Virus record (IMG/VR): IMGVR_UViG_3300027754_000039
Span: 1 to 64,000 of that record
DNA length: 64,000 nt
Reading direction: 5' to 3' (one strand)
Source: a virus
The translations under genes were made by a program, and so were the position numbers. This document shows, one piece after another, positions 1-64,000 of the stretch. Positions within the stretch are counted from its first letter, which is position 1; every line of letters begins with the position of its first letter. The notes beneath the pieces were generated by a model, which saw only the letters and a program-made list of their open reading frames with translations, made no database searches and was not told the DNA's origin.

Positions 1-9
1 TTTTTCGTA

Positions 10-29
10 TTTCATAACTTTTCTATTTC
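10..29 (+). repeat. 20-nt direct repeat TTTCATAACTTTTCTATTTC, second copy at 884..903
   Basis: Exact match read from sequence; encodes EIEKL-stop overlapping the next ATG. Confidence 0.85.
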
Positions 30-194
30 TTGTTTTACTTCATTCCAATAATCAAATCTATTAGTTTCCCATTGAACATTATCACTTCCATTCCAATTAT
101 AACATTCCTTGATAATTTCATCAACTGCTATTAAAGCAGCAATCTCACCACCACATCTATCAACTAATTCTTTTGCTTTTTCCTTTGGTGTCAT
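12..194 (-). CDS. small hypothetical protein, MTPxEKA...YWxEVKxEIEKL family
   Basis: 60 aa; shares N- and C-terminal motifs with 886..1077. Confidence 0.75.
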   Translation of the reverse strand: MTPKEKAKELVDRCGGEIAALIAVDEIIKECYNWNGSDNVQWETNRFDYWNEVKQEIEKL

Positions 195-889
195 AGTTTT
201 ATTTTTTCTATTTCTTGTTCTCCAATTTTTATAATCTCGTTTAATTGTCTAATCTTAGCAATTACGTCATCACCTAATTCAATTTTAGACATTGTTGTTA
301 AGTCCATTATTTGATAAAGTAATAGATTAATTAATTCACTTTTTGCTTTCTCTCTCGGTGTCATATCCTCAATGTGCTCATATGCTCCATCTGGACCAAT
401 TTGAAAGTCATCTGAAACGTATGGTTTTGCTTGCAATTCTTCTGGAGTTGCAAATGGTTCTGGTACAGTTTCATTAATAAGATCTTTAATTAATTTTTCA
501 TCCCATACTTCATTTTCTAAACCATCATTTAACGTTACATCCCAATCTTTTAAATCAGCTTCTTCAGGTAATGGTCCGCAGTCGCAATAGGATGTGTGAC
601 CACAGTAACATTTTGTTACCATTTTGTCTTCTTCAGGCGTAGTTATCTTTGCAAGTTTAGCGTATTGCGTATATGGTTGTTCACCTTTGCCTAACGGTTC
701 ACCTTCATTTGATACAATCTCAAACTCTACTTCTAGTCCTTCATTAGAGTCATACAACTTTAGTCCATCTATATGGCCATTGTCTACTAATGATAGTGCA
801 TTTTGATTTTTCTTTACAATGTTTTCTCCAACTACTTCATCATAAATTACAATCCAACCTTGTTCTGCTTTATGTAATGTTCCTTTCAT
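191..889 (-). CDS. mosaic hypothetical protein (CxCGHTxxCxC motif, internal MTPREKA module)
   Basis: 232 aa ORF with ATGA overlaps at both ends. Confidence 0.7.
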   Translation of the reverse strand: MKGTLHKAEQGWIVIYDEVVGENIVKKNQNALSLVDNGHIDGLKLYDSNEGLEVEFEIVSNEGEPLGKGEQPYTQYAKLAKITTPEEDKMVTKCYCGHTSYCDCGPLPEEADLKDWDVTLNDGLENEVWDEKLIKDLINETVPEPFATPEELQAKPYVSDDFQIGPDGAYEHIEDMTPREKAKSELINLLLYQIMDLTTMSKIELGDDVIAKIRQLNEIIKIGEQEIEKIKL

Positions 890-1077
890 AACTTTTCTAT
901 TTCCTTTTTAACTTCAAACCAATAATCATATCTTACCATTGAGTCCTGGTCATATAATATTTTTTTAATTTGATCTACCATAACTAAGACACACTGTTTA
1001 GCTTCATTATAATCTAGTGACTTAACTTTAATTTGATAATCCACAATTAACTCAGATGCTTTTTCTCTTGGTGTCAT
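886..1077 (-). CDS. small hypothetical protein, MTPxEKA family
   Basis: 63 aa paralog of 12..194. Confidence 0.75.
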   Translation of the reverse strand: MTPREKASELIVDYQIKVKSLDYNEAKQCVLVMVDQIKKILYDQDSMVRYDYWFEVKKEIEKL

Positions 1078-1757
1078 ATTTCAAATATATTTCCGTTACT
1101 ACTTAGTTTACCAAACTTACGATCTGTTACTACACTTCCATTACTGTATATTGTATCCCTTATTGATAGTTTCATTGTTCCTGCATTAATGATGTCTTCA
1201 CAGTTATGGATATGACCAAACAGGCATAGTTTAGGTTTTAAATCTAACATACGCTTTTTAAGTGAAGCATCACCACAAAATTCTAATTTACCAGTTGCAT
1301 CATAAGATAAGTCTAGTATGCCTTTTGGTGGTCCATGTACAACTACAATATCAGTATCATCAGGAATATGCTTCCAAACTTCATGTGTCTTAGCTCTATT
1401 CTTATTGAATGCCCATCCATTACCAAAGTTTGGTGTGATTGGAGAACCCCATATTTTAAGTCCTTCTACTTCAATCCAATCATTCTCCAAGTAGATAATA
1501 CCTGCTCTTTCAAAATCATCTTTTTTAATAAAGTTTCTTTCAATACAAATATCGTGATTACCTGCTACAAATACTTTATGTTTGATTGGTAGTAAACTAT
1601 ACCAAGATATAAAGTTTTGCATTTCATCTTCACTTAGATATGGATCTTTTGGGTTAGTAGCATCGCCACTATGAATCACTATATCTATGTTTTCTGGGAT
1701 ATCTAATAACCCATGATATGTGTGTGTATCGCTTATATGCCATATTTTTAAACTCAT
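1074..1757 (-). CDS. calcineurin-like metallophosphoesterase
   Basis: HISDTH, HSGD, AGNHD, HGPP and FGHIH motifs. Confidence 0.9.
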   Translation of the reverse strand: MSLKIWHISDTHTYHGLLDIPENIDIVIHSGDATNPKDPYLSEDEMQNFISWYSLLPIKHKVFVAGNHDICIERNFIKKDDFERAGIIYLENDWIEVEGLKIWGSPITPNFGNGWAFNKNRAKTHEVWKHIPDDTDIVVVHGPPKGILDLSYDATGKLEFCGDASLKKRMLDLKPKLCLFGHIHNCEDIINAGTMKLSIRDTIYSNGSVVTDRKFGKLSSNGNIFEI

Positions 1758-2188
1758 TGTTTCATTTTTAAATTTTTATAAGATAAATTATTTTGCAAAT
1801 ATTTTATAGCATTCTGTAGTAATAAAATGTCATCTAAAAAATACCCAATTCCAAAATTACACCTAACACATAGTAAACCTCTAATTAAATTTGTTTTATG
1901 ACAATGATCAACCGAGAATTTTTTATTTGTAGTTCCAAACTCAGTTTCACATATAGCACATTTATTATTTTGAAGAGATAATAAATCAAAATACAATTTT
2001 TTATCAACTCCAGTTGAAAATTTTAACTGATGGAATTTAGTATTTTCTCTATTTTTTTTAGAATAATCTGTAGTTTGTTTTGTTATGCATTCTTTACACT
2101 GAGAACTTAAATTATCTTTTTTCTGTTTATCTTTAAAAAATAAAGATAAATCTTTTATTTGCTTACATTTAGTACATTTTTTGTTCAT
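1754..2188 (-). CDS. endonuclease VII-like (His-Cys box) endonuclease, probably homing type
   Basis: CAIC...VDHCH...RGLLCxxCN motif plus N-terminal CxxC...C zinc module. Confidence 0.85.
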   Translation of the reverse strand: MNKKCTKCKQIKDLSLFFKDKQKKDNLSSQCKECITKQTTDYSKKNRENTKFHQLKFSTGVDKKLYFDLLSLQNNKCAICETEFGTTNKKFSVDHCHKTNLIRGLLCVRCNFGIGYFLDDILLLQNAIKYLQNNLSYKNLKMKQ

Positions 2189-2214
2189 ATGAATATTTTT
2201 ATTATAAATATATC

Positions 2215-2248
2215 CATATTAGTCTTGTTTGTTTAGTGAGTTAATAAT
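2215..2248 (+). repeat. 34-nt direct repeat (1 mismatch), second copy at 3101..3134
   Basis: CATATTAGTCTTGTTT(G/A)TTTAGTGAGTTAATAAT at both sites. Confidence 0.9.
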
Positions 2249-2494
2249 TTCATCTTCAGTGTTAGAGTACTTTAATCTATGTTCACCATCTTCAAGACAT
2301 GAAACGTGAGATAATTGTCTAGCCATATCAATAGCTTCCCTTATATCTTCCTCTGTATACTTCCTATTGATCATATCTTCTTGGCATTGAGTGTAGCCAT
2401 CTATAAAAGCAATATAACTTGCGTGTGCTTCATCTGAACTATACCCATCTGCATATTTTGAAGCTAACTTTTCTAATTCTTCTTGTGTTTTCAT
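2219..2494 (-). CDS. hypothetical protein ending IINSLNKQD
   Basis: 91 aa ORF in operon context. Confidence 0.65.
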   Translation of the reverse strand: MKTQEELEKLASKYADGYSSDEAHASYIAFIDGYTQCQEDMINRKYTEEDIREAIDMARQLSHVSCLEDGEHRLKYSNTEDEIINSLNKQD

Positions 2495-2495
2495 A

Positions 2496-2768
2496 CTACT
2501 TTTCTTTTAAAATAAAAACCGTCATAATACTAATATATGTACCAAAGGCAATAGCAACCCATTTTAAAGTCTTTTGCTTTATTACTTCAGTTCTTATTGA
2601 TTGAAGTTGACATTTGAGTTTTTCTGTTTGTATATCACATTCTTCTATTTTTTCGGATAGGAAGTTAATTGTAATTTTATCATTTATTACCTCTGTGTTT
2701 AATGAGTCACATTGTGAGTATAGTCCTACACTCATAAACATTGCCAATGTTATTATTGTTGTTTTCAT
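2496..2768 (-). CDS. membrane/secreted protein (signal peptide, coiled coil, C-terminal TM)
   Basis: Hydrophobic N-terminus and C-terminal WVAIAFGTYISIMTVFIL. Confidence 0.6.
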   Translation of the reverse strand: MKTTIITLAMFMSVGLYSQCDSLNTEVINDKITINFLSEKIEECDIQTEKLKCQLQSIRTEVIKQKTLKWVAIAFGTYISIMTVFILKEK

Positions 2769-2782
2769 ACTTTAAATATACA

Positions 2783-3103
2783 TTAATTTACTTTGGAAGC
2801 CTGAATCTCTGTTAACTCATAAGTTGAGTTTTGTGTCTGAAATTTAATGTATCCTTCTCTTTGCTCTACTATTTCAGTAATGATAGTTGTTAACCAACCA
2901 TTATCTAAGATAAGTGATCTTCCTACTTTGATCTCATCGTGTTTGCTTTTAAAATGTCCTTCATCAGTCCATTCAATGTATTGAACTGACCATCTTCCTA
3001 CTTGGCTGAAACCATCATTCAATCTCCCTAAAATGTACTTTGGTTTGTATTCTTTTGCTACTACCAAATCAGCATTGAATTTATCTCGTTTTATTTTACT
3101 CAT
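2783..3103 (-). CDS. hypothetical protein
   Basis: 106 aa ORF downstream of a promoter motif. Confidence 0.65.
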   Translation of the reverse strand: MSKIKRDKFNADLVVAKEYKPKYILGRLNDGFSQVGRWSVQYIEWTDEGHFKSKHDEIKVGRSLILDNGWLTTIITEIVEQREGYIKFQTQNSTYELTEIQASKVN

Positions 3104-3151
3104 ATTAGTCTTGTTTATTTAGTGAGTTAATAATATTAATTCCTTCATACT

Positions 3152-3183
3152 TAAATTTAAGTTATTATCTTCAAAGCACCAAA
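3152..3183 (-). promoter_or_regulatory. Bacteroidota-type promoter TTTG-N20-TAAATTTA
   Basis: Motif read directly; matches the -33/-7 consensus TTTG-N19-21-TAnnTTTG. Confidence 0.75.
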
Positions 3184-3205
3184 TATTCTTTTGGATTTCT
3201 TTTGG

Positions 3206-3835
3206 CTAATCCCACCAAGTGTTTAATCCAGATCCATCTCTTTGTGATTCAAAATGATGATATGATTCTTCATGATTCATACCTTCTGGAGTTTGTTCAA
3301 ATTTTGAATAGTCTTGTCCTTTCATTATATACCATAGCTCATTCCACATTTCCTTTTCAATTTCGCGAGATCGGTCAAATACCTTTCGGTTATGTTCTTT
3401 TTCTTCTGCTGTATCTTGATCTACCATTTGAACATACCCTTCAGTTTCTGCAGGTTCAAATTCCCAAGGATGATGTATGAGTTCGCCTAATTCATCTTCA
3501 GCCATTTCAATAAAATTTTCTTCTATAAAATGTTCCATTAACTTTGCAGCGCGTAACATTTTTTCAACTTTTTTTGAGCTAGAAGATTTTATTTCATTTC
3601 CACGATCATCCATTGTAATCGCCATATCAACTAGCGCAATTTTCATAAATGGTAACACTGAATGTTGGCCTGCCCACCATGAGTAATTCCAAAGTGCTTT
3701 ACGAAACAGCCATATATTTTTACAAAATTTAGGAAAGTCATATCGCGCGAAATCCCACACCTTCCAATACCAACGTTCTCTATTAGCTAAAGTCTTAAGA
3801 CTTTCAAAAAAGCTATCTGCCATTTTTACTTCCAT
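3206..3835 (-). CDS. hypothetical protein
   Basis: 209 aa ORF. Confidence 0.7.
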   Translation of the reverse strand: MEVKMADSFFESLKTLANRERWYWKVWDFARYDFPKFCKNIWLFRKALWNYSWWAGQHSVLPFMKIALVDMAITMDDRGNEIKSSSSKKVEKMLRAAKLMEHFIEENFIEMAEDELGELIHHPWEFEPAETEGYVQMVDQDTAEEKEHNRKVFDRSREIEKEMWNELWYIMKGQDYSKFEQTPEGMNHEESYHHFESQRDGSGLNTWWD

Positions 3836-3975
3836 AAATGATCAATTACTATTAATACTATTAATACTACTATACCTGCTAATGCTATTACCACTGAAGT
3901 CATTGCACTTTCGACTTGATCTTTTCGTTTGCCTTGAAACGAATCTTTATCCCAATTGGAATCTTTTTTAGGCAT
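3826..3975 (-). CDS. small membrane protein
   Basis: C-terminal hydrophobic helix; MPKK start preferred over the ORF-track start at 4008. Confidence 0.55.
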   Translation of the reverse strand: MPKKDSNWDKDSFQGKRKDQVESAMTSVVIALAGIVVLIVLIVIDHLWK

Positions 3976-4234
3976 TGCCGGGCGGCCCATAATACGATTT
4001 AATAACATACGGTTTTTGTTTTTCTAGATTAAGAGCTAATACTATTTCATTATGAGCAATAGTTAAATCATGAGCGTGAATGGCTATTGATCTAATATCA
4101 GCATTTTGAGTGGATTGCTCTTTTGATAAAGAGCTTAATTCCTTTTGTATTTTTTTTATATGTGCCAAACAAGCAATAAGATACACTCCTATTAGCAAGG
4201 TTATAACACTTAAAATTACAATTGATATTATCAT
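3968..4234 (-). CDS. N-terminal TM plus coiled-coil protein
   Basis: Hydrophobic first 24 aa, then heptad-like segment. Confidence 0.6.
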   Translation of the reverse strand: MIISIVILSVITLLIGVYLIACLAHIKKIQKELSSLSKEQSTQNADIRSIAIHAHDLTIAHNEIVLALNLEKQKPYVIKSYYGPPGNA

Positions 4235-4250
4235 AATAAATTACTTTACA

Positions 4251-4282
4251 TAAATATAAGTAATTTATTTTAAAGTATCAAA
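4251..4282 (-). promoter_or_regulatory. Bacteroidota-type promoter TTTG-N20-TATATTTA
   Basis: Motif in intergenic gap. Confidence 0.75.
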
Positions 4283-4822
4283 TTATCTTTCTAAATAAAC
4301 AATAAAATCTTTTGAAATAGAATTCCCGTGACTAGCGTCTTGAAGTTCAACACCTTTATATGATATTGAATCTATAATTGAATGATCGCCTAAATTATTA
4401 ATATGCAAACAAATATTTGCTGAATTAAATTTATCTTCATTAACATAACCAATGCAAAAATCTCCTTTGAACTTTTCAATGCAAGTTAAAACTCCAATCG
4501 GTTCCAATTCAAAATCTTCTGGATATAATTCTTCTGTAATAGTAGTATGATTTTTTATTTCGTCACATGGTTTTTTAAAAACTACATTTCCATGTTCATC
4601 TTCTACATACAATATAGAATCGTCAGTATCAGCTCCAATTTTATGAAAATTATCATCAACGTCAAACCAATTTAATTTATCATCAGATTGTACAGCATCA
4701 ATTAAATATTCTACTAAATCTGCTTCACGTTCAATTTCACTATAAATCTGCTCTACAGTTTCCATTGGCAGTGCGCCTTGAGTTATTTCAAACCCATTAC
4801 CTACAATATATAGTTTATACAT
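4283..4822 (-). CDS. acidic hypothetical protein
   Basis: 179 aa ORF. Confidence 0.65.
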   Translation of the reverse strand: MYKLYIVGNGFEITQGALPMETVEQIYSEIEREADLVEYLIDAVQSDDKLNWFDVDDNFHKIGADTDDSILYVEDEHGNVVFKKPCDEIKNHTTITEELYPEDFELEPIGVLTCIEKFKGDFCIGYVNEDKFNSANICLHINNLGDHSIIDSISYKGVELQDASHGNSISKDFIVYLER

Positions 4823-4871
4823 TAGTTAGTGTGTATCGGGATACCAGTTATAGTCATCCCAGTCATTATCG

Positions 4872-5015
4872 TTAACGACCTTGACCTCTGTAACGTTTTT
4901 TGTAATTTTTACTTCGTTTATTTCCAGTTTGTTTTGTTTTTGCGTGTACCCCTGGTCGTCTACGTTTTGATCCGAAAGTAACTTTTCTTGAGTCATTTGA
5001 TGATGCTTTTGCCAT
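4872..5015 (-). CDS. 47-aa highly basic protein ending KKRYRGQGR (not in ORF track)
   Basis: Hand translation MAKASSNDSRKVTFGSKRRRPGVHAKTKQTGNKRSKNYKKRYRGQGR; fills the gap on the coding strand. Confidence 0.75.
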   Translation of the reverse strand: MAKASSNDSRKVTFGSKRRRPGVHAKTKQTGNKRSKNYKKRYRGQGR

Positions 5016-5021
5016 TAGTGT

Positions 5022-5312
5022 TTATAAAGATAAGGTTCCAAATTGATTCATTTTTCCAAATGTACCGAGTTTATCTTGATTAGGCATTACTGCTATATAA
5101 TCATCACCGCGATCTTGTATTATCGCTCCTAATTGCATTGCCGTTATTTTCCATAACTCAAAGCTTTCAAAACGTTGTACATGCATTTCAGGTGCTCGTT
5201 GCATTTGCTCAAAACCACCGGGTGAACCAAAATATAAAGATTCACTTCCATATTCACTTAATTGTTTTTGAATTTCTTCTTTAACAATTTCTAAAAATCT
5301 ACTCTTCTTCAT
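5022..5312 (-). CDS. hypothetical protein with IxEEI...LxE leader
   Basis: N-terminus MKKSRFLEIVKEEIQKQLSE. Confidence 0.65.
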   Translation of the reverse strand: MKKSRFLEIVKEEIQKQLSEYGSESLYFGSPGGFEQMQRAPEMHVQRFESFELWKITAMQLGAIIQDRGDDYIAVMPNQDKLGTFGKMNQFGTLSL

Positions 5313-5530
5313 TGCTGCTTTTTATGTAAATAAAAGTATAAACCAAACAACGATGCTGAAGTAAGGTAGAATATTAAATCCGTAGTCCAATAAGATCCTG
5401 TCCAATCCATCACTGTTTTGAACAGTGCGTCGAATCCAAGAGGGTTGAAGAATGTTGCTGCCATTAAGATGATGGTATTTCGCCTTTTCTTGAATGTGCT
5501 GCGCCATGTAGTCGGTTTGCTTACTGTCAT
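5309..5530 (-). CDS. small membrane protein
   Basis: Two hydrophobic segments; ATGA overlap with 5022..5312. Confidence 0.6.
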   Translation of the reverse strand: MTVSKPTTWRSTFKKRRNTIILMAATFFNPLGFDALFKTVMDWTGSYWTTDLIFYLTSASLFGLYFYLHKKQQ

Positions 5531-5572
5531 CTCCCATTGAATCGTTTATTCGTTAGACAATATTCTAATTGA

Positions 5573-5863
5573 TTAGAACTGATATTTAGTACGTTGTTGC
5601 TTAATCATATTCATATACATAGTAATCTGGGTACGATTAAGTCCTAATGATAAAATAATATCATTTAAAATAGATGCTACTGCAGGCTTAGATAAGTTCG
5701 GAGCTTTCTGCAAAGCATTTACTAAACTATCAACTTCTTTACGAACAGAGGAACTATATTTAACTTGTTCTAAATCGTATATTTCATTTACTAATGTAGG
5801 ATCATTTGCCATTTCTCTAGCGATTTCCTCTTTAATGATTTTGATCAATTGTTCTTTTTTCAT
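5573..5863 (-). CDS. hypothetical protein with IxEEI leader
   Basis: N-terminus MKKEQLIKIIKEEIARE. Confidence 0.65.
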   Translation of the reverse strand: MKKEQLIKIIKEEIAREMANDPTLVNEIYDLEQVKYSSSVRKEVDSLVNALQKAPNLSKPAVASILNDIILSLGLNRTQITMYMNMIKQQRTKYQF

Positions 5864-5899
5864 AATGTTTATCCTCTGTTCGTAAAGGTTGATATATTT

Positions 5900-6094
5900 T
5901 TATTTTCCAGCTTTAACGTGCTCCACGCTAGCTTTCTTGTATGCAGTTACGTGCTTTTTAAGTTCATTAATGGCTTTGCGAGCTCTACCAGCTGCTGCCT
6001 TGTTTCCTTTTTCTTCGTAAATTGCATGATTCTCAGAAAAGTCTTTCCAAAGGCTTTCCATTTCATTTTTGATTCCAAAAACTGTGTTTTCCAT
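5900..6094 (-). CDS. histone H1-like nucleoid protein, Hc1 family
   Basis: EKGNKAAAGRARKA...ELKK...YKKAS resembles the Hc1 core KGNKAAGxRARK. Confidence 0.7.
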   Translation of the reverse strand: MENTVFGIKNEMESLWKDFSENHAIYEEKGNKAAAGRARKAINELKKHVTAYKKASVEHVKAGK

Positions 6095-6125
6095 AAATTG
6101 TTGTTTTTTTTGTTTTTAATAAATA

Positions 6126-6362
6126 TTACATTTGTATTGAAAATTGACTATAAAATAATCTTTCCAAGGTTTCATAATCAGTTATATTAGTTTGTCTTAA
6201 TATTTCTTGACCGTCAAAGAATACAATTCCGTTAAACATTTCATCTATATAAAAGTCTACTACTTGAACTTGATATTCATTGCCACGAATTAAATCGACA
6301 ACCAACATTGGCTGTTCACTGATAACATCATTTCCGCCTGGGTATATATTATAATCTGCCAT
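6126..6362 (-). CDS. hypothetical protein
   Basis: 78 aa ORF. Confidence 0.6.
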   Translation of the reverse strand: MADYNIYPGGNDVISEQPMLVVDLIRGNEYQVQVVDFYIDEMFNGIVFFDGQEILRQTNITDYETLERLFYSQFSIQM

Positions 6363-6395
6363 ATTCTCAATTTTATATTAATAAATATCAGAAAC

Positions 6396-6965
6396 CTAAT
6401 TTTTCAATATATTAATTAGGTCTGATAATTTATTAATTCTATTTGTTGCTGGACAGTCTTGATTATAAGGCCTGTCAAACAAAATAAAAGTCGTTTCATC
6501 TCTTCCTGCCTTTACCCACTTATCATAATTCTTAGGGCTATCGTCTATTAGATAGTCTATATCAATTTTATATTTGTAATTGGATATATGCACTTCAAGA
6601 AAGTTAAAGTAGTGCTTACCAAGCCAATATAAGGTATGACAGGCATTGTAAGGCATTTGTGCTGTAACACAAATATATTGATATCCCGGCTTTTGAGTTC
6701 TACCCCATTCTTTAAGAAGTTTAAATTCTTCTTTAACTCCTGGCATTAAGTCAGCTTCACGGTAAATTTCTTCACAATGAGTTTCCTGCCAAAGCTTTGC
6801 TAACTCTTTGATATCCATATCGACGTTATCAAAGTCCCAGCTAGTAGTTATATCTGATAAAATCTTATCAGGATATAATTCTTTAATAAGGCTCATTACC
6901 TTAGTATCAAAGTCTCTTAAAACTCCGTCGACATCAATTCCTAGTCGAATTTTCTTTTTTGACAT
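6396..6965 (-). CDS. HAD-family 5'(3')-deoxyribonucleotidase (NT5C-like)
   Basis: DVDGVL, LIDDSP and FDRPYN motifs. Confidence 0.85.
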   Translation of the reverse strand: MSKKKIRLGIDVDGVLRDFDTKVMSLIKELYPDKILSDITTSWDFDNVDMDIKELAKLWQETHCEEIYREADLMPGVKEEFKLLKEWGRTQKPGYQYICVTAQMPYNACHTLYWLGKHYFNFLEVHISNYKYKIDIDYLIDDSPKNYDKWVKAGRDETTFILFDRPYNQDCPATNRINKLSDLINILKN

Positions 6966-7179
6966 AACTTTTTCTTTTTGGTTTTATATTGCAAATTTTT
7001 TCTATCTTCTTTTTTAAGATAGCACATTTTTCATATTCTTCATGCTCTCGAAAATATTCAATAGCTTGTTCTAAAAGCTCCACTTTTTGAGAATCTAATA
7101 ATTCTCCAGGCCACTTAATTCTACTAGCAACTAACAGATCATACCCATCAGTCATTAACTGTTTAAAGTAATTTTTCAT
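6934..7179 (-). CDS. small protein with UVR-like motif
   Basis: AIEYFREHEEYEKCAILKK. Confidence 0.55.
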   Translation of the reverse strand: MKNYFKQLMTDGYDLLVASRIKWPGELLDSQKVELLEQAIEYFREHEEYEKCAILKKKIEKICNIKPKRKSYVKKENSTRN

Positions 7180-7193
7180 AAGTACAGAACGTT

Positions 7194-7478
7194 TTACTCG
7201 TTAGAAAACATACCATATCCTGGTCTAGGAGTATGGGTAAATATTTTTATTAAGCCTGTCATATATTTTGACAATTCTTCTCCAGGTGTCCAAGTAGCTC
7301 CTTGATTATTTACTACATAAGTAATATTACCATTGCCAGCTACTTTAGTAACTTCTCCGGTAGATTTATAATAGTCACAATTTTTATCAATATTTTTTAC
7401 CATGTCTCCAGGTAGAAATTCGTAAGGCTTCGAAACTTTTAATAAGTCAGACTCTAATTTTAATATTTTCGTTTTCAT
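7194..7478 (-). CDS. SH3/KOW-like beta-barrel hypothetical protein
   Basis: FLPGDMVK...GEVTKV pattern. Confidence 0.5.
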   Translation of the reverse strand: MKTKILKLESDLLKVSKPYEFLPGDMVKNIDKNCDYYKSTGEVTKVAGNGNITYVVNNQGATWTPGEELSKYMTGLIKIFTHTPRPGYGMFSNE

Positions 7479-8155
7479 AATGTTGATATTAGTTTATATG
7501 CCTTAGCACCAAATAAAATCATAGACCTGGTATCTGCTTGATAAAATGCATCAACCTTTTTTCTCTTTGCCAATTTATTATAACGTAATATTGAAGGTAT
7601 TGATTCAATCCATTCATTGCTATCTATAATTTGCTTTACTTCTAAAGCTGACTTTGTTAATTCAAACATATCATCAAAGTCCCATTCAATATGAACAACC
7701 GGCTCAATAATATTATCTTCTTCATTGATATAATCAATACATAAATCCAACCCACATTTAAAATTTACTGACAACAGTCTTAGCAACTCAGGTCTTTCTT
7801 TTGAAAATTCCAATACCTGCTCTTTAGCTTCTCCTGTAATTGGATATCTATAAACAAAATGACTATGGTCAATTATCAAACTACTTTTATTTAATTGCAC
7901 AAACCATGGATGTAATATTGCCGTGGTGCCAACATCTTGCCCACCATCTTTATACCAAGTATCGTCATGATATAAAGATAAACCATTAACTTCATAATAA
8001 GCTCTTTCAATTTCATTTAAATCAAATCCTTCATGATCGACGTGGCATTGACCTGTCTTAAGTAAGACAGTAGATATCATACTAGATAATGGTTTATGTA
8101 CTATATTCGGATTAACTGAATATGGAGTATGGCATTTATAGTCGATTTGCATCAT
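7475..8155 (-). CDS. hypothetical protein
   Basis: 226 aa ORF. Confidence 0.7.
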   Translation of the reverse strand: MMQIDYKCHTPYSVNPNIVHKPLSSMISTVLLKTGQCHVDHEGFDLNEIERAYYEVNGLSLYHDDTWYKDGGQDVGTTAILHPWFVQLNKSSLIIDHSHFVYRYPITGEAKEQVLEFSKERPELLRLLSVNFKCGLDLCIDYINEEDNIIEPVVHIEWDFDDMFELTKSALEVKQIIDSNEWIESIPSILRYNKLAKRKKVDAFYQADTRSMILFGAKAYKLISTL

Positions 8156-8167
8156 ATACTATAAATA

Positions 8168-8602
8168 TCACATTTCATTTTCTTCTACGTCAGATTCATT
8201 CCATTCTTCTTCAAAAGCTGTATAATCAATTCCATAAAGATCTTTCATTCTATCTTTAAGAAATGAAGCAGCTCTTGTATGTTTATCCATATCTAATAAA
8301 GCGATAGCAAATAAGTCAGCTTCTTTTTCAGACTGCTCGTCTACACCTGCGCCATGACCTAACATTGAATGAGCAATTTCATGAGCTTCAATAGCTAGAA
8401 GTTGATCTGTATCAATATTTTCATCGACTAATCTTTCTCCATCGACAAAGATATTTTTAGTGCCTACCCATAAAGCTCCAATAGAGTTATTCATAGACTG
8501 TAAAGCATTTTTTATACTTTGATATTTATCACTATCAGAATATACTACAAAAATTTGATACTCAGGATTAATAACTGAGTTGTAAGTAACGATTCCTTCC
8601 AT
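8168..8602 (-). CDS. HExxH zinc metallopeptidase-like protein (ImmA/IrrE-like)
   Basis: AHEIAH followed by E.EAD.FA. Confidence 0.75.
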   Translation of the reverse strand: MEGIVTYNSVINPEYQIFVVYSDSDKYQSIKNALQSMNNSIGALWVGTKNIFVDGERLVDENIDTDQLLAIEAHEIAHSMLGHGAGVDEQSEKEADLFAIALLDMDKHTRAASFLKDRMKDLYGIDYTAFEEEWNESDVEENEM

Positions 8603-8841
8603 TACATTTTTACTTTTAAAGGTTGTATTCTTGTTAAAAATTCTTCAACAGATAAATTTTCATTTCGATCTGTTTTAATTCTAATATGCACTAACATTTC
8701 CGGTTGCTTGTCTACCATCTTCATTAAAGCCTTTAGACCTAATCCTGCATAGAAAGTATTAAAAGACACTTCGCCTAATAGGTTAGTATCCTTTATACAG
8801 TCTTTTTCAGTATCACCCGGAAGCATTATAAAATATTGCAT
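8602..8841 (-). CDS. hypothetical protein
   Basis: 79 aa; ATG only 4 nt after the promoter -7 element. Confidence 0.65.
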   Translation of the reverse strand: MQYFIMLPGDTEKDCIKDTNLLGEVSFNTFYAGLGLKALMKMVDKQPEMLVHIRIKTDRNENLSVEEFLTRIQPLKVKM

Positions 8842-8845
8842 TACT

Positions 8846-8877
8846 TAAATTTAAGTTATTTATTTTAAAGTACCAAA
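8846..8877 (-). promoter_or_regulatory. Bacteroidota-type promoter TTTG-N20-TAAATTTA
   Basis: Motif fills the intergenic gap. Confidence 0.78.
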
Positions 8878-9732
8878 TTAATCTTCTGATACAGCTCTTC
8901 CTATTTGTTTAGTCCAATCTAAATCCGTTCGATATAGCTCTAATGATCTAATATTCGAAGCAAGAGTTGGTACTTCTAAATTAAATGCCTTTGCCATAAA
9001 TAAAAGCGCATTAACATCTTTGGGGAAACAGTGTCCTCCAAAAGATAAATCACCATCTGGCCCAGGTACACTCCAATGTGAATTGCCTAAACGCTCATCA
9101 TAACGAGCATACTCAATTACCTTATCATAGTCAATATTTAAGCCTTGACAAATTTGATACATATCATTTGCAAATGATACTTTTGTAGCTAGAAATGTAT
9201 TTGTAACATACTTAATCATCTCGGCAATAGTAGCAGATGTTTTGATAATTGGCACTTGAGGGAATGCTTTAGAGAACACTTGCTTTACTTTAGTAGTTCC
9301 TGGTCTATCTCCTCCAATTACAATTCTATTTTGATTTTTATAATCATCTACTGCATTAGCTTCAGTTAAAAACTCTGGATTGAATACAAGCTCTAAGTTA
9401 GCATATACAGAACTTAATTGATCTGTAGTACCTGGAGGTATAGTTGATTTAATAACTACTATGTAATTCTTTTTATTCAGCGCCGTAGCTGATTTAGATA
9501 TTTCATACAACGCTGCATTGAGTATATTCAAATCACATTCACCACTCTTTCTCATAGGAGTTGGTACACAAAGAAAAGTTAATTCTGTGCTTTCAACTAC
9601 ATTGAATATTGAAGTGACATTACTAAATTTATTTGGATCTTTGTCAAATGCAAATACCTTAAAGTAATTTTGCATTCCTTCTCGAACGGCTGATCCAACA
9701 AACCCACTTCCGATGATTCCTATTTCTTGCAT
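8878..9732 (-). CDS. ugd: UDP-glucose/GDP-mannose dehydrogenase family protein (short form)
   Basis: GSGFVG Rossmann motif, KSTIPPG, NPEFL, FGGHCFPKD catalytic Cys. Confidence 0.88.
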   Translation of the reverse strand: MQEIGIIGSGFVGSAVREGMQNYFKVFAFDKDPNKFSNVTSIFNVVESTELTFLCVPTPMRKSGECDLNILNAALYEISKSATALNKKNYIVVIKSTIPPGTTDQLSSVYANLELVFNPEFLTEANAVDDYKNQNRIVIGGDRPGTTKVKQVFSKAFPQVPIIKTSATIAEMIKYVTNTFLATKVSFANDMYQICQGLNIDYDKVIEYARYDERLGNSHWSVPGPDGDLSFGGHCFPKDVNALLFMAKAFNLEVPTLASNIRSLELYRTDLDWTKQIGRAVSED

Positions 9733-10925
9733 ACTATTAATTGATTTTGATATTGTGTTAAATTTTGTATTTCTATTTTTAGATTTCCTAATTCAAATGT
9801 ACCTACTTCATTGTTAGCTTGAATTATTTCAGATAAATTTTGAATGTATTCAAAATCTACATTGGTAAATTTAGAACCTTCAATTCGAACTAAAACATCT
9901 ATAAGTTTTACATGCTCCGCATCTCTATTACATATTTTTTTACGTAAGTCAATTGAAGTATTAGGTTGCTCATTATAGATATAATGTTCAATAACGTTGT
10001 CTGTATTTTCTACATATACAGTCGTACACCAAGGCTCTAATGCGTGTAGCATGTCCAGGTTACAATGAGTTATGTAAAAACCTACTAGGTATCTAGGCGG
10101 TATAATAGGCTTCATAAGCGAATCATGTTTTACGAAGTGACCCCATTTGCGAATAAAGTTTCTAGCATTTTTAGTAGTAGTTCTAATCCACTCTTGAGAA
10201 TTAACACCCGCTCCGCCTCCTGCGTGTTTATTAAACCTAGAACCTCTAGAAGTAAAATGATATACCAAAGCATCCCATGATTGAATTACATTATAACCAT
10301 TTAATACAAAGCGATTAAATAAATCAGAGTCTTCTTTTGATTGAGGGGCAAATAACTCATCATGACCTCCAACTGCTAAATAATCTTCTTTATACATACA
10401 CCATGGAGCAAATATACCTTCAGTAGTCTTATCAGCGTGTATAGCTTCTAATTCTAAAAATCTTTGTACACTGTCATTGTAATTGTAATCCTCAATTTCA
10501 TCACCCCAAGCTAAGGTAATTTTCTCTGGGCCTGGAGGATGAAGAGGTGGTTCAATTCTAGTAGCACATACTACTGTGCCTGGCTCTAAATATTTAAGTA
10601 TGTTTACATCTAAATGGGGCGCAGCAACCATATCAGCGTGAAATGCAAATATAATTTCAGTGCGAGCCATTTCGATACCTTTATCAAACATACCAACAAT
10701 GCCAATACGAGTTGGACCTGGATTATGATATGTAATTAAATCTTTATCATTTAATTCTTTTATCCATTCTTGAGTTCCGTCTGAGCTAGCGTCATCTAAA
10801 ATTAAAATTTCATGAGTAGTCTTTAAATCTCTAATAGATCTATAAGCCAATTTAAGAAATTCTAAATTGTTTCTGCTAGGCAATACAAATGTAATTTTAT
10901 CCATTGCGTTTAGTGTTCCATTCAT
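9720..10925 (-). CDS. GT2 glycosyltransferase
   Basis: DDASSDGT, FHADM DxD motif, GGHDE. Confidence 0.85.
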   Translation of the reverse strand: MNGTLNAMDKITFVLPSRNNLEFLKLAYRSIRDLKTTHEILILDDASSDGTQEWIKELNDKDLITYHNPGPTRIGIVGMFDKGIEMARTEIIFAFHADMVAAPHLDVNILKYLEPGTVVCATRIEPPLHPPGPEKITLAWGDEIEDYNYNDSVQRFLELEAIHADKTTEGIFAPWCMYKEDYLAVGGHDELFAPQSKEDSDLFNRFVLNGYNVIQSWDALVYHFTSRGSRFNKHAGGGAGVNSQEWIRTTTKNARNFIRKWGHFVKHDSLMKPIIPPRYLVGFYITHCNLDMLHALEPWCTTVYVENTDNVIEHYIYNEQPNTSIDLRKKICNRDAEHVKLIDVLVRIEGSKFTNVDFEYIQNLSEIIQANNEVGTFELGNLKIEIQNLTQYQNQLIVCKK

Positions 10926-11757
10926 TAATATAATCTATTAAATTGATTTTAGGTTCCCAACCTAAAACTTCTTTTGCTAATATATCTTCACATAGCGTAT
11001 TAATTGCTTCTCCTGGTTTGTCAGCTGCATATTCAATATTATCATATTTAAACATATCAGCTACTTCTTTAATTGAGAAATTAATACCACGACCTAATTC
11101 AAATATATAACCCCAGGCGTCTTGAGTTTGAATTAATAGTAAAGCATCGACGATATCATTGATGTGAGTGAAATCTCTTCGCTTGGTACCATCTCCATTA
11201 ATAATAATCGGAGAGCCAGTCCCAACTGCATTCTCCCACTTACCAATTAATGTGCAATAGCCTCCTACTTTTAAATGATGAGGCCCATATACATTATAAA
11301 ATCTAGTAATAGTAGCTTTCAATCCGTAAATTTGTTGACATAGAATTACAATCTCTTCTGAAACGTCTTTGGCAAATGTATATGGATTTTTAAACTTACC
11401 AGAGTGATGTGAACTCGATCCTGCAAACTGCATAGGGATATTATTTTTAGCACAATACATAGATAAATTAAATGTTGCCGTTGCATTAGCTTTGAAATAT
11501 TCCAAAGGCATTTCAAACGAAGGTTGAATCCTAGCTATTGCAGCTAAATGATATACAATATCAAATTGGCCGTATACCGCATAATCTGTAATCTCAGATA
11601 TATCTCCTCTATGATATGTGCATCCCAATTGATGATTTGATAAAAACCCTGTTGAGTAATTGTCAATTGACACTACTTCATACCCTTGCTGAAGTAATCT
11701 TTTAATTAAATTGGTGCCTACAAAACCCGCACCTCCGGTTACTAATACTGTTTTCAT
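10897..11757 (-). CDS. NAD-dependent epimerase/dehydratase
   Basis: TGGAGFVG, HLAA, YTFAK, RFYNVYGP; MKTV start preferred. Confidence 0.9.
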   Translation of the reverse strand: MKTVLVTGGAGFVGTNLIKRLLQQGYEVVSIDNYSTGFLSNHQLGCTYHRGDISEITDYAVYGQFDIVYHLAAIARIQPSFEMPLEYFKANATATFNLSMYCAKNNIPMQFAGSSSHHSGKFKNPYTFAKDVSEEIVILCQQIYGLKATITRFYNVYGPHHLKVGGYCTLIGKWENAVGTGSPIIINGDGTKRRDFTHINDIVDALLLIQTQDAWGYIFELGRGINFSIKEVADMFKYDNIEYAADKPGEAINTLCEDILAKEVLGWEPKINLIDYINEWNTKRNG

Positions 11758-11761
11758 AAAA

Positions 11762-12463
11762 TTAATTTTTTTTGCCTCTAGCACATTCATATAAATAATC
11801 ACTGTCTTGATATGTATTTGATAAGTATTTAATTCTATTCGGACCAAACACTTTACAAATTTTATATCCTAACATTGTTTGTTGCAAATTTCCTATTCCT
11901 CCAATATGTACTTTACCTTCTGCATCTGGAATAGGCTCTTCCCATATAACTTCAAAGTCATATATTGCATTGAAATTCTTTTTAATAGTACACATAAAAC
12001 TTTCTCTAATAGTCAATACGTGATCTTTAGAGTTAAATAAATGTTTAGCATCATCCTTAACCCATTCAATAACTTTTTTACCTCGTATAACTTCTTCAGG
12101 ATCAAATAGTGCTGGATAATTAACTCCATTACCAATAAATGCTGCTCCTTGACTTAGCCAAGATAAACATATATTAATAAATCTCCAATCTTTAACAATA
12201 ATATCATCATGCATTAAAAATAATATAGTGTCATCTTTTAACTCTAAATAATCCAAGGCTTGTTGATATGCACCATCTTCTAAACCTAAGTTAGGAAATA
12301 CTTTGTATTTGAAGTTGTCTTTAATTCTTTGAGAAGGTTCTTTATGGCAGCTCCAAAATATATCAATGTGTTCTGAATTGGTATTTTGCAATTCAATTAA
12401 TCCATCAATAAATTCCGGAAATGCTTCAAAGTGCCATCCTACTATTATAAATTGTATTTTCAT
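11762..12463 (-). CDS. GT-A fold glycosyltransferase-like protein
   Basis: FLMHDD motif; located in glycan operon. Confidence 0.6.
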   Translation of the reverse strand: MKIQFIIVGWHFEAFPEFIDGLIELQNTNSEHIDIFWSCHKEPSQRIKDNFKYKVFPNLGLEDGAYQQALDYLELKDDTILFLMHDDIIVKDWRFINICLSWLSQGAAFIGNGVNYPALFDPEEVIRGKKVIEWVKDDAKHLFNSKDHVLTIRESFMCTIKKNFNAIYDFEVIWEEPIPDAEGKVHIGGIGNLQQTMLGYKICKVFGPNRIKYLSNTYQDSDYLYECARGKKN

Positions 12464-12464
12464 A

Positions 12465-12683
12465 TTATTTTTCTGTGAAGACTTCTATACATAAAACATT
12501 TTTATCATTAATCATAATCCATGTACCGTCTTGTTGTTTAAATTTAGTAAATTGCCCTTGTCGAATAGATTTAGATTCAATATTATTGAATGTACGTTTT
12601 TCTCCACCTATAAAATGTATAATTTGAGTTACGTACTCTCCAGCTGCTTCAGTAACTGAAGATTTTAAATCTATATTTTCCAT
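12465..12683 (-). CDS. hypothetical protein
   Basis: 72 aa ORF. Confidence 0.6.
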   Translation of the reverse strand: MENIDLKSSVTEAAGEYVTQIIHFIGGEKRTFNNIESKSIRQGQFTKFKQQDGTWIMINDKNVLCIEVFTEK

Positions 12684-13864
12684 TACCAGCCTTGCTTTAT
12701 ACAGTTTACAATATATTGTCTATCTTCTTCAGTCACCCACCAACCTACGGGAATAGCAACTAACTTTCCAATAACAGAATCTAAATTAGGCAATGCTGTT
12801 TTGTAAGGAGTTGTGCAAGTATGTTTATCATTTCTTTCATGAACCTGAGAAACCATAATGCCACATTCTTTCATCTTAGCATAAAAGCCATCTCTGTCAT
12901 CTACTAACATGGAATAAATCCAAAAAGAAGATTCTCTATCTGAATGTCTTGCTAAAGTAGTTAAACCAGGAATATTTTGCAAATTCTCATCATAAAACTT
13001 AGCATTGGATTGATGTGCTTTAATAATTTCATCTGCATGCTTTAAATTAGCTAGACCTACAGTTGCATTAACGTCATTCATATGAAATTTAAAACCCCAT
13101 TCTACAATGTCAGATTCGCAACGAAAGTCTTTTCTATTTCCATCTCGATCAATACCATACCAACGAACCAATTTACCTCGAGCGTGTAACTCATCGTGAG
13201 GCATTAACAACAACCCACCGTCGACCGATGTAATATGTTTAATCGCCTGAAGTGAATACATTACCATATTACCATGATTACCTAAATACTTTCCTTTGTA
13301 TTTAGTACCAAAGGAATGTGCACCGTCTTCTATAACTGCTGGTTTGAAGCCATACATCTTATATGCTTTTTCTTGAATTTGTTTAAGACGATCCAAGTCG
13401 CTAGGATAACCTCCCCAATGCACAATTATAATAGCTTTGGTTTTAGGAGATAGCTTTCTTTCTAAATCATCTAAATCCATATTAAGAGTGGTAGGGTCTA
13501 CATCAACCCATTTAATCTTTAAGCCATTAGCCAAAATAGGAAAGTTAGTAGCTGTGCAAGTTAATGCAGTAGCTAGAACTTCGTCTCCATCTTGAATACC
13601 TGGCCAATAATCATGACTTGCTCCAATGCCATCATAAGTATGAAGTACTTCTTGAGCAGGTTTTAATAAATGCAATGCTAAATGAAGTCCGGATGTACCG
13701 GAGTTCAAAGTTAATACATTTTTAACTGAAAGGAACTTTCTAATTTCTTCTTCAAATTCTTCTACTTTAGGGCCTTGTCCGATAAAGCCACTATTTAGAA
13801 CTTCTGTCACTGCAGGTCCTGCTTCTAGCGACATAAACACTTTAAATAAAGGTATGGTTTTCAT
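12683..13864 (-). CDS. DegT/DnrJ/EryC1/StrS sugar aminotransferase
   Basis: NSGTSGLHLAL, IEDGAH, SLQAIKHIT PLP lysine, DGG. Confidence 0.92.
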   Translation of the reverse strand: MKTIPLFKVFMSLEAGPAVTEVLNSGFIGQGPKVEEFEEEIRKFLSVKNVLTLNSGTSGLHLALHLLKPAQEVLHTYDGIGASHDYWPGIQDGDEVLATALTCTATNFPILANGLKIKWVDVDPTTLNMDLDDLERKLSPKTKAIIIVHWGGYPSDLDRLKQIQEKAYKMYGFKPAVIEDGAHSFGTKYKGKYLGNHGNMVMYSLQAIKHITSVDGGLLLMPHDELHARGKLVRWYGIDRDGNRKDFRCESDIVEWGFKFHMNDVNATVGLANLKHADEIIKAHQSNAKFYDENLQNIPGLTTLARHSDRESSFWIYSMLVDDRDGFYAKMKECGIMVSQVHERNDKHTCTTPYKTALPNLDSVIGKLVAIPVGWWVTEEDRQYIVNCIKQGW

Positions 13865-14799
13865 ATAATTAATTTATTTTTAAATGACTCTTCCGTATAA
13901 TGATCTTTATAAAGCCCCTTACACAATGTACTTGAATATAAGTAAAATTCTTCGTCGTTCCTAAGTTTTTTTGCAATTTCTCTTGCAGATTCTAAATCTC
14001 CTATTTCCACTGTTGTTTCTGGATGAAGTATTACCTGAGTATCCAATCCTTGATATCCTATACACGGAATACCTAAATAAGCACAATTAAGAGCAAACGT
14101 TCCTGCTGCATGAGTTCTCATTAAATGAATTCCAAACTTAAATTTATTTAATGTTTGCATCCATTGCAACCAATTCATATAGTCTAAATGATTTAAACTA
14201 GGCATATGCTCTTCTCCAGCTATACGACGTCCCATACTAGGTATACAAATATCCGTTTGAAATTCATTTGCTATAATATAAGAATCAAATCCGCCATACC
14301 AACTACAAAAATTTCCGCCAATCATTACATTGGATCGTTCAACCTTAGGTAAATTAACTAGCAAATCTTCAATCATTACGGTAGGCATTAATCTACACTC
14401 TTTATTTACTAAACCAGAAAAATATTTTTGATCAATACGATTATGCACATATAAAAAATCCATTTCTTGTAAAGTATTAAAAAACCAACATTGATCATTA
14501 ATTGAAAAATCTTGAAAATACCAATGCGGCCCTTCTTGCATATATGCAATTTGTTTACAACATTTTCTTAAATTTTCAATTAATGGATATTGTGATAGTC
14601 TATCAATATTCTTTTTTGGTATGGTAACTATACCTAAATCATATTTTTCGGTTATCTCATGCACATTCCAAATTGGATAATGAGTTGCTTCTAAAATACA
14701 CATCCAGGCAGAGTCATTACGCATATCAGGATGAGTTCTAGGTATTTTGCCTGTCCATCCTCCTTCAGTGAACCAAGCTACTTTTATTGATTGCTCCAT
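13861..14799 (-). CDS. glycosyltransferase-like protein (GT-B)
   Basis: C-terminal AAGTFALNCAYLGIPCIG; located in glycan operon. Confidence 0.6.
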   Translation of the reverse strand: MEQSIKVAWFTEGGWTGKIPRTHPDMRNDSAWMCILEATHYPIWNVHEITEKYDLGIVTIPKKNIDRLSQYPLIENLRKCCKQIAYMQEGPHWYFQDFSINDQCWFFNTLQEMDFLYVHNRIDQKYFSGLVNKECRLMPTVMIEDLLVNLPKVERSNVMIGGNFCSWYGGFDSYIIANEFQTDICIPSMGRRIAGEEHMPSLNHLDYMNWLQWMQTLNKFKFGIHLMRTHAAGTFALNCAYLGIPCIGYQGLDTQVILHPETTVEIGDLESAREIAKKLRNDEEFYLYSSTLCKGLYKDHYTEESFKNKLII

Positions 14800-15719
14800 A
14801 TTAAATTAGTTAATTCTGTTTTAGTCATTTTTTCTGCTGTTTCTGAAGAATATTCTTCCGGCAATTTATTCGTTCCAGTATTTTTTTCTTGATATATATA
14901 AACCATATTATCATACACATACGTGTAATCAATTTCAGATTCACTTATCAAATCTTCATTTAATTTCTCTCCTGCACGATTTCCTACAATTTCAATATTA
15001 TCAGAAATGGTTTGCGCCAATTCCAACATGTTAACCGTTTTCATTTTAAACGAGCAAATAAACCCACCAGTCTTCGCAGTGCATGTATCAATTGTTTTTT
15101 GTATAAGGCTTACAGCATCTTGTTGTGAAAAAATCAATCGATTCATATCCGGATTGGTTAATTTCAATGGTTGATTAGTTTTTGCCAAATTCAACCAAAA
15201 CGGTAACACGGAACCATTGCTATGAGCAACATTGGCAAATCTACACAACGCAAATTTATTACGAGGCGTATTTGCTTGTATAAAACATTTTTCCATTAAC
15301 GATTTAGTATCTCCATAAACACTTTGAGATGAACACGCTTTGTCTGTGCTGACTCCTATCGTTATCGGAACGTCTGCAGCAATAGCAGCGGCAATTACAT
15401 TTAAACTTCCAATCACATTTACATTACACGCTTGTATTGGATTTTCTTCGGCTATGTTAATATGCTTCATTGCAGCAGCGTGAATGACAATATCCGGTTG
15501 CACCTGTTTAAACACTCTAATCATAAAGTCTCGATCTTCAATGTTTCCAACATGACTGATGACGTTAGGGTGAGTTCGACTCAATTCGGTCAATGATTTT
15601 TCATTTCTACTAATATTGTAAAATTCATATTGATCGTGCATTTTAATAAATGCAGAACCAATAGTCCCGGTAGCCCCGGTGATGAGTACTTTTAATTTTT
15701 GTTCCATACGTCTTTCCAT
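14784..15719 (-). CDS. UDP-GlcNAc 4,6-dehydratase (PseB/CapD family)
   Basis: GATGTIG, HAAAMKH, STDKA, YGxTK, RFANV. Confidence 0.88.
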   Translation of the reverse strand: MERRMEQKLKVLITGATGTIGSAFIKMHDQYEFYNISRNEKSLTELSRTHPNVISHVGNIEDRDFMIRVFKQVQPDIVIHAAAMKHINIAEENPIQACNVNVIGSLNVIAAAIAADVPITIGVSTDKACSSQSVYGDTKSLMEKCFIQANTPRNKFALCRFANVAHSNGSVLPFWLNLAKTNQPLKLTNPDMNRLIFSQQDAVSLIQKTIDTCTAKTGGFICSFKMKTVNMLELAQTISDNIEIVGNRAGEKLNEDLISESEIDYTYVYDNMVYIYQEKNTGTNKLPEEYSSETAEKMTKTELTNLIWSNQ

Positions 15720-16651
15720 GATTTTGAAATGTAATTTACATTGAATATATTATAACAATTTTGCTCGCAGAATGTATTAGCGGCCTCATACCATGAATGT
15801 ACTTTGCGTAGCTCACCGGTACTAGTCTTATCTATTCCTTCTTCCCCTAATATATAACATCGCTTTCGAGGATGTTTACGATTGTGTACGACAAGTATAT
15901 TGCGAAAGTGATATTGCGGAATGTTACCTAAAATCTTTTGACTCATCAACATCATTGCCGTGTCTTCATGAACGAAAAATACACTTTTTGGAATATTGAC
16001 TCCTGCCTTTACCACTTCCGAAGAAATAACCAATCCACACCCATTGTACTTATGAGGAGTGATGACAGTGACGTCGATTTCCTCTATGTCGTTGTGTTGG
16101 TTTTGTTCGTCTTTGTTCATTAGGTAACGCAGAGACCACCAATTACTCGTGTCTTTTTCAATGAATGGCTTATCGGTAAAGGAAGGGTGCTCAAGGGGAG
16201 TCCACGACGCATCCCACATCTTGCAAATCGAAAACGTACCCATATATTTTGGCGTCTGGCGTACCACACTTTGATGCAATCCGTCCAAAGCTGTGAAAGC
16301 TTGTTTAGGAACTAACATATCTGATTCGCCCCAAATTAAAACATCTGCGTGATCACAAAAATAATCATTGAAGTTTCTTCTATAATCTGCAATGGTATAT
16401 AAATGTTCAACTATGGTCATATCAAAGCCATACTTGGCTACTGCATATCCTATAGCGCGAATACAATATTCCATTTTCTCTTCACTCTCACATTTTTCTA
16501 AATCTTGATTAGTAGAAAGTACAATGTCTACTTTAACTTCACCATCGTAATAATTAATAGCGTCTCGAAGAGTATCTAAATACTCAGATACCATTTCCAC
16601 TTCATACCATTGAACTAAACATCCAATAGCAAATTTAGTTTTATTTTCCAT
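15692..16651 (-). CDS. GT-A fold glycosyltransferase-like protein
   Basis: WGESDM, VHEDT; located in glycan operon. Confidence 0.55.
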   Translation of the reverse strand: MENKTKFAIGCLVQWYEVEMVSEYLDTLRDAINYYDGEVKVDIVLSTNQDLEKCESEEKMEYCIRAIGYAVAKYGFDMTIVEHLYTIADYRRNFNDYFCDHADVLIWGESDMLVPKQAFTALDGLHQSVVRQTPKYMGTFSICKMWDASWTPLEHPSFTDKPFIEKDTSNWWSLRYLMNKDEQNQHNDIEEIDVTVITPHKYNGCGLVISSEVVKAGVNIPKSVFFVHEDTAMMLMSQKILGNIPQYHFRNILVVHNRKHPRKRCYILGEEGIDKTSTGELRKVHSWYEAANTFCEQNCYNIFNVNYISKSWKDVWNKN

Positions 16652-17210
16652 AACTTAATATAACTCCTTCTTGATGAATTAATATTGACGATTCATTATA
16701 TTGATAACCTTCGGGTTGGCCTATATAACATTCTAATTTAAGTCCTTCTTCTATTGATTTAATAATAGCTTCATGAACTCCAAAGGCTTCTGGATGTCCA
16801 AAGTCATCGAATATAAAATACATTCCTTTATTAACGTCTATTCTAGACAATGCTGAATTAATATCATACATTACATGACCATAAGTATGTATACAATCAA
16901 TAAACGCTACATCTATTAAAGGCATTGAGCTAAATACTTTTGTTTTATAAGCATCGTCTGTATAATAAACAATATTACTTCTATCAACGTTATTTTGCTT
17001 AGCGTAATTAGTATTACTATCTTTAAAGTCTAAAGTATGAACTTCTTTAAACAAGCTACTTAATATCCTAGTAGTCCATCCGTGATTGGTTCCAATCTCT
17101 AAACATGTATCAAGATTTTTATCTTTGAAAAACTCAATTACATCTTGTTTGAATTTAAGTGAAGTTGTATTTTTGTCTTGAGTTTTGTCTGGTATAGAGT
17201 CTAATATCAT
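16641..17210 (-). CDS. class I SAM-dependent methyltransferase
   Basis: LEIGTNHG, FIDCIH, FDD. Confidence 0.8.
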   Translation of the reverse strand: MILDSIPDKTQDKNTTSLKFKQDVIEFFKDKNLDTCLEIGTNHGWTTRILSSLFKEVHTLDFKDSNTNYAKQNNVDRSNIVYYTDDAYKTKVFSSMPLIDVAFIDCIHTYGHVMYDINSALSRIDVNKGMYFIFDDFGHPEAFGVHEAIIKSIEEGLKLECYIGQPEGYQYNESSILIHQEGVILSYGK

Positions 17211-17980
17211 ACGTAATTATTTTTAACAATGTCCCAAGTTTGTTTCATGAAGCCATTTCTTTGGTCTCTTGGTATTCCATTATAATGCCAAATATATCCA
17301 TGCTTAATGAATATAGGTTCTCCTGTAATAATTGAAGGAGCTATTGCTTGTGTCATTAAAAGCTGTGACATATTAAATTTCTTAGAAATATGGTTAATGT
17401 CTTTACCATAATATTTTCTAGCTAGAAAATTAATTGGAGTTTGGTCGGTACCTTTCTTTAAAGAGTGATGTTGCAAATCTCTTAGTTTATCAATATTGTC
17501 ATTATAAAATTTAATAACAATCTCACAGAACTCTTCACTTTCTGTTGGTAATACTAAAATACCATTATTAATGTAATTGGTCCAATTTAAATCTACTCCA
17601 GTAAATTCCGGAAATGCTTGTTGATACCCATCTATACTATTGTTAACCCATTCTAAACTAATATCATCAATAACTCCAGAATATTTATTTTCTGAAATTT
17701 TAAATAAATTAGGGCAGTCCCAACGAACCATAGTATCAATGTCAATCATTGCTACTTGATTATATTCAATTTCATTATGTTTTAATATTTGATGTACATA
17801 CCAACGTTGCCATGTAGGTCTCATCATTTCAGTGTCCATTAATGGATCTTCTAGTATAAAAATTTCCATGTTATGCTTCTTAGCATAATACTTCCATGTT
17901 ATTAAAGCCCATTCTTTGTATGCATCTAAATTAGGATCATTAGCCTTAAGTGATGTAAAAAATAAAATATTCTTTTTCAT
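17207..17980 (-). CDS. nucleotide-diphospho-sugar transferase (GT8/GT34-like)
   Basis: IDIDT, NNGIL, DQ, WHY motifs. Confidence 0.75.
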   Translation of the reverse strand: MKKNILFFTSLKANDPNLDAYKEWALITWKYYAKKHNMEIFILEDPLMDTEMMRPTWQRWYVHQILKHNEIEYNQVAMIDIDTMVRWDCPNLFKISENKYSGVIDDISLEWVNNSIDGYQQAFPEFTGVDLNWTNYINNGILVLPTESEEFCEIVIKFYNDNIDKLRDLQHHSLKKGTDQTPINFLARKYYGKDINHISKKFNMSQLLMTQAIAPSIITGEPIFIKHGYIWHYNGIPRDQRNGFMKQTWDIVKNNYV

Positions 17981-18345
17981 ATGTCTATATCTTGTATACC
18001 TTTATTACGTTCAATGTTTATTGCTATTGCTGATATATATCCGTTAGGTTTAGAATCGTTAATCAAATATCTAGTGCCACCGCCGATACCCATTATTAAT
18101 ATGTCATAATAAATTCCTAATTCAGCTAAAGATCTTTCAGTCTTTTTACGCATAGATTCTTTGCGACCTGTAATTAAAATTATATTATATCCTTTGCGTT
18201 CCCATTCATCTAATTTATCTAACGTGCCTGGTATCAAAGATGCTTTGTAAATTTCTTTTGCATTTTCACTCGGTTTTGAATGCCAAATTAACGTACCATC
18301 TATATCACAAAAAATAGTTTTTGGTCTAGTATCCATGCAACTCAT
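17977..18345 (-). CDS. minimal HAD phosphatase
   Basis: DIDGTL, ITGR, INDSK. Confidence 0.85.
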   Translation of the reverse strand: MSCMDTRPKTIFCDIDGTLIWHSKPSENAKEIYKASLIPGTLDKLDEWERKGYNIILITGRKESMRKKTERSLAELGIYYDILIMGIGGGTRYLINDSKPNGYISAIAINIERNKGIQDIDI

Positions 18346-19303
18346 TTAATTTTTTAATAACTCTATTTTGAACTTCTTTATTAATATAAGTAAAATTTTT
18401 CATAATATCAAAAAAAGATTCATATGATATTACATAATGACCACAAATTTTAATTAATTCTTCTTTTTGTTCAATTGGATCAAACGCATCACTAACCCAC
18501 TTCACCCATTTTTTAGAATCATAACATATTTTCCAATATTGATTAAATAGCTCACTATCTTTTTCTATATGATCTAAATAAGTCTGAGTTTCTATTAATC
18601 CAAATTCAGGAGCGATATTAATTGCGTCTAAACCTAAATTAAATTTTTCTTTAATAATAGACGTAGGTATATAATCTCCATTATGTTCTTTAGTTAATAA
18701 ATTATATTTTTTAGCTAGCTCAACCATTTCAATTAAACGAGTTTTATCATATAACCCAGTTTGAGTATTACCTTTTAAAGCAGTACCGGATTGTATTACT
18801 AAATATTTTATTTTAGAAAATAAATTAGCACCTAATTCAATATTTAAATCAATAATTAATTTATTTAAATCTTCTACTTCAAATCGTCTAATAGATTCTT
18901 CAGTACCTATTTCATATTTTAATTTAGGATTGATAGCATTACATACTTTAATCATATCAGCAGTCCATGCTAGACCATCAGCGTAATTAGGATATTGTTT
19001 CCATGGATCTATATGAATTAAATCTAAATATTTACAATCATTAATCAGCGAAGTATATCCACTATCAATAGTTTGGCCTTGACCAGGTCCTGAATGATCT
19101 CGCTGTAAAATAATGTTATCTGTTTTCCTTTTAACATATTGAGTAAATGTGTCTGTTGACCAGTTATTAACATATCCTCCATTCCATTCTACTTGTCGAC
19201 GAGATGGAATTAATCCTATATTGTGACCTGTCTTATTACAAAATGTAATAATGGCGTCTACAACATTTTTAGTCATCGGTCCTATAAAAATTTTCGGGTT
19301 CAT
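18326..19303 (-). CDS. GatZ/KbaZ-like class II aldolase-fold sugar-phosphate epimerase
   Basis: SRRQVE..GGY, RDHSGP and IHIDP parallel the GatZ motifs SNQV..GGY, GDHLGP and IHLD. Confidence 0.6.
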   Translation of the reverse strand: MNPKIFIGPMTKNVVDAIITFCNKTGHNIGLIPSRRQVEWNGGYVNNWSTDTFTQYVKRKTDNIILQRDHSGPGQGQTIDSGYTSLINDCKYLDLIHIDPWKQYPNYADGLAWTADMIKVCNAINPKLKYEIGTEESIRRFEVEDLNKLIIDLNIELGANLFSKIKYLVIQSGTALKGNTQTGLYDKTRLIEMVELAKKYNLLTKEHNGDYIPTSIIKEKFNLGLDAINIAPEFGLIETQTYLDHIEKDSELFNQYWKICYDSKKWVKWVSDAFDPIEQKEELIKICGHYVISYESFFDIMKNFTYINKEVQNRVIKKLNELHGY

Positions 19304-19305
19304 TA

Positions 19306-19845
19306 TTATAATATTTTAATTATTTTTCTTTCATCTTCGATTGCTGGATATATTTCAAAATTAATATTAAATTTTTCTGCCCATTCCAAAAATGCTTTTT
19401 GCTCGTGTAATCGATTTTCAAGAATATCTTTATGATTATAATACCACTCGTCAAACACAATTACTGTATCTGTAACAATAAATTCTTTTAATCCGTATAA
19501 TATATCATTGGTAGAACTATACAAATCACAATCTATATGTAATAAAGCAATTGGCTCTGCAATTTGTTTATACATTGGAATTGTATCAATGAACCAGCCT
19601 TTATAAAAAGTAACTCCTGGTACATTAGGTATTACTCCTTTAGTACTCATATCTCCTTTTTTAGCCCATGTACCGGACCAATCTTCAGGCAATCCTTCAA
19701 AAGAATCAAATCCAAATAATTTATATTGCTCAGGCAATGAGTTTCTTAGTTGTTTTATTGTAGATCCAAAATTAACTCCGAATTCTAATACATGTGTAAA
19801 GTTAGTGTCTATTAATTTAATAGCAGAGTCTAATGTTTTGTTCAT
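19306..19845 (-). CDS. TylF/MycF-like O-methyltransferase
   Basis: LEFGV..G, GFDSFEGLP, LHIDCDLY, VFDEW. Confidence 0.85.
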   Translation of the reverse strand: MNKTLDSAIKLIDTNFTHVLEFGVNFGSTIKQLRNSLPEQYKLFGFDSFEGLPEDWSGTWAKKGDMSTKGVIPNVPGVTFYKGWFIDTIPMYKQIAEPIALLHIDCDLYSSTNDILYGLKEFIVTDTVIVFDEWYYNHKDILENRLHEQKAFLEWAEKFNINFEIYPAIEDERKIIKIL

Positions 19846-21374
19846 AGTGTATGTAAATTATATTTTCCAAAATTAAATAAAAAAGTGTTAAATGGATATT
19901 CATGTAATGGAGCCATATTAATCCAAATTATTGCAGTAAGAGTTTTTACTTTTTGCAAATCATATCCATTATCAATTATAAACTGATGAAGTATTTGTTG
20001 ACACTCATTCAATTTACTATTTGTTAATATATAACAATTATTTGAATCTGCATTGAATAAATTTCTATTAACTAAATCATGATTGACTGTTAAGTTATGA
20101 TTTAATTTTGCTAAATCATAATACATATCTCCAACATCTAATCTTCCAGCAAAGTTTTGTCTCCAATCTATTAAACAAAACCCATCTTCAGTTTCAATAA
20201 TATTATCTAATATAAAGTCTCCATGAAACTTACTAGGTATACCATTACATAACCAATTATCATCTAAATTAGATATCATAGTTAATATATCACATACTTT
20301 AGTATCATTAATTGATGCTGAATCAGGAAATTCTGATAAATATAATTTTATTCGTTCTAAAGTTTTATCAATATAAAATTTATAACAGTCTTGATTGAAA
20401 TTTACATCACGCTGTTCATTAGTCCATAAATTATTTTGCGACCAAGTTAAAAACTTTTTAAATTTTTGAGCATTAACTGATTTAGAAAATAATTTGCCTT
20501 TTATTTTTTTATACTTATAAAAATTCTCTGTCGAGTCAATAATATTAGGAACTAATCCATTAAGGTATGCAGTTCTTTGAACTCTGTCTTTACTAATATT
20601 ACTATTAGCAAAAAACTTAATTACAAACTCTTCAAAAAAGAAAATAGACTCATCTTTTTTATCTAAAACTTCAATACTGCTATCAAATGCATTTCTTGTT
20701 CTAGCTAACTCAGTAGTGTTACCAATATCATACCAATTACCATATCCCACTTCTTTATATTTAAAAGTAACTTTTGATAGCATACTATTAATAACATGCA
20801 CATCGGAAATATCATGATGTTTGATATTTACTAGCGTTTCTAACTCAATAAAAAATAATTTATAGTCAACAATACCACACAATCCTATATACGAAAAATC
20901 AAATCCTATAGATCCCTTTTCATTAATTTTAATTAATTCACCGTTAGATAAATTCAATGTACGATATTGTGAGTTATCTTCTTTGTAAGCTCCTACAACA
21001 TAATTAAATGTTGGTTTAATAAATTCAAAGTGTTTAACAATGGTATCAGCTGCATGAAATATAAATGGACAATTAAGTTCTTTTTTACATTGTAAAATAG
21101 AATATCCTAAACTAGATTCTTCGCCTTTATATTTATCTATCTCAACAAATGTAAATATTCTATCTGGATATGCTAACGTTAAAAATTGTTTAACGTGTGA
21201 ACCAAAATGACCTAAGGTAATTACAAAGTTAGTATGCTTAGGGTAAGATTCTATAATATATGATATTGCTGGTTTGTCCGCTACTCTAACTAAAGATTTA
21301 TTTGTATAATCAGTTAAGCTTCCTAATCTAGAACCTAAGCCGCTAGTTGTTATTAATACCTTATACTCTTCCAT
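19842..21374 (-). CDS. fusion of sugar nucleotidyltransferase and choline/aminoglycoside-kinase-like domain
   Basis: GLGSRL...K N-terminus; HGDF..DN and DWR kinase motifs. Confidence 0.8.
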   Translation of the reverse strand: MEEYKVLITTSGLGSRLGSLTDYTNKSLVRVADKPAISYIIESYPKHTNFVITLGHFGSHVKQFLTLAYPDRIFTFVEIDKYKGEESSLGYSILQCKKELNCPFIFHAADTIVKHFEFIKPTFNYVVGAYKEDNSQYRTLNLSNGELIKINEKGSIGFDFSYIGLCGIVDYKLFFIELETLVNIKHHDISDVHVINSMLSKVTFKYKEVGYGNWYDIGNTTELARTRNAFDSSIEVLDKKDESIFFFEEFVIKFFANSNISKDRVQRTAYLNGLVPNIIDSTENFYKYKKIKGKLFSKSVNAQKFKKFLTWSQNNLWTNEQRDVNFNQDCYKFYIDKTLERIKLYLSEFPDSASINDTKVCDILTMISNLDDNWLCNGIPSKFHGDFILDNIIETEDGFCLIDWRQNFAGRLDVGDMYYDLAKLNHNLTVNHDLVNRNLFNADSNNCYILTNSKLNECQQILHQFIIDNGYDLQKVKTLTAIIWINMAPLHEYPFNTFLFNFGKYNLHTL

Positions 21375-21705
21375 AGCTATCTTGCACTCTTACAATATCA
21401 TCTTCACCAAAATATTCTCCATGTTGAATTTCAATAAATACTAAATCTTCATCTCCAATATTAGTAACTCGATGTTTAACTAGAACAGGTACTAAAATAG
21501 TATCTCCTACAGTGTATTCTTTTTCAATATCGTCTAGGCAAATCAACGCTTTTCCTTTTACAATAACATAAACTTCACTGCGTTTATAATGATATTGATA
21601 GCTAGGTGCTTGCCCAGATTTAATAGTAATTTCTTTTACTTTACAATAGTCACTGTCTAGTAAATTTTCAAATTGACCCCAAGGTCTTGTTTCTTTATAA
21701 TTCAT
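21361..21705 (-). CDS. cupin, mannose-6-phosphate isomerase type II-like
   Basis: RPWG, SYQYH.KRSE, EIQHG, EDDIVR. Confidence 0.85.
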   Translation of the reverse strand: MNYKETRPWGQFENLLDSDYCKVKEITIKSGQAPSYQYHYKRSEVYVIVKGKALICLDDIEKEYTVGDTILVPVLVKHRVTNIGDEDLVFIEIQHGEYFGEDDIVRVQDSYGRV

Positions 21706-22462
21706 ATGACTCTAATTGATTTTTTGTTACGTTCCTATATCTAAATATATCATAATCTCCTTTTCCGCTGCCATCATCTAAAATATTAATAACAGACCCT
21801 TGAAGTTTATCAACTAATTTTGTAGCTTTTATATGTTGAGGTAGTAAAAAATGATTAGATATATGAGAATACCCACATCTATGAACTTTAGGATGAGCAT
21901 ATTCATTTAAACTATCAAATAATGTTGCAATGGTATGAAAATTTTCTGAGTTGGCTATGAATATATGATCACACATTATATTTCCATCTTTATTAAACGG
22001 TAAATAATGTAGATGAGTTTTATGATAAGCTACATGTATACGATCTTGCTCAAATTTATTAAAATGAATATTATTATTCCAACAAGTATCCATTCTACAA
22101 TTAATAATTAAATCGTAAGTTGTATTTGAATCTCGTATCATTTCACTTAAAACTTTAACTCCGAACCAACGAGAATAATGAGCTTGAGTTCGTATGTCAT
22201 TTGGTATATAAGATGGTACATTAAATGTATCTTGATTCATATATCTCGAAAGTTTAGGATTGTACACTGAATCAAAATGCTCTTTTAATTCCGGTTGCCA
22301 ACTAAAAATAAAAAAGTCAACATCATTATTAGCTTTAATAAATTTATTAACGGTATTACCAGTATATTTAATAATTAAAGGAGCGATTTCTTGATCTTTA
22401 AGTTGAAAATTCTTTCCTGAGAGGCCTCCTATCAATCCATTAATTGTATATGCAATTTTCAT
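21695..22462 (-). CDS. glycosyltransferase-like protein
   Basis: YDLIINCRMD, DHIFI; located in glycan operon. Confidence 0.5.
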   Translation of the reverse strand: MKIAYTINGLIGGLSGKNFQLKDQEIAPLIIKYTGNTVNKFIKANNDVDFFIFSWQPELKEHFDSVYNPKLSRYMNQDTFNVPSYIPNDIRTQAHYSRWFGVKVLSEMIRDSNTTYDLIINCRMDTCWNNNIHFNKFEQDRIHVAYHKTHLHYLPFNKDGNIMCDHIFIANSENFHTIATLFDSLNEYAHPKVHRCGYSHISNHFLLPQHIKATKLVDKLQGSVINILDDGSGKGDYDIFRYRNVTKNQLESYEL

Positions 22463-23358
22463 AATATAAAATTTTCGTGTTGAAAAATAGCTTTAGGCTG
22501 TTCAATATCAATATATGATGCATATTTTAAATAGTCTGAAAGAGCTTTATTAGGTCTAACAATTACATCTTCTTTAATTTTATTAATAGTATTAAATTTA
22601 ATTTGTTGCAAACCTTTTTCAAAGTTACCCCAATATAATTCATCTCTTACAATTTGATCATAACGAAGTTCTTTGTTTTTACCAAATCTAAACCAATTAT
22701 AATGATATGTCATTAGCTCTGAAGACCATAACATAGAATAGTTTTGTGTTTCAAATTGCCCAACAATACGTTTATAAAAATTTAAATCACCAAATCGTAT
22801 TGCAATTTTTCTTCCTTTAATCCTTTCAATAAAAGGATTATTTATCTTTTCAATATAATTCTGAGTTTCTAAAAAGTCTAACCAAATGCTAGTAAAGCCT
22901 TGATTAAGAGTTAATTGACTTAGTAAGTATGTTATATTATCTTTATCAGACTCTAAATGAAAAATATCCGGCTCGTATGGAAATATATAATCTCCTTCCG
23001 ATACTTCAATTCCTAATTCATCCCAATTTGAAACGGCATATGTATACGCTTCTGGAGCAGCCATATTTTCTTTAAATTTCATTTCATTATGAATCCATGT
23101 AGTGTTAGGATATTTAATCTGCGCCTCGTATATTAGCTTTTGCGTTTCCAATGTATCCCAAGCTAAATTAGTATCTTTATAACAATATTTTTTACGAAAC
23201 TCCGAATCTATTATAGTTTTAGACTCTGGACCTTTAGGAAACAATCCTTCATTGTAAATTACAGTATCTGGATTGATAGTATCGACTAAATTAGAAATTT
23301 GACATTTGATTAAATGTGATTCTCCAAAATTTGGTATTATTACAATTCGCTTTGACAT
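22459..23358 (-). CDS. GT-A fold glycosyltransferase-like protein
   Basis: YEPDIF DxD-like motif; located in glycan operon. Confidence 0.5.
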   Translation of the reverse strand: MSKRIVIIPNFGESHLIKCQISNLVDTINPDTVIYNEGLFPKGPESKTIIDSEFRKKYCYKDTNLAWDTLETQKLIYEAQIKYPNTTWIHNEMKFKENMAAPEAYTYAVSNWDELGIEVSEGDYIFPYEPDIFHLESDKDNITYLLSQLTLNQGFTSIWLDFLETQNYIEKINNPFIERIKGRKIAIRFGDLNFYKRIVGQFETQNYSMLWSSELMTYHYNWFRFGKNKELRYDQIVRDELYWGNFEKGLQQIKFNTINKIKEDVIVRPNKALSDYLKYASYIDIEQPKAIFQHENFIL

Positions 23359-23954
23359 TAGTTCTTTTTAATTACGCCGATGCCTGCCCAATCAGCTTTG
23401 ATATTGAATTCAATTTTTTCTCCAATTAATTCATTCCATAATTTACCTACATATACGTTTCTATCTCTATGTCGCTGTGTATCATTAATGTCGTGAAATG
23501 CAATATATCCATTATCAGATACTAATTCTTTATACATTTCATAATCTTGTTTAACTCCTTCATAAGTATGATCTCCGTCAATAAATAAAAAATCAATCTT
23601 TTGTCCCTTTAATACATTAACTAATAAATCATATGTTAAATCTTGATGTGAGTCTCCTTCAATAAAATTACAACGACTTCCATATAAATTTATAAAATAT
23701 TTATTACGATCATTAACGTCATCACGAGTAACTCCGCCATGTATACCATCGACCAAATCTATACTAATAGTTTTAGCATTAGTTACTTCATTCCAAATTT
23801 TAAATGTGCCTCCGAATTTAGTTCCTATTTCAACAACTATTTTAGGTTGCAATTCATATACAAATTTTGCTAGTTGCGTAATTTCTTCTTTTTCTTGTGG
23901 CATATATAAACTATATGCTGACTCGATAATTTTTTCTATATCCATTATTTCCAA
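23358..23954 (-). CDS. class I SAM methyltransferase (Methyltransf_24-like)
   Basis: VEIGTKFGG, FIDGDHTYEGV, FHD. Confidence 0.88.
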   Translation of the reverse strand: MEIMDIEKIIESAYSLYMPQEKEEITQLAKFVYELQPKIVVEIGTKFGGTFKIWNEVTNAKTISIDLVDGIHGGVTRDDVNDRNKYFINLYGSRCNFIEGDSHQDLTYDLLVNVLKGQKIDFLFIDGDHTYEGVKQDYEMYKELVSDNGYIAFHDINDTQRHRDRNVYVGKLWNELIGEKIEFNIKADWAGIGVIKKN

Positions 23955-24934
23955 AAACTATAAATTCCTTTTTCTAATTCATATGAAGGCCAAACAAATT
24001 GTTCTCTTTTAGGTTGCAGTTTAGACCATTCCCACATTTTAGTCAATCCATTTTTTAAATTTGTTTTATGTTCAAATTTTAAAATATCAATTGATTTTTG
24101 CCAAGTTGGTATGGAATGTTTAACTTCATGACGACTTTCTAAATGAAGTACTTCACCAGCACCTATAACTTCATGAAGAATTGCTGCGGCTTCATTAATT
24201 GAATGCTCTTCAATTCCTCCTACATTGATAATTTGTTTAGAAGCTTCTGGTAGTATAGCTGCATTCCATAATGGAATTAAACTATCATCAATATAACTAA
24301 ACGCTCTTGTTTGTTCGCCATCTCCAAAAATTGTCATTGGTTTATTATTCATATGCTGAAACATCCAAATTCCTAATACATTACGATACTTGTCCCAAAT
24401 ATTTTGTTTAATACCATATACGTTATGAGGACGAATAATACACCAATCCAAACCATGTTGCTCACCAGCAATTTGAATATCCATTTCACACCCATACTTT
24501 GCTACTCCATATGGATCAATTGGCTTTGGAGTTTGCGTTTCATTGAAATAGCCTCCTTCGCCATGGCCATATACAGCAAGAGTTGATGTAAACACTAATC
24601 GTTTAACATCATGTTTAATACATTCATTAACAATATATGCAGTCGCTTTTAAATTGTTATCATAATTAAATGTTCTAATAAATGGAGACAATCCTTCAGC
24701 AGCATATGCAGCTAAATGAAATACGTAAGTAGGTTTGTATTTTTTAAAAATTAAAGATATACTATCTCCTATAATATTAGAATTAAAAAATTCTACTTTA
24801 GGATTGACATTTTCTAAATATCCTCCACTTAAATCGTCGATGCCTATTACTTGATACTCTGGATGATTTTCTATTATATAATCAGCTAATCTAGATCCTA
24901 ATAAGCCTGCTACTCCTGTAATTAAAACTTTCAT
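23945..24934 (-). CDS. NAD-dependent epimerase/dehydratase
   Basis: TGVAGLLG, HLAA, YGVAK, RPHNVYG. Confidence 0.9.
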   Translation of the reverse strand: MKVLITGVAGLLGSRLADYIIENHPEYQVIGIDDLSGGYLENVNPKVEFFNSNIIGDSISLIFKKYKPTYVFHLAAYAAEGLSPFIRTFNYDNNLKATAYIVNECIKHDVKRLVFTSTLAVYGHGEGGYFNETQTPKPIDPYGVAKYGCEMDIQIAGEQHGLDWCIIRPHNVYGIKQNIWDKYRNVLGIWMFQHMNNKPMTIFGDGEQTRAFSYIDDSLIPLWNAAILPEASKQIINVGGIEEHSINEAAAILHEVIGAGEVLHLESRHEVKHSIPTWQKSIDILKFEHKTNLKNGLTKMWEWSKLQPKREQFVWPSYELEKGIYSFWK

Positions 24935-25359
24935 TATTTAATAATTTTTTTAAATATATTATCTATTGCATTTTTATTTCTAGCTCTACCTTCATTTGCT
25001 TTTCTTAATCTTTTTTCATTAACAATCATTTTATCTAGATTTGGTATTTCTTTTTTAGCTTCTTCTAAACGAGCTCTGTCTGCTTCTCCAATATTAATAT
25101 CATTTTGTATTAATTCTTCTAACTCTTCTACAATTGCAGATTCATTAAATGTACGATGCTCTTCTATATAATTATAAGAATTTCTTTTGATAGTGTCTAA
25201 AAAAAGTTCAGAAATTTTTATTTTTATTTCTTCAATTACTATTTTTTGATGTGCAACCTTATCAGCTAAATTGTCTTTATTAAAAAAGTACAATTTAATA
25301 TTTTCTGTAATAAGCCTATCTAAATAAGCACTTAATGTATCAATGTTAGTTACTCGCAT
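24934..25359 (-). CDS. helical hypothetical protein (DUF4254-like)
   Basis: DRLITENIK motif. Confidence 0.45.
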   Translation of the reverse strand: MRVTNIDTLSAYLDRLITENIKLYFFNKDNLADKVAHQKIVIEEIKIKISELFLDTIKRNSYNYIEEHRTFNESAIVEELEELIQNDINIGEADRARLEEAKKEIPNLDKMIVNEKRLRKANEGRARNKNAIDNIFKKIIK

Positions 25360-26038
25360 CGTTGAATAATTGTTGTAAATGGATTGGTATTAAATTTCTT
25401 TCTAAAAAAGCTGAATAAGCTTTGGTTAATGGCATACAGCCAATTACTTTAACAGGCCGTACTGCTGAGTTCAGTCTGTCATCTATATATGTATACCCAA
25501 CACAATATTGAGTGTTAATAGTAGACATATAGTCGGTTACTGGAGTGCTAGCTCGTAAATAAGCTATCCAATGCTCATCACTAAAATAATCTAATTCATT
25601 CATTTTCATAGACTCCACAATATATTCTAAAATATGAATTGCGGTCTTTTTAACAAAAACAGATCCTGTATTCCATTCCGGAGTTCTTATGTATGTGCAA
25701 GCTGCTATCTCTCCTAAAAATTTAGGAAATTTTAATTTATCAATTTGCCAATTGTCTTGATCATGAAACCAAAAATCATCGTTTAATACTCCTGATTTTA
25801 CTAACTCGTACATACCATACCATTTATTATTGAATATGTTGTAAGTGCATATATCAGTTAATATATTTGATTTGATTCCTTTATATTCAAATTCAAAATT
25901 AGTACCTAATATAATATCTTCAGATTTCCATCCATAATGCAATGCATTATCAATTTGCATTTTAAATGTCTTAAATAATTCTTCATTATCATAACGAATC
26001 TTATCACTGACAATATTATAAATCATTACATTTTTCAT
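25346..26038 (-). CDS. GT-A fold glycosyltransferase-like protein
   Basis: WFHDQD, NTG, DE motifs. Confidence 0.55.
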   Translation of the reverse strand: MKNVMIYNIVSDKIRYDNEELFKTFKMQIDNALHYGWKSEDIILGTNFEFEYKGIKSNILTDICTYNIFNNKWYGMYELVKSGVLNDDFWFHDQDNWQIDKLKFPKFLGEIAACTYIRTPEWNTGSVFVKKTAIHILEYIVESMKMNELDYFSDEHWIAYLRASTPVTDYMSTINTQYCVGYTYIDDRLNSAVRPVKVIGCMPLTKAYSAFLERNLIPIHLQQLFNDASN

Positions 26039-26658
26039 ATGGTCTCGTAAAAATTATTTTGCTTTTCCTGCCTGTCAATAGTTTTATGATGTAATAAACA
26101 ATACTCCATTGCTGCTGGTAAATTAGCGTATGTATTAAATCCTGACAAACGCTCATGCACTTTATTTATCCAAACAATTTTAGGATCGTTTTTATAAATT
26201 CTCCATTGATAATCAGGAAAGTTAACAAACCCATTCATATCTACATTCCAGCCCCATTTAGCTGCATGCTCCTGAGTCAATCCATCTACAGTATTAATTC
26301 TAGGAACTAGATAAACTTCATTGTTTGGATTATATTCTAAAATATCAGGTAAGTTCTGAATTAGTGTCTCACTAATCATTTCATCAGCATCTATTTGAAA
26401 AATATAATCTCCAGAACACTTTGAGTTAAGTAAGTTCTTCCAATCAGCAAAGTGTTTATTAAAAGATTCTTTATACCAATAATATTCATTATTGATTGAG
26501 TGTGTTCTTAAAAATGATTCTATTTCAGGATCTCCATTTGTCTCGTCATACAGTATTACTATATTGTCTTGAGGACGCTTTGTTTTTATTAGAAAATGTA
26601 ATAAGCGTTGTATCTCTACAAACTCATTGCATACTGTAATTGCATAACTAATTTTCAT
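26035..26658 (-). CDS. GT2 glycosyltransferase
   Basis: FQIDADE, WINKVHE. Confidence 0.88.
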   Translation of the reverse strand: MKISYAITVCNEFVEIQRLLHFLIKTKRPQDNIVILYDETNGDPEIESFLRTHSINNEYYWYKESFNKHFADWKNLLNSKCSGDYIFQIDADEMISETLIQNLPDILEYNPNNEVYLVPRINTVDGLTQEHAAKWGWNVDMNGFVNFPDYQWRIYKNDPKIVWINKVHERLSGFNTYANLPAAMEYCLLHHKTIDRQEKQNNFYETI

Positions 26659-27977
26659 TATGCGTCTATTTTTTTAAGTTTAGGAAGAGTAATTTGAGGC
26701 ATTGACTCTACTTTTTTCAATTTAGGTAAATTCAATCCTAACATTTTAGGAAACTCTGGCATTCTAGAATTTAGTACAGATCCTAACTTATCTTTCATTG
26801 CATCGAATGAGAAATTAGTTTTAATATGATGATATGTCTTTCTAGACTTTTCAGTGTATGATTTATAATTTTTAAATATATCTTTTAAGAAACCAGCTGC
26901 TACATTTAAGTCTACTGAAAACCATTCTGAATCTTCATTTAGAACACCTTTCCAAGCTGCGGACTTATGCACTTTGGTTAGAGTACCTGGAAGTAATACT
27001 GAAGTTTCTGTATTTAAAAAGTCTACATGGCCTGACCAATTAGATGTGATAATTGGTTTGCCTGTTATCGCAGCTTCAATTAAAGGTCGACCAAATCCTT
27101 CTCCTTTAGTAAATGACACATGCGCCTTAACCTTATTATGATTATATAAATCATTCATTTCTTCCTCAGTAAAATCTCCATACGCTAAATATACTTTTGG
27201 AAGAACTTTGCTGTCTACAGAAGCTTTAATTTGGTTAATTCGATTAATCATATCGTTACGATCTATTACCGATAACGCGCCACCTGAAGTCTTTAATATC
27301 AATGCGGGTGCATTTTGTTTATTTTTAAATGACTCGTAAAATGTTTTAATTAATCCAGATACATTTTTTCTATCTTCACCGAAAGCACCTGGAAGCCAAT
27401 GACCTACAAATAAGAAACAAAATTCTTCTTTAATGTCTTTAAATAAATTTTCAATATTAGGTTCGCTAGTATATTCCTTTTTAAATTTATCTAAACGAAT
27501 ACCTTCAAATAATACTTCTACTGGAGTTGTTAATTTAACATTTCCTATATTTTGTTTTGTATTTTGATCAATACGTTGATATTCAGTGCTTTCAAATACT
27601 TTTTTAGCATGCTCTGAAGAAGCTAGAATTAAATCCATTTTATTACAACCTTCAATCCAAGACGCATCGCATATAGTAGTTTCAATGCCAGCAGTAACGC
27701 CAATATTAAATTTACCTAATTTTTGAAATTCATTAGGGACTGTAACCTGCATAAATATTTCAGGTTGCTGTTGAAGTTGTTGAATTAATAATCTAGATAC
27801 AATATCTTCGTCTTTATCTGATAATGCGTTCATTGGAGTGCTACCCCAACGTGTATTTATAATTTTTATATCATATTTGTCCAATGCAATTAATGCACGA
27901 ACTAAATCTCTTGACCTTTCACCATATCCTGAACGTGTACCGACAGGAGCTTGGAATACTAATACTGGTTTGCTCAT
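26658..27977 (-). CDS. GT4 (GT-B) glycosyltransferase
   Basis: DRKN, EGFGRPLIEAA, WSGHVDF. Confidence 0.88.
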   Translation of the reverse strand: MSKPVLVFQAPVGTRSGYGERSRDLVRALIALDKYDIKIINTRWGSTPMNALSDKDEDIVSRLLIQQLQQQPEIFMQVTVPNEFQKLGKFNIGVTAGIETTICDASWIEGCNKMDLILASSEHAKKVFESTEYQRIDQNTKQNIGNVKLTTPVEVLFEGIRLDKFKKEYTSEPNIENLFKDIKEEFCFLFVGHWLPGAFGEDRKNVSGLIKTFYESFKNKQNAPALILKTSGGALSVIDRNDMINRINQIKASVDSKVLPKVYLAYGDFTEEEMNDLYNHNKVKAHVSFTKGEGFGRPLIEAAITGKPIITSNWSGHVDFLNTETSVLLPGTLTKVHKSAAWKGVLNEDSEWFSVDLNVAAGFLKDIFKNYKSYTEKSRKTYHHIKTNFSFDAMKDKLGSVLNSRMPEFPKMLGLNLPKLKKVESMPQITLPKLKKIDA

Positions 27978-27982
27978 AACTT

Positions 27983-29365
27983 TTAGATTTTAAATAATTC
28001 AATTCGTTTTCTTGGTTTCCATTTTACTAACAATGTATTAATGTCTTTAATAAAATTATTACCCATTGATTCTGCTGACAACCCAATTTCAGGTTTCATA
28101 AAATGATTACGACCTTTTTGTCCTGCAGCTGCTCTATCTTCATTAGACATCATCCACCAATAGTGAATTGCATCAGCACATTCTTTATAATCAACAATGT
28201 CATCAAATATATAAGGAGTTGGAACAGATCCTTGAAGTGTTCTTACTGCTGGGAATACTGGCTTAGCCCAAACTCCATGCTGATGATATTTCCCTTCAGC
28301 GTTGGTTTGAAACTCGTCATTATAATCATCTGCCATTACATACTCCTTGATGCTTTTCTTAAAGCCACATTGATCTTGAAGACCTCCGGTAACATTAACT
28401 ACAATTGGAGTACCTGCCATAACAGACTCTGCAGTACCTAATCCAAATCCTTCATTAGAAGCGATGTTAGCACTAATGTCTGATAAATTACAAAGATAAT
28501 TTAATTCTTGTACTGACAATAATCGTTTATTAGTAAATGATATTGGATACATTGGACATAACTCATTAATAACTGCGGGTAAGTCAGTTCCATTTTCATC
28601 AATAGGATCCGTGTGCATTAACAATAAACATGTTGCAGCTTCTTCTTTAGATAACTTATCACAAAATGTTTTATAAGCTAAAATTAAATCTGAAGTGTGT
28701 TTTCTACGAATGTTCCTAGCATTGTAAAATGTTACAAATTTAGTTTCTTTAGGAATTAATGAGTCTTTAAATTTAATAAATGCTTCATATTGAGCATGAT
28801 CCTTATCAATTGGAAAGAAATTACTATGATTAATACCATGAGGTACATAAGTAATTTGCCAATCTTCATAATTACGATCTTTTAAAACTTGCTTAACAAT
28901 ATTGTAAGTTTGTTTTGAAATACACATTAACAAGTCACAAGACTCATAATATGGCTTGTTATATCTAGGATATGGAGTGTCATCCCAAATAGTATAATAC
29001 ATTAATGGAATCGTTTGACGTAATTCATGCTCCATTGAATACAACCAACCCCAAAATCTAGGATCTGTAAAATGCAGGATAGCATCAGGTTGCTCAATTT
29101 GAATAAGCTCTCTTAAGATGTCAGGACTTCCATATCCTGTATTAGCATATAATTTAACATTTGCGTCTGCCACTCCTGTTTGAGCAGCGACGTCTTGAGA
29201 TAGATCAAATACTTTACCTTGATCAGGATGTTGAAGTGCGGCTCCTAATTGAACCCAGTCAAATTCCTTAACAGTATTTAAAACAATTTCTCGAGATACG
29301 GTTGCAATGCCTGAATGCATTCGCAAGTCGTCAGATAATAGAAGAATTTTTTTCTTTTTTGTCAT
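27983..29365 (-). CDS. GT4 (GT-B) glycosyltransferase
   Basis: RNIRRK, NEGFGLGTAE, VTGGLQDQ. Confidence 0.88.
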   Translation of the reverse strand: MTKKKKILLLSDDLRMHSGIATVSREIVLNTVKEFDWVQLGAALQHPDQGKVFDLSQDVAAQTGVADANVKLYANTGYGSPDILRELIQIEQPDAILHFTDPRFWGWLYSMEHELRQTIPLMYYTIWDDTPYPRYNKPYYESCDLLMCISKQTYNIVKQVLKDRNYEDWQITYVPHGINHSNFFPIDKDHAQYEAFIKFKDSLIPKETKFVTFYNARNIRRKHTSDLILAYKTFCDKLSKEEAATCLLLMHTDPIDENGTDLPAVINELCPMYPISFTNKRLLSVQELNYLCNLSDISANIASNEGFGLGTAESVMAGTPIVVNVTGGLQDQCGFKKSIKEYVMADDYNDEFQTNAEGKYHQHGVWAKPVFPAVRTLQGSVPTPYIFDDIVDYKECADAIHYWWMMSNEDRAAAGQKGRNHFMKPEIGLSAESMGNNFIKDINTLLVKWKPRKRIELFKI

Positions 29366-29381
29366 AACCTTTTTATTTATA

Positions 29382-29390
29382 TATAAATAT
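29382..29390 (-). promoter_or_regulatory. candidate second-class promoter element ATATTTATA heading the glycan operon
   Basis: Same element in eight other intergenic gaps. Confidence 0.4.
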
Positions 29391-29417
29391 GTAAACCTTA
29401 CTTATTCATTGAAATTT

Positions 29418-29633
29418 TCAAGATTTTTTCTTAAAAATCCATTTATCAATGTTCCAAAATATAAGTGCACCAACAAATTGGAACCCAATAATAGTCCAGA
29501 AATTATTCCAACCCCAAATGTCATGCATCAGATACATACAAGGCCATGATATCACTACTCCTATTTGCCATTTTGCATGATAAATTCCATAGCGCTTCCA
29601 ATTAAATCTTTTGAGTGATAGTTTCTTTTTCAT
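29418..29633 (-). CDS. small membrane protein
   Basis: Trp-rich, two hydrophobic segments. Confidence 0.6.
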   Translation of the reverse strand: MKKKLSLKRFNWKRYGIYHAKWQIGVVISWPCMYLMHDIWGWNNFWTIIGFQFVGALIFWNIDKWIFKKKS

Positions 29634-29922
29634 TGATTAGTCTATTAAGTTTAAATTGCTCTCTTTCTATTTTTTTAGCAAACTCATTGATAACAAGATC
29701 TTTAAATTCTTCACTTTGAATTATTTTACCATTGGCATACTTCAAGCCATTATACCATGATCCTACCGTGTCACTTTTAGCTCCATAATCTATCATGATC
29801 TGTACATGGCCATTGTCCTCACACTTTAAATTATATTTGTTTAGATCATGAGAGGGCATCCATAACTTTATAACAATTGACCCTCCGTCACGAAGTGAAT
29901 CAATATCTCTAATTATTATCAT
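29602..29922 (-). CDS. hypothetical protein
   Basis: 106 aa ORF. Confidence 0.6.
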   Translation of the reverse strand: MIIIRDIDSLRDGGSIVIKLWMPSHDLNKYNLKCEDNGHVQIMIDYGAKSDTVGSWYNGLKYANGKIIQSEEFKDLVINEFAKKIEREQFKLNRLINEKETITQKI

Positions 29923-30365
29923 ACTTTTTCGTTTATAATTACTGCTGGTTTATTATGTTTAATTGATTCGTTTATTGCGTGATCGGTACCTGGAGATTTG
30001 CCTTCACTGCGAAAGCATATTAACTTATCACAATATTTTACAATTAATGAGTTGCGATGAAATAATTGAGATACGTGATATGGCTTACCATAATAAGACT
30101 CTGGCAATGCTGAATATAAATTTTTATTAGTGTGTGCTGGATTGAACTCTATATAACTCACTCCTAGCTCTAAACAATATTTCTTTACATACTTATCAGC
30201 TCCACTTTGAGTACCTCCTGATGCGATTAGCAATTTATCTCCGAAAGTGTTTTTCAATTTGAAAATCATATCCCGAATCTTTCTCTTGTTCTCGTAAGTC
30301 CTAGACCCAATTAATGCAATCTTTATCTTATCCGAGCTTGTTTCCAATTTGTATCTATTTAACAT
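29919..30365 (-). CDS. SLOG superfamily (YspA-like) protein
   Basis: IGSRT, SGG..GAD, RN..IV, S.GT. Confidence 0.75.
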   Translation of the reverse strand: MLNRYKLETSSDKIKIALIGSRTYENKRKIRDMIFKLKNTFGDKLLIASGGTQSGADKYVKKYCLELGVSYIEFNPAHTNKNLYSALPESYYGKPYHVSQLFHRNSLIVKYCDKLICFRSEGKSPGTDHAINESIKHNKPAVIINEKV

Positions 30366-31315
30366 TATTTTATTCTATTTGCTTTTGGGCATAAATCTTC
30401 TTTATTTGCAAACTCACACCATCTGCAGTTCTTAAGTCCCGTTAATCCTATTGCAGGAAATATTCCATCAGTCTTATAAGATCCGTCTTGATTAAATCCA
30501 ACATTAATAAAAGACTCAATATCTCTTAAAAGTTTATTACGAGTCGGCTTACCTGAAGCAGGAACAAACTCTTGAATACGCTTTTGTGGATACATAAACC
30601 CTTCAATTAATTTTCTTTTAACAATTACATACTTAATGTCAATCTTCTCCTCATCATATCCATATTGCTTAGCAAAATATGATTTATACAAAACCAATTG
30701 TGATGCTTTGGTCTTATCTGCCTTTGCATACGCATTCCAACCTTTAGTAGAAGTCTTAAAGTCAATAATAATTATTTTATCAGACTCAATATGACGAATT
30801 ACTATATCTAAAAATCCATTCATAATCACTTTTGGATTATTGTCTGAAGCTTGAATATATAAAGGCATTTCAATACCTACTAATTCAAAACCTTGATTAG
30901 TAAAGTAAGAACTACGATTCTTTTTAAACCATTCTAAAATAGCAACTCCATCTTCATAGAATTCATTTAATTGAGTCGATGTTGAGAAGTGCGCTCCGCC
31001 TAAGTCTTGCACTGCCATCATATAATGCTGAGTCATTTGCTCTTGCAAACACTCTGGCAAATTTAACCGGTCAGCAGCTTTAACTGAGTCACTAAACATA
31101 GTATGTAAATACCATTGGATAGTATCATGAAAAGCAGACCCAAATACTGTATGTATTGAAGGTCCGCCTAATCTAATTTTATCGATATATGTTAATTTCC
31201 ATTTTTGTGGACAGCTGGACCACATAGCATACTGACTATATGAAATAGTCTTATCGCCTTCCTTCTTAACAGGAGCGACTGCTCTAAATAACTGATTGAG
31301 TGAACTTACTGCCAT
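30365..31315 (-). CDS. PD-(D/E)xK exonuclease (RecB/Cas4-like)
   Basis: ISYSQ..CP, GSAFH, GFLD, IIDFKT, QLxLY, C..C....C. Confidence 0.85.
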   Translation of the reverse strand: MAVSSLNQLFRAVAPVKKEGDKTISYSQYAMWSSCPQKWKLTYIDKIRLGGPSIHTVFGSAFHDTIQWYLHTMFSDSVKAADRLNLPECLQEQMTQHYMMAVQDLGGAHFSTSTQLNEFYEDGVAILEWFKKNRSSYFTNQGFELVGIEMPLYIQASDNNPKVIMNGFLDIVIRHIESDKIIIIDFKTSTKGWNAYAKADKTKASQLVLYKSYFAKQYGYDEEKIDIKYVIVKRKLIEGFMYPQKRIQEFVPASGKPTRNKLLRDIESFINVGFNQDGSYKTDGIFPAIGLTGLKNCRWCEFANKEDLCPKANRIK

Positions 31316-31335
31316 ATCTTAATTTTTATATAATA

Positions 31336-31367
31336 TAAATTTAAGAAATTCTATTGTAAGTACCAAA
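31336..31367 (-). promoter_or_regulatory. Bacteroidota-type promoter TTTG-N20-TAAATTTA
   Basis: Motif in intergenic gap. Confidence 0.75.
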
Positions 31368-31973
31368 TTAAAGTCCGGCGTATTTCAAAAGACTTTCCTT
31401 TTCTAAAATAGAGAATACTTGAGTTTTAAGTTCTTCAAAAGATCCATTGTTGTCGACAACATAATCCCATTTGGTATAATCATCTAATGCCGTCTCTGAA
31501 GCGTGAGTAGTTCCAATGGTATTACCAGAGTCTCTAATTACTTTAATAGTAATGCCATTATGAGCTTTCGCGGCTTCTAATTCATTTGGAAATCTAGTAT
31601 CTGTGATGAGCCAATTAGGAAGTTGAGCATGAAATTCTGCAGGTACATCTGGAAAGAATGGTCTTGGTTTATAATCAGCGAACAAGGCATTCACCCATAC
31701 ATTCTTATGCAACCCATTTCTCATAGCTTCGGTGCCTAACTTTTGAAGCAAGTCTCTGTAAGTCATTCCCCACTCAGCACCCATATCTTGCTTTTTGAAT
31801 TCTTGATCTTCAAAATTAATTTTTGGTACTCCTGATAAAATCTCTGCAATGACTTTTAATTTACCGGCATACTTTTTTATTTCCCAATTATAGTATGGAG
31901 TTATTGATTGTATTATATCAGCTACTGTATCTTTGCCAGTGCCAATTTTTCCGCTTATAGAAATTATTGCCAT
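31368..31973 (-). CDS. deoxynucleoside monophosphate kinase (T4 gp1-like)
   Basis: SGKIGTGKDT P-loop, R.LLQ.LGTE, TDTRFPNE, HASE. Confidence 0.88.
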   Translation of the reverse strand: MAIISISGKIGTGKDTVADIIQSITPYYNWEIKKYAGKLKVIAEILSGVPKINFEDQEFKKQDMGAEWGMTYRDLLQKLGTEAMRNGLHKNVWVNALFADYKPRPFFPDVPAEFHAQLPNWLITDTRFPNELEAAKAHNGITIKVIRDSGNTIGTTHASETALDDYTKWDYVVDNNGSFEELKTQVFSILEKESLLKYAGL

Positions 31974-31978
31974 ATATT

Positions 31979-32212
31979 TTATTCTTCAAAGTGTTCTAAA
32001 GATTTAATCAATGTATCATTTGCGAAACATTGATAAGCGGCCCATGACCCGAATACTGTAAAAGATAAATAGCCGTCTGGATCATCAAATTTATTTAAGA
32101 CTACTGCTTCAAATTTTGAATCAGTGTCAGCTTCATTTAAGTTATGAATAATGTTCCATAAATGATTTTCGTCTTCTGGCAATATGCCTACGTAAAAATT
32201 AATTTTTTTCAT
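31979..32212 (-). CDS. hypothetical protein
   Basis: 77 aa ORF. Confidence 0.6.
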   Translation of the reverse strand: MKKINFYVGILPEDENHLWNIIHNLNEADTDSKFEAVVLNKFDDPDGYLSFTVFGSWAAYQCFANDTLIKSLEHFEE

Positions 32213-32657
32213 TCTTTAATAATTTTGTAACCTCCTTATCAGTCTTACCATACTTTTTTATTATTTCCTTTACCGGATCTAAGCTGGTATCGCTATATAT
32301 ATCTAAATACTCTATAGCTTCTTTTTCACTGACTAAGAAGTGCTTTGACAGTAATTCAACCAGGTCTGAGTTATATTTATCTGTCGTCTTTCCTTTGATA
32401 TACTTATTATATTGCTTTTGTTTAGGGAGAATATCAGAGTATAGTTTATATACTTCTCTGGCATCTAACCCACCTATAGTATACTTTTGAAATTCATTAA
32501 TTAACTCAACAAAGTCCATATTCATAGATAGAAATCTATTTATCATGTATGGACTAAATGACTTACGATCTAATTCACTAAGTGAATCCCACTTAACCTT
32601 TTTATCTGTAATACCGGATAAATGATCAAATAGTGTTTTTGCCTTAAGCTCCGACAT
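32199..32657 (-). CDS. clamp loader small subunit (gp62-like)
   Basis: FSPYMINRFLS, KKQYNKYIK; close to the clamp loader gene. Confidence 0.75.
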   Translation of the reverse strand: MSELKAKTLFDHLSGITDKKVKWDSLSELDRKSFSPYMINRFLSMNMDFVELINEFQKYTIGGLDAREVYKLYSDILPKQKQYNKYIKGKTTDKYNSDLVELLSKHFLVSEKEAIEYLDIYSDTSLDPVKEIIKKYGKTDKEVTKLLKNEKN

Positions 32658-32886
32658 TTAAATCAAACTCTTTGTTTACATTACCACAAGCCGTACACAT
32701 AAATACTTGCACAGGAACTATTTGATCGTCTGCAGTACCTGCTAATAACTTAGGAACTTTCCTAAACTTCATAGCTTGCATAAACATATCATTTTCACAT
32801 TCTGCATTGTCACAGATAATTGGAACTGTTTTTGTGATGTCAATCTTCGGACCTTGCTGTCCTTGTTTACCTAAACTCTTTTGCAT
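32644..32886 (-). CDS. zinc-ribbon protein
   Basis: CDNAEC and CTACG pairs. Confidence 0.7.
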   Translation of the reverse strand: MQKSLGKQGQQGPKIDITKTVPIICDNAECENDMFMQAMKFRKVPKLLAGTADDQIVPVQVFMCTACGNVNKEFDLNVGA

Positions 32887-32889
32887 AAT

Positions 32890-33177
32890 TTAATTTATTT
32901 GTTTAGCAATATCTTGCTTTGCTATTTTAATTATTTGATTTTTAGTTTCAATTGAAACTCTACTCCAATTTATCATATCCCATTTATCTTGCATTTCCTG
33001 CTTAGGAGTAGGTTCAGCTTCATCAATCCAAACTTTAGTTTTAAGGTCTTCTAATCGTTTCTCTAAATGAGGTACTTTTGATTTATAAAAAGCTAAATGA
33101 TTTAAATGTTCCATGTTTAACCCTGATTCTTTTTTACGGCTAAACAAATTTTTAATAAAATTTACAATTTGTTTCAT
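32890..33177 (-). CDS. hypothetical protein
   Basis: 95 aa ORF. Confidence 0.6.
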   Translation of the reverse strand: MKQIVNFIKNLFSRKKESGLNMEHLNHLAFYKSKVPHLEKRLEDLKTKVWIDEAEPTPKQEMQDKWDMINWSRVSIETKNQIIKIAKQDIAKQIN

Positions 33178-34106
33178 TAGTATAATTCGTTTATAATTTT
33201 AATAAACATTGCCATTACATTGATCTCTTTATCAACGGCAAATGAATCTTGATATTGAGCTTCTGCTATGATAAGAATTACTCCAGCTATATGACCAACA
33301 GCAAATGTATCTACATTGTCATACAGATGCCTGTATAATGCAGTGTAGTCTTTTACTTGAGAATCAGCTAGCAACTGGCGAATTGAAGTAAACAACTGTT
33401 TCTTGTCTGGTTTAGAGACTAGCAATTCGATAATCTTGTCTGCATAATTAGCTTCAATTAAAGATTGTTTATCTATTTGTAATTCACCTTTTACTACTTG
33501 CCTCTGACAGGAATTAAGTATCCGTCTTATGTCTGGATATCCTGCATTAATTATTGAAACCAGGTCTTCAGGTTTCGCCGTAACCCCTTCTGTTTGAAGT
33601 ATTGAATTTACTCGAATAGCCACATCTTTCTTTGACGGTGGAGTGATACCAAATACTTGACATCGTGACTGAATAGGATCAATTATCTTTTCAACATAGT
33701 TGCAAGTTAAAATAAACCTAGTAGTCTTTGAAAACGTTTCCATCAAATTTCGAAGAGCTGCTTGAGCGTTTGGGGTCAAGTAGTCGGCTTCATCTAGGAT
33801 GATTAATTTCCATTGACGAAATCCGATTGTGCTAGCAAAGCTTTTAATTTTCTCTCTAACTGTATCTACATTGTTTTCGTCTGATGCATTAATATACATC
33901 AAATCACAATCTATATTTTTTGCTATTAGTTTAGCTAGAGTAGTCTTACCAGTTCCTGCAGTACCATAAAATAACAAATGCGGAACATCACCACTCTCTA
34001 TATAGATTTTTACTTTTTCTATGATAGAAGTATTTCCTACATATCCATCTAATTGCTCCGGTCGATATTTTTCAGTCCAAAGAGTATGTTCGTTATTTCC
34101 GTACAT
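33177..34106 (-). CDS. clamp loader large subunit (RFC/gp44 AAA+)
   Basis: WTEKYRP, GTAGTGKT, DEAD, SRC. Confidence 0.95.
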   Translation of the reverse strand: MYGNNEHTLWTEKYRPEQLDGYVGNTSIIEKVKIYIESGDVPHLLFYGTAGTGKTTLAKLIAKNIDCDLMYINASDENNVDTVREKIKSFASTIGFRQWKLIILDEADYLTPNAQAALRNLMETFSKTTRFILTCNYVEKIIDPIQSRCQVFGITPPSKKDVAIRVNSILQTEGVTAKPEDLVSIINAGYPDIRRILNSCQRQVVKGELQIDKQSLIEANYADKIIELLVSKPDKKQLFTSIRQLLADSQVKDYTALYRHLYDNVDTFAVGHIAGVILIIAEAQYQDSFAVDKEINVMAMFIKIINELY

Positions 34107-34108
34107 TG

Positions 34109-34279
34109 CTATTTAATATTTTGTTTATTTAATGATCTAATTAATTCTTCTACTGTAATAATATTAGAGTATATACTTGACTCCGATTTCACAGCATACA
34201 ATTCATGTAACATAGAATGAAGACTGCGTGCTATTAACACACAATCTTCAACCGTTATTTCTTTTTTCTTTTTTGCCAT
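34109..34279 (-). CDS. 56-aa hypothetical protein (not in ORF track)
   Basis: Hand translation MAKKKKEITVEDCVLIARSLH...; exactly fills the clamp to clamp-loader gap. Confidence 0.6.
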   Translation of the reverse strand: MAKKKKEITVEDCVLIARSLHSMLHELYAVKSESSIYSNIITVEELIRSLNKQNIK

Positions 34280-34281
34280 AA

Positions 34282-34995
34282 TTAAGCAATAGTCAATTTA
34301 ACTAAATAATATGATGAAGAGTATTCAGCATTTTCAAAAGTTACTTTTGCTAATCCTTTAGAAGACACTTCTAACATTCCTGTCGCGTCTGCATTTGCAT
34401 TTAAAATTTCTTTAAACAATTTAGCAGAGAAACATACAGTATCCATTTGCTTAGACTCTTTAGGAGTTGCCTTAAATACAATACGATTGGTATTCACACT
34501 TGAGTGATTGATAATAATTTTAGTTTCTTCCCCATCACATTGAACACCAAAGTTATCAGACTCAGGTAACGCATTAGCTGCTTTCTTAAAGTTATTTGCA
34601 AAGTCTTTATTCAATTCAATCTTAACATCAAAGTCAGGAAGTGATTTTAAATTAGGAACTTGACGAATAACAGATAAGTCTGCTAACATGTAAGTTACAT
34701 TAGTACTTGAATCTTTGAAATTGATAGAATACATTTTCTTTTCTACCTCTCCAAAAGTTACATCTATTTTCTCATCAACTGCTGATAACATCTTAACCAA
34801 TTGAGAAGTTGCATAAACTCCTAACTCAGCATCTGGTGCATCAAAGTTATTAAGAACTACTTCACCAATTACATTCTGATCAGTGCTAATGAATTTAGTA
34901 GTCAGCTTTTTGTCTTCTACTACCAACTTTGCCGAGTCTGTATTACCTGCTAAGAAGTAACGATTCACAAAGCCTATAAATTTTGATTTTTCCAT
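34282..34995 (-). CDS. sliding clamp (gp45-like)
   Basis: 237 aa two-domain size, LGVYxTSQL motif, adjacent to clamp loader. Confidence 0.8.
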   Translation of the reverse strand: MEKSKFIGFVNRYFLAGNTDSAKLVVEDKKLTTKFISTDQNVIGEVVLNNFDAPDAELGVYATSQLVKMLSAVDEKIDVTFGEVEKKMYSINFKDSSTNVTYMLADLSVIRQVPNLKSLPDFDVKIELNKDFANNFKKAANALPESDNFGVQCDGEETKIIINHSSVNTNRIVFKATPKESKQMDTVCFSAKLFKEILNANADATGMLEVSSKGLAKVTFENAEYSSSYYLVKLTIA

Positions 34996-35011
34996 TTTAT
35001 TTTATTTTTAT

Positions 35012-35043
35012 TTAATATAAGATATTCTTTTCAAGATGCCAAA
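35012..35043 (-). promoter_or_regulatory. Bacteroidota-type promoter TTTG-N20-TATATTAA
   Basis: Motif in intergenic gap. Confidence 0.7.
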
Positions 35044-36672
<1,629 letters not shown>

Positions 36673-38022
36673 TTATATATTTTCTAATTCACCCCACCCA
36701 CCTAACGCATCTTCAATACGCTGTTGCGGAACTTCTTCTGTTTCTTTTGTTTCATCCACTACTTCTTTCTTTTCTCTTTTCTTAACTACTTTTGGTTCCA
36801 CAAATGAATTAAAGTCGGCAAAGTTAAAAAATTCTTCATGAACTTCTTTTGCAATATTCATTACATTCTCTCCGCCAAATTTAACATAGAATTGTCTATA
36901 TCTTTCATACACTGCAATTGGATCAGAGGATACAAACATTTCTTCCATTGACTTTAAAATTTGTATTAAGTCATTTGGAATTAATTCTGCTAGAACTTCT
37001 AATGGACAAGTATTAACTAACTTCTCTACCTGATCTGCAGTGTATACATACATATACAAATTATGATAAGTTAATCGAGTAACTGCTTCTGTCGAATAAT
37101 TTTTTACTGTATCCCATTTCAAATACTCAACACCTGGATGATTAATTAATGACGGAACGTGTCCTGTAGTTGGATATACAATATTACTTGAATCTTTAGG
37201 AAAGTATAACATATTAAATACTTGATCTTTCCAATTAGGACTCCATACCATTTGCCCAAAGATAGGATACTGACCTGGAGATGAACTATCTGTTGATACA
37301 GTAATTCTATTATTAGTATGTATATTTAATAATTTCTGTAATTGAGATAAAATGAAAAAGTCAGATACTTTTGAAATGCCTAATAAGTGAACCCAAGTAT
37401 TATATTCTTTATCAAACTCTTTTTCTTTAATCATTAAAGCTAGAATATACATAAAGTCTACAAGACGTCTAGATGAACCTATACACCATCCACCAAACTC
37501 CATATCTCTAACAGTCTTATACCAATGAGAAAACTCTACAGGATTAGAACCTTGAACTACATTTAAAAATTTAGTCTTACCAGTTTGTTTCTTTTCAAAA
37601 TATTTAAAATTATCTAAACTGATATCTAAAGACTCTTGGAACCTTCCTTCATAAGTCACGCGTGGCGGAATATCTATATTACAAGCAATGTCTGAATTGT
37701 TTTCTAACCATTCAAAAATTCTATCACGTAATGCCATATCCCATTTCAATGCACCAGTTGCAATTTGGAATCCACCAGAGTCGCCAAATACTAAAGTATC
37801 TTGCAATCCCCAAGTTTGTCTAATGTTATCTTTCTTATAAAGATGACCTGCTGTCATCAAGAAGTATTTATATCTCCACTCCTCAGGAGTACGGTCATCC
37901 CAAAATCTATAAGGGACACCGGGTGCTACTTCCATATCTTTAGTTAGTGGAGAAGCATAAGCTCCACTCGACAAACTAGGGAAATAGCAGAGTTTTTTTG
38001 GACTATTTGATTTTAATATCAT
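36673..38022 (-). CDS. dpdA: DNA 7-deazaguanine transglycosylase (DpdA, TGT fold)
   Basis: DSGGFQ, DIPP, VQG, HLLG and DSSSP motifs; lacks the CxCxxC zinc site of tRNA TGT; near folE/queD/queE. Confidence 0.85.
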   Translation of the reverse strand: MILKSNSPKKLCYFPSLSSGAYASPLTKDMEVAPGVPYRFWDDRTPEEWRYKYFLMTAGHLYKKDNIRQTWGLQDTLVFGDSGGFQIATGALKWDMALRDRIFEWLENNSDIACNIDIPPRVTYEGRFQESLDISLDNFKYFEKKQTGKTKFLNVVQGSNPVEFSHWYKTVRDMEFGGWCIGSSRRLVDFMYILALMIKEKEFDKEYNTWVHLLGISKVSDFFILSQLQKLLNIHTNNRITVSTDSSSPGQYPIFGQMVWSPNWKDQVFNMLYFPKDSSNIVYPTTGHVPSLINHPGVEYLKWDTVKNYSTEAVTRLTYHNLYMYVYTADQVEKLVNTCPLEVLAELIPNDLIQILKSMEEMFVSSDPIAVYERYRQFYVKFGGENVMNIAKEVHEEFFNFADFNSFVEPKVVKKREKKEVVDETKETEEVPQQRIEDALGGWGELENI

Positions 38023-38041
38023 AACTTTATTTATTTATACT

Positions 38042-38073
38042 TAAATATAGGAAATTCTTATGTGTCTACCAAA
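38042..38073 (-). promoter_or_regulatory. Bacteroidota-type promoter TTTG-N20-TATATTTA for dpdA
   Basis: Motif in intergenic gap. Confidence 0.75.
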
Positions 38074-38805
38074 TTAATTTGAAAACTTTTTACCTTTATT
38101 CCAAGGAATTCTAGGCACATAAGTTCCATTTTTAATTTTTTCTTCTTTATTTCGTTTTCTAGAAGCCATACATTTTTTAACAATTTCAAGGTCTTTCATA
38201 GAATTTATCTTTTTAGATAAAGAATTTTTAATTTTATTTACAGTTTCCAAACTTGGCGAAATGCCTTTATTCCATGCAGTTCTTCCGGTGGGTCGACCCT
38301 TCATATTTTCATAATGTACTAATCGAGCGGGTGTCATAACTTTTTTCTTTCCTTTAGTAGCTTTAGATAGTTTAGCTTTATATTCATCACTTCTCGGATG
38401 CTTTAATCCTAAATTAATATCTCGTAATTTTTGTTTTGTATCTTCCGACATAATTCGGCCAGTCATTTGTTTAGTTAAATAAGGAATCCATTTATCTTTT
38501 GCTTCTTGATACATTCTACTCGACGGAGTGTAATTACTTAGTTTATATCTTAACGCATTTTTTAAATTACACATACGAAAAAATGCATGAGCTAATTTAT
38601 TAGAATCAATATATACTCGTATTAATAGCCAATGGCATATAAAATGCTCACGAGCTGTTAATAAAACTAAATTTTCTTTTTTATTACTGCCTCCTAAACA
38701 TTTAGGTACAATATGGTGCTTTTCATAATACACACTAGTTCCTTTAATTCGATTTTCAGTTCGAGCTTTTTCTATTATTTGATTGTATATTTTTTCGTAA
38801 TTCAT
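38074..38805 (-). mobile_element. free-standing HNH homing endonuclease with NUMOD3-like repeats
   Basis: EKHHIVPKCLGGSN..NLV.LTAREH..CH; AWNKG and PWNKG repeats. Confidence 0.88.
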
Positions 38806-38914
38806 AATACCTAGTCATTATTGAATCTTTATTTTTTTGATAGTATTCATCATTCCATCGTTTTCTAGCAGTCTTTTGCTCCTCAACGGTTTGATATTTT
38901 TTCTTTCTACCCAT
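38756..38914 (-). CDS. 52-aa basic helical ORF overlapping the HNH start (not in ORF track)
   Basis: Hand translation MGRKKKYQTVEEQKTARKRWNDEYYQKNKDS... Confidence 0.55.
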   Translation of the reverse strand: MGRKKKYQTVEEQKTARKRWNDEYYQKNKDSIMTRYYELRKNIQSNNRKSSN

Positions 38915-38945
38915 TCAATAATAATTATATACTTATGAAAAAAAC

Positions 38946-39950
38946 TTATGAAATAGTACCAAATATTTCTTTAATAATTGGCTCTGAATCGTAAAAGGTT
39001 TCAAATAAATGTGTCTGCTGTTCTTTAATTAAAGGAATATAAAAATCATAATTTTCAATTAGATGTTTTATCTTACCTGTTAAGTCTGGAGCGAATTTAC
39101 TGTAATTGAAAATATTTGCCGTCCATTCAGCTGGATATCTAAAATCTAAAGGAACTAAATCTTTTAACCCTTCAATATCAGGTACCAAAGGTATAGTGCC
39201 TAGCAAAAAACATTCATAAATTTCTTTTCCAATATTTGGAGAGTCGTAAGGAAGAAATGCAACTTTAGCTTTAGCAATTTGATTTAATAATTGATCTCGA
39301 GTTAATGGAAGACGTTCTTGAGCAAATATAACTTTTATATCTTTGTACACTCGTATAAAGTCGTATACAATCTGTTCCTGTAGCGTTGAATACTTATTCC
39401 ATGGAAAGATAACCATGCTTTGTTTAAAGTAACTATCCTTATATAAAGACATATCCAATATTAAATACTCTAATGGAAAAGGCATTACATTTAATCTTTC
39501 AGGAAATACAAATTTAGAAACGTATATACGAAACTGCTCTTTATGAAATTCAGATATAAAAAATGATTTATCTAAACAACGAAAAGATGCCCTTTCATGT
39601 ACCTTTCTCCAATTACGATCATTTAATGGACGATACTCTGAATCTAAATTTAAGTAACACCCACGTGACCAAAAGCCAATCATCTTAACCGGCACTTGAT
39701 AATTTTCTGACCAGTGTCTAACATACACAGTCATTGACGACCAAGCATTAGGAAACACAAATAAATCGTCAGGAGTAATTACTCCATTCTGAAAATGTTG
39801 CTTAATTAATGAAGGGTCCATAATTTCTACAACTTCAAACTCATTAGGCTTTGTAGACTCTACATACCCATGAAGAATAGAAGCTAAATGACTTTCCCAA
39901 GAATTCTCGTCAGTAATAAGTGGGTCTATTACTACATAAACTCTTTTCAT
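38946..39950 (-). CDS. GT-B glycosyltransferase-like protein, degenerate paralog of 43597..44619
   Basis: Shared blocks VKxxGxxxxG, DxxFxxSxxHK, LTxxxxxxxxAKA, PxEWT; ETFG replaced by PNIG. Confidence 0.65.
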   Translation of the reverse strand: MKRVYVVIDPLITDENSWESHLASILHGYVESTKPNEFEVVEIMDPSLIKQHFQNGVITPDDLFVFPNAWSSMTVYVRHWSENYQVPVKMIGFWSRGCYLNLDSEYRPLNDRNWRKVHERASFRCLDKSFFISEFHKEQFRIYVSKFVFPERLNVMPFPLEYLILDMSLYKDSYFKQSMVIFPWNKYSTLQEQIVYDFIRVYKDIKVIFAQERLPLTRDQLLNQIAKAKVAFLPYDSPNIGKEIYECFLLGTIPLVPDIEGLKDLVPLDFRYPAEWTANIFNYSKFAPDLTGKIKHLIENYDFYIPLIKEQQTHLFETFYDSEPIIKEIFGTIS

Positions 39951-40303
39951 AGCTTTTCTACTCTAGCTCCATTTTCCATATCTTCCCAACATTCAACCCA
40001 ATCACATTCAAATCTTTCTAGCAATTCTCTAGATAACATTTCACAAGACTTAGGCCCAAACTCTAAAGTTCTAGATTGATTATCTGAATATTGATTATGT
40101 AAATAATTTAATACATCCCGTTTAAACATAATAAACTCTACATCTCGATCATCGTGATTAACCATTTTAGCTAAAGTAAAATGAAACATATGTCTATGTC
40201 TATCTGCTAAAAATGCAACTTCTGGAAACAACTCTGCTGCTTTTGGGAAGTTGTGCATTCCGTCTACTGCTAGCTTAACTAATACTACCGTCTTTGTTAT
40301 CAT
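39947..40303 (-). CDS. dpdL: QueD-like T-fold protein, DpdL-like (putative CDG decarboxylase)
   Basis: LADRHRHMF fits the LxxxHRHxF signature I recall for DpdL; SCEML and WED T-fold motifs. Confidence 0.7.
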   Translation of the reverse strand: MITKTVVLVKLAVDGMHNFPKAAELFPEVAFLADRHRHMFHFTLAKMVNHDDRDVEFIMFKRDVLNYLHNQYSDNQSRTLEFGPKSCEMLSRELLERFECDWVECWEDMENGARVEKL

Positions 40304-40436
40304 GTTTTTCTTTTATTATTTTTAAATTTTCTTCTGCTATCTTAGCAATAATTTCTTTAATTTCAGACATTGAATGCTCATAATCTTTTTCCAACTCAAA
40401 ATTAATTTCGTCTGTTTTAACTTTTAATTTTATCAT
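40275..40436 (-). CDS. 53-aa hypothetical protein (not in ORF track)
   Basis: Hand translation MIKLKVKTDEINFELEKDY...; ATGA overlap with the clpP stop. Confidence 0.55.
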   Translation of the reverse strand: MIKLKVKTDEINFELEKDYEHSMSEIKEIIAKIAEENLKIIKEKHDNKDGSIS

Positions 40437-41017
40437 ACTATTTCATCTATTAGTTTATACTGCAAAGCTTCTTCTGGAGACATATACCAATCAAATTTAA
40501 CTTTTTTACTATCGTCTAATTGCTTTCGCTTCAATGAAGTTTTGCTAATTAAATAATCGTCATACACTTTCATTATTCGTTTAGTCTCTTGAAGATTTTC
40601 ATTCAAGGTAGAAAGCTTTTCATATGGCAATTGATCTAGGCATTCGTGATACATAAAAGTCGATAACTTATGACCAAATCGTTGATGACCTGAAACTAAA
40701 ATTAATAAAGCCATTGACATTGCCGATCCATAACAATATGTATGCACAGGAGTTTTAGATTTTTCTATAACACCAATTAAAGCAAATCCATCATATACCG
40801 AACCTCCCATGCTATTAACAATTAATTTGATAGGAGTTCTTGTATACTCAACTACATTATCTTCATTCTCGTCGTCAATTTCATTAATGTCACAAATGTC
40901 TTGCATTATTTCACTAACCGTTAACTCATCAACCTCTCCACTTAATATAAGTGTTCGTGATAAATTTTCTTTATCTAATCTAGATGTCTTACTTTTTTTC
41001 TGTGCTATTTTATTCAT
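40433..41017 (-). CDS. clpP: ClpP-like serine protease
   Basis: NSMGGSV..G, AMSMA catalytic Ser, MYHE His, EALQYKLID. Confidence 0.88.
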   Translation of the reverse strand: MNKIAQKKSKTSRLDKENLSRTLILSGEVDELTVSEIMQDICDINEIDDENEDNVVEYTRTPIKLIVNSMGGSVYDGFALIGVIEKSKTPVHTYCYGSAMSMALLILVSGHQRFGHKLSTFMYHECLDQLPYEKLSTLNENLQETKRIMKVYDDYLISKTSLKRKQLDDSKKVKFDWYMSPEEALQYKLIDEIV

Positions 41018-41027
41018 AACTTAAATT

Positions 41028-43595
41028 TTAACTAAATGAAAAGAAATCTGCCATATTATCATTCTTAGGTATGCCTCCCCAATTCAAAGCTTGATAAAAA
41101 TCACCTAACTTATTTTCCAAAGAAGCAATAAATATCCTTTCATAATCAATATATTGAGTTATAAATTTAATAATTTCTTTTGGATCTTCAAAGCCCTTTA
41201 CAGCTAAAGTATCTAATCCTAATGGATTTTGTTTAAGATAAGTCCATTTAATTTTTTCTCCATCCAATATAGGTTGTGAAGCCGTAATATTATAATATAT
41301 CATTAAGTCATTATAATTCAATGCCGACTTAGCGTGTATTGGAGTTCCTTTAACTCTGTTACCAAATACTTGACCTTTAATCTTTTTAGTTTTGTATTTG
41401 GATAATTCTTTAATACCTGTCGGAAACATAATGTCAAACATAGGTTTAGTTTTCATATCTTCTCGAAATGCTAACACCTTATCATCAATTTTTTTCTTTT
41501 CAGAAATATTTAAAATGTCAATTAAGATACCTGACATAAACTCTCTAAATGCTTTTGGAAAATTACTTCTTACAACATCCATACCTTTAACATCTAACTT
41601 CCACTCTTTAGCTCCGTTAGTCATTTGTGATATTAATACTCCTTTCTCAGAAATAATTTTTTGTGCATAACGTTTTTTTGCAATCCACAAACCAGATTCA
41701 GATACATACTCTTGTTTAATATTTAAAAAGTGTTTATCTGAATTTAAAAAGTGCTTACAAAATTCATCCCAAGATGCATTAATATAATTTTCAACTACTT
41801 GAGAAGTTTTATAAGTAACGTCAATCTTCTCTTGCTTGGTCATCTCTTTACCCATCTTAGTTTCCATTAAGTCAATAATTGGCTTAGCTGAAAAGTAATT
41901 GGAATCTGTATCTACATAAATTACATACTCTTTATCAACTCCTGTCTGTTTAGTAAACCATTCATTGCCTTTCATCATGGCGTGACGAATAACTTGCTGA
42001 CCTGTTAATGTAATTGACTCTGCATTATCTAAATCATGAAATCTAAATCCAGGAGCTCCTAAAGCTCCATATAAAGAGTTATTTACAATCTTCATAGTGT
42101 GCTGTCTGGAGTCAAAGAATTTAGACATATCAGCATTACCCTCCTTACCATACTTCTTTGCTAAGCCACGATATTCTTCACGCTCGCCCATCCAAGTTTC
42201 TAATATAGAAGGAATCAATCCACTTTTGGAATAATCATATACAACACCAATAGAAGATACTGTAAATTTATTATCTACTAACCATTGTCTAAATTCTACA
42301 ATTGGAATCATTACGTGCTTAGCACCTGATTTAATTTTAGCATTGGCATTGGAAAAAGAGTCAGTCCAAAAATCATTTTTAACTGCATCCCAATTTTCTA
42401 CTCTACCTACTTTGGTCTCTGGAGATATATTTAACGTTCTAATAATAGAAGGATATAGTGAAGCCATATCCTCATCAAACACCCATTCATATAAACCTGG
42501 TATTGGATCTTTTACATAAGCTCCAGCAAAATCATTAGAATGTGGATCTGTCGATTCTGCAGAGTGATCTCTTAACTTTCTATTAGGAGCAATAATGCCT
42601 AAACGTTTCATATACGTTACACAGGCTCCATCTAAATATCTAGTTGTAAAATAAACATCTTCATAAGGCACATGACCTTTATGACAGATACCTCGAGCCA
42701 AAGATAGGAATTTAAGTTTTTCATCTAACTCTAAAACTAATATAACGTCATTGATATTATATGCAATAAACTTTTCAGGATCTGTTTTATATAAATGATC
42801 CAAAGTTCCTTCATATTCAATTTTACCTTTACCTAATTCTTTTTTAGAAATAGAATCTAACGAATAAGACACCTCTTCAGAGTATGTAAATAATTTATAC
42901 AATGCCATGTAATCTAAACAACTAACACCCATAATTCTATAACGATTACGATGTTGAAGATAAATTACTTCATTGATTGGAGATAGCGAATCGGCATATT
43001 CCTTACCTACTACCTTTGTCATACGATTATATAAATAAGGAATATCAAAGAAATCAATATTCCATCCTGTTATAATGGTCGGTCTTATTTCTTGATAGTG
43101 AGCTAGAAATCTAGAAATCAATTCGTGTTCAGTTTGAACTACTTCTAAAATTAAATTAGCATCTGTATATGGCTTTAAAGTTCTTTTAGCATCGACAATA
43201 ATAGCTACTGACTGATTGCCTACTCTATCATGAAAGGCAATTGAAGTCATTGGTTGCCAAGCATCTTCTGCTGACGAAAAGCCTCCTTCGGTATTTACTT
43301 CAATATCTATAAATAATTCTCTATGTCCTATTGAAGGCTCATCTGTTTGAAAATATAAATCAATTAAAGTTCTAGTCTCTGGATTAATATCTGATTCATA
43401 TATATGACCTTTTTGAACATCCATTTCATCCCAATCAGTTACTCTATCAACTTTCGATCCATCTAAAGCTGCATGACGACCATGAGAATTTTTCTTATAA
43501 GCATATTTTTTATATGGGAATTTAAGATGACCATTTTTGTCATCCCAGACGTGCATAATATTTTTATGCTTTTGATATGCTATATTTTGGTACAT
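41028..43595 (-). CDS. family B DNA polymerase (gp43-like)
   Basis: DIEV, GWNIDFFD, DMASLYPS, KIVNNSLYG, YVDTDS. Confidence 0.97.
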   Translation of the reverse strand: MYQNIAYQKHKNIMHVWDDKNGHLKFPYKKYAYKKNSHGRHAALDGSKVDRVTDWDEMDVQKGHIYESDINPETRTLIDLYFQTDEPSIGHRELFIDIEVNTEGGFSSAEDAWQPMTSIAFHDRVGNQSVAIIVDAKRTLKPYTDANLILEVVQTEHELISRFLAHYQEIRPTIITGWNIDFFDIPYLYNRMTKVVGKEYADSLSPINEVIYLQHRNRYRIMGVSCLDYMALYKLFTYSEEVSYSLDSISKKELGKGKIEYEGTLDHLYKTDPEKFIAYNINDVILVLELDEKLKFLSLARGICHKGHVPYEDVYFTTRYLDGACVTYMKRLGIIAPNRKLRDHSAESTDPHSNDFAGAYVKDPIPGLYEWVFDEDMASLYPSIIRTLNISPETKVGRVENWDAVKNDFWTDSFSNANAKIKSGAKHVMIPIVEFRQWLVDNKFTVSSIGVVYDYSKSGLIPSILETWMGEREEYRGLAKKYGKEGNADMSKFFDSRQHTMKIVNNSLYGALGAPGFRFHDLDNAESITLTGQQVIRHAMMKGNEWFTKQTGVDKEYVIYVDTDSNYFSAKPIIDLMETKMGKEMTKQEKIDVTYKTSQVVENYINASWDEFCKHFLNSDKHFLNIKQEYVSESGLWIAKKRYAQKIISEKGVLISQMTNGAKEWKLDVKGMDVVRSNFPKAFREFMSGILIDILNISEKKKIDDKVLAFREDMKTKPMFDIMFPTGIKELSKYKTKKIKGQVFGNRVKGTPIHAKSALNYNDLMIYYNITASQPILDGEKIKWTYLKQNPLGLDTLAVKGFEDPKEIIKFITQYIDYERIFIASLENKLGDFYQALNWGGIPKNDNMADFFSFS

Positions 43596-43596
43596 C

Positions 43597-44619
43597 TTAT
43601 TTTTCTGATTTAATTATATCAATCATTGTTTGTGCATTGTTATTCCACTTTGCTGTCCACTCAAAAGGAACAGTTAAGTCACAACTGTCAAATAGAAAAT
43701 CAATATCTTTAACTCTGTCATATACATTGACAGACGGTACCATTTCAGGGCAACATGCTCTATTTGGAACTAATATATTACAATTAAAGAAAATAGCTTC
43801 TTGTATTGTATATCCAAAAGTTTCTTGATAACAGGTTGATAAATACCAACGAGCCTTTGCCATTAAAGTAAAATATTCTTTTTTAGTTAAGTTAAATTTA
43901 AACTCGATATTTCTAGGCAGATTAGTTCCACAATCTTTTACAGGACCTGAAGACGTAACTATTATTTTTTTATTTGTGCTATTGGCATATTGAATTAACT
44001 CGCCTAAGCCTTTTTCATTACACCACCTATGAGGCCAAATAACAAAATCTTCTTTTACAACATATCCAATCTCTTCATGAAACTCTTGCATATAATTCAA
44101 GTCCCAAATTAAACCTGTCGTATGCACTGTAGCTGTATTCAATCCAAAATATTCACATACATTATATTTGTGATCGTCGCTACCTACAAAAATGCCATCA
44201 CAAATTTGATGATATCCTAATTCAGAAGCGTCTGCCCAATGACCTAATTTTTGTACAAAGTCTGTGCTATCAGCTCTACCAGCATAATTAATTCCATATA
44301 CCTTAACATCAATATCTTGAAGCTCTGCCATGTATTTAATCATTTCAATACCTGGGAAGAATATATCTCCTATTAGAAATGCATCTCCATTATTAACTTT
44401 GCCTTCATTGAAAAGGTCTGCAATCATTTGCAACTGTGCTGCTTTGAATTTGCAAGTATTAACAATATCTAAAAATTGACCACGCTTGATTTCTTTGTCA
44501 ATTTCTACCTTCGGATACAATGAAATGTCTACTTTAGGGTAAATAGCTGCATTCATCATTTGGGTATAGCGAGCTGGTAACTCTTCTATAGGAATGTAAA
44601 TTATTTTATTTTTTGTCAT
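43597..44619 (-). CDS. GT-B glycosyltransferase, candidate DNA-modifying
   Basis: HRWCNEKG, QETFGYTIQEA, PEM; abuts the polymerase gene. Confidence 0.78.
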   Translation of the reverse strand: MTKNKIIYIPIEELPARYTQMMNAAIYPKVDISLYPKVEIDKEIKRGQFLDIVNTCKFKAAQLQMIADLFNEGKVNNGDAFLIGDIFFPGIEMIKYMAELQDIDVKVYGINYAGRADSTDFVQKLGHWADASELGYHQICDGIFVGSDDHKYNVCEYFGLNTATVHTTGLIWDLNYMQEFHEEIGYVVKEDFVIWPHRWCNEKGLGELIQYANSTNKKIIVTSSGPVKDCGTNLPRNIEFKFNLTKKEYFTLMAKARWYLSTCYQETFGYTIQEAIFFNCNILVPNRACCPEMVPSVNVYDRVKDIDFLFDSCDLTVPFEWTAKWNNNAQTMIDIIKSEK

Positions 44620-44650
44620 AACTTTTTATTTTAATAAAATATATGATTTT

Positions 44651-46051
44651 CTATTCAAAAAAGCTAGAGATAGTTTTGTTTTCTTTTGGTAATTCTTTTT
44701 TAATTAAATTACCATTATCATCTGGAACTCCTAAGTAAGTAAATTGCTTTTCATGAAGTATTTGATACCAAGATTGATTGGTGTATATAGCTTCTATATC
44801 TGAAGTAAGATATATTGTTCCTTTTGTATTTTCCGTTCTAAAATAATCTTCTAAAGACATCCAAAACCCTTTATGCTCTTTTAAATAAGTATAAAGACGA
44901 TTGCGTGGTTCTTGTTTTGCTTGCACTCCACCAAAAGCATCTTCAACTAAATTTAACAAAGCTGTTTCATAATCTACTTTATATTGAGTAAATTCCAACT
45001 CTACTTTAGTCTCATCTACTTTCCAGGTATTATAAGCTGACCATATTATATCCGATACTTCTTTGGAATCTGCAACTATTAAATTGCTCATGCCTTGAAA
45101 ATTATAATGCCAATCATAATTGCGTAAAACAACTGTCGGCATAAATCGAAGAGCCTCTAAAACTGCAATACCAAAGGATTCATTTTTATAAGGCATAAAT
45201 GCTACTTTGGCAGATTGAATTATTTTTGCTTTCTCTTCTCCTACAACATCACATTTGATTTCATAATTGGTATGACCTATAGCAGCAAAGTCAGCTTCAA
45301 ACTTTTTAACGTGTGCAGAACGAGTTAGCACTTTTGCTTTTAACTCAACTCCATGCTTTGCTTTTATATCGGCCAGTACCTTAATATACATACCCGGATT
45401 CTTTCTATCCTCGTGTCTTCCTATATAGAGTACCCCTTCCTTCTCAAGATTGTATACGACGTTAGAATCGGTTAATGGATAAGGCTGAATATATAAATTA
45501 GGATTGGAGTAAGGCAATTTAGATAGTAGCTTTGCTTTATTTTGTTTAGTTTGTATCAATGTTGTAATTGGAAAATACATCATTTGCTCAATTAAATTAT
45601 AATAACAATCTTTAAATACTCCAGCTCCTAATTCTGGATTTATAGATTGACATTCATGAGCGTATGAACTAACTCTCATATGTTTATAAAGCTCTAATTG
45701 ATAACATACAAAAGCAGACTCTGTGTCATTGCAAATAACTAAATCATACTTATGATTAGCTAACGCTTTTACTATTGCAGTTCGAAAATTAATTGACTTT
45801 TCAAAATTAAAGCTGTCTGCAAATTGAAATAAATTGGAATGCTTACCATAAGACAATCGCTCTTGCTTGTCTGGATAGTAAACACTAATTCCAGATTCTT
45901 TTAGAAAATTTTCTTCAGGTTCTCCGTCACATATAACATCTATAAAATGCCCATGCTCTAATAAAGTTTCTACTACCCCCTTCATGAAAATTCCGTGTCC
46001 TGAACTAGGCCTAAAATTCATTCTGTTAATGATGAATGCTACTCTTTTCAT
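44651..46051 (-). CDS. GT-B (GT4-like) glycosyltransferase with C-terminal extension and clamp-binding-like motif
   Basis: GRHEDRKN, NESFGIAVLEA; ends NKTISSFFE. Confidence 0.8.
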   Translation of the reverse strand: MKRVAFIINRMNFRPSSGHGIFMKGVVETLLEHGHFIDVICDGEPEENFLKESGISVYYPDKQERLSYGKHSNLFQFADSFNFEKSINFRTAIVKALANHKYDLVICNDTESAFVCYQLELYKHMRVSSYAHECQSINPELGAGVFKDCYYNLIEQMMYFPITTLIQTKQNKAKLLSKLPYSNPNLYIQPYPLTDSNVVYNLEKEGVLYIGRHEDRKNPGMYIKVLADIKAKHGVELKAKVLTRSAHVKKFEADFAAIGHTNYEIKCDVVGEEKAKIIQSAKVAFMPYKNESFGIAVLEALRFMPTVVLRNYDWHYNFQGMSNLIVADSKEVSDIIWSAYNTWKVDETKVELEFTQYKVDYETALLNLVEDAFGGVQAKQEPRNRLYTYLKEHKGFWMSLEDYFRTENTKGTIYLTSDIEAIYTNQSWYQILHEKQFTYLGVPDDNGNLIKKELPKENKTISSFFE

Positions 46052-46074
46052 AATATATTTTTTAAAAATAATAT

Positions 46075-46410
46075 CCGTGCCGGCGGGTTATTATCCTTTA
46101 ATTAATTGTTTAGTTGCTGTTAATTTATCGATACGAGAATCGATATACGAGTGATTCTCATCTACTCGTCTATGTACATTTTCTAATTCCTTTTCTATCC
46201 TTTGATAAATTTCAGAATTGCCATTATTTATGAATTGGTGAATTTGATTTACTTCATCTTGTAAACCTCTTAATTGTTTTTGCTGTTTTAATACCTTCAC
46301 AATACTCAAAACAATAACTGACGCAAAAACGACAGCTATTACAGAAAGCACTCCAAAAGTAAATGATACTATTTCCATATTGCTTATTTTGTTTTTATTT
46401 GCCGGCACGG
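46075..46410. repeat. 10-bp perfect GC-rich inverted repeat CCGTGCCGGC (46075..46084) / GCCGGCACGG (46401..46410) flanking one gene
   Basis: Read directly from sequence. Confidence 0.8.
46091..46378 (-). CDS. N-terminal TM plus coiled-coil protein
   Basis: MEIVSF start preferred over 46417. Confidence 0.65.
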   Translation of the reverse strand: MEIVSFTFGVLSVIAVVFASVIVLSIVKVLKQQKQLRGLQDEVNQIHQFINNGNSEIYQRIEKELENVHRRVDENHSYIDSRIDKLTATKQLIKG

Positions 46411-46766
46411 CTATCATTTACGCTACCAGAGGTTGCAAGTACTTTTAAAGCTACAATGTCAGGGACTTGAAATCCTAACAATCGCAAATCAGCTAAATCC
46501 ATACGAGTTAATCCTTTGGCCGTAATTTTTTTTCTTCTATTTGATTCGTGTTTAAATTTTAATAACTCAGCACACTTTTCATATTCTTCTAAATTGCTAT
46601 AATATATTATCAAGCAATCATAGATAAATTGTCTATCTGTATGTTTAGGTACATCATACTTACATACTAACCTAAATACATTATCAATCGTTTGCTTCGC
46701 TGACGGAAGTTCTTCTGCCATCACTAAAAACAAATTTAATCGATCTTGACGTTCGTCCGGAGTCAT
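46395..46766 (-). CDS. hypothetical protein with UVR-like motif
   Basis: EEYEKCAELLK. Confidence 0.6.
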   Translation of the reverse strand: MTPDERQDRLNLFLVMAEELPSAKQTIDNVFRLVCKYDVPKHTDRQFIYDCLIIYYSNLEEYEKCAELLKFKHESNRRKKITAKGLTRMDLADLRLLGFQVPDIVALKVLATSGSVNDSRAGK

Positions 46767-47398
46767 TAATCTAACTTATCTACGAAACGATAAAACTCAT
46801 TTCTAGCTGCTGGGTCAATTAAAAATGCTCCTGACATCTTTGAAGTCATCATTGTCGAGTCGTGACGTACACCTCTCACACAAGCACACATATGATTCGC
46901 TGCTACCATTACTGCTACACCTTTATTACCTTCACACACTGTATTGATATACTCGTGAATTTGCATAGTTAAATTTTCTTGAACCTGAGGTCTGCGAGCA
47001 AAATACTCTACAATACGATTTAGTTTAGACAATCCAATAACCTTACCATCTTCAGACGGAATATAAGCTACGTGTGCATATCCAATAAAAGGTAAATGAT
47101 GATGAGAGCAAAAAGACTTTACATCAATATTGCCTTGAAATACAATTCCATCATACTTATCTAAATTGTCAAATGCTGTAATTTTCGGAGCATCTTCATA
47201 ACAACCTTGAGCTAAATCATTAACAAAGGCTTTTGCAACTCGCATTGGAGTGTCTGAAGAGTTAGGATCGTTTTCCCAATCAATACCTAACGCAGTCATG
47301 TAAGCTCCATAATGTGAAGCTGCAGCTATAATCATAGCCTGCTTCTCTTCTTTAGTTCTAGGAATAGAAGAGTTAGCATATTTTAATAATTCTTTCAT
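46766..47398 (-). CDS. folE: GTP cyclohydrolase I
   Basis: [32 protein letters not shown], CxxxRG. Confidence 0.96.
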
Positions 47399-47402
47399 AT
47401 TG

Positions 47403-47434
47403 TAAATATAAGGAGTTCTAATGAATAAACCAAA
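47403..47434 (-). promoter_or_regulatory. Bacteroidota-type promoter TTTG-N20-TATATTTA, 4 nt before the folE ATG
   Basis: Motif fills the gap. Confidence 0.78.
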
Positions 47435-47767
47435 TTATAATGGTAATTCAATTTGAGTATTTTCTTTAAATACTGCTAGCAAATCAGACTCTCTGAAAAG
47501 AATATATTTTTCTTTGTTAAGTTTAATTTCTTGACCACCATATGCTGGTATCATTACTTCATCACCTTCTTTAACTGACATTGGAATTGAAACTCCATTC
47601 TGAGTATACAATCCAGCTCCTACTGAAATTACTTTTCCCATTTTAACGTCATCTGCAGTTGCAGTTTCTGGAATAATAATTCCTGATGCTGTTTTCTTTT
47701 CTTCTTTAGTTTTATGTTCTTTAACTAAAACTCTGTCGCCTAAAGGCTTAATTACTTTATTTTCCAT
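47435..47767 (-). CDS. groES: co-chaperonin GroES
   Basis: KPLGDRVLV, TASGIIIP, VGAG, ESDLLA. Confidence 0.95.
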   Translation of the reverse strand: MENKVIKPLGDRVLVKEHKTKEEKKTASGIIIPETATADDVKMGKVISVGAGLYTQNGVSIPMSVKEGDEVMIPAYGGQEIKLNKEKYILFRESDLLAVFKENTQIELPL

Positions 47768-47768
47768 A

Positions 47769-47957
47769 TTAATCGATTGTATATTTGTCAGCTCCGTCTT
47801 CTGATTTAGCTACTATGCTTCCGTTAGCTAACACTGTTAATGTTAAATTGTATTCTTGTTTTAAAAAATCTTTAATTGCAACTATATCCATATGGTTTGT
47901 TTTCCATAATAAATGTAAAACGTTCATTGCGTCAAATGCTGTTGGTGTCTGTATCAT
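47769..47957 (-). CDS. hypothetical protein
   Basis: 62 aa ORF. Confidence 0.55.
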   Translation of the reverse strand: MIQTPTAFDAMNVLHLLWKTNHMDIVAIKDFLKQEYNLTLTVLANGSIVAKSEDGADKYTID

Positions 47958-47958
47958 A

Positions 47959-48723
47959 TTATACTCCTCGTTTATCGTTATAAGCTACTATGTGAGCTCT
48001 TCCTGTGAAATTATAGCCTCTTTTAATACACTCTTCCATTACATAAGGATAGTTAGGTTGTAATTTATCTAGCGTATCTCCTGCTGGCATAACCCATACT
48101 TTATTTTTAGGTATGTCATGAGTTGCAATAAACTCTTCTATTTCATTCCACACTTCAGGATCGTTTCTATCTACAACTGGTTTGAAATGATAATCTAAAT
48201 GATACTCCATCATCTTTTTCATAACATCATGATTCATTCTAAATTTGTTATGTTGTGTGATAAGCTTTTCATTTACATCTACTCCTAATGGAGTTTCAGT
48301 TCCTAATTTTGGAATTGAGTTTTTAAACTTAGGTGATAGTGATATTAAATCTATTTTATAATTAGTTTCAATAAAATGGCTTCCTTCAGTTTCAATAGTA
48401 ACATACATTCCTCTCATACGTTTAGCTATATTAACTAATTCATCAACTAACTCAGGATGCATAGTTGGAGAACCACCTGATATCATTAAATGATTGATCT
48501 GAGGATTGGTTTCAAATAGTTCTTGAATAGCATTAAGAGTCCAAGTACCTTTCTCTGGATGAATACTTGTATACCAAGAATCACACCATCCTCCTTCTCC
48601 AAAGTAACATCTGTGAGTACAGCCTGTTGTTCTTACTAGAAAATGAGGACGACCTGCTCGTGAACCTTCAGTTTGAACGCAAGTATATGCTTCAATGATA
48701 GGTTGTATTTTATTATAGTCCAT
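47959..48723 (-). CDS. queE: 7-carboxy-7-deazaguanine synthase (radical SAM)
   Basis: QTEG, RTTGC, CDS, SGGSP, ETEG, SPK; Cys motif is Cx3Cx7C. Confidence 0.9.
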   Translation of the reverse strand: MDYNKIQPIIEAYTCVQTEGSRAGRPHFLVRTTGCTHRCYFGEGGWCDSWYTSIHPEKGTWTLNAIQELFETNPQINHLMISGGSPTMHPELVDELVNIAKRMRGMYVTIETEGSHFIETNYKIDLISLSPKFKNSIPKLGTETPLGVDVNEKLITQHNKFRMNHDVMKKMMEYHLDYHFKPVVDRNDPEVWNEIEEFIATHDIPKNKVWVMPAGDTLDKLQPNYPYVMEECIKRGYNFTGRAHIVAYNDKRGV

Positions 48724-48725
48724 AT

Positions 48726-49064
48726 TTATAACTTATTTTTAATAATATTAATTTTAACATCTCCATTAATAATTTGATCTTGCACCTTAGATGCTTCTTT
48801 AAAGTTTTTACAGTCCGTTACATCCACATTGATTGTTATTCCTAACTCTTTTAATTGCTCAGGCGTTAATGGTTTAATTGGTTCAGGTTTTACAAACTTT
48901 GGATAAGTTCTTTTAAGTGGTTCTTTTTTAAAGAAGTAACCAGCTATGTCGACATAAGGTAATAATTCTTTATCACCTTCAATAGTTGTAGTTCCATTTT
49001 CGGCTTTTAACATTACTATTTTATATCCCATTTTATGAGACAACCATTTAATTATTTTTATCAT
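48726..49064 (-). CDS. hypothetical protein
   Basis: 112 aa ORF between queD and queE. Confidence 0.6.
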   Translation of the reverse strand: MIKIIKWLSHKMGYKIVMLKAENGTTTIEGDKELLPYVDIAGYFFKKEPLKRTYPKFVKPEPIKPLTPEQLKELGITINVDVTDCKNFKEASKVQDQIINGDVKINIIKNKL

Positions 49065-49095
49065 ATATGTAATTTATTTTAATGTCTCCGAATGT

Positions 49096-49108
49096 GGTTG
49101 TTACAACC
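49096..49108 (-). other. short hairpin GGTTG-TAA-CAACC after queD
   Basis: 5-bp perfect stem, no U-tract. Confidence 0.35.
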
Positions 49109-49114
49109 CAATAA

Positions 49115-49591
49115 TTATTCTTCATAGATGCTAGAGTTTTTATCATTTTCAAAACATTCTACTTTAATCACTTTACATCTACCAGCGTCTGTCTTAGATA
49201 ACACTTCATTAAAGTGATCATAAACTAATTTAGCATTGCTTTCAGCTCCCATTTTATCTAGTAAATGAACTTTAGCTAAACCCATTTGCCCTAATTGTTC
49301 AAATACATCAGCATAAGGATCGTCTTTTTGAATTAGTAAAGTATGATCCCACATATGATCCATCCATGACTTAAGACCATTGCCTACTGGTTTGTCTTTA
49401 AACCCTGAATAGTCTACAATCCAATTCATATCGTCTAACTGTTTATTAACGTCAGGTTCATTGGAGGCGAACCATACTTTAAATTTTAACGCATATCCAT
49501 GTAATAATTGACAGTGTGAATGTTGAGCTTTCCACTGTCTAATTGCCACGCTATAGTTATCAAAAGTTTTAGTACTTAAATACTGTGCCAT
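49115..49591 (-). CDS. queD: 6-carboxy-5,6,7,8-tetrahydropterin synthase
   Basis: HCQLLHGY, WIVDY, WDH, AE.NA, VECFEN. Confidence 0.88.
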   Translation of the reverse strand: MAQYLSTKTFDNYSVAIRQWKAQHSHCQLLHGYALKFKVWFASNEPDVNKQLDDMNWIVDYSGFKDKPVGNGLKSWMDHMWDHTLLIQKDDPYADVFEQLGQMGLAKVHLLDKMGAESNAKLVYDHFNEVLSKTDAGRCKVIKVECFENDKNSSIYEE

Positions 49592-49608
49592 TTTATTATT
49601 TTTAGTTA

Positions 49609-50349
49609 TTAATTATTTTTTAATATAGACAATTCTTTGTAAAATACCAAATCTTTTTTAATTAAATTTTCAATTGAAATAAAATCAAATCCAGCATCTT
49701 TAAAAGTCTTTCCTATATATTGTCGAATATGTTGATAATATAAAGTATCATTTATCATTGCCTGAAAATGTGCTTTTCTTATTACCTTATGATTATGTTT
49801 ACATTTAGTTACTAAACTAGTATAGTCTATACCTATATAGTCGCCCATTATGTCAGAAGCAGAAAAATTACCAAATGGGGTTAAATATATTCCTTTACAT
49901 GCTATTCCAACATGATAGTTACTCCTAGCAAAATCAATTTGACTTAAAATTTCGCATTGGTTAGTATATAAATTTTTACATGCTATCATATTTTTATATG
50001 AAGACTTATCAGATTTTTTTCTTTTCTTTAATTTATCAATTAATTGAAGCCTATCAGATCCTACTATCCCTGCAAAGGTATTGCCCCCTTCCCCGCCTTC
50101 GGCTATATTATAAAACTCAGCCGAGTTTACTGCGTCGTATAATTTAATATATCGTTTTTCTGCTGAGCGAACTTCATCTTTACTATTAAAGTATTCAAGT
50201 ACTACTCTTGTGAAATTTTCACATCCATGTTTTTTAATAGCTCGCCGTAAAAGTTTACCTGAACCTAAATACTTATCCGTGTCTTTACCTTCATACTTAC
50301 CAATATACTTTTTATTATTAATAAGACAGGTTGTTATATATACAAACAT
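49609..50349 (-). mobile_element. free-standing GIY-YIG homing endonuclease (Seg-like)
   Basis: FVYIT...KKYIG...YLGSG...AIKKHG.ENF; FYNIAEGG. Confidence 0.88.
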
Positions 50350-50408
50350 CTTTTAAAATAAATATATAAAACCTCCATAATCTATTAAATATAATAAATT
50401 CTTTTCAA

Positions 50409-50669
50409 TTAAACAAGAATATTTAACTTACGAAGAGAATTAATTGCAATCTTTTCTCCTAGAGAAAGAAAGTCTTCTTGCTTGGTTGTTGAAAGAGCAA
50501 TCTCAATCATATTATTAACCAGTGTCTTTTTATCGTCTGAAGCTGTTAATAAGAATGTGCTTAGCACATCTATGTTAAGATAATTCTCTGTAACTACAAC
50601 GGGTTCCGGAGTTACTTGATCGACGAATGAGCCTAAATTGCCATTTCTCGATTTATTTTCTTTTGCCAT
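50409..50669 (-). CDS. hypothetical protein
   Basis: 86 aa ORF downstream of a promoter. Confidence 0.6.
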   Translation of the reverse strand: MAKENKSRNGNLGSFVDQVTPEPVVVTENYLNIDVLSTFLLTASDDKKTLVNNMIEIALSTTKQEDFLSLGEKIAINSLRKLNILV

Positions 50670-50681
50670 AACTAATTTTTA

Positions 50682-50713
50682 ATAATATATAAAATTTATT
50701 TTACGAAACCAAA
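50682..50713 (-). promoter_or_regulatory. Bacteroidota-type promoter variant TTTG-N20-TATATTAT
   Basis: Correct spacing; weaker -7 match. Confidence 0.6.
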
Positions 50714-50961
50714 TCAATTTTGCTTCTGTGAAACTCAATAATACATTGTTTATGATTTGCTCCATCCATTGTATATATTGGGCTTTTACTTATACGCTTT
50801 CCATTTCTAGATGCTGTCCAAATAAATGTCTGATCAGGCATACGATATCCTGTGCATTCAGCTATATGGTAATATTCTTTATTGATTTCGAATACCCAAG
50901 CTTTCAGTCTGGTCGTAGTTGGTACTGGTTTGATAGTTGTTAATACTTCTGTTATATCCAT
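50701..50961 (-). CDS. hypothetical protein
   Basis: 86 aa ORF. Confidence 0.6.
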   Translation of the reverse strand: MDITEVLTTIKPVPTTTRLKAWVFEINKEYYHIAECTGYRMPDQTFIWTASRNGKRISKSPIYTMDGANHKQCIIEFHRSKIDLVS

Positions 50962-50977
50962 TGGTTTTAATTTATAT

Positions 50978-51009
50978 TTAATATAAGGTATTCTTTTAAT
51001 CGAAACAAA
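50978..51009 (-). promoter_or_regulatory. Bacteroidota-type promoter TTTG-N20-TATATTAA
   Basis: Motif in intergenic gap. Confidence 0.7.
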
Positions 51010-51067
51010 TAAACTTTGTTTAAACAGTAGAAAACCAACAATGATGTTGGCTTCTTTTCATTTATTT

Positions 51068-51493
51068 TTAAAAATCCATATCCATATTATCTGCTTCAAT
51101 CTTCTTTACTTTCTTTTTAGCTTCTTCCATGCTATTTGGAGAAATTGCAAAAGATCCTTCTTCAGTCATGTCACCAAAAACTTTTCCTGCAGCAAGAGCT
51201 TTAGTTATTTGTTTCCAAAATTCATCAAAGAATTCGGCTTCAAAATAGAATTTTTTGTTTTTACTAGCCGTAGCAAGCATTTTGTCAAAAGCAGCATCTT
51301 CGCCGGCATCGTAAAGCTTTTTCAAGCTCATTAGTGTTTTTCCTGTTATAGCTACTTCTGCTTTAAGTGTTCCACTCTGGTGTGGGTAATATTCAAACCA
51401 ATAGTATTTTTTAGCTGGATCTAATGTATTTGCTTCTTTTAAAACTTTACGAATTTCTTCGCGAATTAATTGTTTAAATTCTTGTTTGTTCAT
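51068..51493 (-). CDS. hypothetical protein with LIREEI...LKE leader
   Basis: N-terminus MNKQEFKQLIREEIRKVLKEA. Confidence 0.7.
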   Translation of the reverse strand: MNKQEFKQLIREEIRKVLKEANTLDPAKKYYWFEYYPHQSGTLKAEVAITGKTLMSLKKLYDAGEDAAFDKMLATASKNKKFYFEAEFFDEFWKQITKALAAGKVFGDMTEEGSFAISPNSMEEAKKKVKKIEADNMDMDF

Positions 51494-51517
51494 TTTTGTT
51501 TCCTTAATTATTTTAAA

Positions 51518-51826
51518 TTATTTAATAATCCAAGTAATTATACCGTCTTCATCTTGCGCAACGATTCCAGATACTTGCCAATTTAATTTATTACTCTTTA
51601 AAAACTTGTTAGCCATTGTTATAAATCTCTTTCTAGAAGATGAGTTAACGTCTCCCTCATCAGAAAATAATTCAAACCACATTTGCTGAATATCATCATC
51701 TCCTAAATATCCTTTATCCGATAACTCGTCATCGCTTAATTTTTGACCTGATTTAGGAGTTGCTCCTTCGCTAATTACTTTTCTAACCTCTTCGCGTATT
51801 AGTTTTCTGAATTCTGATATTTTCAT
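51518..51826 (-). CDS. hypothetical protein with LIREEV...ISE leader
   Basis: N-terminus MKISEFRKLIREEVRKVISEG. Confidence 0.7.
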   Translation of the reverse strand: MKISEFRKLIREEVRKVISEGATPKSGQKLSDDELSDKGYLGDDDIQQMWFELFSDEGDVNSSSRKRFITMANKFLKSNKLNWQVSGIVAQDEDGIITWIIK

Positions 51827-51861
51827 TTTATTGTGTTGGTTTAAAATTATATTAATAAATA

Positions 51862-53298
51862 TTAGCTAGCTGCTAATTGAGCGTTAATAAAAGTAGATTT
51901 AGTTCCAGCGTATCGTTTATGTTCAATCTTTCCTTGAGATTGAGATATACCATAAATGATAAATTCTTTAGCTAATCCAATTGCTGGCTGAGGTTCTCCT
52001 TCAAGATAATATACAAATCCTTTAATATGTGAAAAATAATCTCTTTTTCGATCGATAAAATCTTGAACAATTTCTTCAGGATTTTTTACAAACGTATGTT
52101 TTACAATTAAAAGCATTGCGTGTAAAAAAGTTTTAAAGTCTTTTTCTACAGGAGCAGTTACTTTAATTCTAGCTTCCTTACCTTTTGAACCAGCATCTTG
52201 AATTTCCGCTGCATCCTTTGCACTAATATAATATTGTACATCCGAATCTGCTCCTGCTGTTTGAAGTACTAATTTAGCATTATTAACTAACTCTTTTTGA
52301 CTTATAATAGTTCCACGTAAATCTTTTAATTTTTTAAATCCGTCATAATGTAAATCAATAACTCCGGTTGGATATTCTGCGGCTGCTATCATTCTATCAA
52401 AAAAGTTTTCTTTAGTAATTGTAGAAGTATTATCTTCAGCAGCTGCTTTTTTATCTTTTGCAGATACTCCATATCCATCTCCACGAAAATTTGTAGTTAA
52501 TATAGAATACATTGAATTTGCAGTATCTGCATTTCCAAATACTTTAGTTAAATTAGCTTTTAATTCTGAATCTTTAGAAGAATCGTTTAATTCAATAGCA
52601 TTTAACAATTCATAAAATTTACGAAGCTCATTAATATATTTAAATCGTCCGGCAAATCCTGACTGTGCCATTCTAATACCCGTTGGATCTTCTTTAACTT
52701 CCCAAACTCCGTCTGGTAGTTTTAAATCTTTTTCTGCCGTACCTCCTGACTTAGCTCCTTTAATAGCCATTACTGCCATCATTTCCCCTCGGCCCATTCC
52801 TTTAGGAGCTATGTCAAAAAACTCTTTCCAAAGATCCCAATCTGATTTGATAAAAGATTTTAAAGTGCTTTTTTGAAATGAGTCTATCCAAGATTTTTGT
52901 TTTTTCGGAAATTTTGAAAATATATCAAAAATAAACTTTTTAGCTTGATCAGGAACATCTGGCTCAATACCTTTAACTTCTCCATTAACCAATGCTTTAA
53001 ATTTATCTAAATTTGTAGCTTCTGTTAATAATCGTTTAAAAGGAGCTTTAACGCCCATTTCATCTAGAATTTCTTGCAGTCTAATCATATCTGATTTATT
53101 GCTCATATCCGGATATCCTTTATCACAACGATAGCTCCATTCAGTTACAATAGCATCAAAATCTAGTTTTGGCTCTTTTGAAGTTGAAGTTGTTTTAGTT
53201 TCGATAATAATTTCTTTAGGTGTGTCATTAACTGACTCGTTATTTGACTTTGCAAATAAAGCGTCTAAGTCAATTGATCTAGAAGTATCTTTCTTCAT
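51862..53298 (-). CDS. protein with EWSYR..KGYPD N-terminal domain and PD-(D/E)xK-like nuclease motif
   Basis: GRGE...KDL...WEVKE. Confidence 0.55.
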   Translation of the reverse strand: MKKDTSRSIDLDALFAKSNNESVNDTPKEIIIETKTTSTSKEPKLDFDAIVTEWSYRCDKGYPDMSNKSDMIRLQEILDEMGVKAPFKRLLTEATNLDKFKALVNGEVKGIEPDVPDQAKKFIFDIFSKFPKKQKSWIDSFQKSTLKSFIKSDWDLWKEFFDIAPKGMGRGEMMAVMAIKGAKSGGTAEKDLKLPDGVWEVKEDPTGIRMAQSGFAGRFKYINELRKFYELLNAIELNDSSKDSELKANLTKVFGNADTANSMYSILTTNFRGDGYGVSAKDKKAAAEDNTSTITKENFFDRMIAAAEYPTGVIDLHYDGFKKLKDLRGTIISQKELVNNAKLVLQTAGADSDVQYYISAKDAAEIQDAGSKGKEARIKVTAPVEKDFKTFLHAMLLIVKHTFVKNPEEIVQDFIDRKRDYFSHIKGFVYYLEGEPQPAIGLAKEFIIYGISQSQGKIEHKRYAGTKSTFINAQLAAS

Positions 53299-53821
53299 AA
53301 TGTAATAAATCTAATTTAGATGATACGTCAATTAATTGTGCAGCGTTTAGCAAATCAGAATATTCAGCTATTGCTTGATTTTGAATTTTTCTAAACTTTT
53401 TCAAAAAGTCAAAGGTAGGTAAATGTTCTGAAAATATATCTGCTGATATTTTATTATAGTCTTCTCCTAACTTAAACTCAATGGCATATGATTTATTTAC
53501 AATATCAATTAAACTGTCAAATTCTCCATTGAATTTAACTGAAGGAAGAATTGGCATTGCATTCCAATCTATCATATATTTTTGAAGCATTACAGAGTGT
53601 TCCAATTCAGATACAGACTCAGCTTCGAAGAAAGCTGCTGCTTTTTTATAATTTACATTGATACACCAATTAGCTGCACTTCTGTAAAAATAGTGCGCTG
53701 CATATTCATCAGCCAACCTATCATTAAATGCAGATATAATAGTCTCAGGAAGTGTTTTAGGTTTTAAAACTGATGACTGAGAAGCTACTACATTTTGCAC
53801 TGTTGTGTTTGGATATTCCAT
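53279..53821 (-). CDS. ferritin
   Basis: DEYAAHYFY, ESVSELEH, E and Q ferroxidase-type ligands. Confidence 0.85.
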   Translation of the reverse strand: MEYPNTTVQNVVASQSSVLKPKTLPETIISAFNDRLADEYAAHYFYRSAANWCINVNYKKAAAFFEAESVSELEHSVMLQKYMIDWNAMPILPSVKFNGEFDSLIDIVNKSYAIEFKLGEDYNKISADIFSEHLPTFDFLKKFRKIQNQAIAEYSDLLNAAQLIDVSSKLDLLHYEERYF

Positions 53822-53855
53822 ATTATTATTACTTTAAAATAAATATCGAAAAGTA

Positions 53856-54278
53856 TTAATTTCCGGTTGATCCATAGCCACCTTCTCCTCTTTCTGTTGA
53901 AGAAAGCTCTTCAACTTCTTCTAATTCAATTTGTGGGTATGGTATAATTAACAACTGTCCTATACGATCTCCTGGTTGATAGCAATTGCCATTGATTTTT
54001 GTTGGTCTGAATTTGAACATCAACTCTCCACGATATCCAGAGTCAATTACTCCTACATGATTTGTTAAATATAAATCTGTTTTAGCATTGCTAGATCTAG
54101 GAAATATCAATCCTACATACCCTTCAGGTATTTCTATTGCCAATCCAACGCCATACACGACATTTCCGTGTTCATCAAATGTTCTTGACGTAGCTGTTAA
54201 ATCCATTCCAGCATCTCCGAGTTTTGCGTAAGATGGTATTACTGCATCTGCATGCAGCTTTTTAATTTTAACTTTCAT
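53856..54278 (-). CDS. dut: trimeric dUTPase
   Basis: AGMDL, RSS, GVIDSGYRGE, RIGQ, RGEGGYGSTG; MKVKIKK start preferred. Confidence 0.95.
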   Translation of the reverse strand: MKVKIKKLHADAVIPSYAKLGDAGMDLTATSRTFDEHGNVVYGVGLAIEIPEGYVGLIFPRSSNAKTDLYLTNHVGVIDSGYRGELMFKFRPTKINGNCYQPGDRIGQLLIIPYPQIELEEVEELSSTERGEGGYGSTGN

Positions 54279-54302
54279 AGGTGTGTTTTTATTTTTGGAT
54301 TG

Positions 54303-54329
54303 AGCCTGTATGTGTTGTACATACAGACT
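54303..54329. other. stem-loop between nrdJ and dut (8-bp perfect stem CTGTATGT/ACATACAG)
   Basis: Read directly from sequence. Confidence 0.55.
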
Positions 54330-54357
54330 ATAAATCCAATCTTCTTTTCTATTCATT

Positions 54358-56214
54358 TTATTTTATCTCACATCCGTTTGATCCACAGGCTATCTCGCCT
54401 TTTAAATTTGTATCATCTGTTATTTCAATTACTCCTGATAAATCAATATTAGATAATGACTTCATCATCTCTTCATATTTTTCTTTAGTGCAATCTTCAA
54501 ATGGAGCTTGCATATATGTATGATCTGAATAAGGTAGAACTGATAAGCCATTATAAAATGCTTTATTCTCCCACATCCATTCTCCTACCATATCCCATTC
54601 GTCAGCTTTAATTGAAACCGTTGCTGAAATGTTATGAGTATTTTGTCCTGTCCTGTGACCTGTCTTAATCCAATTAGTATAAAACCATTTTACACGCTCT
54701 AACAATTCAATAGCCGATTCTGTTCTATAAATTGCTCCATCAGGTGCATTTTGTGGAACTGAAATAACTGCCGTATCGTGAGGACGGAAATATTCATCTT
54801 CAACTAACTCAGGATGATTGATTAGCAAGTAAGTGTAAATTGCTTCATTCTTACCAACTCGAATTCTACGCATATAATAATCATTATGCCAAGCGTGAAT
54901 GCCTGATGATGTACCTAACACCAAAGATGAAGTCCCTGAAGGTTTAATAGTGGTTGATCTTGCTGAAGCGTTAATACCAATTTGCTTGGCTATAATAGCA
55001 TTTGTTTCTTTTACTAAATTAGCTGCTTCTTTTAAATTAAATTTCTGAGCTGCGCCTGAACCTACACCTGTCATACCTACACCAATTAAAGCGTCTTTCT
55101 CTGTTGTGCGTTGCCATATTGGACGTAAATAGTGAAAGTTAGTATATCCTGCTTGAAGTGTTCCAATAAATGAAGCTGCCTTAACTCGCGCATTTAAATC
55201 TTCTTGAGAAGTAACGTCTGATACATTTACTTCACATAGGTTACAGAATTGAAATGGACGAAGTGCAATTTCACAACATGGATTAGTTCCCCAGTCTTTA
55301 TCATTTGATAAATAAATTCCTGGCTCTCCTGCTCCTGAAGCTTCTATCTTTTTCCATAAAGAAAAGAAAAACTCTTTGGTTACTTTATTTCTTAATAACA
55401 CAGCTGAGTTATTTGCTCTGCCTCTTTGCGGATTGAGTTCCCACCATGGACCTGACTTGCAAGAAATCATTTCTTCATCGTCTGCACTGAATAAAGATAT
55501 CAAAGCTGCTCTACGAATACCACCTGCTAATACTGCATCTGCAATATGACAAACGATATCATGCACTTCAATGCAAGTTAATTTATCATTGTCTTTTTTA
55601 GTGTCTAGTATACCTTGAATTTTAATTAAACATTCTTTTAAAGGTTGAGGCCCTGGAGCTTTACCTCCTGACGTAACTAACATAGCTCCTTTTTGACGAA
55701 TGTCTGAAAAGTCAAAATTCAATGTCGAACCTCCTTCAAAGTAAGACTTCATTAACATTTTAACTGCATCTGCCCATCCTTCAATAGAATCGCCAATTAA
55801 ATATCTTCTATTTCTTTTAGCATCTGGTTTTCTAATTTCAGGTAAAGATTCTACATGATGCTTTTGTACTGAGTACCCTACGCCAGTACCTCCTAGTAAT
55901 AAAAACATTACTTCACCAAAAGCTCTCCAATCGTCGATAGGTAAATAAGCACAATTATAAATTCTGTTAGGAGATATTTCAATTGGCTTACCACCAAATT
56001 GTAAACTACGCATTGACGGTAAAATCTTTTTATCGTAAACGAATTTATACGTCTCTTCAATCTCTGCTTCTAACTGTGGATACTTTTTAATGTGCATTTC
56101 TTTATTTCGAGTTACTAGCTCTTCCCATGTTTCCCTTCGTTGTTTATTTGCTAAATAACGTGCATACTTCATGTAGACTGTTACGTTTGATAAAATTTCG
56201 TTTGATAATTCCAT
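54358..56214 (-). CDS. nrdJ: class II (B12-dependent) ribonucleotide reductase
   Basis: LPSMR, NCAY, GGIRRAA, TNPCCEI, TIKPSGT, C-terminal CxxxxC; no small subunit nearby. Confidence 0.88.
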   Translation of the reverse strand: MELSNEILSNVTVYMKYARYLANKQRRETWEELVTRNKEMHIKKYPQLEAEIEETYKFVYDKKILPSMRSLQFGGKPIEISPNRIYNCAYLPIDDWRAFGEVMFLLLGGTGVGYSVQKHHVESLPEIRKPDAKRNRRYLIGDSIEGWADAVKMLMKSYFEGGSTLNFDFSDIRQKGAMLVTSGGKAPGPQPLKECLIKIQGILDTKKDNDKLTCIEVHDIVCHIADAVLAGGIRRAALISLFSADDEEMISCKSGPWWELNPQRGRANNSAVLLRNKVTKEFFFSLWKKIEASGAGEPGIYLSNDKDWGTNPCCEIALRPFQFCNLCEVNVSDVTSQEDLNARVKAASFIGTLQAGYTNFHYLRPIWQRTTEKDALIGVGMTGVGSGAAQKFNLKEAANLVKETNAIIAKQIGINASARSTTIKPSGTSSLVLGTSSGIHAWHNDYYMRRIRVGKNEAIYTYLLINHPELVEDEYFRPHDTAVISVPQNAPDGAIYRTESAIELLERVKWFYTNWIKTGHRTGQNTHNISATVSIKADEWDMVGEWMWENKAFYNGLSVLPYSDHTYMQAPFEDCTKEKYEEMMKSLSNIDLSGVIEITDDTNLKGEIACGSNGCEIK

Positions 56215-56247
56215 ATTGATTTTTAATTAAGTTTGAGTTCCCTGGCT

Positions 56248-56271
56248 GGGCTTATAACTATTAGTTAGCCC
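56248..56271 (-). other. bulged hairpin overlapping the helicase stop codon
   Basis: GGGC-TAACT-AAT-AGTTA-TAA-GCCC on the minus strand. Confidence 0.35.
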
Positions 56272-57626
56272 AAAGAATCTCCGGAGATTTCTTTATATTT
56301 TTGTGATAAACTTTTACGCAATAACGACTCGCCGTTCTCCATGTCTTTCTTAGTGTCTTTGCCTTGTGCAGAAGTCTCTTCGTATATATGAATCTGCCCA
56401 TTAGACATATTCATTTTTGAAGGAAGTGTAATACCATCAGGACCGAAACGATTCTTAATGATATGCCATCTGCCTGTACCTGCTATTTTATCAGTTACCT
56501 TTCTTGATAAAGATAATACAAAATCAGCAATCATTACTTTTGCATAGGACTCTGAAATTTTACCTGCTTCGATAATGTCATCTTCTAATGCGGACCTATT
56601 TGCTTGCGAAGCTGTGTATAAAGGAACTTCATACTCGCCTGCTATACCACGCAAGTCTTCATATATGGATTCTAATTCATGACGCATTTCTTTTCTAGCT
56701 ACAGCACCTCTTAATAAATCAGCATAATCGACAATTATTAAATCTGGCTTCTTACCTACTAAAATCATTTTTTCAATATGAGCTCTAAGAGTTGAACATG
56801 AAGCTGTCTTAGTTGGATAGTATTTAATAACTAAATGACCTTTAAGTTTATCTACAGTGGATTGAACTTCGTCAATATTATATTTTAAACTTTGATTTGC
56901 AATGCCAGTTAACACAGCATCATATCGCTGACCTACATAACCTGCATTTAATTCCAAAGTATAATGAACAACATTTAATCCTTGTTTAATTGCATGGGCA
57001 CCTACATTGATCAAGCCCCATGACTTACCAATACCTGCGGGAGCTACAAACACAACTAATTCTCCTTTACCAAATCCTCCGTCTGACACGTCATTGATAA
57101 TTGGCCATGGAGTAGGTATAGTCGATCTAATATTATCTTGATATCGCTCTACAACTGATTCATTATACTCATGTCCTATCTCTTTATCAGCTCCTGCTTT
57201 CATCGCTAAGTCAATTGACGCTTTAATTGCGTCATACTCTCCTCTGCGAAGCAATTCAACTGAATCTAATATAGCTCTTTTAATACATTGATTTTTGCAA
57301 AATCCTAAAACTTCTTCCTGCACAAACTCTAAGTCATTTGACTCTAAATATTTATAAGAATCTTTTAAAGACTCTACTATCGATGATTTAACGACCTCTC
57401 TATCAACTTCTTGAACTTTTATTTTAAATACATCTAGTGTCGGCGCTGATTTATATTCGTGAAAATATTTAACAATAGTCTCTACTATCCACTGATTTGC
57501 TTCGGACTCAAAGAACTCAGGTAATAATATATCTGACACTTGTTGCAAAAATGCTTTATTGCTTAATAGCGAAGATATAGTTTTAACCTGAAACCCGTGA
57601 CCGTAATTGCTTAATTTATCTGACAT
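56265..57626 (-). CDS. DnaB-like replicative helicase (gp41-like)
   Basis: APAGIGKS, YTLE, IVDYADL, ASQANR, IIKNRFG. Confidence 0.95.
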   Translation of the reverse strand: MSDKLSNYGHGFQVKTISSLLSNKAFLQQVSDILLPEFFESEANQWIVETIVKYFHEYKSAPTLDVFKIKVQEVDREVVKSSIVESLKDSYKYLESNDLEFVQEEVLGFCKNQCIKRAILDSVELLRRGEYDAIKASIDLAMKAGADKEIGHEYNESVVERYQDNIRSTIPTPWPIINDVSDGGFGKGELVVFVAPAGIGKSWGLINVGAHAIKQGLNVVHYTLELNAGYVGQRYDAVLTGIANQSLKYNIDEVQSTVDKLKGHLVIKYYPTKTASCSTLRAHIEKMILVGKKPDLIIVDYADLLRGAVARKEMRHELESIYEDLRGIAGEYEVPLYTASQANRSALEDDIIEAGKISESYAKVMIADFVLSLSRKVTDKIAGTGRWHIIKNRFGPDGITLPSKMNMSNGQIHIYEETSAQGKDTKKDMENGESLLRKSLSQKYKEISGDSLG

Positions 57627-57630
57627 ATGT

Positions 57631-57661
57631 TAAATATAGGTTATTCTTTTCGTATTTCAAA
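57631..57661 (-). promoter_or_regulatory. Bacteroidota-type promoter TTTG-N19-TATATTTA, 4 nt before the helicase ATG
   Basis: Motif fills the gap. Confidence 0.72.
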
Positions 57662-57662
57662 A

Positions 57663-58718
57663 TTATCTTTGACTGAATGCTGCTAGTGTATTAAAACTAC
57701 TTCCTAACCAACTATCTACATTTGGAATAGCAGTGTATGCTTTATCTAACATAAACATCTTTTTAAAATTGAAAGTATCCAATTTAGGTATTGGCTGATT
57801 AGCCATATCCACTATCATCAATTTGAAATTTCCTGAAATGTCTAAATCTTCCAATGACATTAATTGCCAATTAAGACGCATAACAGCTTCATTGTCTACT
57901 ACTGTTTTATATACTTTATGTTCATCTTTCCTAGCTTTACAATAGTCTAATACTTCTTCGAGACTGACTGTTGCGTCTCCTAACAAAAGCGGAAACTTGC
58001 TCTGTAATGTCTTTATACCAATACCGTTTATACCTTTGATATTGTCAGATCCATCTCCCATAAATACTTTATAATGTATAAAGTTATGTGACGGAATGCC
58101 AAATTTTTCTGAAACTTCTTTAGGCGTGAAGTATTTTTTCTGTACAGGTCTCCATACTGATACTTTCTCATCTATTAATTGAATAAAATCTTTATCGTCT
58201 GACATTATAATTACTTCACTATTTTTAGGACGAAAGACGTCTGTAGTTAAATAAGCTATGGTGTCATCAGCTTCAATATTATCAATGGATATGAGCGTCA
58301 TTGGAAGGCACTGTAAATATTCAGACAGTCTACCCATTTGTCTGCGCATTGAAGCAATTTCAGCTTCTACTGTCTGCTCTCCAACATCCTCTCGTCTATT
58401 AAATCTAGTAGACATTGATCTACCTTCTTTATAACCAGAGTGCATTTTCTTTCTTCTAGCAGAACCTCCTTTGCCGTCAAACACAATTATACATCGTGTA
58501 GGTTTGAATTGTCTTACTACTGCAGCTATGGATCGCATAAACCCAACATAACCGCCTATATGCTCTCCATCGTCATTAACGAGTGGGACCGCACTGAAGA
58601 CGCGAATAAACGAATTCAGGCCATCGACAATTAAGACTTTATCGTCTTTGCCTAGGCCTGAACTTTGTTTATCGTGCTCTTCGCGGATTTGTTTAAGTAA
58701 ATCTGCGTAACCTTTCAT
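57663..58718 (-). CDS. 5'-3' exonuclease / T4 RNase H (PIN/FEN fold)
   Basis: IVDGLN, FDGKG, EADD, SDDKDF, GDGSDNI.G..GIG.KT. Confidence 0.93.
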   Translation of the reverse strand: MKGYADLLKQIREEHDKQSSGLGKDDKVLIVDGLNSFIRVFSAVPLVNDDGEHIGGYVGFMRSIAAVVRQFKPTRCIIVFDGKGGSARRKKMHSGYKEGRSMSTRFNRREDVGEQTVEAEIASMRRQMGRLSEYLQCLPMTLISIDNIEADDTIAYLTTDVFRPKNSEVIIMSDDKDFIQLIDEKVSVWRPVQKKYFTPKEVSEKFGIPSHNFIHYKVFMGDGSDNIKGINGIGIKTLQSKFPLLLGDATVSLEEVLDYCKARKDEHKVYKTVVDNEAVMRLNWQLMSLEDLDISGNFKLMIVDMANQPIPKLDTFNFKKMFMLDKAYTAIPNVDSWLGSSFNTLAAFSQR

Positions 58719-58721
58719 TTT

Positions 58722-59882
58722 TTATGATTCTTCTCCGTCAAACTCTGACTCAACTGTTATGTCGTCAATACCAAAGTCTTCACCGGCTTTATAATTAAGA
58801 ATATACTTTTCACAAATTGTTTTATAAACTTGCGCTTTCATTTCTGGATCGTCCATTAACTTTGATTTGAAATCCTTAGATTGAAATTTAATTATTTCGC
58901 CAGTATCGATATTGGTATATGTATACCAAGCTCCTGCCTGAGTTACTAAATTAAAGTTCTTCATCATTGTTAACCAACTACCAAAGTCATCAATACCAGA
59001 GTCATAATAAATGTCATAGTCTACAGTTCGTAAAGGCGGGCCCATACGATTCTTAACTACTTGAGCTCGAGTTGTCGCTCCAATTACTGCTTCTGGCAGA
59101 TCTGCCGACTTAGCTATTTTAATTTGACCTACCGATTTAAGACGTAAACGAACTGAAGCGTGAAAAGCAATTGCCTTACCACCTGATGTCGTCCATTGGT
59201 CTCCAAACGTAACTCCTAATCGAGTACGTAACTGATTTGTAAATATTAAGCATATACGCTCTCTACCAATAAAATTAGTAATTTTACGCATAGCTTTAGA
59301 TAAAATAATGGCTTTTGAAGTTGCCCAACCATCTTTATCATAGTCAGCTGCCATTTCCTGTTTAGTGGAAGCACCTGCTACTGAATCTACTACTATAGTT
59401 ACAATACGTGACTTTGAATTTTTTCTAACAGACTCTACAATACTGTCCATAGCATCAAAGATGTCTTCTATTGTCTCTAAAGGAACGTATAACATATCCT
59501 TTAAATTCACGCCAATAGCTTCTAGAAATTCTCTTGACACTGCATTTTCAGTATCGATATAAACTGCTAACCCACCTTTCTTCTGCGTATCCGCCAAGGC
59601 GTGGGCTGCTAATAATGATTTGCCTGAAGCCTCTAATCCTGTAATCTCAATAATTCTTCCAACAGGAAGTCCACCATTAGGTCGATTTGAAATTGCCAAA
59701 TCTAACATAGTGGAACCCGTTGAAATCCATTCATTAACATCACTCGGAGCATCTGTGTCTCCTTCTAAGAAATAAGCTACTTTATAATTAGAGCTTTTAA
59801 ATTTCTTATTTAGATTATCGGCTAATACAGAAGCTAAATCATCTTGCATTTGACTTTCGTCTACTACTGTTTTCTTTGCCAT
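58722..59882 (-). CDS. recA: RecA/UvsX recombinase
   Basis: GLEASGKS, IDTE, VDSVA, NQLR, SGG.A..F. Confidence 0.93.
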   Translation of the reverse strand: MAKKTVVDESQMQDDLASVLADNLNKKFKSSNYKVAYFLEGDTDAPSDVNEWISTGSTMLDLAISNRPNGGLPVGRIIEITGLEASGKSLLAAHALADTQKKGGLAVYIDTENAVSREFLEAIGVNLKDMLYVPLETIEDIFDAMDSIVESVRKNSKSRIVTIVVDSVAGASTKQEMAADYDKDGWATSKAIILSKAMRKITNFIGRERICLIFTNQLRTRLGVTFGDQWTTSGGKAIAFHASVRLRLKSVGQIKIAKSADLPEAVIGATTRAQVVKNRMGPPLRTVDYDIYYDSGIDDFGSWLTMMKNFNLVTQAGAWYTYTNIDTGEIIKFQSKDFKSKLMDDPEMKAQVYKTICEKYILNYKAGEDFGIDDITVESEFDGEES

Positions 59883-59894
59883 GATTATCCTGTC

Positions 59895-59910
59895 GTAACC
59901 TCTCGGTTAC
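59895..59910 (-). other. GNRA-tetraloop hairpin GTAACC-GAGA-GGTTAC between the ssb and recA genes
   Basis: 6-bp perfect stem. Confidence 0.55.
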
Positions 59911-59916
59911 TTGTTT

Positions 59917-60705
59917 TTACTTACTATTAAATAAATTATCGAATGCCGATGCTACGTCATCAACTTTAGCTACTGGTGCTTCCTCTTCAATAGAAGATTT
60001 ATTAGCATTTGAAGCTTTAGCTGGAGCAGCTGCCTTTTCTTCAGACTCTGCATTTTCAGGATTCAACCAGTTATGCAACATCTTGGTCATTTCCTCATAT
60101 GAGTACTCTTTAAAGATGTCAGTTACTTTAGGTTGATTACCAAGCTTTTCTAAAATAGCTTTGTTGTCAGTTACTGGAGTTTGATTTGGTTTAACACGAA
60201 TTGACGTCTCTGGATAAGATTTACCGGTTTGATCAGCTGCTTTGAATTCAACTGCGATGTCACGTCCTGCTACTGGATCTGAAATATCACCATAATCAGG
60301 GTCTGCAATAAATCCTAATAGTTCTTGATATACTGATTTACCAAAGCCCCAAAATTTAACGCCTTCTGCTTCCTTACCACGAACGATAACGGGTACATAA
60401 CAACGCATTGTTGGTTCTAATTTTTTACCTGCTTTCCAATCATCAGAGTTACCTGTTGATTTTAATTTTTCTGCAAATTCCACGATAGGGTCGGGACGAC
60501 CAAATGACATTGGAGATAAAACAGATTTACCACCGAAGTTATAATGGAAATAAAGTTCTAAGAATGGATTTTCTCTGTTGTGTTGATAAGGTACTATCCT
60601 TACTACTTGAGTGCCTGGTTCAGGCTTCCATAAATTGTTTTGTTTTTGTGTTACATTTTGTAACGAGTTAAGCTTCTGCTTAATTGCATCGAGATTGATT
60701 GCCAT
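59917..60705 (-). CDS. single-stranded DNA-binding protein (gp32-like)
   Basis: WKPE.G..VVRIVP, DPI.E, FGKSV, YGDISD...GRD; acidic tail. Confidence 0.85.
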   Translation of the reverse strand: MAINLDAIKQKLNSLQNVTQKQNNLWKPEPGTQVVRIVPYQHNRENPFLELYFHYNFGGKSVLSPMSFGRPDPIVEFAEKLKSTGNSDDWKAGKKLEPTMRCYVPVIVRGKEAEGVKFWGFGKSVYQELLGFIADPDYGDISDPVAGRDIAVEFKAADQTGKSYPETSIRVKPNQTPVTDNKAILEKLGNQPKVTDIFKEYSYEEMTKMLHNWLNPENAESEEKAAAPAKASNANKSSIEEEAPVAKVDDVASAFDNLFNSK

Positions 60706-60813
60706 GATTTTTTTGTTTTTTATTTGTTATTAATTAATTTGTATTTAGTAATTGTCTACGCAAATTCAATTTGTCTAGAATAGTCAAATTTACATTTTCA
60801 ACACTAACATAAC

Positions 60814-60845
60814 TAAATATAAGTTACTTTATTCAAAGTACCAAA
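60814..60845 (-). promoter_or_regulatory. Bacteroidota-type promoter TTTG-N20-TATATTTA
   Basis: Motif upstream of the ssb gene. Confidence 0.75.
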
Positions 60846-60862
60846 TATTTCATTTAAAAATA

Positions 60863-61246
60863 TTACAGATTAATAATCTGATATACTTTTGTCTTTAAAA
60901 CTTTCAATTCGCTATTAGACGTTACTAACAATGCGTTGGAAAATTTACTCCAATTAACGGAAAACTTAGGGTCCAATACCCCATTGTTCTCTGATCGGAT
61001 TAATGCGTTTAGTGAGTTTATAGTATATAACGTATTGGTGTCCTTCTTACGATGTACTAACATAGCTCCTGGTAATTGCTTTCTTTGATTTTCTTTATCT
61101 ACATTAAAGCTGCAAACTAACTCTTCCGAGTCTTGTATTGATAAAACAAATATTCGTTTATATACAACTTCATAAGTTTTTACAATCATATTTGAAGTAT
61201 GATCCAATGACTCTTCGGTCGTAAATAAACAAATTAGAGATACCAA
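60863..61246 (-). CDS. hypothetical protein
   Basis: 127 aa ORF. Confidence 0.65.
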   Translation of the reverse strand: MVSLICLFTTEESLDHTSNMIVKTYEVVYKRIFVLSIQDSEELVCSFNVDKENQRKQLPGAMLVHRKKDTNTLYTINSLNALIRSENNGVLDPKFSVNWSKFSNALLVTSNSELKVLKTKVYQIINL

Positions 61247-61279
61247 TATATATAGTTCCTTTTACCATTTATAAATATC

Positions 61280-62632
61280 CTAAAACTTTTTTTCTGTTGT
61301 AATCATGTTATGATAATCTGGTCCTATTTCTATTTTTGTTGGATACTTCCCTTGTTGCTCTAATTCCTCTCTTACTATACGAAGCAATTCCACACCGTCT
61401 CGCTTGTCAAAGTCCCAAAGAAAACTGTCATAGGTATAAAGTATCAGCTTCGAAGAGAAAGACTTTGTACGTAGAAGTATATTATGTATAACCGCCATAT
61501 TTCTTTCCGTCTCAAAACTCTGAAGCATGTAATTTAAAAGCTTAGCTGCATTCATTTCAGTGAAGAATGATTTAAATAATTTTCTTCCAAACATAGGAGT
61601 TTCAATATATCCTTGCTCTCTGTATTGAGACCATACTAACTGAGTATATTCATGTATCTTTGCAAAAAATGGAATTACCAAATACTCAGTACCTATACCT
61701 CCATATAATTGTTTAAAGGATATTGATTTAGCTTCTGAATACTCTGCTGGAGTTAAAACATCTTTATCAAAATAAAACTGACCTAGATATTGATGTACTG
61801 ATATATTATCCGGAAACTTATAATCTACTAACTCAGCTAAAAGTCTTAAGTGATAAGCATCGTAGTCAAAGGATAGCATAAAACCATTTTCTCCAAATCT
61901 AGATACAAATGGAGCTCGTTGTCCAGTTTCTTTATTTAAAGCAGCGAAGTTAATACCGCCATAGCGATTACTAGGCCTTCCGGTGGTAGTGTATATATTA
62001 TATTCAGAAAATACAAAGTTATCATATATACTTTGCTCTGTGAATTTCTTTTTGAATTGTTCATAATTTGCATAAAGTCCATTTTGTTCTATTTGTTGAA
62101 GTGAGTCTAACACCAATCCATTGTACTTTTCAAAAGCAGCATCGTTTTGATAAAAGTCAAATACATCTAAAAATCTTTGAGAGATAGCTTGCGCCTTTTC
62201 AATGTGCTTGGAAATAGGAATGATAGTATTTAGATTATTGAAGTTTCCAAAATTTCTAGTAAAGAACTCGTGTGCTGGAGTTTCAAAGTCGTCTTCAATT
62301 GGTTGATTGTTATAAAAATATTCAACCATACTCATATCAATTAAGTTATCAGTATTTAAAAACTTCTTGAATCGCTTTTTGTTGTAAACGAATAAATTTT
62401 TATCTTTAGGAAATTGCTTTAGAAACTCTATTGGAAGTGATAACCCTTCAGTGTGATTGAATACTACAAGTACTTCTTTATCCAAGTTAAGTACATACAC
62501 GTATATAATAGATATCGAGTCTGTGTATACTGGTCTGCTTCCGTTGCAATAGGTTGGAACTATTAACCAATCATAATCCTTACTTTGCTCTAGGAATGAA
62601 TCAAACTCTTTTATGGTTTCTATTATCTTCAT
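61280..62632 (-). CDS. divergent family A DNA polymerase
   Basis: TTGRPS; motif A DYDAYHLR; motif B AKSISF..LYG; motif C TYDS. Confidence 0.82.
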   Translation of the reverse strand: MKIIETIKEFDSFLEQSKDYDWLIVPTYCNGSRPVYTDSISIIYVYVLNLDKEVLVVFNHTEGLSLPIEFLKQFPKDKNLFVYNKKRFKKFLNTDNLIDMSMVEYFYNNQPIEDDFETPAHEFFTRNFGNFNNLNTIIPISKHIEKAQAISQRFLDVFDFYQNDAAFEKYNGLVLDSLQQIEQNGLYANYEQFKKKFTEQSIYDNFVFSEYNIYTTTGRPSNRYGGINFAALNKETGQRAPFVSRFGENGFMLSFDYDAYHLRLLAELVDYKFPDNISVHQYLGQFYFDKDVLTPAEYSEAKSISFKQLYGGIGTEYLVIPFFAKIHEYTQLVWSQYREQGYIETPMFGRKLFKSFFTEMNAAKLLNYMLQSFETERNMAVIHNILLRTKSFSSKLILYTYDSFLWDFDKRDGVELLRIVREELEQQGKYPTKIEIGPDYHNMITTEKKF

Positions 62633-62639
62633 AACCTAG

Positions 62640-62671
62640 TAAATATAAGTTATTTATTTAACATAACCAAA
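62640..62671 (-). promoter_or_regulatory. Bacteroidota-type promoter TTTG-N20-TATATTTA
   Basis: Motif overlaps the end of the upstream gene. Confidence 0.75.
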
Positions 62672-63301
62672 TATATTTTTTATATCGTCTTTAACTACAG
62701 GAGAATATATAGAAAATTCAATATAGTCTGTTAAATAATCTTTTAATCCTGGCATATCAAAATCTTTTAAAAGAACCAATCTTTCATTGGTATCATAAAC
62801 TCCATACTCAATATTAGTTCCTGAATTGTTATCATTTACTGGGCCTGTTAATTTCCATTCTAATATTAATGCTTGATATAAGGTCTCATCAATGCCGGCT
62901 TGGTTCTTTCTCCAAAGTTTATATTGGGGTTGGTTAATCTCAATAATATCTTGATATGTAGTATAATTTCTTCTTCTTAAAAAATATCTAATAAAAGATC
63001 CATTTCGATAATCGTCTATTACTGGAATTGGCAAAGAATGTTTAGGAGATATAAATTGTTTTTTAGTCTTTAAAGAATTGTAAATTATATTTTCCGGCTG
63101 AAGTATCTGATTAATATATGGTATTAGCGTTTTAGACTCTGTACGATTAAACACAGCTCCTGAAAGAACTTTACCGTCTATATACTTATGATAATATCCG
63201 ATATACTCTTTACCGTCTATAAACATCCACTCCTTTCCAAAAGTATGTAAGTTATTAACAATGTGAGTTTTAGGATAATATATTTTATTTCTTAATGCCA
63301 T
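62654..63301 (-). CDS. hypothetical protein, possibly baseplate-associated
   Basis: 215 aa; follows a tail-like gene; function weakly inferred. Confidence 0.5.
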   Translation of the reverse strand: MALRNKIYYPKTHIVNNLHTFGKEWMFIDGKEYIGYYHKYIDGKVLSGAVFNRTESKTLIPYINQILQPENIIYNSLKTKKQFISPKHSLPIPVIDDYRNGSFIRYFLRRRNYTTYQDIIEINQPQYKLWRKNQAGIDETLYQALILEWKLTGPVNDNNSGTNIEYGVYDTNERLVLLKDFDMPGLKDYLTDYIEFSIYSPVVKDDIKNIFGYVK

Positions 63302-64000
63302 TATACAAATCTACAAACTGTGTTTAATGTTGTTGTCCAATCTCCGCTAGCAATAGTATGTTCTACTGTAGTAACTGTAAATGCAATATCGTCTCTTTTA
63401 TATTGAGCTGGTAAATAATTAGTTGTAATTGCATTTCCAAAAGTAAATCCTTCTATTCCGTCCAGAGTACAAGAAAAATCTAATGGAAATAATGGCTTAG
63501 CAGTTAGGCCTAATTTACCAATTAATTCTGCTTTGATAGCAGCTTCTAAATCTGTAACGTTTTCAGGAGTAAGCCCGTCACTCGCTACTTTCTTTTTAAC
63601 AGCTACTAAAGCTTCGGGTATAGGTTCCTGTGCTTTATCTTCTTTACCCGTCAATAACCCTTGGCCCGGGCTTAATGTACTTTGAGCTTTAATAAATGCT
63701 TGCGCTGCCATTTCTTGAGGTATCTTTGCTGTCAATGACATAGTGCGAACTATACCATCTTGATCAACTGCTGATATAACATACGGTTTAATTTTTTCGT
63801 CTGAATATTCAGAATCGACTATTACCAATTCAGTTTCTTTTTCGGGATTGATAACTAACGTTAGTTTAAATAACTGAGCGCTATTTTTATAAATCATCGT
63901 AAATATATCATTTAAAAACTTAGCTATTGACATATCTGGAGACCGTTCTCCCTTCTCATTAACAGTTCCTAAATTTCTAAATACATCATTAATATATCGA
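63301..64000 (-). CDS. partial gene (5' end outside window), C-terminus resembles a tail/baseplate hub protein
   Basis: Frame stays open to the window edge; C-terminal DGIEGF.FG...F.VT.VEH.I...W.T.L beta pattern. Confidence 0.5.
   Translation of the reverse strand, partial: RYINDVFRNLGTVNEKGERSPDMSIAKFLNDIFTMIYKNSAQLFKLTLVINPEKETELVIVDSEYSDEKIKPYVISAVDQDGIVRTMSLTAKIPQEMAAQAFIKAQSTLSPGQGLLTGKEDKAQEPIPEALVAVKKKVASDGLTPENVTDLEAAIKAELIGKLGLTAKPLFPLDFSCTLDGIEGFTFGNAITTNYLPAQYKRDDIAFTVTTVEHTIASGDWTTTLNTVCRFV

Follow-up and report, generated by a model that had tools for sequence, protein, structure and literature searches.

Modification of phage DNA with 7-deazaguanine by a pathway that dispenses with QueC has been described in Cellulophaga phage phiST. 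According to the passages of PMC10516641 that deal with this phage, dDG was measured in its DNA; it is plain dDG, present in full replacement, and it is made with DpdL and no glycosyltransferase (GT). It has been proposed in the literature, though without proof, that DpdL is the decarboxylase of 7-carboxy-7-deazaguanine (CDG), and the supplement of PMC10516641 names the free base as the sole substrate of DpdL. About 27 genomes in DS1 of PMC10516641 combine FolE, QueD, QueE, DpdL and DpdA without QueC, and phages PA5oct, ACP17, BUDD and BCSR5 are listed there as DpdL phages; the word "glycosyl" is absent from the main text. Its account of ACP17 reports that dpdA and dpdL, introduced into E. coli without the GT, yielded no dDG, and that other enzymes are possibly needed (PMC10516641). 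For PA5oct, sections of PMC12191111 report an enzyme resistance pattern that points to modified G, and attack of the DNA by nucleases that sense hypermodified DNA. Since plain dDG is made in phiST without a GT, the core product does not require such an enzyme.

Sugars on modified bases are known from other systems. The alpha- and beta-glucosyltransferases of T4 place a sugar on 5-hydroxymethylcytosine DNA after replication and thus protect it from host nucleases. On a 7-deazaguanine base, the only sugars known to us are those of the glycosylated queuosines (QTMAN/GTDC1, QTGAL). These occur in tRNA, where it is the cyclopentenediol side chain that bears the sugar, and QTMAN has a GT4-type catalytic domain.

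The window analyzed here comprises the first 64,000 nucleotides of a freshwater T4-like phage record (181,588 bp or 181.6 kb; 100% complete according to CheckV). Gene calls and translations bore out the coordinates of the genes named in the first-pass annotation, all of which lie on the minus strand. FolE, QueD and QueE are all encoded, as judged by Pfam and PHROG: folE (46766..47398; GTP cyclohydrolase I; PF01227, 6.1e-50), queE (47959..48723; a QueE-like radical SAM enzyme, CDG synthase; radical SAM 1.4e-7, PHROG QueE-like 3.5e-51) and queD (49115..49591; QueD-like CPH4 synthase; PTPS 1.4e-10, PHROG QueD-like 1.4e-32). Their products match ORFs of phiST (phmmer: QueE 6e-98, FolE 1e-66, QueD 2e-34), and so does the DpdL-type protein (2e-21). 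The lack of queC noted at first pass was confirmed, and it extends to Gat-QueC: PF06508 had no match in the complete 181,588-bp record, the control being found in 14/14 genomes, and none of 253 ORFs contained an SGGxDS motif. The same search answers the earlier reservation that a queC elsewhere in the genome might account for a known product, as none was found. Queuosine steps after QueC are also missing from this phage genome.

The dpdL-type T-fold gene (39947..40303) encodes a 118-aa paralog of QueD in which LxxxHRHxF replaces CxxxHGH; its translation reads L-ADR-HRH-M-F, and it is 39% identical to CGPG_00067, the DpdL of phiST. Residues H17, H36, R37, H38, C87, E88, E107, D108 and E110 are invariant across 26 homologs. 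The product of dpdA (36673..38022; 449 aa, motif FGDSGGFQ), a DpdA-like guanine transglycosylase, has no Pfam match of its own at E<=0.01; 8 of 14 members of its family match TGT (PF01702). Its model, of moderate confidence (pLDDT 70.8) and with the last ~60 C-terminal residues disordered, has a TGT fold: 309 residues align with TGT 7nq4_A (VIA Z 23.0, rmsd 3.8), and all 50 Foldseek matches listed are TGT or DpdA, including 7ui4. All of 14 homologs retain D81, D117 and D245, and the DSGGFQ motif of TGT carries a catalytic Asp. Comparisons with named DpdA types point to more than one of them. Identity is 30% with gp168 of PA5oct, filed as DpdA3 in DS1 of PMC10516641, and hhalign gives 95.6% with gp123 of ACP17, filed there as DpdA2; no similarity to DpdA3 of phiST (CGPG_00065) is detectable (BLASTP best E 0.43; hhalign probability 1.5%). 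Altogether, the region is a DpdL-type, QueC-less 7-deazaguanine DNA-modification core of a class already described. The proposal of a candidate new hypermodification thus has to be narrowed: the core set is known, and what is new is the glycosyltransferases, whose tie to the pathway held up. A literature search found no paper describing GTs tied to the DpdL/DpdA deazaguanine DNA pathway.

The pathway genes form a closely packed array in a single direction within the T4-like replication module, interspersed with polB (41028-43595; B-family polymerase by Pfam), clpP, groES and two homing endonucleases. One of these, an HNH/NUMOD3 gene (38074..38805; PHROG 655, 3.7e-43), is a mobile insert separating dpdA from the first GT gene; it is missing from DNA contigs assembled for runs X2 and X5, in which 37986 is joined to 38957. 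Three GT genes were named at first pass, and we refer to them by product length: GT334 (38946..39950), GT340 (43597..44619) and GT466 (44651..46051). The start codon of GT334 overlaps the dpdL stop codon (ATGA), and one base separates the end of GT340 from the start of polB.

All three are GT genes; however, GT340 alone keeps the full signature of its family. Its model (pLDDT 94.8) has a GT4-type GT-B fold, with BshA, MshA and GlgM as top Foldseek matches (E ~1e-11), and 35 of 40 family members match Glycos_transf_1. R17, Y18, D85, D120, K203 and E274 are invariant in 40/40 members, and R198 and E266 in 39/40; among 143 family ORFs of the surveyed loci, the eight-residue signature reads RYDDRKEE in 108 and RYDDRKDE in 19. 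GT340 retains the R/K pair and E-x7-E (R198, K203, E266, E274), residues that presumably bind the donor, as in other GT4 enzymes. The Atlas clusters nearest to the family are 100% viral. Given the GT4 fold and the invariant residues, GT340 looks like a working enzyme of a virus-specific GT4 clade.

GT334 has no library profile match but shows homology to the family of GT340 (hhalign 99.3%, E 8.7e-21; A2 profile 1.3e-11), and its GT-B fold is assigned by this homology alone. Its signature, --NDNLPE against RYDDRKEE, has lost six of eight residues, and N, L, P and E occupy the positions of the R/K pair and E-x7-E. It is probably a degenerate, non-catalytic paralog; with the fold kept and the donor-binding residues lost, it would most likely act as a partner or substrate-binding subunit of GT340. 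An active GT-B enzyme working beside an inactive paralog is known from GtfA/GtfB, a pair that GT340 and GT334 would resemble in combining a catalytic GT-B with a paralog that lacks catalytic residues; the GtfA/B complex (5e9t) appears at rank 47 of the GT340 Foldseek matches. GT466 is a generic GT4-type glycosyltransferase (Glycos_transf_1, 5e-9, Pfam) with a C-terminal extension of ~130 aa. It occupies the same position in clade relatives and is 33% identical to a BUCT-ZZ01 gene adjoining folE. Its association with the pathway is weaker than that of GT340, being confined to this clade, BUCT-ZZ01 and one other locus.

Linkage of the GT340 family to the pathway was surveyed in IMG/VR loci centered on the best 80 of 192 confirmed GTs (28-82% identical to GT340), calling DpdL homologs at phmmer E<=1e-3. 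A DpdL gene was found within 10 kb of the GT in 75 of these 80 loci, counts that do not represent independent events, as the loci are inter-related and many are fragments. In 27 of the 75 the two genes are same-strand neighbors, and 59 of the 75 have them within 2 kb of each other. After clustering of the GTs, 13/14 clusters at 50% identity and 36/38 at 60% had a locus with DpdL, and among GenBank phages, 18 of 23 records matched by GT340 carry DpdL. The gene order is dpdA-GT-dpdL-queE in ACP17, dpdA-GT-dpdL in PA5oct and folE-GT466like-dpdAlike-dpdL-GT in BUCT-ZZ01. Hence, the outcome that would have spoken against the first-pass idea, homologs of these GTs being usually unlinked to dpdA, does not hold for the GT340 family. 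The association is not exclusive: five of the 80 loci show no DpdL, and in PhiXhv-12, whose whole 227 kb contains no DpdL, a family member (profile 3e-50) adjoins GlmS and a deacetylase.

In the reverse direction, a GT of this family was detected in 52 of 80 DpdL-centered loci, or in 21 of 38 where both flanks were >=5 kb, and one relative, 96% complete and with a DpdL of 74% identity, is entirely without a GT. With the linkage tight from GT to DpdL and looser from DpdL to GT, glycosylation looks like an add-on to the core pathway. The GT does follow the type of DpdA: where a window-type DpdA occurs at a DpdL locus, this GT is present in 29 of 30 cases.

These data bear on a plain explanation, namely that the DNA contains simple dDG as in phiST, and that the GTs serve virion proteins, host envelope glycans or a small metabolite, sharing an early "DNA-metabolism region" with the pathway as cargo. 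The full replacement reported for phiST without a GT (PMC10516641) speaks for it, and so do PhiXhv-12 and the narrow linkage of the generic GT466. The phage also has a separate 20-kb nucleotide-sugar/glycan cluster, in which no fewer than four further GT-like genes lie at 9.7-29.4 kb of the window, and part of its GT complement is therefore clearly devoted to other targets. Chance, however, explains neither the presence of DpdL in so many GT loci and clusters nor their adjacency, and DpdL is a rare gene (29 of 50,697 phage records). In addition, dpdA and dpdL flank the GT in Pseudomonas and Acidovorax phages, and in a Synechococcus phage the GT is the immediate neighbor of dpdL. The evidence supports that GT340-family genes are not placed by the pathway genes by chance, and we consider this explanation unlikely, if the most serious of the alternatives.

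The reading we favor, which stands at about even balance in our judgment, is that a sugar would be placed on deazaguanine, before or after its entry into DNA. The reports on PA5oct DNA (PMC12191111) and on the ACP17 genes expressed without the GT (PMC10516641) speak for it. FolE, QueD and QueE would convert GTP into CDG, as is known chemistry for these families, and the DpdL T-fold protein would decarboxylate CDG to 7-deazaguanine, as proposed but unproven in the literature. The TGT-fold DpdA, judging from fold and motif, would then act on replicated phage DNA and put the deazapurine in the place of guanine. GT340, given its gene linkage and intact signature, would use a nucleotide sugar as donor to glycosylate deazaguanine, either as the free base ahead of DpdA insertion or as dDG once it is part of the DNA. 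The predicted product is a sugar-bearing 7-deazapurine in virion DNA; if so, the DNA of this phage may bear a sugar-carrying purine. GT466 may be responsible for a second sugar, or it may serve the separate glycan programme of the phage.

This reading has a chemical difficulty: hydroxyl groups are the normal acceptors of GT4 enzymes and 7-deazaguanine offers none, so the acceptor atom is left without explanation. Moreover, the solved structures closest to GT340 act on small molecules, not on DNA. BshA, MshA, GlgM and sucrose-phosphate synthase are among them, as is a tetrahydrobiopterin glucosyltransferase (9v0l/9v0w), and their substrates suggest that the GT might act on a free pathway compound, be it 7-deazaguanine, CDG or an intermediate of the pterin type, whose sugar does not reach DNA. 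The sugar could serve transiently for activation or as a carrier group, it could allow surplus base to be stored or detoxified, or it could be part of a pterin glycoside. Frequent translational coupling of the GT to dpdL fits such a role, as does the restriction of DpdL to the free base stated in the supplement of PMC10516641. Structural neighbors within GT4, however, tell little about the acceptor, and the co-variation of the GT with DpdA type points to the DNA-insertion step. We also know of no precedent for a sugar as carrier group of this kind, and we regard action on a free molecule as rather improbable.

Two further possibilities place the sugar on another substrate. One, already raised at first pass, is that a second base, a hydroxymethyl-pyrimidine, is glycosylated as in T-even phages, independently of the deazaguanine pathway. 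Glycosyltransferases acting on 5hmC DNA are the textbook case, and the region does sit in a T4-like replication module. Yet the genome supports the earlier remark that TET/JBP oxidases and hydroxymethylases are missing: profiles for Tet_JBP and ThyX had no match, and the sole thymidylate-synthase-family gene (PF00303) scores as an ordinary ThyA equivalog (TIGR03284, 293.7 bits; cut-off, 108). A second base would also leave the GT-DpdL linkage unexplained; the option gained no support and is very improbable. The other possibility is that the GT resembles QTMAN and has as its substrate a queuosine-type base of tRNA instead of DNA. Glycosylated queuosines do occur there, but neither QueC nor any subsequent step towards queuosine is present in the phage, PF12038 (QTMAN_N) matched 0/40 family members at E<=0.1 and nothing in this genome at E<=10, and the names QTMAN and GTDC1 do not occur among 30 PDB sequence matches. 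We give this possibility hardly any weight.

When the locus is set against known systems, the T4 glucosyltransferases are the analogous phage enzymes that add sugar to a modified DNA base, but that base is a pyrimidine, whereas a purine analogue is concerned here. T4 also supplies a hydroxymethylated acceptor, whereas the window phage has no hydroxymethylase; among the Foldseek matches listed for GT340, the top ones are GT4 enzymes and none is a T4 glucosyltransferase chain. As to queuosine, its cyclopentenediol side chain cannot be made by this phage, and the QTMAN_N domain is absent from both the GT340 family and the genome. With phiST (PMC10516641) the window has in common FolE, QueD, QueE, a DpdL with LxxxHRHxF, a DpdA-type transglycosylase, the lack of QueC and a pathway that adjoins the DNA polymerase. 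They differ in the transglycosylase, which in phiST is a DpdA3 of 259 aa, with no detectable similarity to the 449-aa DpdA of the window, and in the GTs: GT340, GT334 and GT466 are additions of the window, and neither GT334 nor GT340 has a match in Cellulophaga phages. Likeness is also found in ACP17, PA5oct, Phosso, BUDD/X1, BCSR5 and BUCT-ZZ01, which carry DpdA-GT-DpdL trios with the same three families together. GT340 is 26-29% identical to the GTs of these phages over most of its length (23% for BUCT-ZZ01), and the full signature is kept in PA5oct and ACP17 and reads RYDDRKDE in BUCT-ZZ01; GT466-like genes occur apart from the trio GT in BUCT-ZZ01, X1 and BUDD. Each trio phage has a single GT of the GT340 family, whereas the clade of the window has a full and a degenerate copy, and its cluster, unlike theirs, is split by polB and clpP.

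The modification genes of this phage comprise a known part, a DpdL-type deazaguanine system, and a new part, a virus-specific GT4 glycosyltransferase family that behaves as its optional extension. The core genes that the first-pass annotation had named, and their positions, held when examined with Pfam, PHROGs and NCBIfam, by motifs and by fold. The folE (46766-47398), queE (47959-48723) and queD (49115-49591) genes are matched in the three libraries and by the corresponding genes of Cellulophaga phage phiST (phmmer 1e-66, 6e-98 and 2e-34, respectively). The dpdL-type gene (39947-40303) encodes a T-fold protein of 118 aa with the motif L-ADR-HRH-M-F and 39% identity to CGPG_00067, the DpdL of phiST. 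Three histidines, an S-C-E motif and acidic residues are invariant across 26 DpdL homologs; a search of PDB sequences with DpdL as single sequence gave chance-level matches only. The absence of queC extends beyond the window, as PF06508 had 0 matches in the whole genome and the control was positive in 14 of 14 genomes.

A pathway without QueC, interleaved with glycosyltransferases, had been put forward as a candidate new hypermodification. However, PMC10516641 describes exactly such a set of core genes, so that the lack of QueC, taken alone, places the pathway in an already documented class and is nothing out of the ordinary. The same source reports that dG is wholly replaced by dDG in phiST, proposes that DpdL is a CDG decarboxylase, and lists in its supplement sheet DS1 about 27 DpdL genomes, including those of PA5oct, ACP17, BUDD and BCSR5. 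E. coli carrying dpdA and dpdL from either phiST or ACP17 produced no dDG, and the authors allow for further enzymes.

The remaining core gene encodes a DpdA-like protein of 449 aa (36673-38022) that contains the sequence FGDSGGFQ and has no Pfam match of its own at E<=0.01. Its homologs (899 at E<=0.001) include some with a stored TGT match, and PF01702 is matched by 8 of 14 aligned members, with a best E of 1.1e-6. No PDB sequence was found with the single sequence; the profile retrieved only an antibody, a spurious match, and the fold search decided instead. The DpdA model (pLDDT 70.8) superimposes on tRNA-guanine transglycosylases with Z 23.0 and rmsd 3.8 over 309 residues, and the matches include 7ui4, a solved bacterial DpdA. 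The isoelectric point is acidic (5.4), and isoelectric points were uninformative. The protein is 30% identical (E 2e-22) to a PA5oct protein classified as DpdA3 in DS1 of PMC10516641, and profile comparison gave 95.6% with the 'DpdA2' of ACP17 and 59.8% with the dpdA-like neighbour in Synechococcus phage BUCT-ZZ01. No similarity to the DpdA3 of phiST was found. The window protein is thus filed as a TGT-fold DpdA without a subfamily label.

The source record is a single contig of 181,588 bp with 32% G+C and 100% completeness according to CheckV; the window is its first 64 kb, and nearly all window genes lie on the minus strand. A T4-like replication set is present (PolB, sliding clamp, clamp loader, gp32-like, UvsX-like, DnaB-like and RNase H proteins). 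The best cultured PolB relative is that of Microcystis phage Mel-JY01 (40.7%), and no close DNA-level match to the window was found among GenBank phages. Among the matches listed, parts of the window occur in assembled contigs of 24 public runs from 16 studies, mostly labelled as freshwater or lake water. Contigs identical to the window are found in a lake RNA library (run X3), which is no proof of transcription. Promoter and terminator scans yielded 77 and 5 hits, compared with 77.7 and 4.2 in shuffled sequence; hence, no operon claim is made from them. Genes for GroEL, GroES and a ClpP-like protease (35044-36654, 47435-47767 and 40433-41017) sit amid the replication and modification genes. 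Besides PolB, the window has a weak DNA_pol_A-like ORF; this ORF and genes for a dUTPase, a ferritin-like protein and a ribonucleotide reductase resembling class II are found at 61280-62632 and 53279-56214.

The look of the modification cluster is scattered, in part because of mobile inserts that relatives lack. In DNA contigs from two public runs, X2 and X5, position 37986 is followed directly by 38957 and the HNH homing endonuclease (38074-38805) is missing, so that dpdA abuts the glycosyltransferase gene GT334 in these relatives. Likewise, contigs of X3 and X5 join 48720 to 49062 without the 112-aa ORF (48726-49064) that separates queE and queD, and a GIY-YIG endonuclease adjoins queD.

The GT family is represented in this phage by a full copy, GT340 (43597-44619), and a degenerate paralog, GT334 (38946-39950); a third glycosyltransferase gene, GT466 (44651-46051), lies nearby, and the three are on the minus strand. 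The Pfam match of GT340 itself is weak (0.0018), and Glycos_transf_1 is matched by 35 of 40 aligned family members. An exhaustive search with a limit of E<=0.001 delimited the family at 922 clusters of 50% identity, compared with 538 when the limit is E<=1e-10, and the atlas clusters nearest GT340 are 100% viral. Single-sequence search of PDB sequences with GT340 found nothing; its model (pLDDT 94.8) has a GT4-type GT-B fold with BshA, MshA, GlgM and PglA as best matches. A QTMAN-like identity was also considered and was not supported by the comparisons made. Residues R17, Y18, D85, G114, D120, K203 and E274 are invariant in 40 of 40 members, and R198 and E266 are kept in 39. We take R198 and K203 to be the GT4 donor-binding pair, and E266-x7-E274 is presumably the EX7E motif. 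Conservation of residues in the N-terminal domain suggests that the family may act on one conserved acceptor. Across the 143 family ORFs of all fetched loci, the eight-residue signature is RYDDRKEE in 108, as in GT340, and RYDDRKDE in 19.

The start codon of GT334 overlaps the dpdL stop codon. No match to GT334 was found in Pfam, PHROGs or NCBIfam; homology to the GT340 family was detected by hhalign (99.3%, E 8.7e-21) and by the family profile (1.3e-11). R17, Y18, D85 and K203 are missing in GT334 and in all nine sampled orthologs, and R198 and E266 are also missing in nearly all of them. Because signature residues are consistently lost, GT334 is probably not a normal Leloir transferase, in spite of its conservation, and may be viewed as a putative non-catalytic partner. 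This degenerate type accounts for 11 of the 143 family ORFs, found in the clade of this phage only and always beside a full copy.

To what extent the family belongs with the deazaguanine genes was examined in viral loci from IMG/VR. A GT-centred survey covered the best 80 of 192 confirmed loci, with 28-82% identity to GT340, and a DpdL homolog was detected in 75 of the 80 (phmmer, with the window DpdL as query). In these 75 loci, the two genes are same-strand neighbours in 27 and lie <=2 kb apart in 59. The loci without DpdL are L007, which ends within polB, L018, L078, L080 and L084. Survey loci are mutually related and many are fragments. With single-linkage grouping, a DpdL locus is present in 13 of 14 GT clusters at 50% identity and in 36 of 38 at 60%. 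GT340 matches 23 GenBank phage records and DpdL matches 29, with 18 records common to both sets. The cultured phages PA5oct, ACP17, BUCT-ZZ01 and Phosso carry the DpdA-GT-DpdL trio; in ACP17 (gp123-gp124-gp125, followed by queE) and in PA5oct (gp168-gp167-gp166), the GT is flanked by dpdA and dpdL. The order in BUCT-ZZ01 is queE, phosphoribosyltransferase, queD, folE, GT466-like gene, dpdA-like gene, dpdL and GT. The second of these genes (13303-13764 of locus L003) is annotated as a xanthine-guanine phosphoribosyltransferase, a hint that the pathway may branch at the nucleotide level.

The reverse survey, centred on DpdL and covering the best-scoring 80 of 563 confirmed loci, gave a different picture: the GT is present in 52 of the 80, and in 21 of the 38 loci where both flanks are >=5 kb. 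When five long GT-less contigs were searched in full, one contained a strong distant GT (1.8e-72), one a weak match and three none. Among these three is a relative, L087/G001 (an IMG/VR contig of 156,904 bp), which is 96% complete and shares 74% identity with the window in DpdL; it has folE, queE and queD near its dpdL, the GT family is found nowhere in the contig and window-type DpdA is absent within 10 kb of dpdL, making it a natural comparison genome. Window-type DpdA occurs at 30 DpdL loci, and the GT is also present in 29 of them. DpdL is therefore nearly always near the GT, yet DpdL occurs without the GT. Such one-way dependence would be expected if the GT carried out an added step on the pathway product.

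The first-pass annotation had tentatively tied all three glycosyltransferases to the pathway. The tie stands for the GT340 family; for GT466, a generic GT4, it is confined to the phage clade, whose members keep the gene position, to BUCT-ZZ01, where a counterpart with 33% identity adjoins folE, and to one further DpdL locus, L118. An IMG/VR search with GT466 returned 12 close relatives, all from the same clade, and is uninformative on wider linkage.

Other uses of the glycosyltransferases have to be weighed. A family member with 25% identity is present in Xanthomonas phage PhiXhv-12 (profile 3e-50) and in four records of related Xanthomonas/Erwinia phages. In PhiXhv-12 (L172, 6618-9852) the GT follows GlmS and an LmbE-like deacetylase, and no DpdL was found in the whole 227-kb record with a profile that was positive in ACP17, PA5oct, BUCT-ZZ01 and phiST. 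The family seems to be put to another use here, one of GlcN type. Furthermore, the solved structures nearest GT340 glycosylate small molecules, and the usual acceptors of GT4 enzymes are hydroxyl groups, of which 7-deazaguanine has none. Some glycosylation in this phage is surely aimed at other targets: a nucleotide-sugar/glycan cluster of ~20 kb (8878-29365), with matches all below equivalog cut-offs, encodes an NDP-sugar dehydrogenase, PseB-like and PseC-like proteins, a sugar-1-phosphate nucleotidyltransferase-like protein and two epimerase/dehydratases, as well as three TylF/CmcI-type methyltransferases and four further GT-like proteins, two of them GT2 and two GT4-like. The cluster may act on the virion, the host surface or DNA. 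Modification of a second base, which had also been contemplated, is unlikely, because the sole thymidylate-synthase-family gene (genome 145168-146397) scores as ThyA (equivalog 293.7 bits, cut-off 108) and a genome search yielded neither Tet_JBP, in agreement with the lack of a TET/JBP oxidase noted earlier, nor ThyX. The thymidylate synthase has 416 aa, and ThyA models match two to four separate stretches, indicating that it carries large insertions.

On balance, we consider a role of the GT family in the deazaguanine pathway likely, and we would give even chances to a final DNA base that carries a sugar. A more elaborate proposal, that 7-deazaguanine in DNA bears an unusual sugar or short glycan through cooperation of the active GT, its degenerate paralog, GT466 and the 20-kb cluster, seems improbable as a whole. 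Under such a proposal, the active GT and its paralog would together be the transferase specific for the base, GT466 would lengthen the glycan beyond a single hexose, and a rare nucleotide sugar of amino-, deoxy- or methylated type would come from the cluster. A sugar step could account for the failure of ACP17 dpdA and dpdL in E. coli, an attempt made without the GT. The DNA of phiST, which naturally lacks the GT, offers a control and perhaps a substrate, and the trio is available in cultured phages.

To our knowledge, the DNA bases known to bear sugars are all pyrimidines. A deazapurine with a sugar, if true, would thus found a new class, with a bearing on phage escape from restriction enzymes, from CRISPR and from the glycosylases specific for deazaguanine that were discovered recently; under the glycan proposal, if true, DNA would gain its first purine analogue with a glycan, which might also exceed all known natural bases in bulk. 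A full-text literature search, judged by titles and abstracts, retrieved neither a description of glycosylated 7-deazaguanine in DNA nor a paper tying a GT to DpdL. According to PMC12191111, which does not name the base, PA5oct DNA is resistant to several restriction enzymes with a pattern suggestive of modified G, and is targeted by nucleases that sense hypermodified DNA. Vibriophage VP1 shows full 7-deazaguanine substitution, and the accessible sections of that report (10.1101/2025.10.29.685425) mention glycosylation for cytosines only; for jumbo phages, deazaguanine appears in the sections seen of PMC13282480 only as a predicted capacity. According to PMC10516641, the 7-deazaguanines known in DNA have small groups at C7 or none.

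Follow-up and report, generated by a model that had tools for sequence, protein, structure and literature searches.

The window that we analysed is a stretch of 64,000 nucleotides of viral DNA (positions 1 to 64,000 of IMG/VR record IMGVR_UViG_3300027754_000039). Replication genes and genes for 7-deazaguanine synthesis lie close together in it, and among them is the gene for a glycosyltransferase (GT) whose C-terminal tail is the subject of this analysis (Table 1). On sequence evidence, GT belongs to a predicted 7-deazaguanine DNA-modification module that is interleaved with the genes for the B-family polymerase (PolB) and the sliding clamp. The gene order FolE-GT-GT2-PolB-DpdL-GT3-DpdA-clamp is kept in 13 metagenomic loci. 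A nucleotide search of the 41-47 kb region against GenBank phages returned no match. The same phage carries a separate GT-rich region at 26-29 kb.

Table 1. Features of the locus, with window coordinates and the basis of each assignment
Feature	Coordinates	Strand or placement	Basis
Clamp loader small subunit, gp62-like	32199..32657	-	phrog_225 E 2e-20
Clamp loader large subunit, gp44-like	33177..34106	-	phrog_168 E 1e-84; BLASTP T4 gp44 E 2e-33
gp45-type sliding clamp, 237 aa, presumed docking partner	34282..34995	-	phrog_223 'DNA polymerase processivity factor' E 4e-13
DpdA-like DNA transglycosylase, 449 aa	36673..38022	-	DSGGFQ; local BLASTP match to BUCT-ZZ01 DpdA
GT3, GT2-like paralogue, 334 aa, conserved ...IIKEIFG end	38946..39950	-	BLASTP to ACP17 GT, E 7e-11
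DpdL-like T-fold protein, 118 aa	39947..40303	-	LADRHRHMF at 40184..40210; LxxxHRHxF signature of PMC10516641
ClpP-like protein	40433..41017	directly downstream of PolB	PF00574 E 2e-22; also matches prohead-protease families
B-family DNA polymerase (PolB), 855 aa	41028..43595	-	phrog_262 E 5e-180; Pfam DNA_pol_B
GT2, GT-B-like protein, 340 aa, without tail motif	43597..44619	-	weak PF00534 and phrog_4356 matches
Glycosyltransferase (GT) with body, linker and tail	44651..46051	-	466-aa ORF; Pfam PF00534; 91 homologues
Putative sliding-clamp-binding tail ISSFFE	44654..44671	-	FF in 82/82 complete homologues
Variable linker, residues 446-460 (low-confidence part roughly 450-462)	44672..44716	-	column entropy, pLDDT
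Winged-helix-like C-terminal domain, residues 381-445	44717..44911	-	H-E-H-H-E-E topology in AlphaFold model
Predicted GT-B catalytic core, residues 1-370, GT4-like retaining	44942..46051	-	AlphaFold, Foldseek, EX7E
GTP cyclohydrolase I (FolE)	46766..47398	-	PF01227 E 6e-50
QueE-like radical SAM enzyme	47959..48723	-	phrog_2076 E 3.5e-51; TIGR03365 match under its cut-off
QueD-like 6-carboxytetrahydropterin synthase, CQLLHGY	49115..49591	-	phrog_2389 E 1.4e-32

The clamp is identified solely by its PHROG profile match and its gene context, its gene adjoining the gp44-like and gp62-like loader genes; neither hhalign of the clamp against T4 gp45 nor a search of PDB sequences with the clamp-family profile gave anything significant. 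The DpdA-like gene was located by its DSGGFQ motif alone (residue 81, 37765..37782), and the BLASTP match to the DpdA of BUCT-ZZ01, a Synechococcus cyanophage, spans that motif. The TGT family PF01702 matched neither this protein nor the genome in a six-frame search, and on one metagenomic orthologue (L010) it reached E 3.6e-4 and 20.1 bits, under the cut-off of 26.3. A 478-aa protein (51862..53298) was rejected as a DpdA candidate because it has no family match and no DSGG motif. Flavobacterium phage immuto, in which G is completely replaced, has no detectable homologue of the DpdA-like protein or of PolB, and the 478-aa protein gave just a short, uninformative match in it. Homologues of GT2 adjoin DpdA in phages ACP17, BUDD and BUCT-ZZ01; GT3 has no match in Pfam or PHROG.

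The body of GT has the fold and the catalytic residues of a glycosyltransferase. Glycos_transf_1 (PF00534) matches residues 202-311 at 36.4 bits (cut-off 26.4) and PF13692 scores 29.6 bits (cut-off 27); together with PF13439 these are the only families in a Pfam scan at E up to 0.01, from which the T4 alpha- and beta-glucosyltransferase families PF11440 and PF09198 are absent. The GT family was not found in the PHROG library, and BLASTP with the T4 alpha-glucosyltransferase (alpha-GT) gave nothing relevant in this proteome. The AlphaFold model (overall pLDDT 88.5) has the two Rossmann domains of a GT-B fold, ending at about residue 370, and Foldseek matches it to MshA, BshA, WaaG, PimA and glycogen synthase at E 6e-14 to 1e-11. 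Both glutamates of the EX7E motif (E291..E299, at 45155..45181 on the minus strand) are invariant among homologues, as are G211, R212, R216 and K217 of the phosphate-binding loop G-R-x-x-x-R-K. Fold and residues together predict that GT is a catalytically intact GT4-type retaining GT-B enzyme.

The chain continues for 96 residues past this core, in good agreement with the extension of roughly 90 given in a preliminary description of the locus. Most of the extension is modelled as a small domain, for which VIA-align gave Z scores of 5-6.4 and top matches that are nearly all winged-helix domains. With a pI of 5.2 the domain is acidic, and direct binding to DNA through it is accordingly less likely. 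A search of 1.84 billion representatives with a profile of this domain plus the tail showed the domain to be essentially restricted to this GT family; it is not a portable module carried by other enzymes.

GT ends in ...PKENKTISSFFE, and so has the FF-type tail, ISSFFE, that the preliminary description reported. That description had also named conservation in homologues beforehand as a test on which its proposal could fail, and the homologues do not refute it. Our set comprises 91 GT homologues; the FF pair is kept in all 82 that have a complete C-terminus, down to 32% identity, and it lies behind a hypervariable linker. In 79 of the 82 the pair is followed by a single residue, E, G, D or Q, and the consensus is [FLI]-S-S-F-F-[EGDQ]. 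The remaining three end FFSFYR, FFEFQ or FFEFE in the manner of PolB, and two of these outliers (P0089, NSFFEFQ, and P0090, NNFFEFE) are near-copies of the PolB tail of the clade. Of the two phenylalanines, F464 never varies and F465 is conserved at 97%, with a column entropy of 0-0.2 bits at both, as against about 3 bits, with indels, at residues 450-460; the linker is 11 to 15 residues long. Model confidence falls over the same stretch, to a pLDDT of 58 for residues 451-460 and 49 for residues 461-466, with residues 458-462 below 50. Because this hypervariable, low-confidence linker parts the tail from the fold, the tail is unlikely to be a structural C-terminus. Two distant homologues, P0103 and P0109, end QLKLF and LTLF; two viral scans and one alignment-based viral scan for their gene context gave nothing, and the single metagenome scan yielded just one more main-clade locus.

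The PIP-box clients of PCNA carry the pattern QxxPhixxFF, and DNMT1, for example, is brought to replication foci in this way. The GT tail shares with them a hydrophobic residue three positions ahead of the aromatic pair (F, L or I in 63 of 79 homologues), and FF falls at PIP-box positions 7-8 in 79 of 79. At position 1, however, where this GT has N, no residue is preferred: N, E, P, V and T all occur among the homologues. The pattern NxxPhixxFF proposed in the preliminary description is thus conserved in its Phi and its FF and not in its N, and a canonical PIP box was rejected, since a conserved Q is absent and N likewise. The GT tail also differs from a PIP box in its place at the extreme C-terminus and in its presumed partner, a gp45-type clamp rather than PCNA. 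What DNMT1 does offer is a precedent for a clamp that couples a DNA-modifying enzyme to replication, as we propose for GT.

PolB ends in ...PKNDNMADFFSFS, and its tail NDNMADFFSFS (41031..41063) is conserved in 10 related loci with the clade pattern NDN[ML][AS][DN]FF[SE]F. PolB therefore does share the FF tail, as claimed, but FF is not at its extreme C-terminus, because SFS follows. Only PolB and this GT, among 232 minus-strand proteins, have tails that match [LIMFV]xxFF.{0,3}$, two observed against 0.47 expected from shuffled tails (P ~0.09), and GT ranks about 3rd to 5th of 242 in BLOSUM similarity to the PolB tail. Within this genome alone, then, the resemblance is weak and consists of Phi-x-x-FF only. 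The claim that the glycan-operon glycosyltransferases do not have the motif was borne out: among the remaining GT genes of the window (26035.., 26658.., 27983.., 43597.. and 38946..), none has an FF tail. The DpdA-like protein has a PolB-like VHEEFFNF (36820..36843) ahead of a K/E-rich tail; the motif, V-x-x-[EN]-FF-[DN]-[FYT] near the C-terminus, is conserved in nine of nine aligned orthologues, and the L010 orthologue terminates right at it (...ASEFFDFS). The late sigma factor gp55 could not be used as an in-genome reference for a clamp motif, since neither T4 gp55 nor an HMM of six gp55 homologues found it in this genome. The gp32-like SSB of this phage has a hydrophobic-acidic tail, SAFDNLFNSK, and that of BUCT-ZZ01 has DDDFFKSLLED.

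Comparative sequence data make the tail finding strong, and conservation carries it beyond chance. In BUCT-ZZ01, PolB ends TLDDFFS, DpdA ends SLDSFFD and the GT homologue ends SLEDFFND, while the gp55 homologue contains LEKFFDD, so that all four have L-[DE]-x-FF in common. In similarity to the PolB tail, GT is 2nd and DpdA 4th of 235 proteins of that phage. This GT is 33% identical to the window GT over residues 1-340, with the winged-helix domain outside the alignment. Three further T4-like phages have LF in place of FF: PolB and DpdA end SLDDLFE and TLDELFE in ACP17, SLESLFG and SLEELFG in BUDD, and SLEDLFGW and SLDDLFG in Ps15. Within each of these three genomes, no protein other than PolB itself matches the PolB tail better than DpdA does. 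In other words, DpdA tails copy their cognate PolB tails in four other T4-like phages, the LF/FF switch included. This is not the case in KVP40, nt-1 and pf16, where the DpdA tails are not copies of the PolB tails, and in BUDD the homologue of the window GT lacks a tail.

Polymerase tails of this kind have a known partner. In T4, gp55, gp33 and gp43 have highly similar, interchangeable hydrophobic-acidic C-termini on divergent linkers (PMC2988020; PMC7892883), and the clamp is the partner of such polymerase tails in T4 and RB69 (PMC2988020). The T4 record has gp43 ending ASLDFLFG and gp55 ending SLDFLYEAND, in a style near-identical to the LF-type tails of ACP17, BUDD and Ps15. Like these clients, the window GT has a short, polymerase-like, hydrophobic-acidic peptide at the C-terminus of a divergent, unstructured linker. 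It differs in the tail flavour of its clade, S-S-F-F-[EGDQ] or D-F-F-S-F, and in the lack of a detectable gp55; moreover, the T4 clients are replication and transcription factors, whereas the putative clients here, GT and DpdA, are DNA-modifying enzymes.

The interpretation of the preliminary description, a GT that putatively rides the clamp, is supported by this match in linker-tail architecture to the T4 gp55, gp33 and gp43 epitopes, and independently by the BUCT-ZZ01, ACP17, BUDD and Ps15 tails that mirror PolB tails. We estimate a probability of about two in three that the GT tail is a sliding-clamp-binding peptide, of a kind that tethers DNA-modifying enzymes to the replisome. The tail would belong to the same class as the PolB C-terminus ([ML]-[AS]-[DN]-F-F-[SE]-F) and would bind the gp45-type clamp at its hydrophobic patch, and this docking would hold GT on freshly replicated DNA. 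Because the tail resembles the peptide with which T4-type polymerases hook onto the clamp, GT probably works at the replication fork; newly replicated DNA fits as its substrate because the gene sits in a DpdA/DpdL module beside PolB and clamp. FolE, QueD and QueE would make CDG, DpdL and the DpdA-like transglycosylase would complete the module, and the base-exchange enzyme and GT, both as clamp clients, would modify DNA as it leaves the polymerase. We infer each of three elements here: clamp binding, DNA as the acceptor and the identity of the base to which the sugar goes.

The tail could instead dock on a partner other than the clamp, such as the polymerase, the gp32-like SSB, the DpdA-like enzyme, GT2 or GT3, or, as an intramolecular latch, the winged-helix domain of GT itself; a modification complex would still assemble. 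The acidic winged-helix-like domain resembles the protein-binding domains Rpa2-WH, ScpA-WH and ESCRT-II as much as DNA-binding ones, and the gp32-like SSB tails of both phages are hydrophobic-acidic too. The gp26-like baseplate-hub proteins of ACP17, Ps15 and BUCT-ZZ01, which are not known clamp clients, end GL[DE]xFF, so that an FF tail is not exclusive to replisome proteins. However, these hub tails do not follow the PolB tails across the LF/FF switch as the DpdA tails do, the gp55 homologue of BUCT-ZZ01 bears the same motif as its GT, and the nearest matches to the tail are polymerase tails, which bind the clamp in T4 and RB69 (PMC2988020). We consider another partner unlikely.

Still less probable, in our judgement, is that GT does not act on DNA at all: it would then be a glycan, lipid or protein glycosyltransferase, or a maker of soluble glycosides, that lies near replication genes merely by position and has a C-terminus conserved for folding, membrane association or oligomerization. 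Its structural neighbors MshA, BshA, WaaG and PimA are GT4 enzymes of small molecules, lipids and glycans, and the separate GT-rich region noted above is in the same phage. The acceptor base is also not evident. QueC (PF06508) and ThyX (PF02511) gave no matches in a genome search, and a hydroxymethylase signature is absent. The sole ThyA-family gene, at 145162..146412 of the genome, looks like a genuine thymidylate synthase by its 294 bits on the equivalog TIGR03284, so that no known acceptor base is evident; hydroxymethylases are ThyA homologues themselves, however, and one may still be encoded. Against this stands the linkage of FolE, DpdA and DpdL to GT, conserved across two lineages with just 33% identity between their GTs; in BUCT-ZZ01 the FolE, GT and DpdA genes even overlap, stop codon over start codon, by 4-8 bases. 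The hypervariable linker between fold and tail and the absence of the tail from the remaining GTs of the window speak against it as well.

Last, the tail could be a C-terminal degron, recognized by a protease, that sets when PolB, DpdA and GT are cleared late in infection. The protease could be, for instance, the ClpP-like protein, encoded directly downstream of PolB, with a host unfoldase; Clp degrons are known to include hydrophobic tags at the C-terminus. We regard this as very improbable: the ClpP-like gene also matches prohead-protease families, BUCT-ZZ01, ACP17, BUDD and Ps15 retain the tails in a different gene context, and polymerase tails of such type are established clamp binders (PMC2988020).

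The closest functional parallel to a clamp-bound GT is the T4 alpha-GT, which co-purifies with gp45 (Sommer 2004 as cited; confirmed in PMC13216743) and is thought to act just after replication (PMC13216743; PMC6024577). The 2026 study also reports that, in T4, the choice between alpha- and beta-glucosylation does not depend mainly on clamp binding (PMC13216743). Both proteins are GT-B enzymes encoded among the replication genes of T4-type phages, but there is no family-level homology: alpha-GT belongs to PF11440, while the window GT gives PF00534, PF13692 and PF13439. Alpha-GT ends ...FKEQFDIITK, without a recognizable tail motif, and its acceptor is 5-hmC, for which no pathway is evident in this phage.

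The window also resembles the DpdA/DpdL systems of Cellulophaga phiST and ACP17 (PMC10516641) in having FolE, QueD and QueE without QueC, and a DpdL with LxxxHRHxF and a DSGG-motif transglycosylase beside the polymerase. The published scheme includes neither a glycosyltransferase nor a clamp link, whereas in modules of the window type one to three GT-B genes are integral, and DpdA and GT have polymerase-like tails. Reconstitution with DpdA and DpdL alone failed (PMC10516641). Among the papers searched, none connects DpdA with a sliding clamp.

It is possible, though we hold it to be doubtful, that GT acts with GT2 and GT3 to glycosylate a 7-deazaguanine-derived base after DpdA installs it, DpdA and GT both being clamp-borne, so that guanine would be exchanged and glycosylated while the DNA emerges from the polymerase. 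The tRNA queuosine mannosyltransferase QTMAN/GTDC1, likewise of the GT-B/GT4 type, adds its sugar to a 7-deazaguanine derivative that is already part of a nucleic acid, the acceptor being the cyclopentenediol of queuosine in tRNA. The genes for the queuosine side chain are absent from this phage. It counts against our main reading that 7-deazaguanine, the expected DpdL product, has no evident hydroxyl or amine group to accept a sugar. If such glycosylation is real, a glycosylated deazapurine would be a hypermodification of DNA so far undescribed, clamp tethering would explain the complete replacement of guanine by some DpdA systems, and GT2 could be the 'unknown enzyme' absent from the failed reconstitutions.

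Hypermodifications of phage DNA determine its fate under restriction and CRISPR attack, and the enzymes that make them have to keep up with a fast replisome; a clamp tail would be a simple, testable mechanism for this, and would offer a reason for the replacement of nearly all guanines by some DpdA systems. Binding of gp45 by T4 alpha-GT is already known, and the tails described here would give a sequence-level basis to an idea that previously rested only on those alpha-GT/gp45 pull-downs. Modifying enzymes may be clients of a clamp 'toolbelt', as DNMT1 is on PCNA, and at least four further T4-like lineages have such a tail on DpdA. GT-B enzymes would then be unrecognized members of the DpdA/DpdL module and may hint at a deazapurine with a sugar as a new component of DNA, and phage genomes could be searched with the tail as a marker for enzymes that act on DNA.

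Both the tail-bearing glycosyltransferase (GT) and the B-family DNA polymerase (PolB) of this phage, whose genome is 181.6 kb long (32% GC) and has almost every gene on the minus strand, have C-termini of the FF type. The window covers positions up to 64 kb from the start of that genome. The preliminary description likened the two ends and proposed that GT rides the sliding clamp and acts on newly replicated DNA. The likeness stands, but the FF pair does not form the last residues of PolB, since the translated ORF runs three residues beyond it. Taken alone, this genome makes the match hardly more than chance: the pattern [LIMFV]xxFF.{0,3} ends 2 of the 232 proteins against 0.47 expected (P about 0.09), and by BLOSUM scoring the GT tail ranks only about third to fifth of 242 proteins in similarity to that of PolB. 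Other tails in the window include ...KKKVKKIEADNMDMDF, on a 141-aa protein with no family match, which is hydrophobic-acidic and resembles the NDNMADFF of PolB, and the aromatic-acidic ...VASAFDNLFNSK of the gp32-like SSB; the SSB of the Synechococcus phage BUCT-ZZ01, ending DDDFFKSLLED, is also aromatic-acidic.

Of the 91 GT homologues found in a search of 5.8 billion proteins, 82 are complete at the C-terminus, and the FF pair is present in every one of these. Exactly one residue follows it in 79 (E in 48, G in 16, D in 8 and Q in 7), and the other three have PolB-like ends (FFSFYR, FFEFQ and FFEFE). Because the pair is kept (in an alignment of 33 sequences F464 is invariant and F465 97% conserved) while residues 450-460 vary, with entropy of about 3 bits and indels, and residues 381-449 are conserved again, the C-terminus has the sequence signature of a flexibly tethered short linear motif. 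Four distant homologues, P0103, P0105, P0106 and P0109 (34-43% identity within the group), end ...SRQLKLF, ...TQLSLFTL, ...VKKLF and ...VLTLF, resembling the bacterial beta-clamp-binding motif, QL[SD]LF.

The AlphaFold model of GT (pLDDT 88.5, pTM 0.86) has low confidence in the whole stretch that begins at about residue 451 and includes the tail, with 10-residue blocks at pLDDT 58 and 49 and residues 458-462 below 50. Foldseek matched the core to the retaining GT4 enzymes MshA, BshA, WaaG and PimA (E ~1e-13), and GT looks like an active enzyme, since its EX7E glutamates and GRxxxRK loop are invariant. Folded alone, the C-terminal domain matched almost exclusively winged-helix domains. As the scores were only Z 5-6.4 and the domain is acidic (pI 5.2), we call it winged-helix-like and make no claim of DNA binding; its profile is essentially confined to GT's own family.

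Features in the window and in the compared loci (L-prefixed)
Feature	Position	Remark
GT	44651..46051	minus; 466 aa ORF; ends ...KENKTISSFFE
Glycos_transf_1 domain	GT residues 202-311	Pfam, above gathering score
GT-B core	GT residues 1-370	AlphaFold
H-E-H-H-E-E domain	GT residues 381-445	AlphaFold
PolB	41028..43595	ends ...NDNMADFFSFS
gp45-type clamp	34282..34995	phrog_223, E 4e-13; adjoins gp44- and gp62-like loader subunits
FolE	46766..47398	7-deazaguanine module
QueE	47959..48723	7-deazaguanine module
QueD	49115..49591	7-deazaguanine module
DpdL-like T-fold protein	39947..40303	118 aa; LADRHRHMF, the DpdL signature of PMC10516641
DpdA-like protein	36673..38022	449 aa; TGT catalytic motif DSGGFQ
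DpdA-like internal motif	36820-36843	VHEEFFNF
GT2	43597..44619	GT-B-like; in module cluster
GT3	38946..39950	GT-B-like; in module cluster
GroEL	35044-36654	phrog_5725, E 9e-177, full
GroES-like	47435-47767
ClpP-family protease	40433-41017
Homing-endonuclease genes	38074-38805; 49609-50349	HNH-like, GIY-YIG
Separate GT-gene run	26035-29365
141-aa protein	51068-51493
gp32-like SSB	59917-60705
ThyA homologue	genome 145162-146412	L014:1495-2745, outside window
GT2 homologues	L031:8272-9300 (ACP17); L016:4815-5972 (BUDD); L001:10992-12158 (BUCT-ZZ01)	beside DpdA/DpdL
DpdA2-type transglycosylases	L001:9337-10587 (BUCT-ZZ01); L016:5974-7287 (BUDD); L019:1483-2697 (Ps15); L031:7001-8275 (ACP17)	tails near-copies of own PolB's
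gp26-like baseplate-hub proteins	L031:12102-12863 (ACP17); L071:916-1677 (Ps15); L037:7844-8554 (BUCT-ZZ01)
Split polymerase	L002:12023-15505	two ORFs (554 and 306 aa) flanking one of 284 aa that is endonuclease-like

Independent phage lineages provide the comparison. In BUCT-ZZ01 five genes follow one another: FolE, the GT homologue (33% identical over residues 1-340), the transglycosylase (DpdA2-type), DpdL and GT2. FolE and GT overlap by 4 bases, GT and DpdA by 8. The tails are SLEDFFND in GT, SLDSFFD in DpdA and TLDDFFS in PolB, and the gp55 homologue has LEKFFDD followed by an acidic run. Among all 235 proteins ranked by tail similarity to PolB, GT is second and DpdA fourth, with the acidic tail of the SSB between them. 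In three further T4-like phages, no protein of the genome other than PolB itself matches the PolB tail better than DpdA: ACP17 (PolB SLDDLFE, DpdA TLDELFE), BUDD (SLESLFG, SLEELFG) and Ps15 (SLEDLFGW, SLDDLFG). In these sequences the LF or FF flavour, and even the last residue, covaries between the two proteins. The gp26-like baseplate-hub proteins (phrog_150) of ACP17, Ps15 and BUCT-ZZ01 end GL[DE]xFF[VGA] whatever the PolB flavour. They are not known as clamp clients; their polymerase-like tail is a caveat on the specificity of the motif, yet a useful negative control for the covariation. DpdA tails copying that of PolB were not seen in KVP40, nt-1 or pf16, and the BUDD homologue of GT has no tail.

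Near the end of the DpdA-like protein, 9 of 9 aligned orthologues have V-x-x-[EN]-F-F-[DN]-[FYT], in most cases with a short lysine-rich extension after it. In the window copy the motif is internal and precedes a K/E-rich extension; the L010 orthologue stops directly after ...ASEFFDFS. The PolB tails of these loci have the form NDN[ML][AS][DN]FF[SE]F.

GT lies in a 7-deazaguanine module, for which a search of this genome found no QueC. The gene order FolE-GT-GT2-PolB-DpdL-GT3-DpdA-(GroEL)-clamp is shared by 13 metagenomic loci. GT2, a second GT-B family, immediately adjoins DpdA and DpdL in this clade and also in ACP17 (E 4e-27), BUDD (2e-32) and BUCT-ZZ01 (6e-14). Neither GT2 nor any other glycosyltransferase figures in the DpdA/DpdL scheme as published (PMC10516641), and GT2 may be the component missing from failed reconstitutions. 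GT3, a paralogue of the GT2 type, has at its end a conserved segment, [IF][IL]x[EQK][IL]F[GD] (here IIKEIFGTIS), reminiscent of LF-type clamp tails, which may be simply a terminal helix because no variable linker precedes it. Chaperonin and protease genes are intermingled with the genes for replication and modification, and homing-endonuclease genes are scattered through the module; in one compared locus the polymerase is itself split. A separate run of glycosyltransferase genes, presumably the 'glycan operon' of the preliminary description, comprises one gene of the GT2 family (207 aa) and GT4-like ones (439 and 460 aa), none with an FF tail. Even an HMM built on six homologues detected no gp55-type late sigma factor in the whole genome; late transcription would therefore be unlike that in T4, although the replisome genes are T4-like.

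T4 gp43, gp33 and gp55 bind gp45 by hydrophobic-acidic C-termini that are highly similar and can replace one another, each carried on a divergent linker (PMC2988020; PMC7892883); the T4 record gives the ends as ASLDFLFG for gp43 and SLDFLYEAND for gp55. Co-purification with gp45 is on record for T4 alpha-glucosyltransferase (Sommer 2004) and was confirmed in PMC13216743, which however attributes the alpha/beta ratio mainly to expression. Unlike GT, that enzyme lacks such a tail, and the two differ in Pfam family. The conservation of the GT tail, together with the PolB, DpdA and GT tails of other phages, supports a clamp-binding-like reading, and we put the probability that the tail docks on the sliding clamp at roughly 0.7. 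It would place GT on a clamp that the polymerase has left or still shares; DpdA would dock likewise, and newly made DNA would then be base-exchanged and glycosylated in cis. That DNA is the substrate of GT is plausible, and held with somewhat less confidence. The sugar may go on a CDG-derived intermediate or another position, because no obvious handle exists on 7-deazaguanine and the ThyA homologue (416 aa, with large insertions) scores as a true thymidylate synthase, at 294 bits to the equivalog in a match split into two to three stretches. Our literature search found no paper linking DpdA to the sliding clamp and none describing glycosylated deazaguanine in DNA. Clamp-tethered modification of phage DNA is already known, and GT would be a new variant of it; the broader by-product is the presence of polymerase-like putative clamp tails on DpdA.
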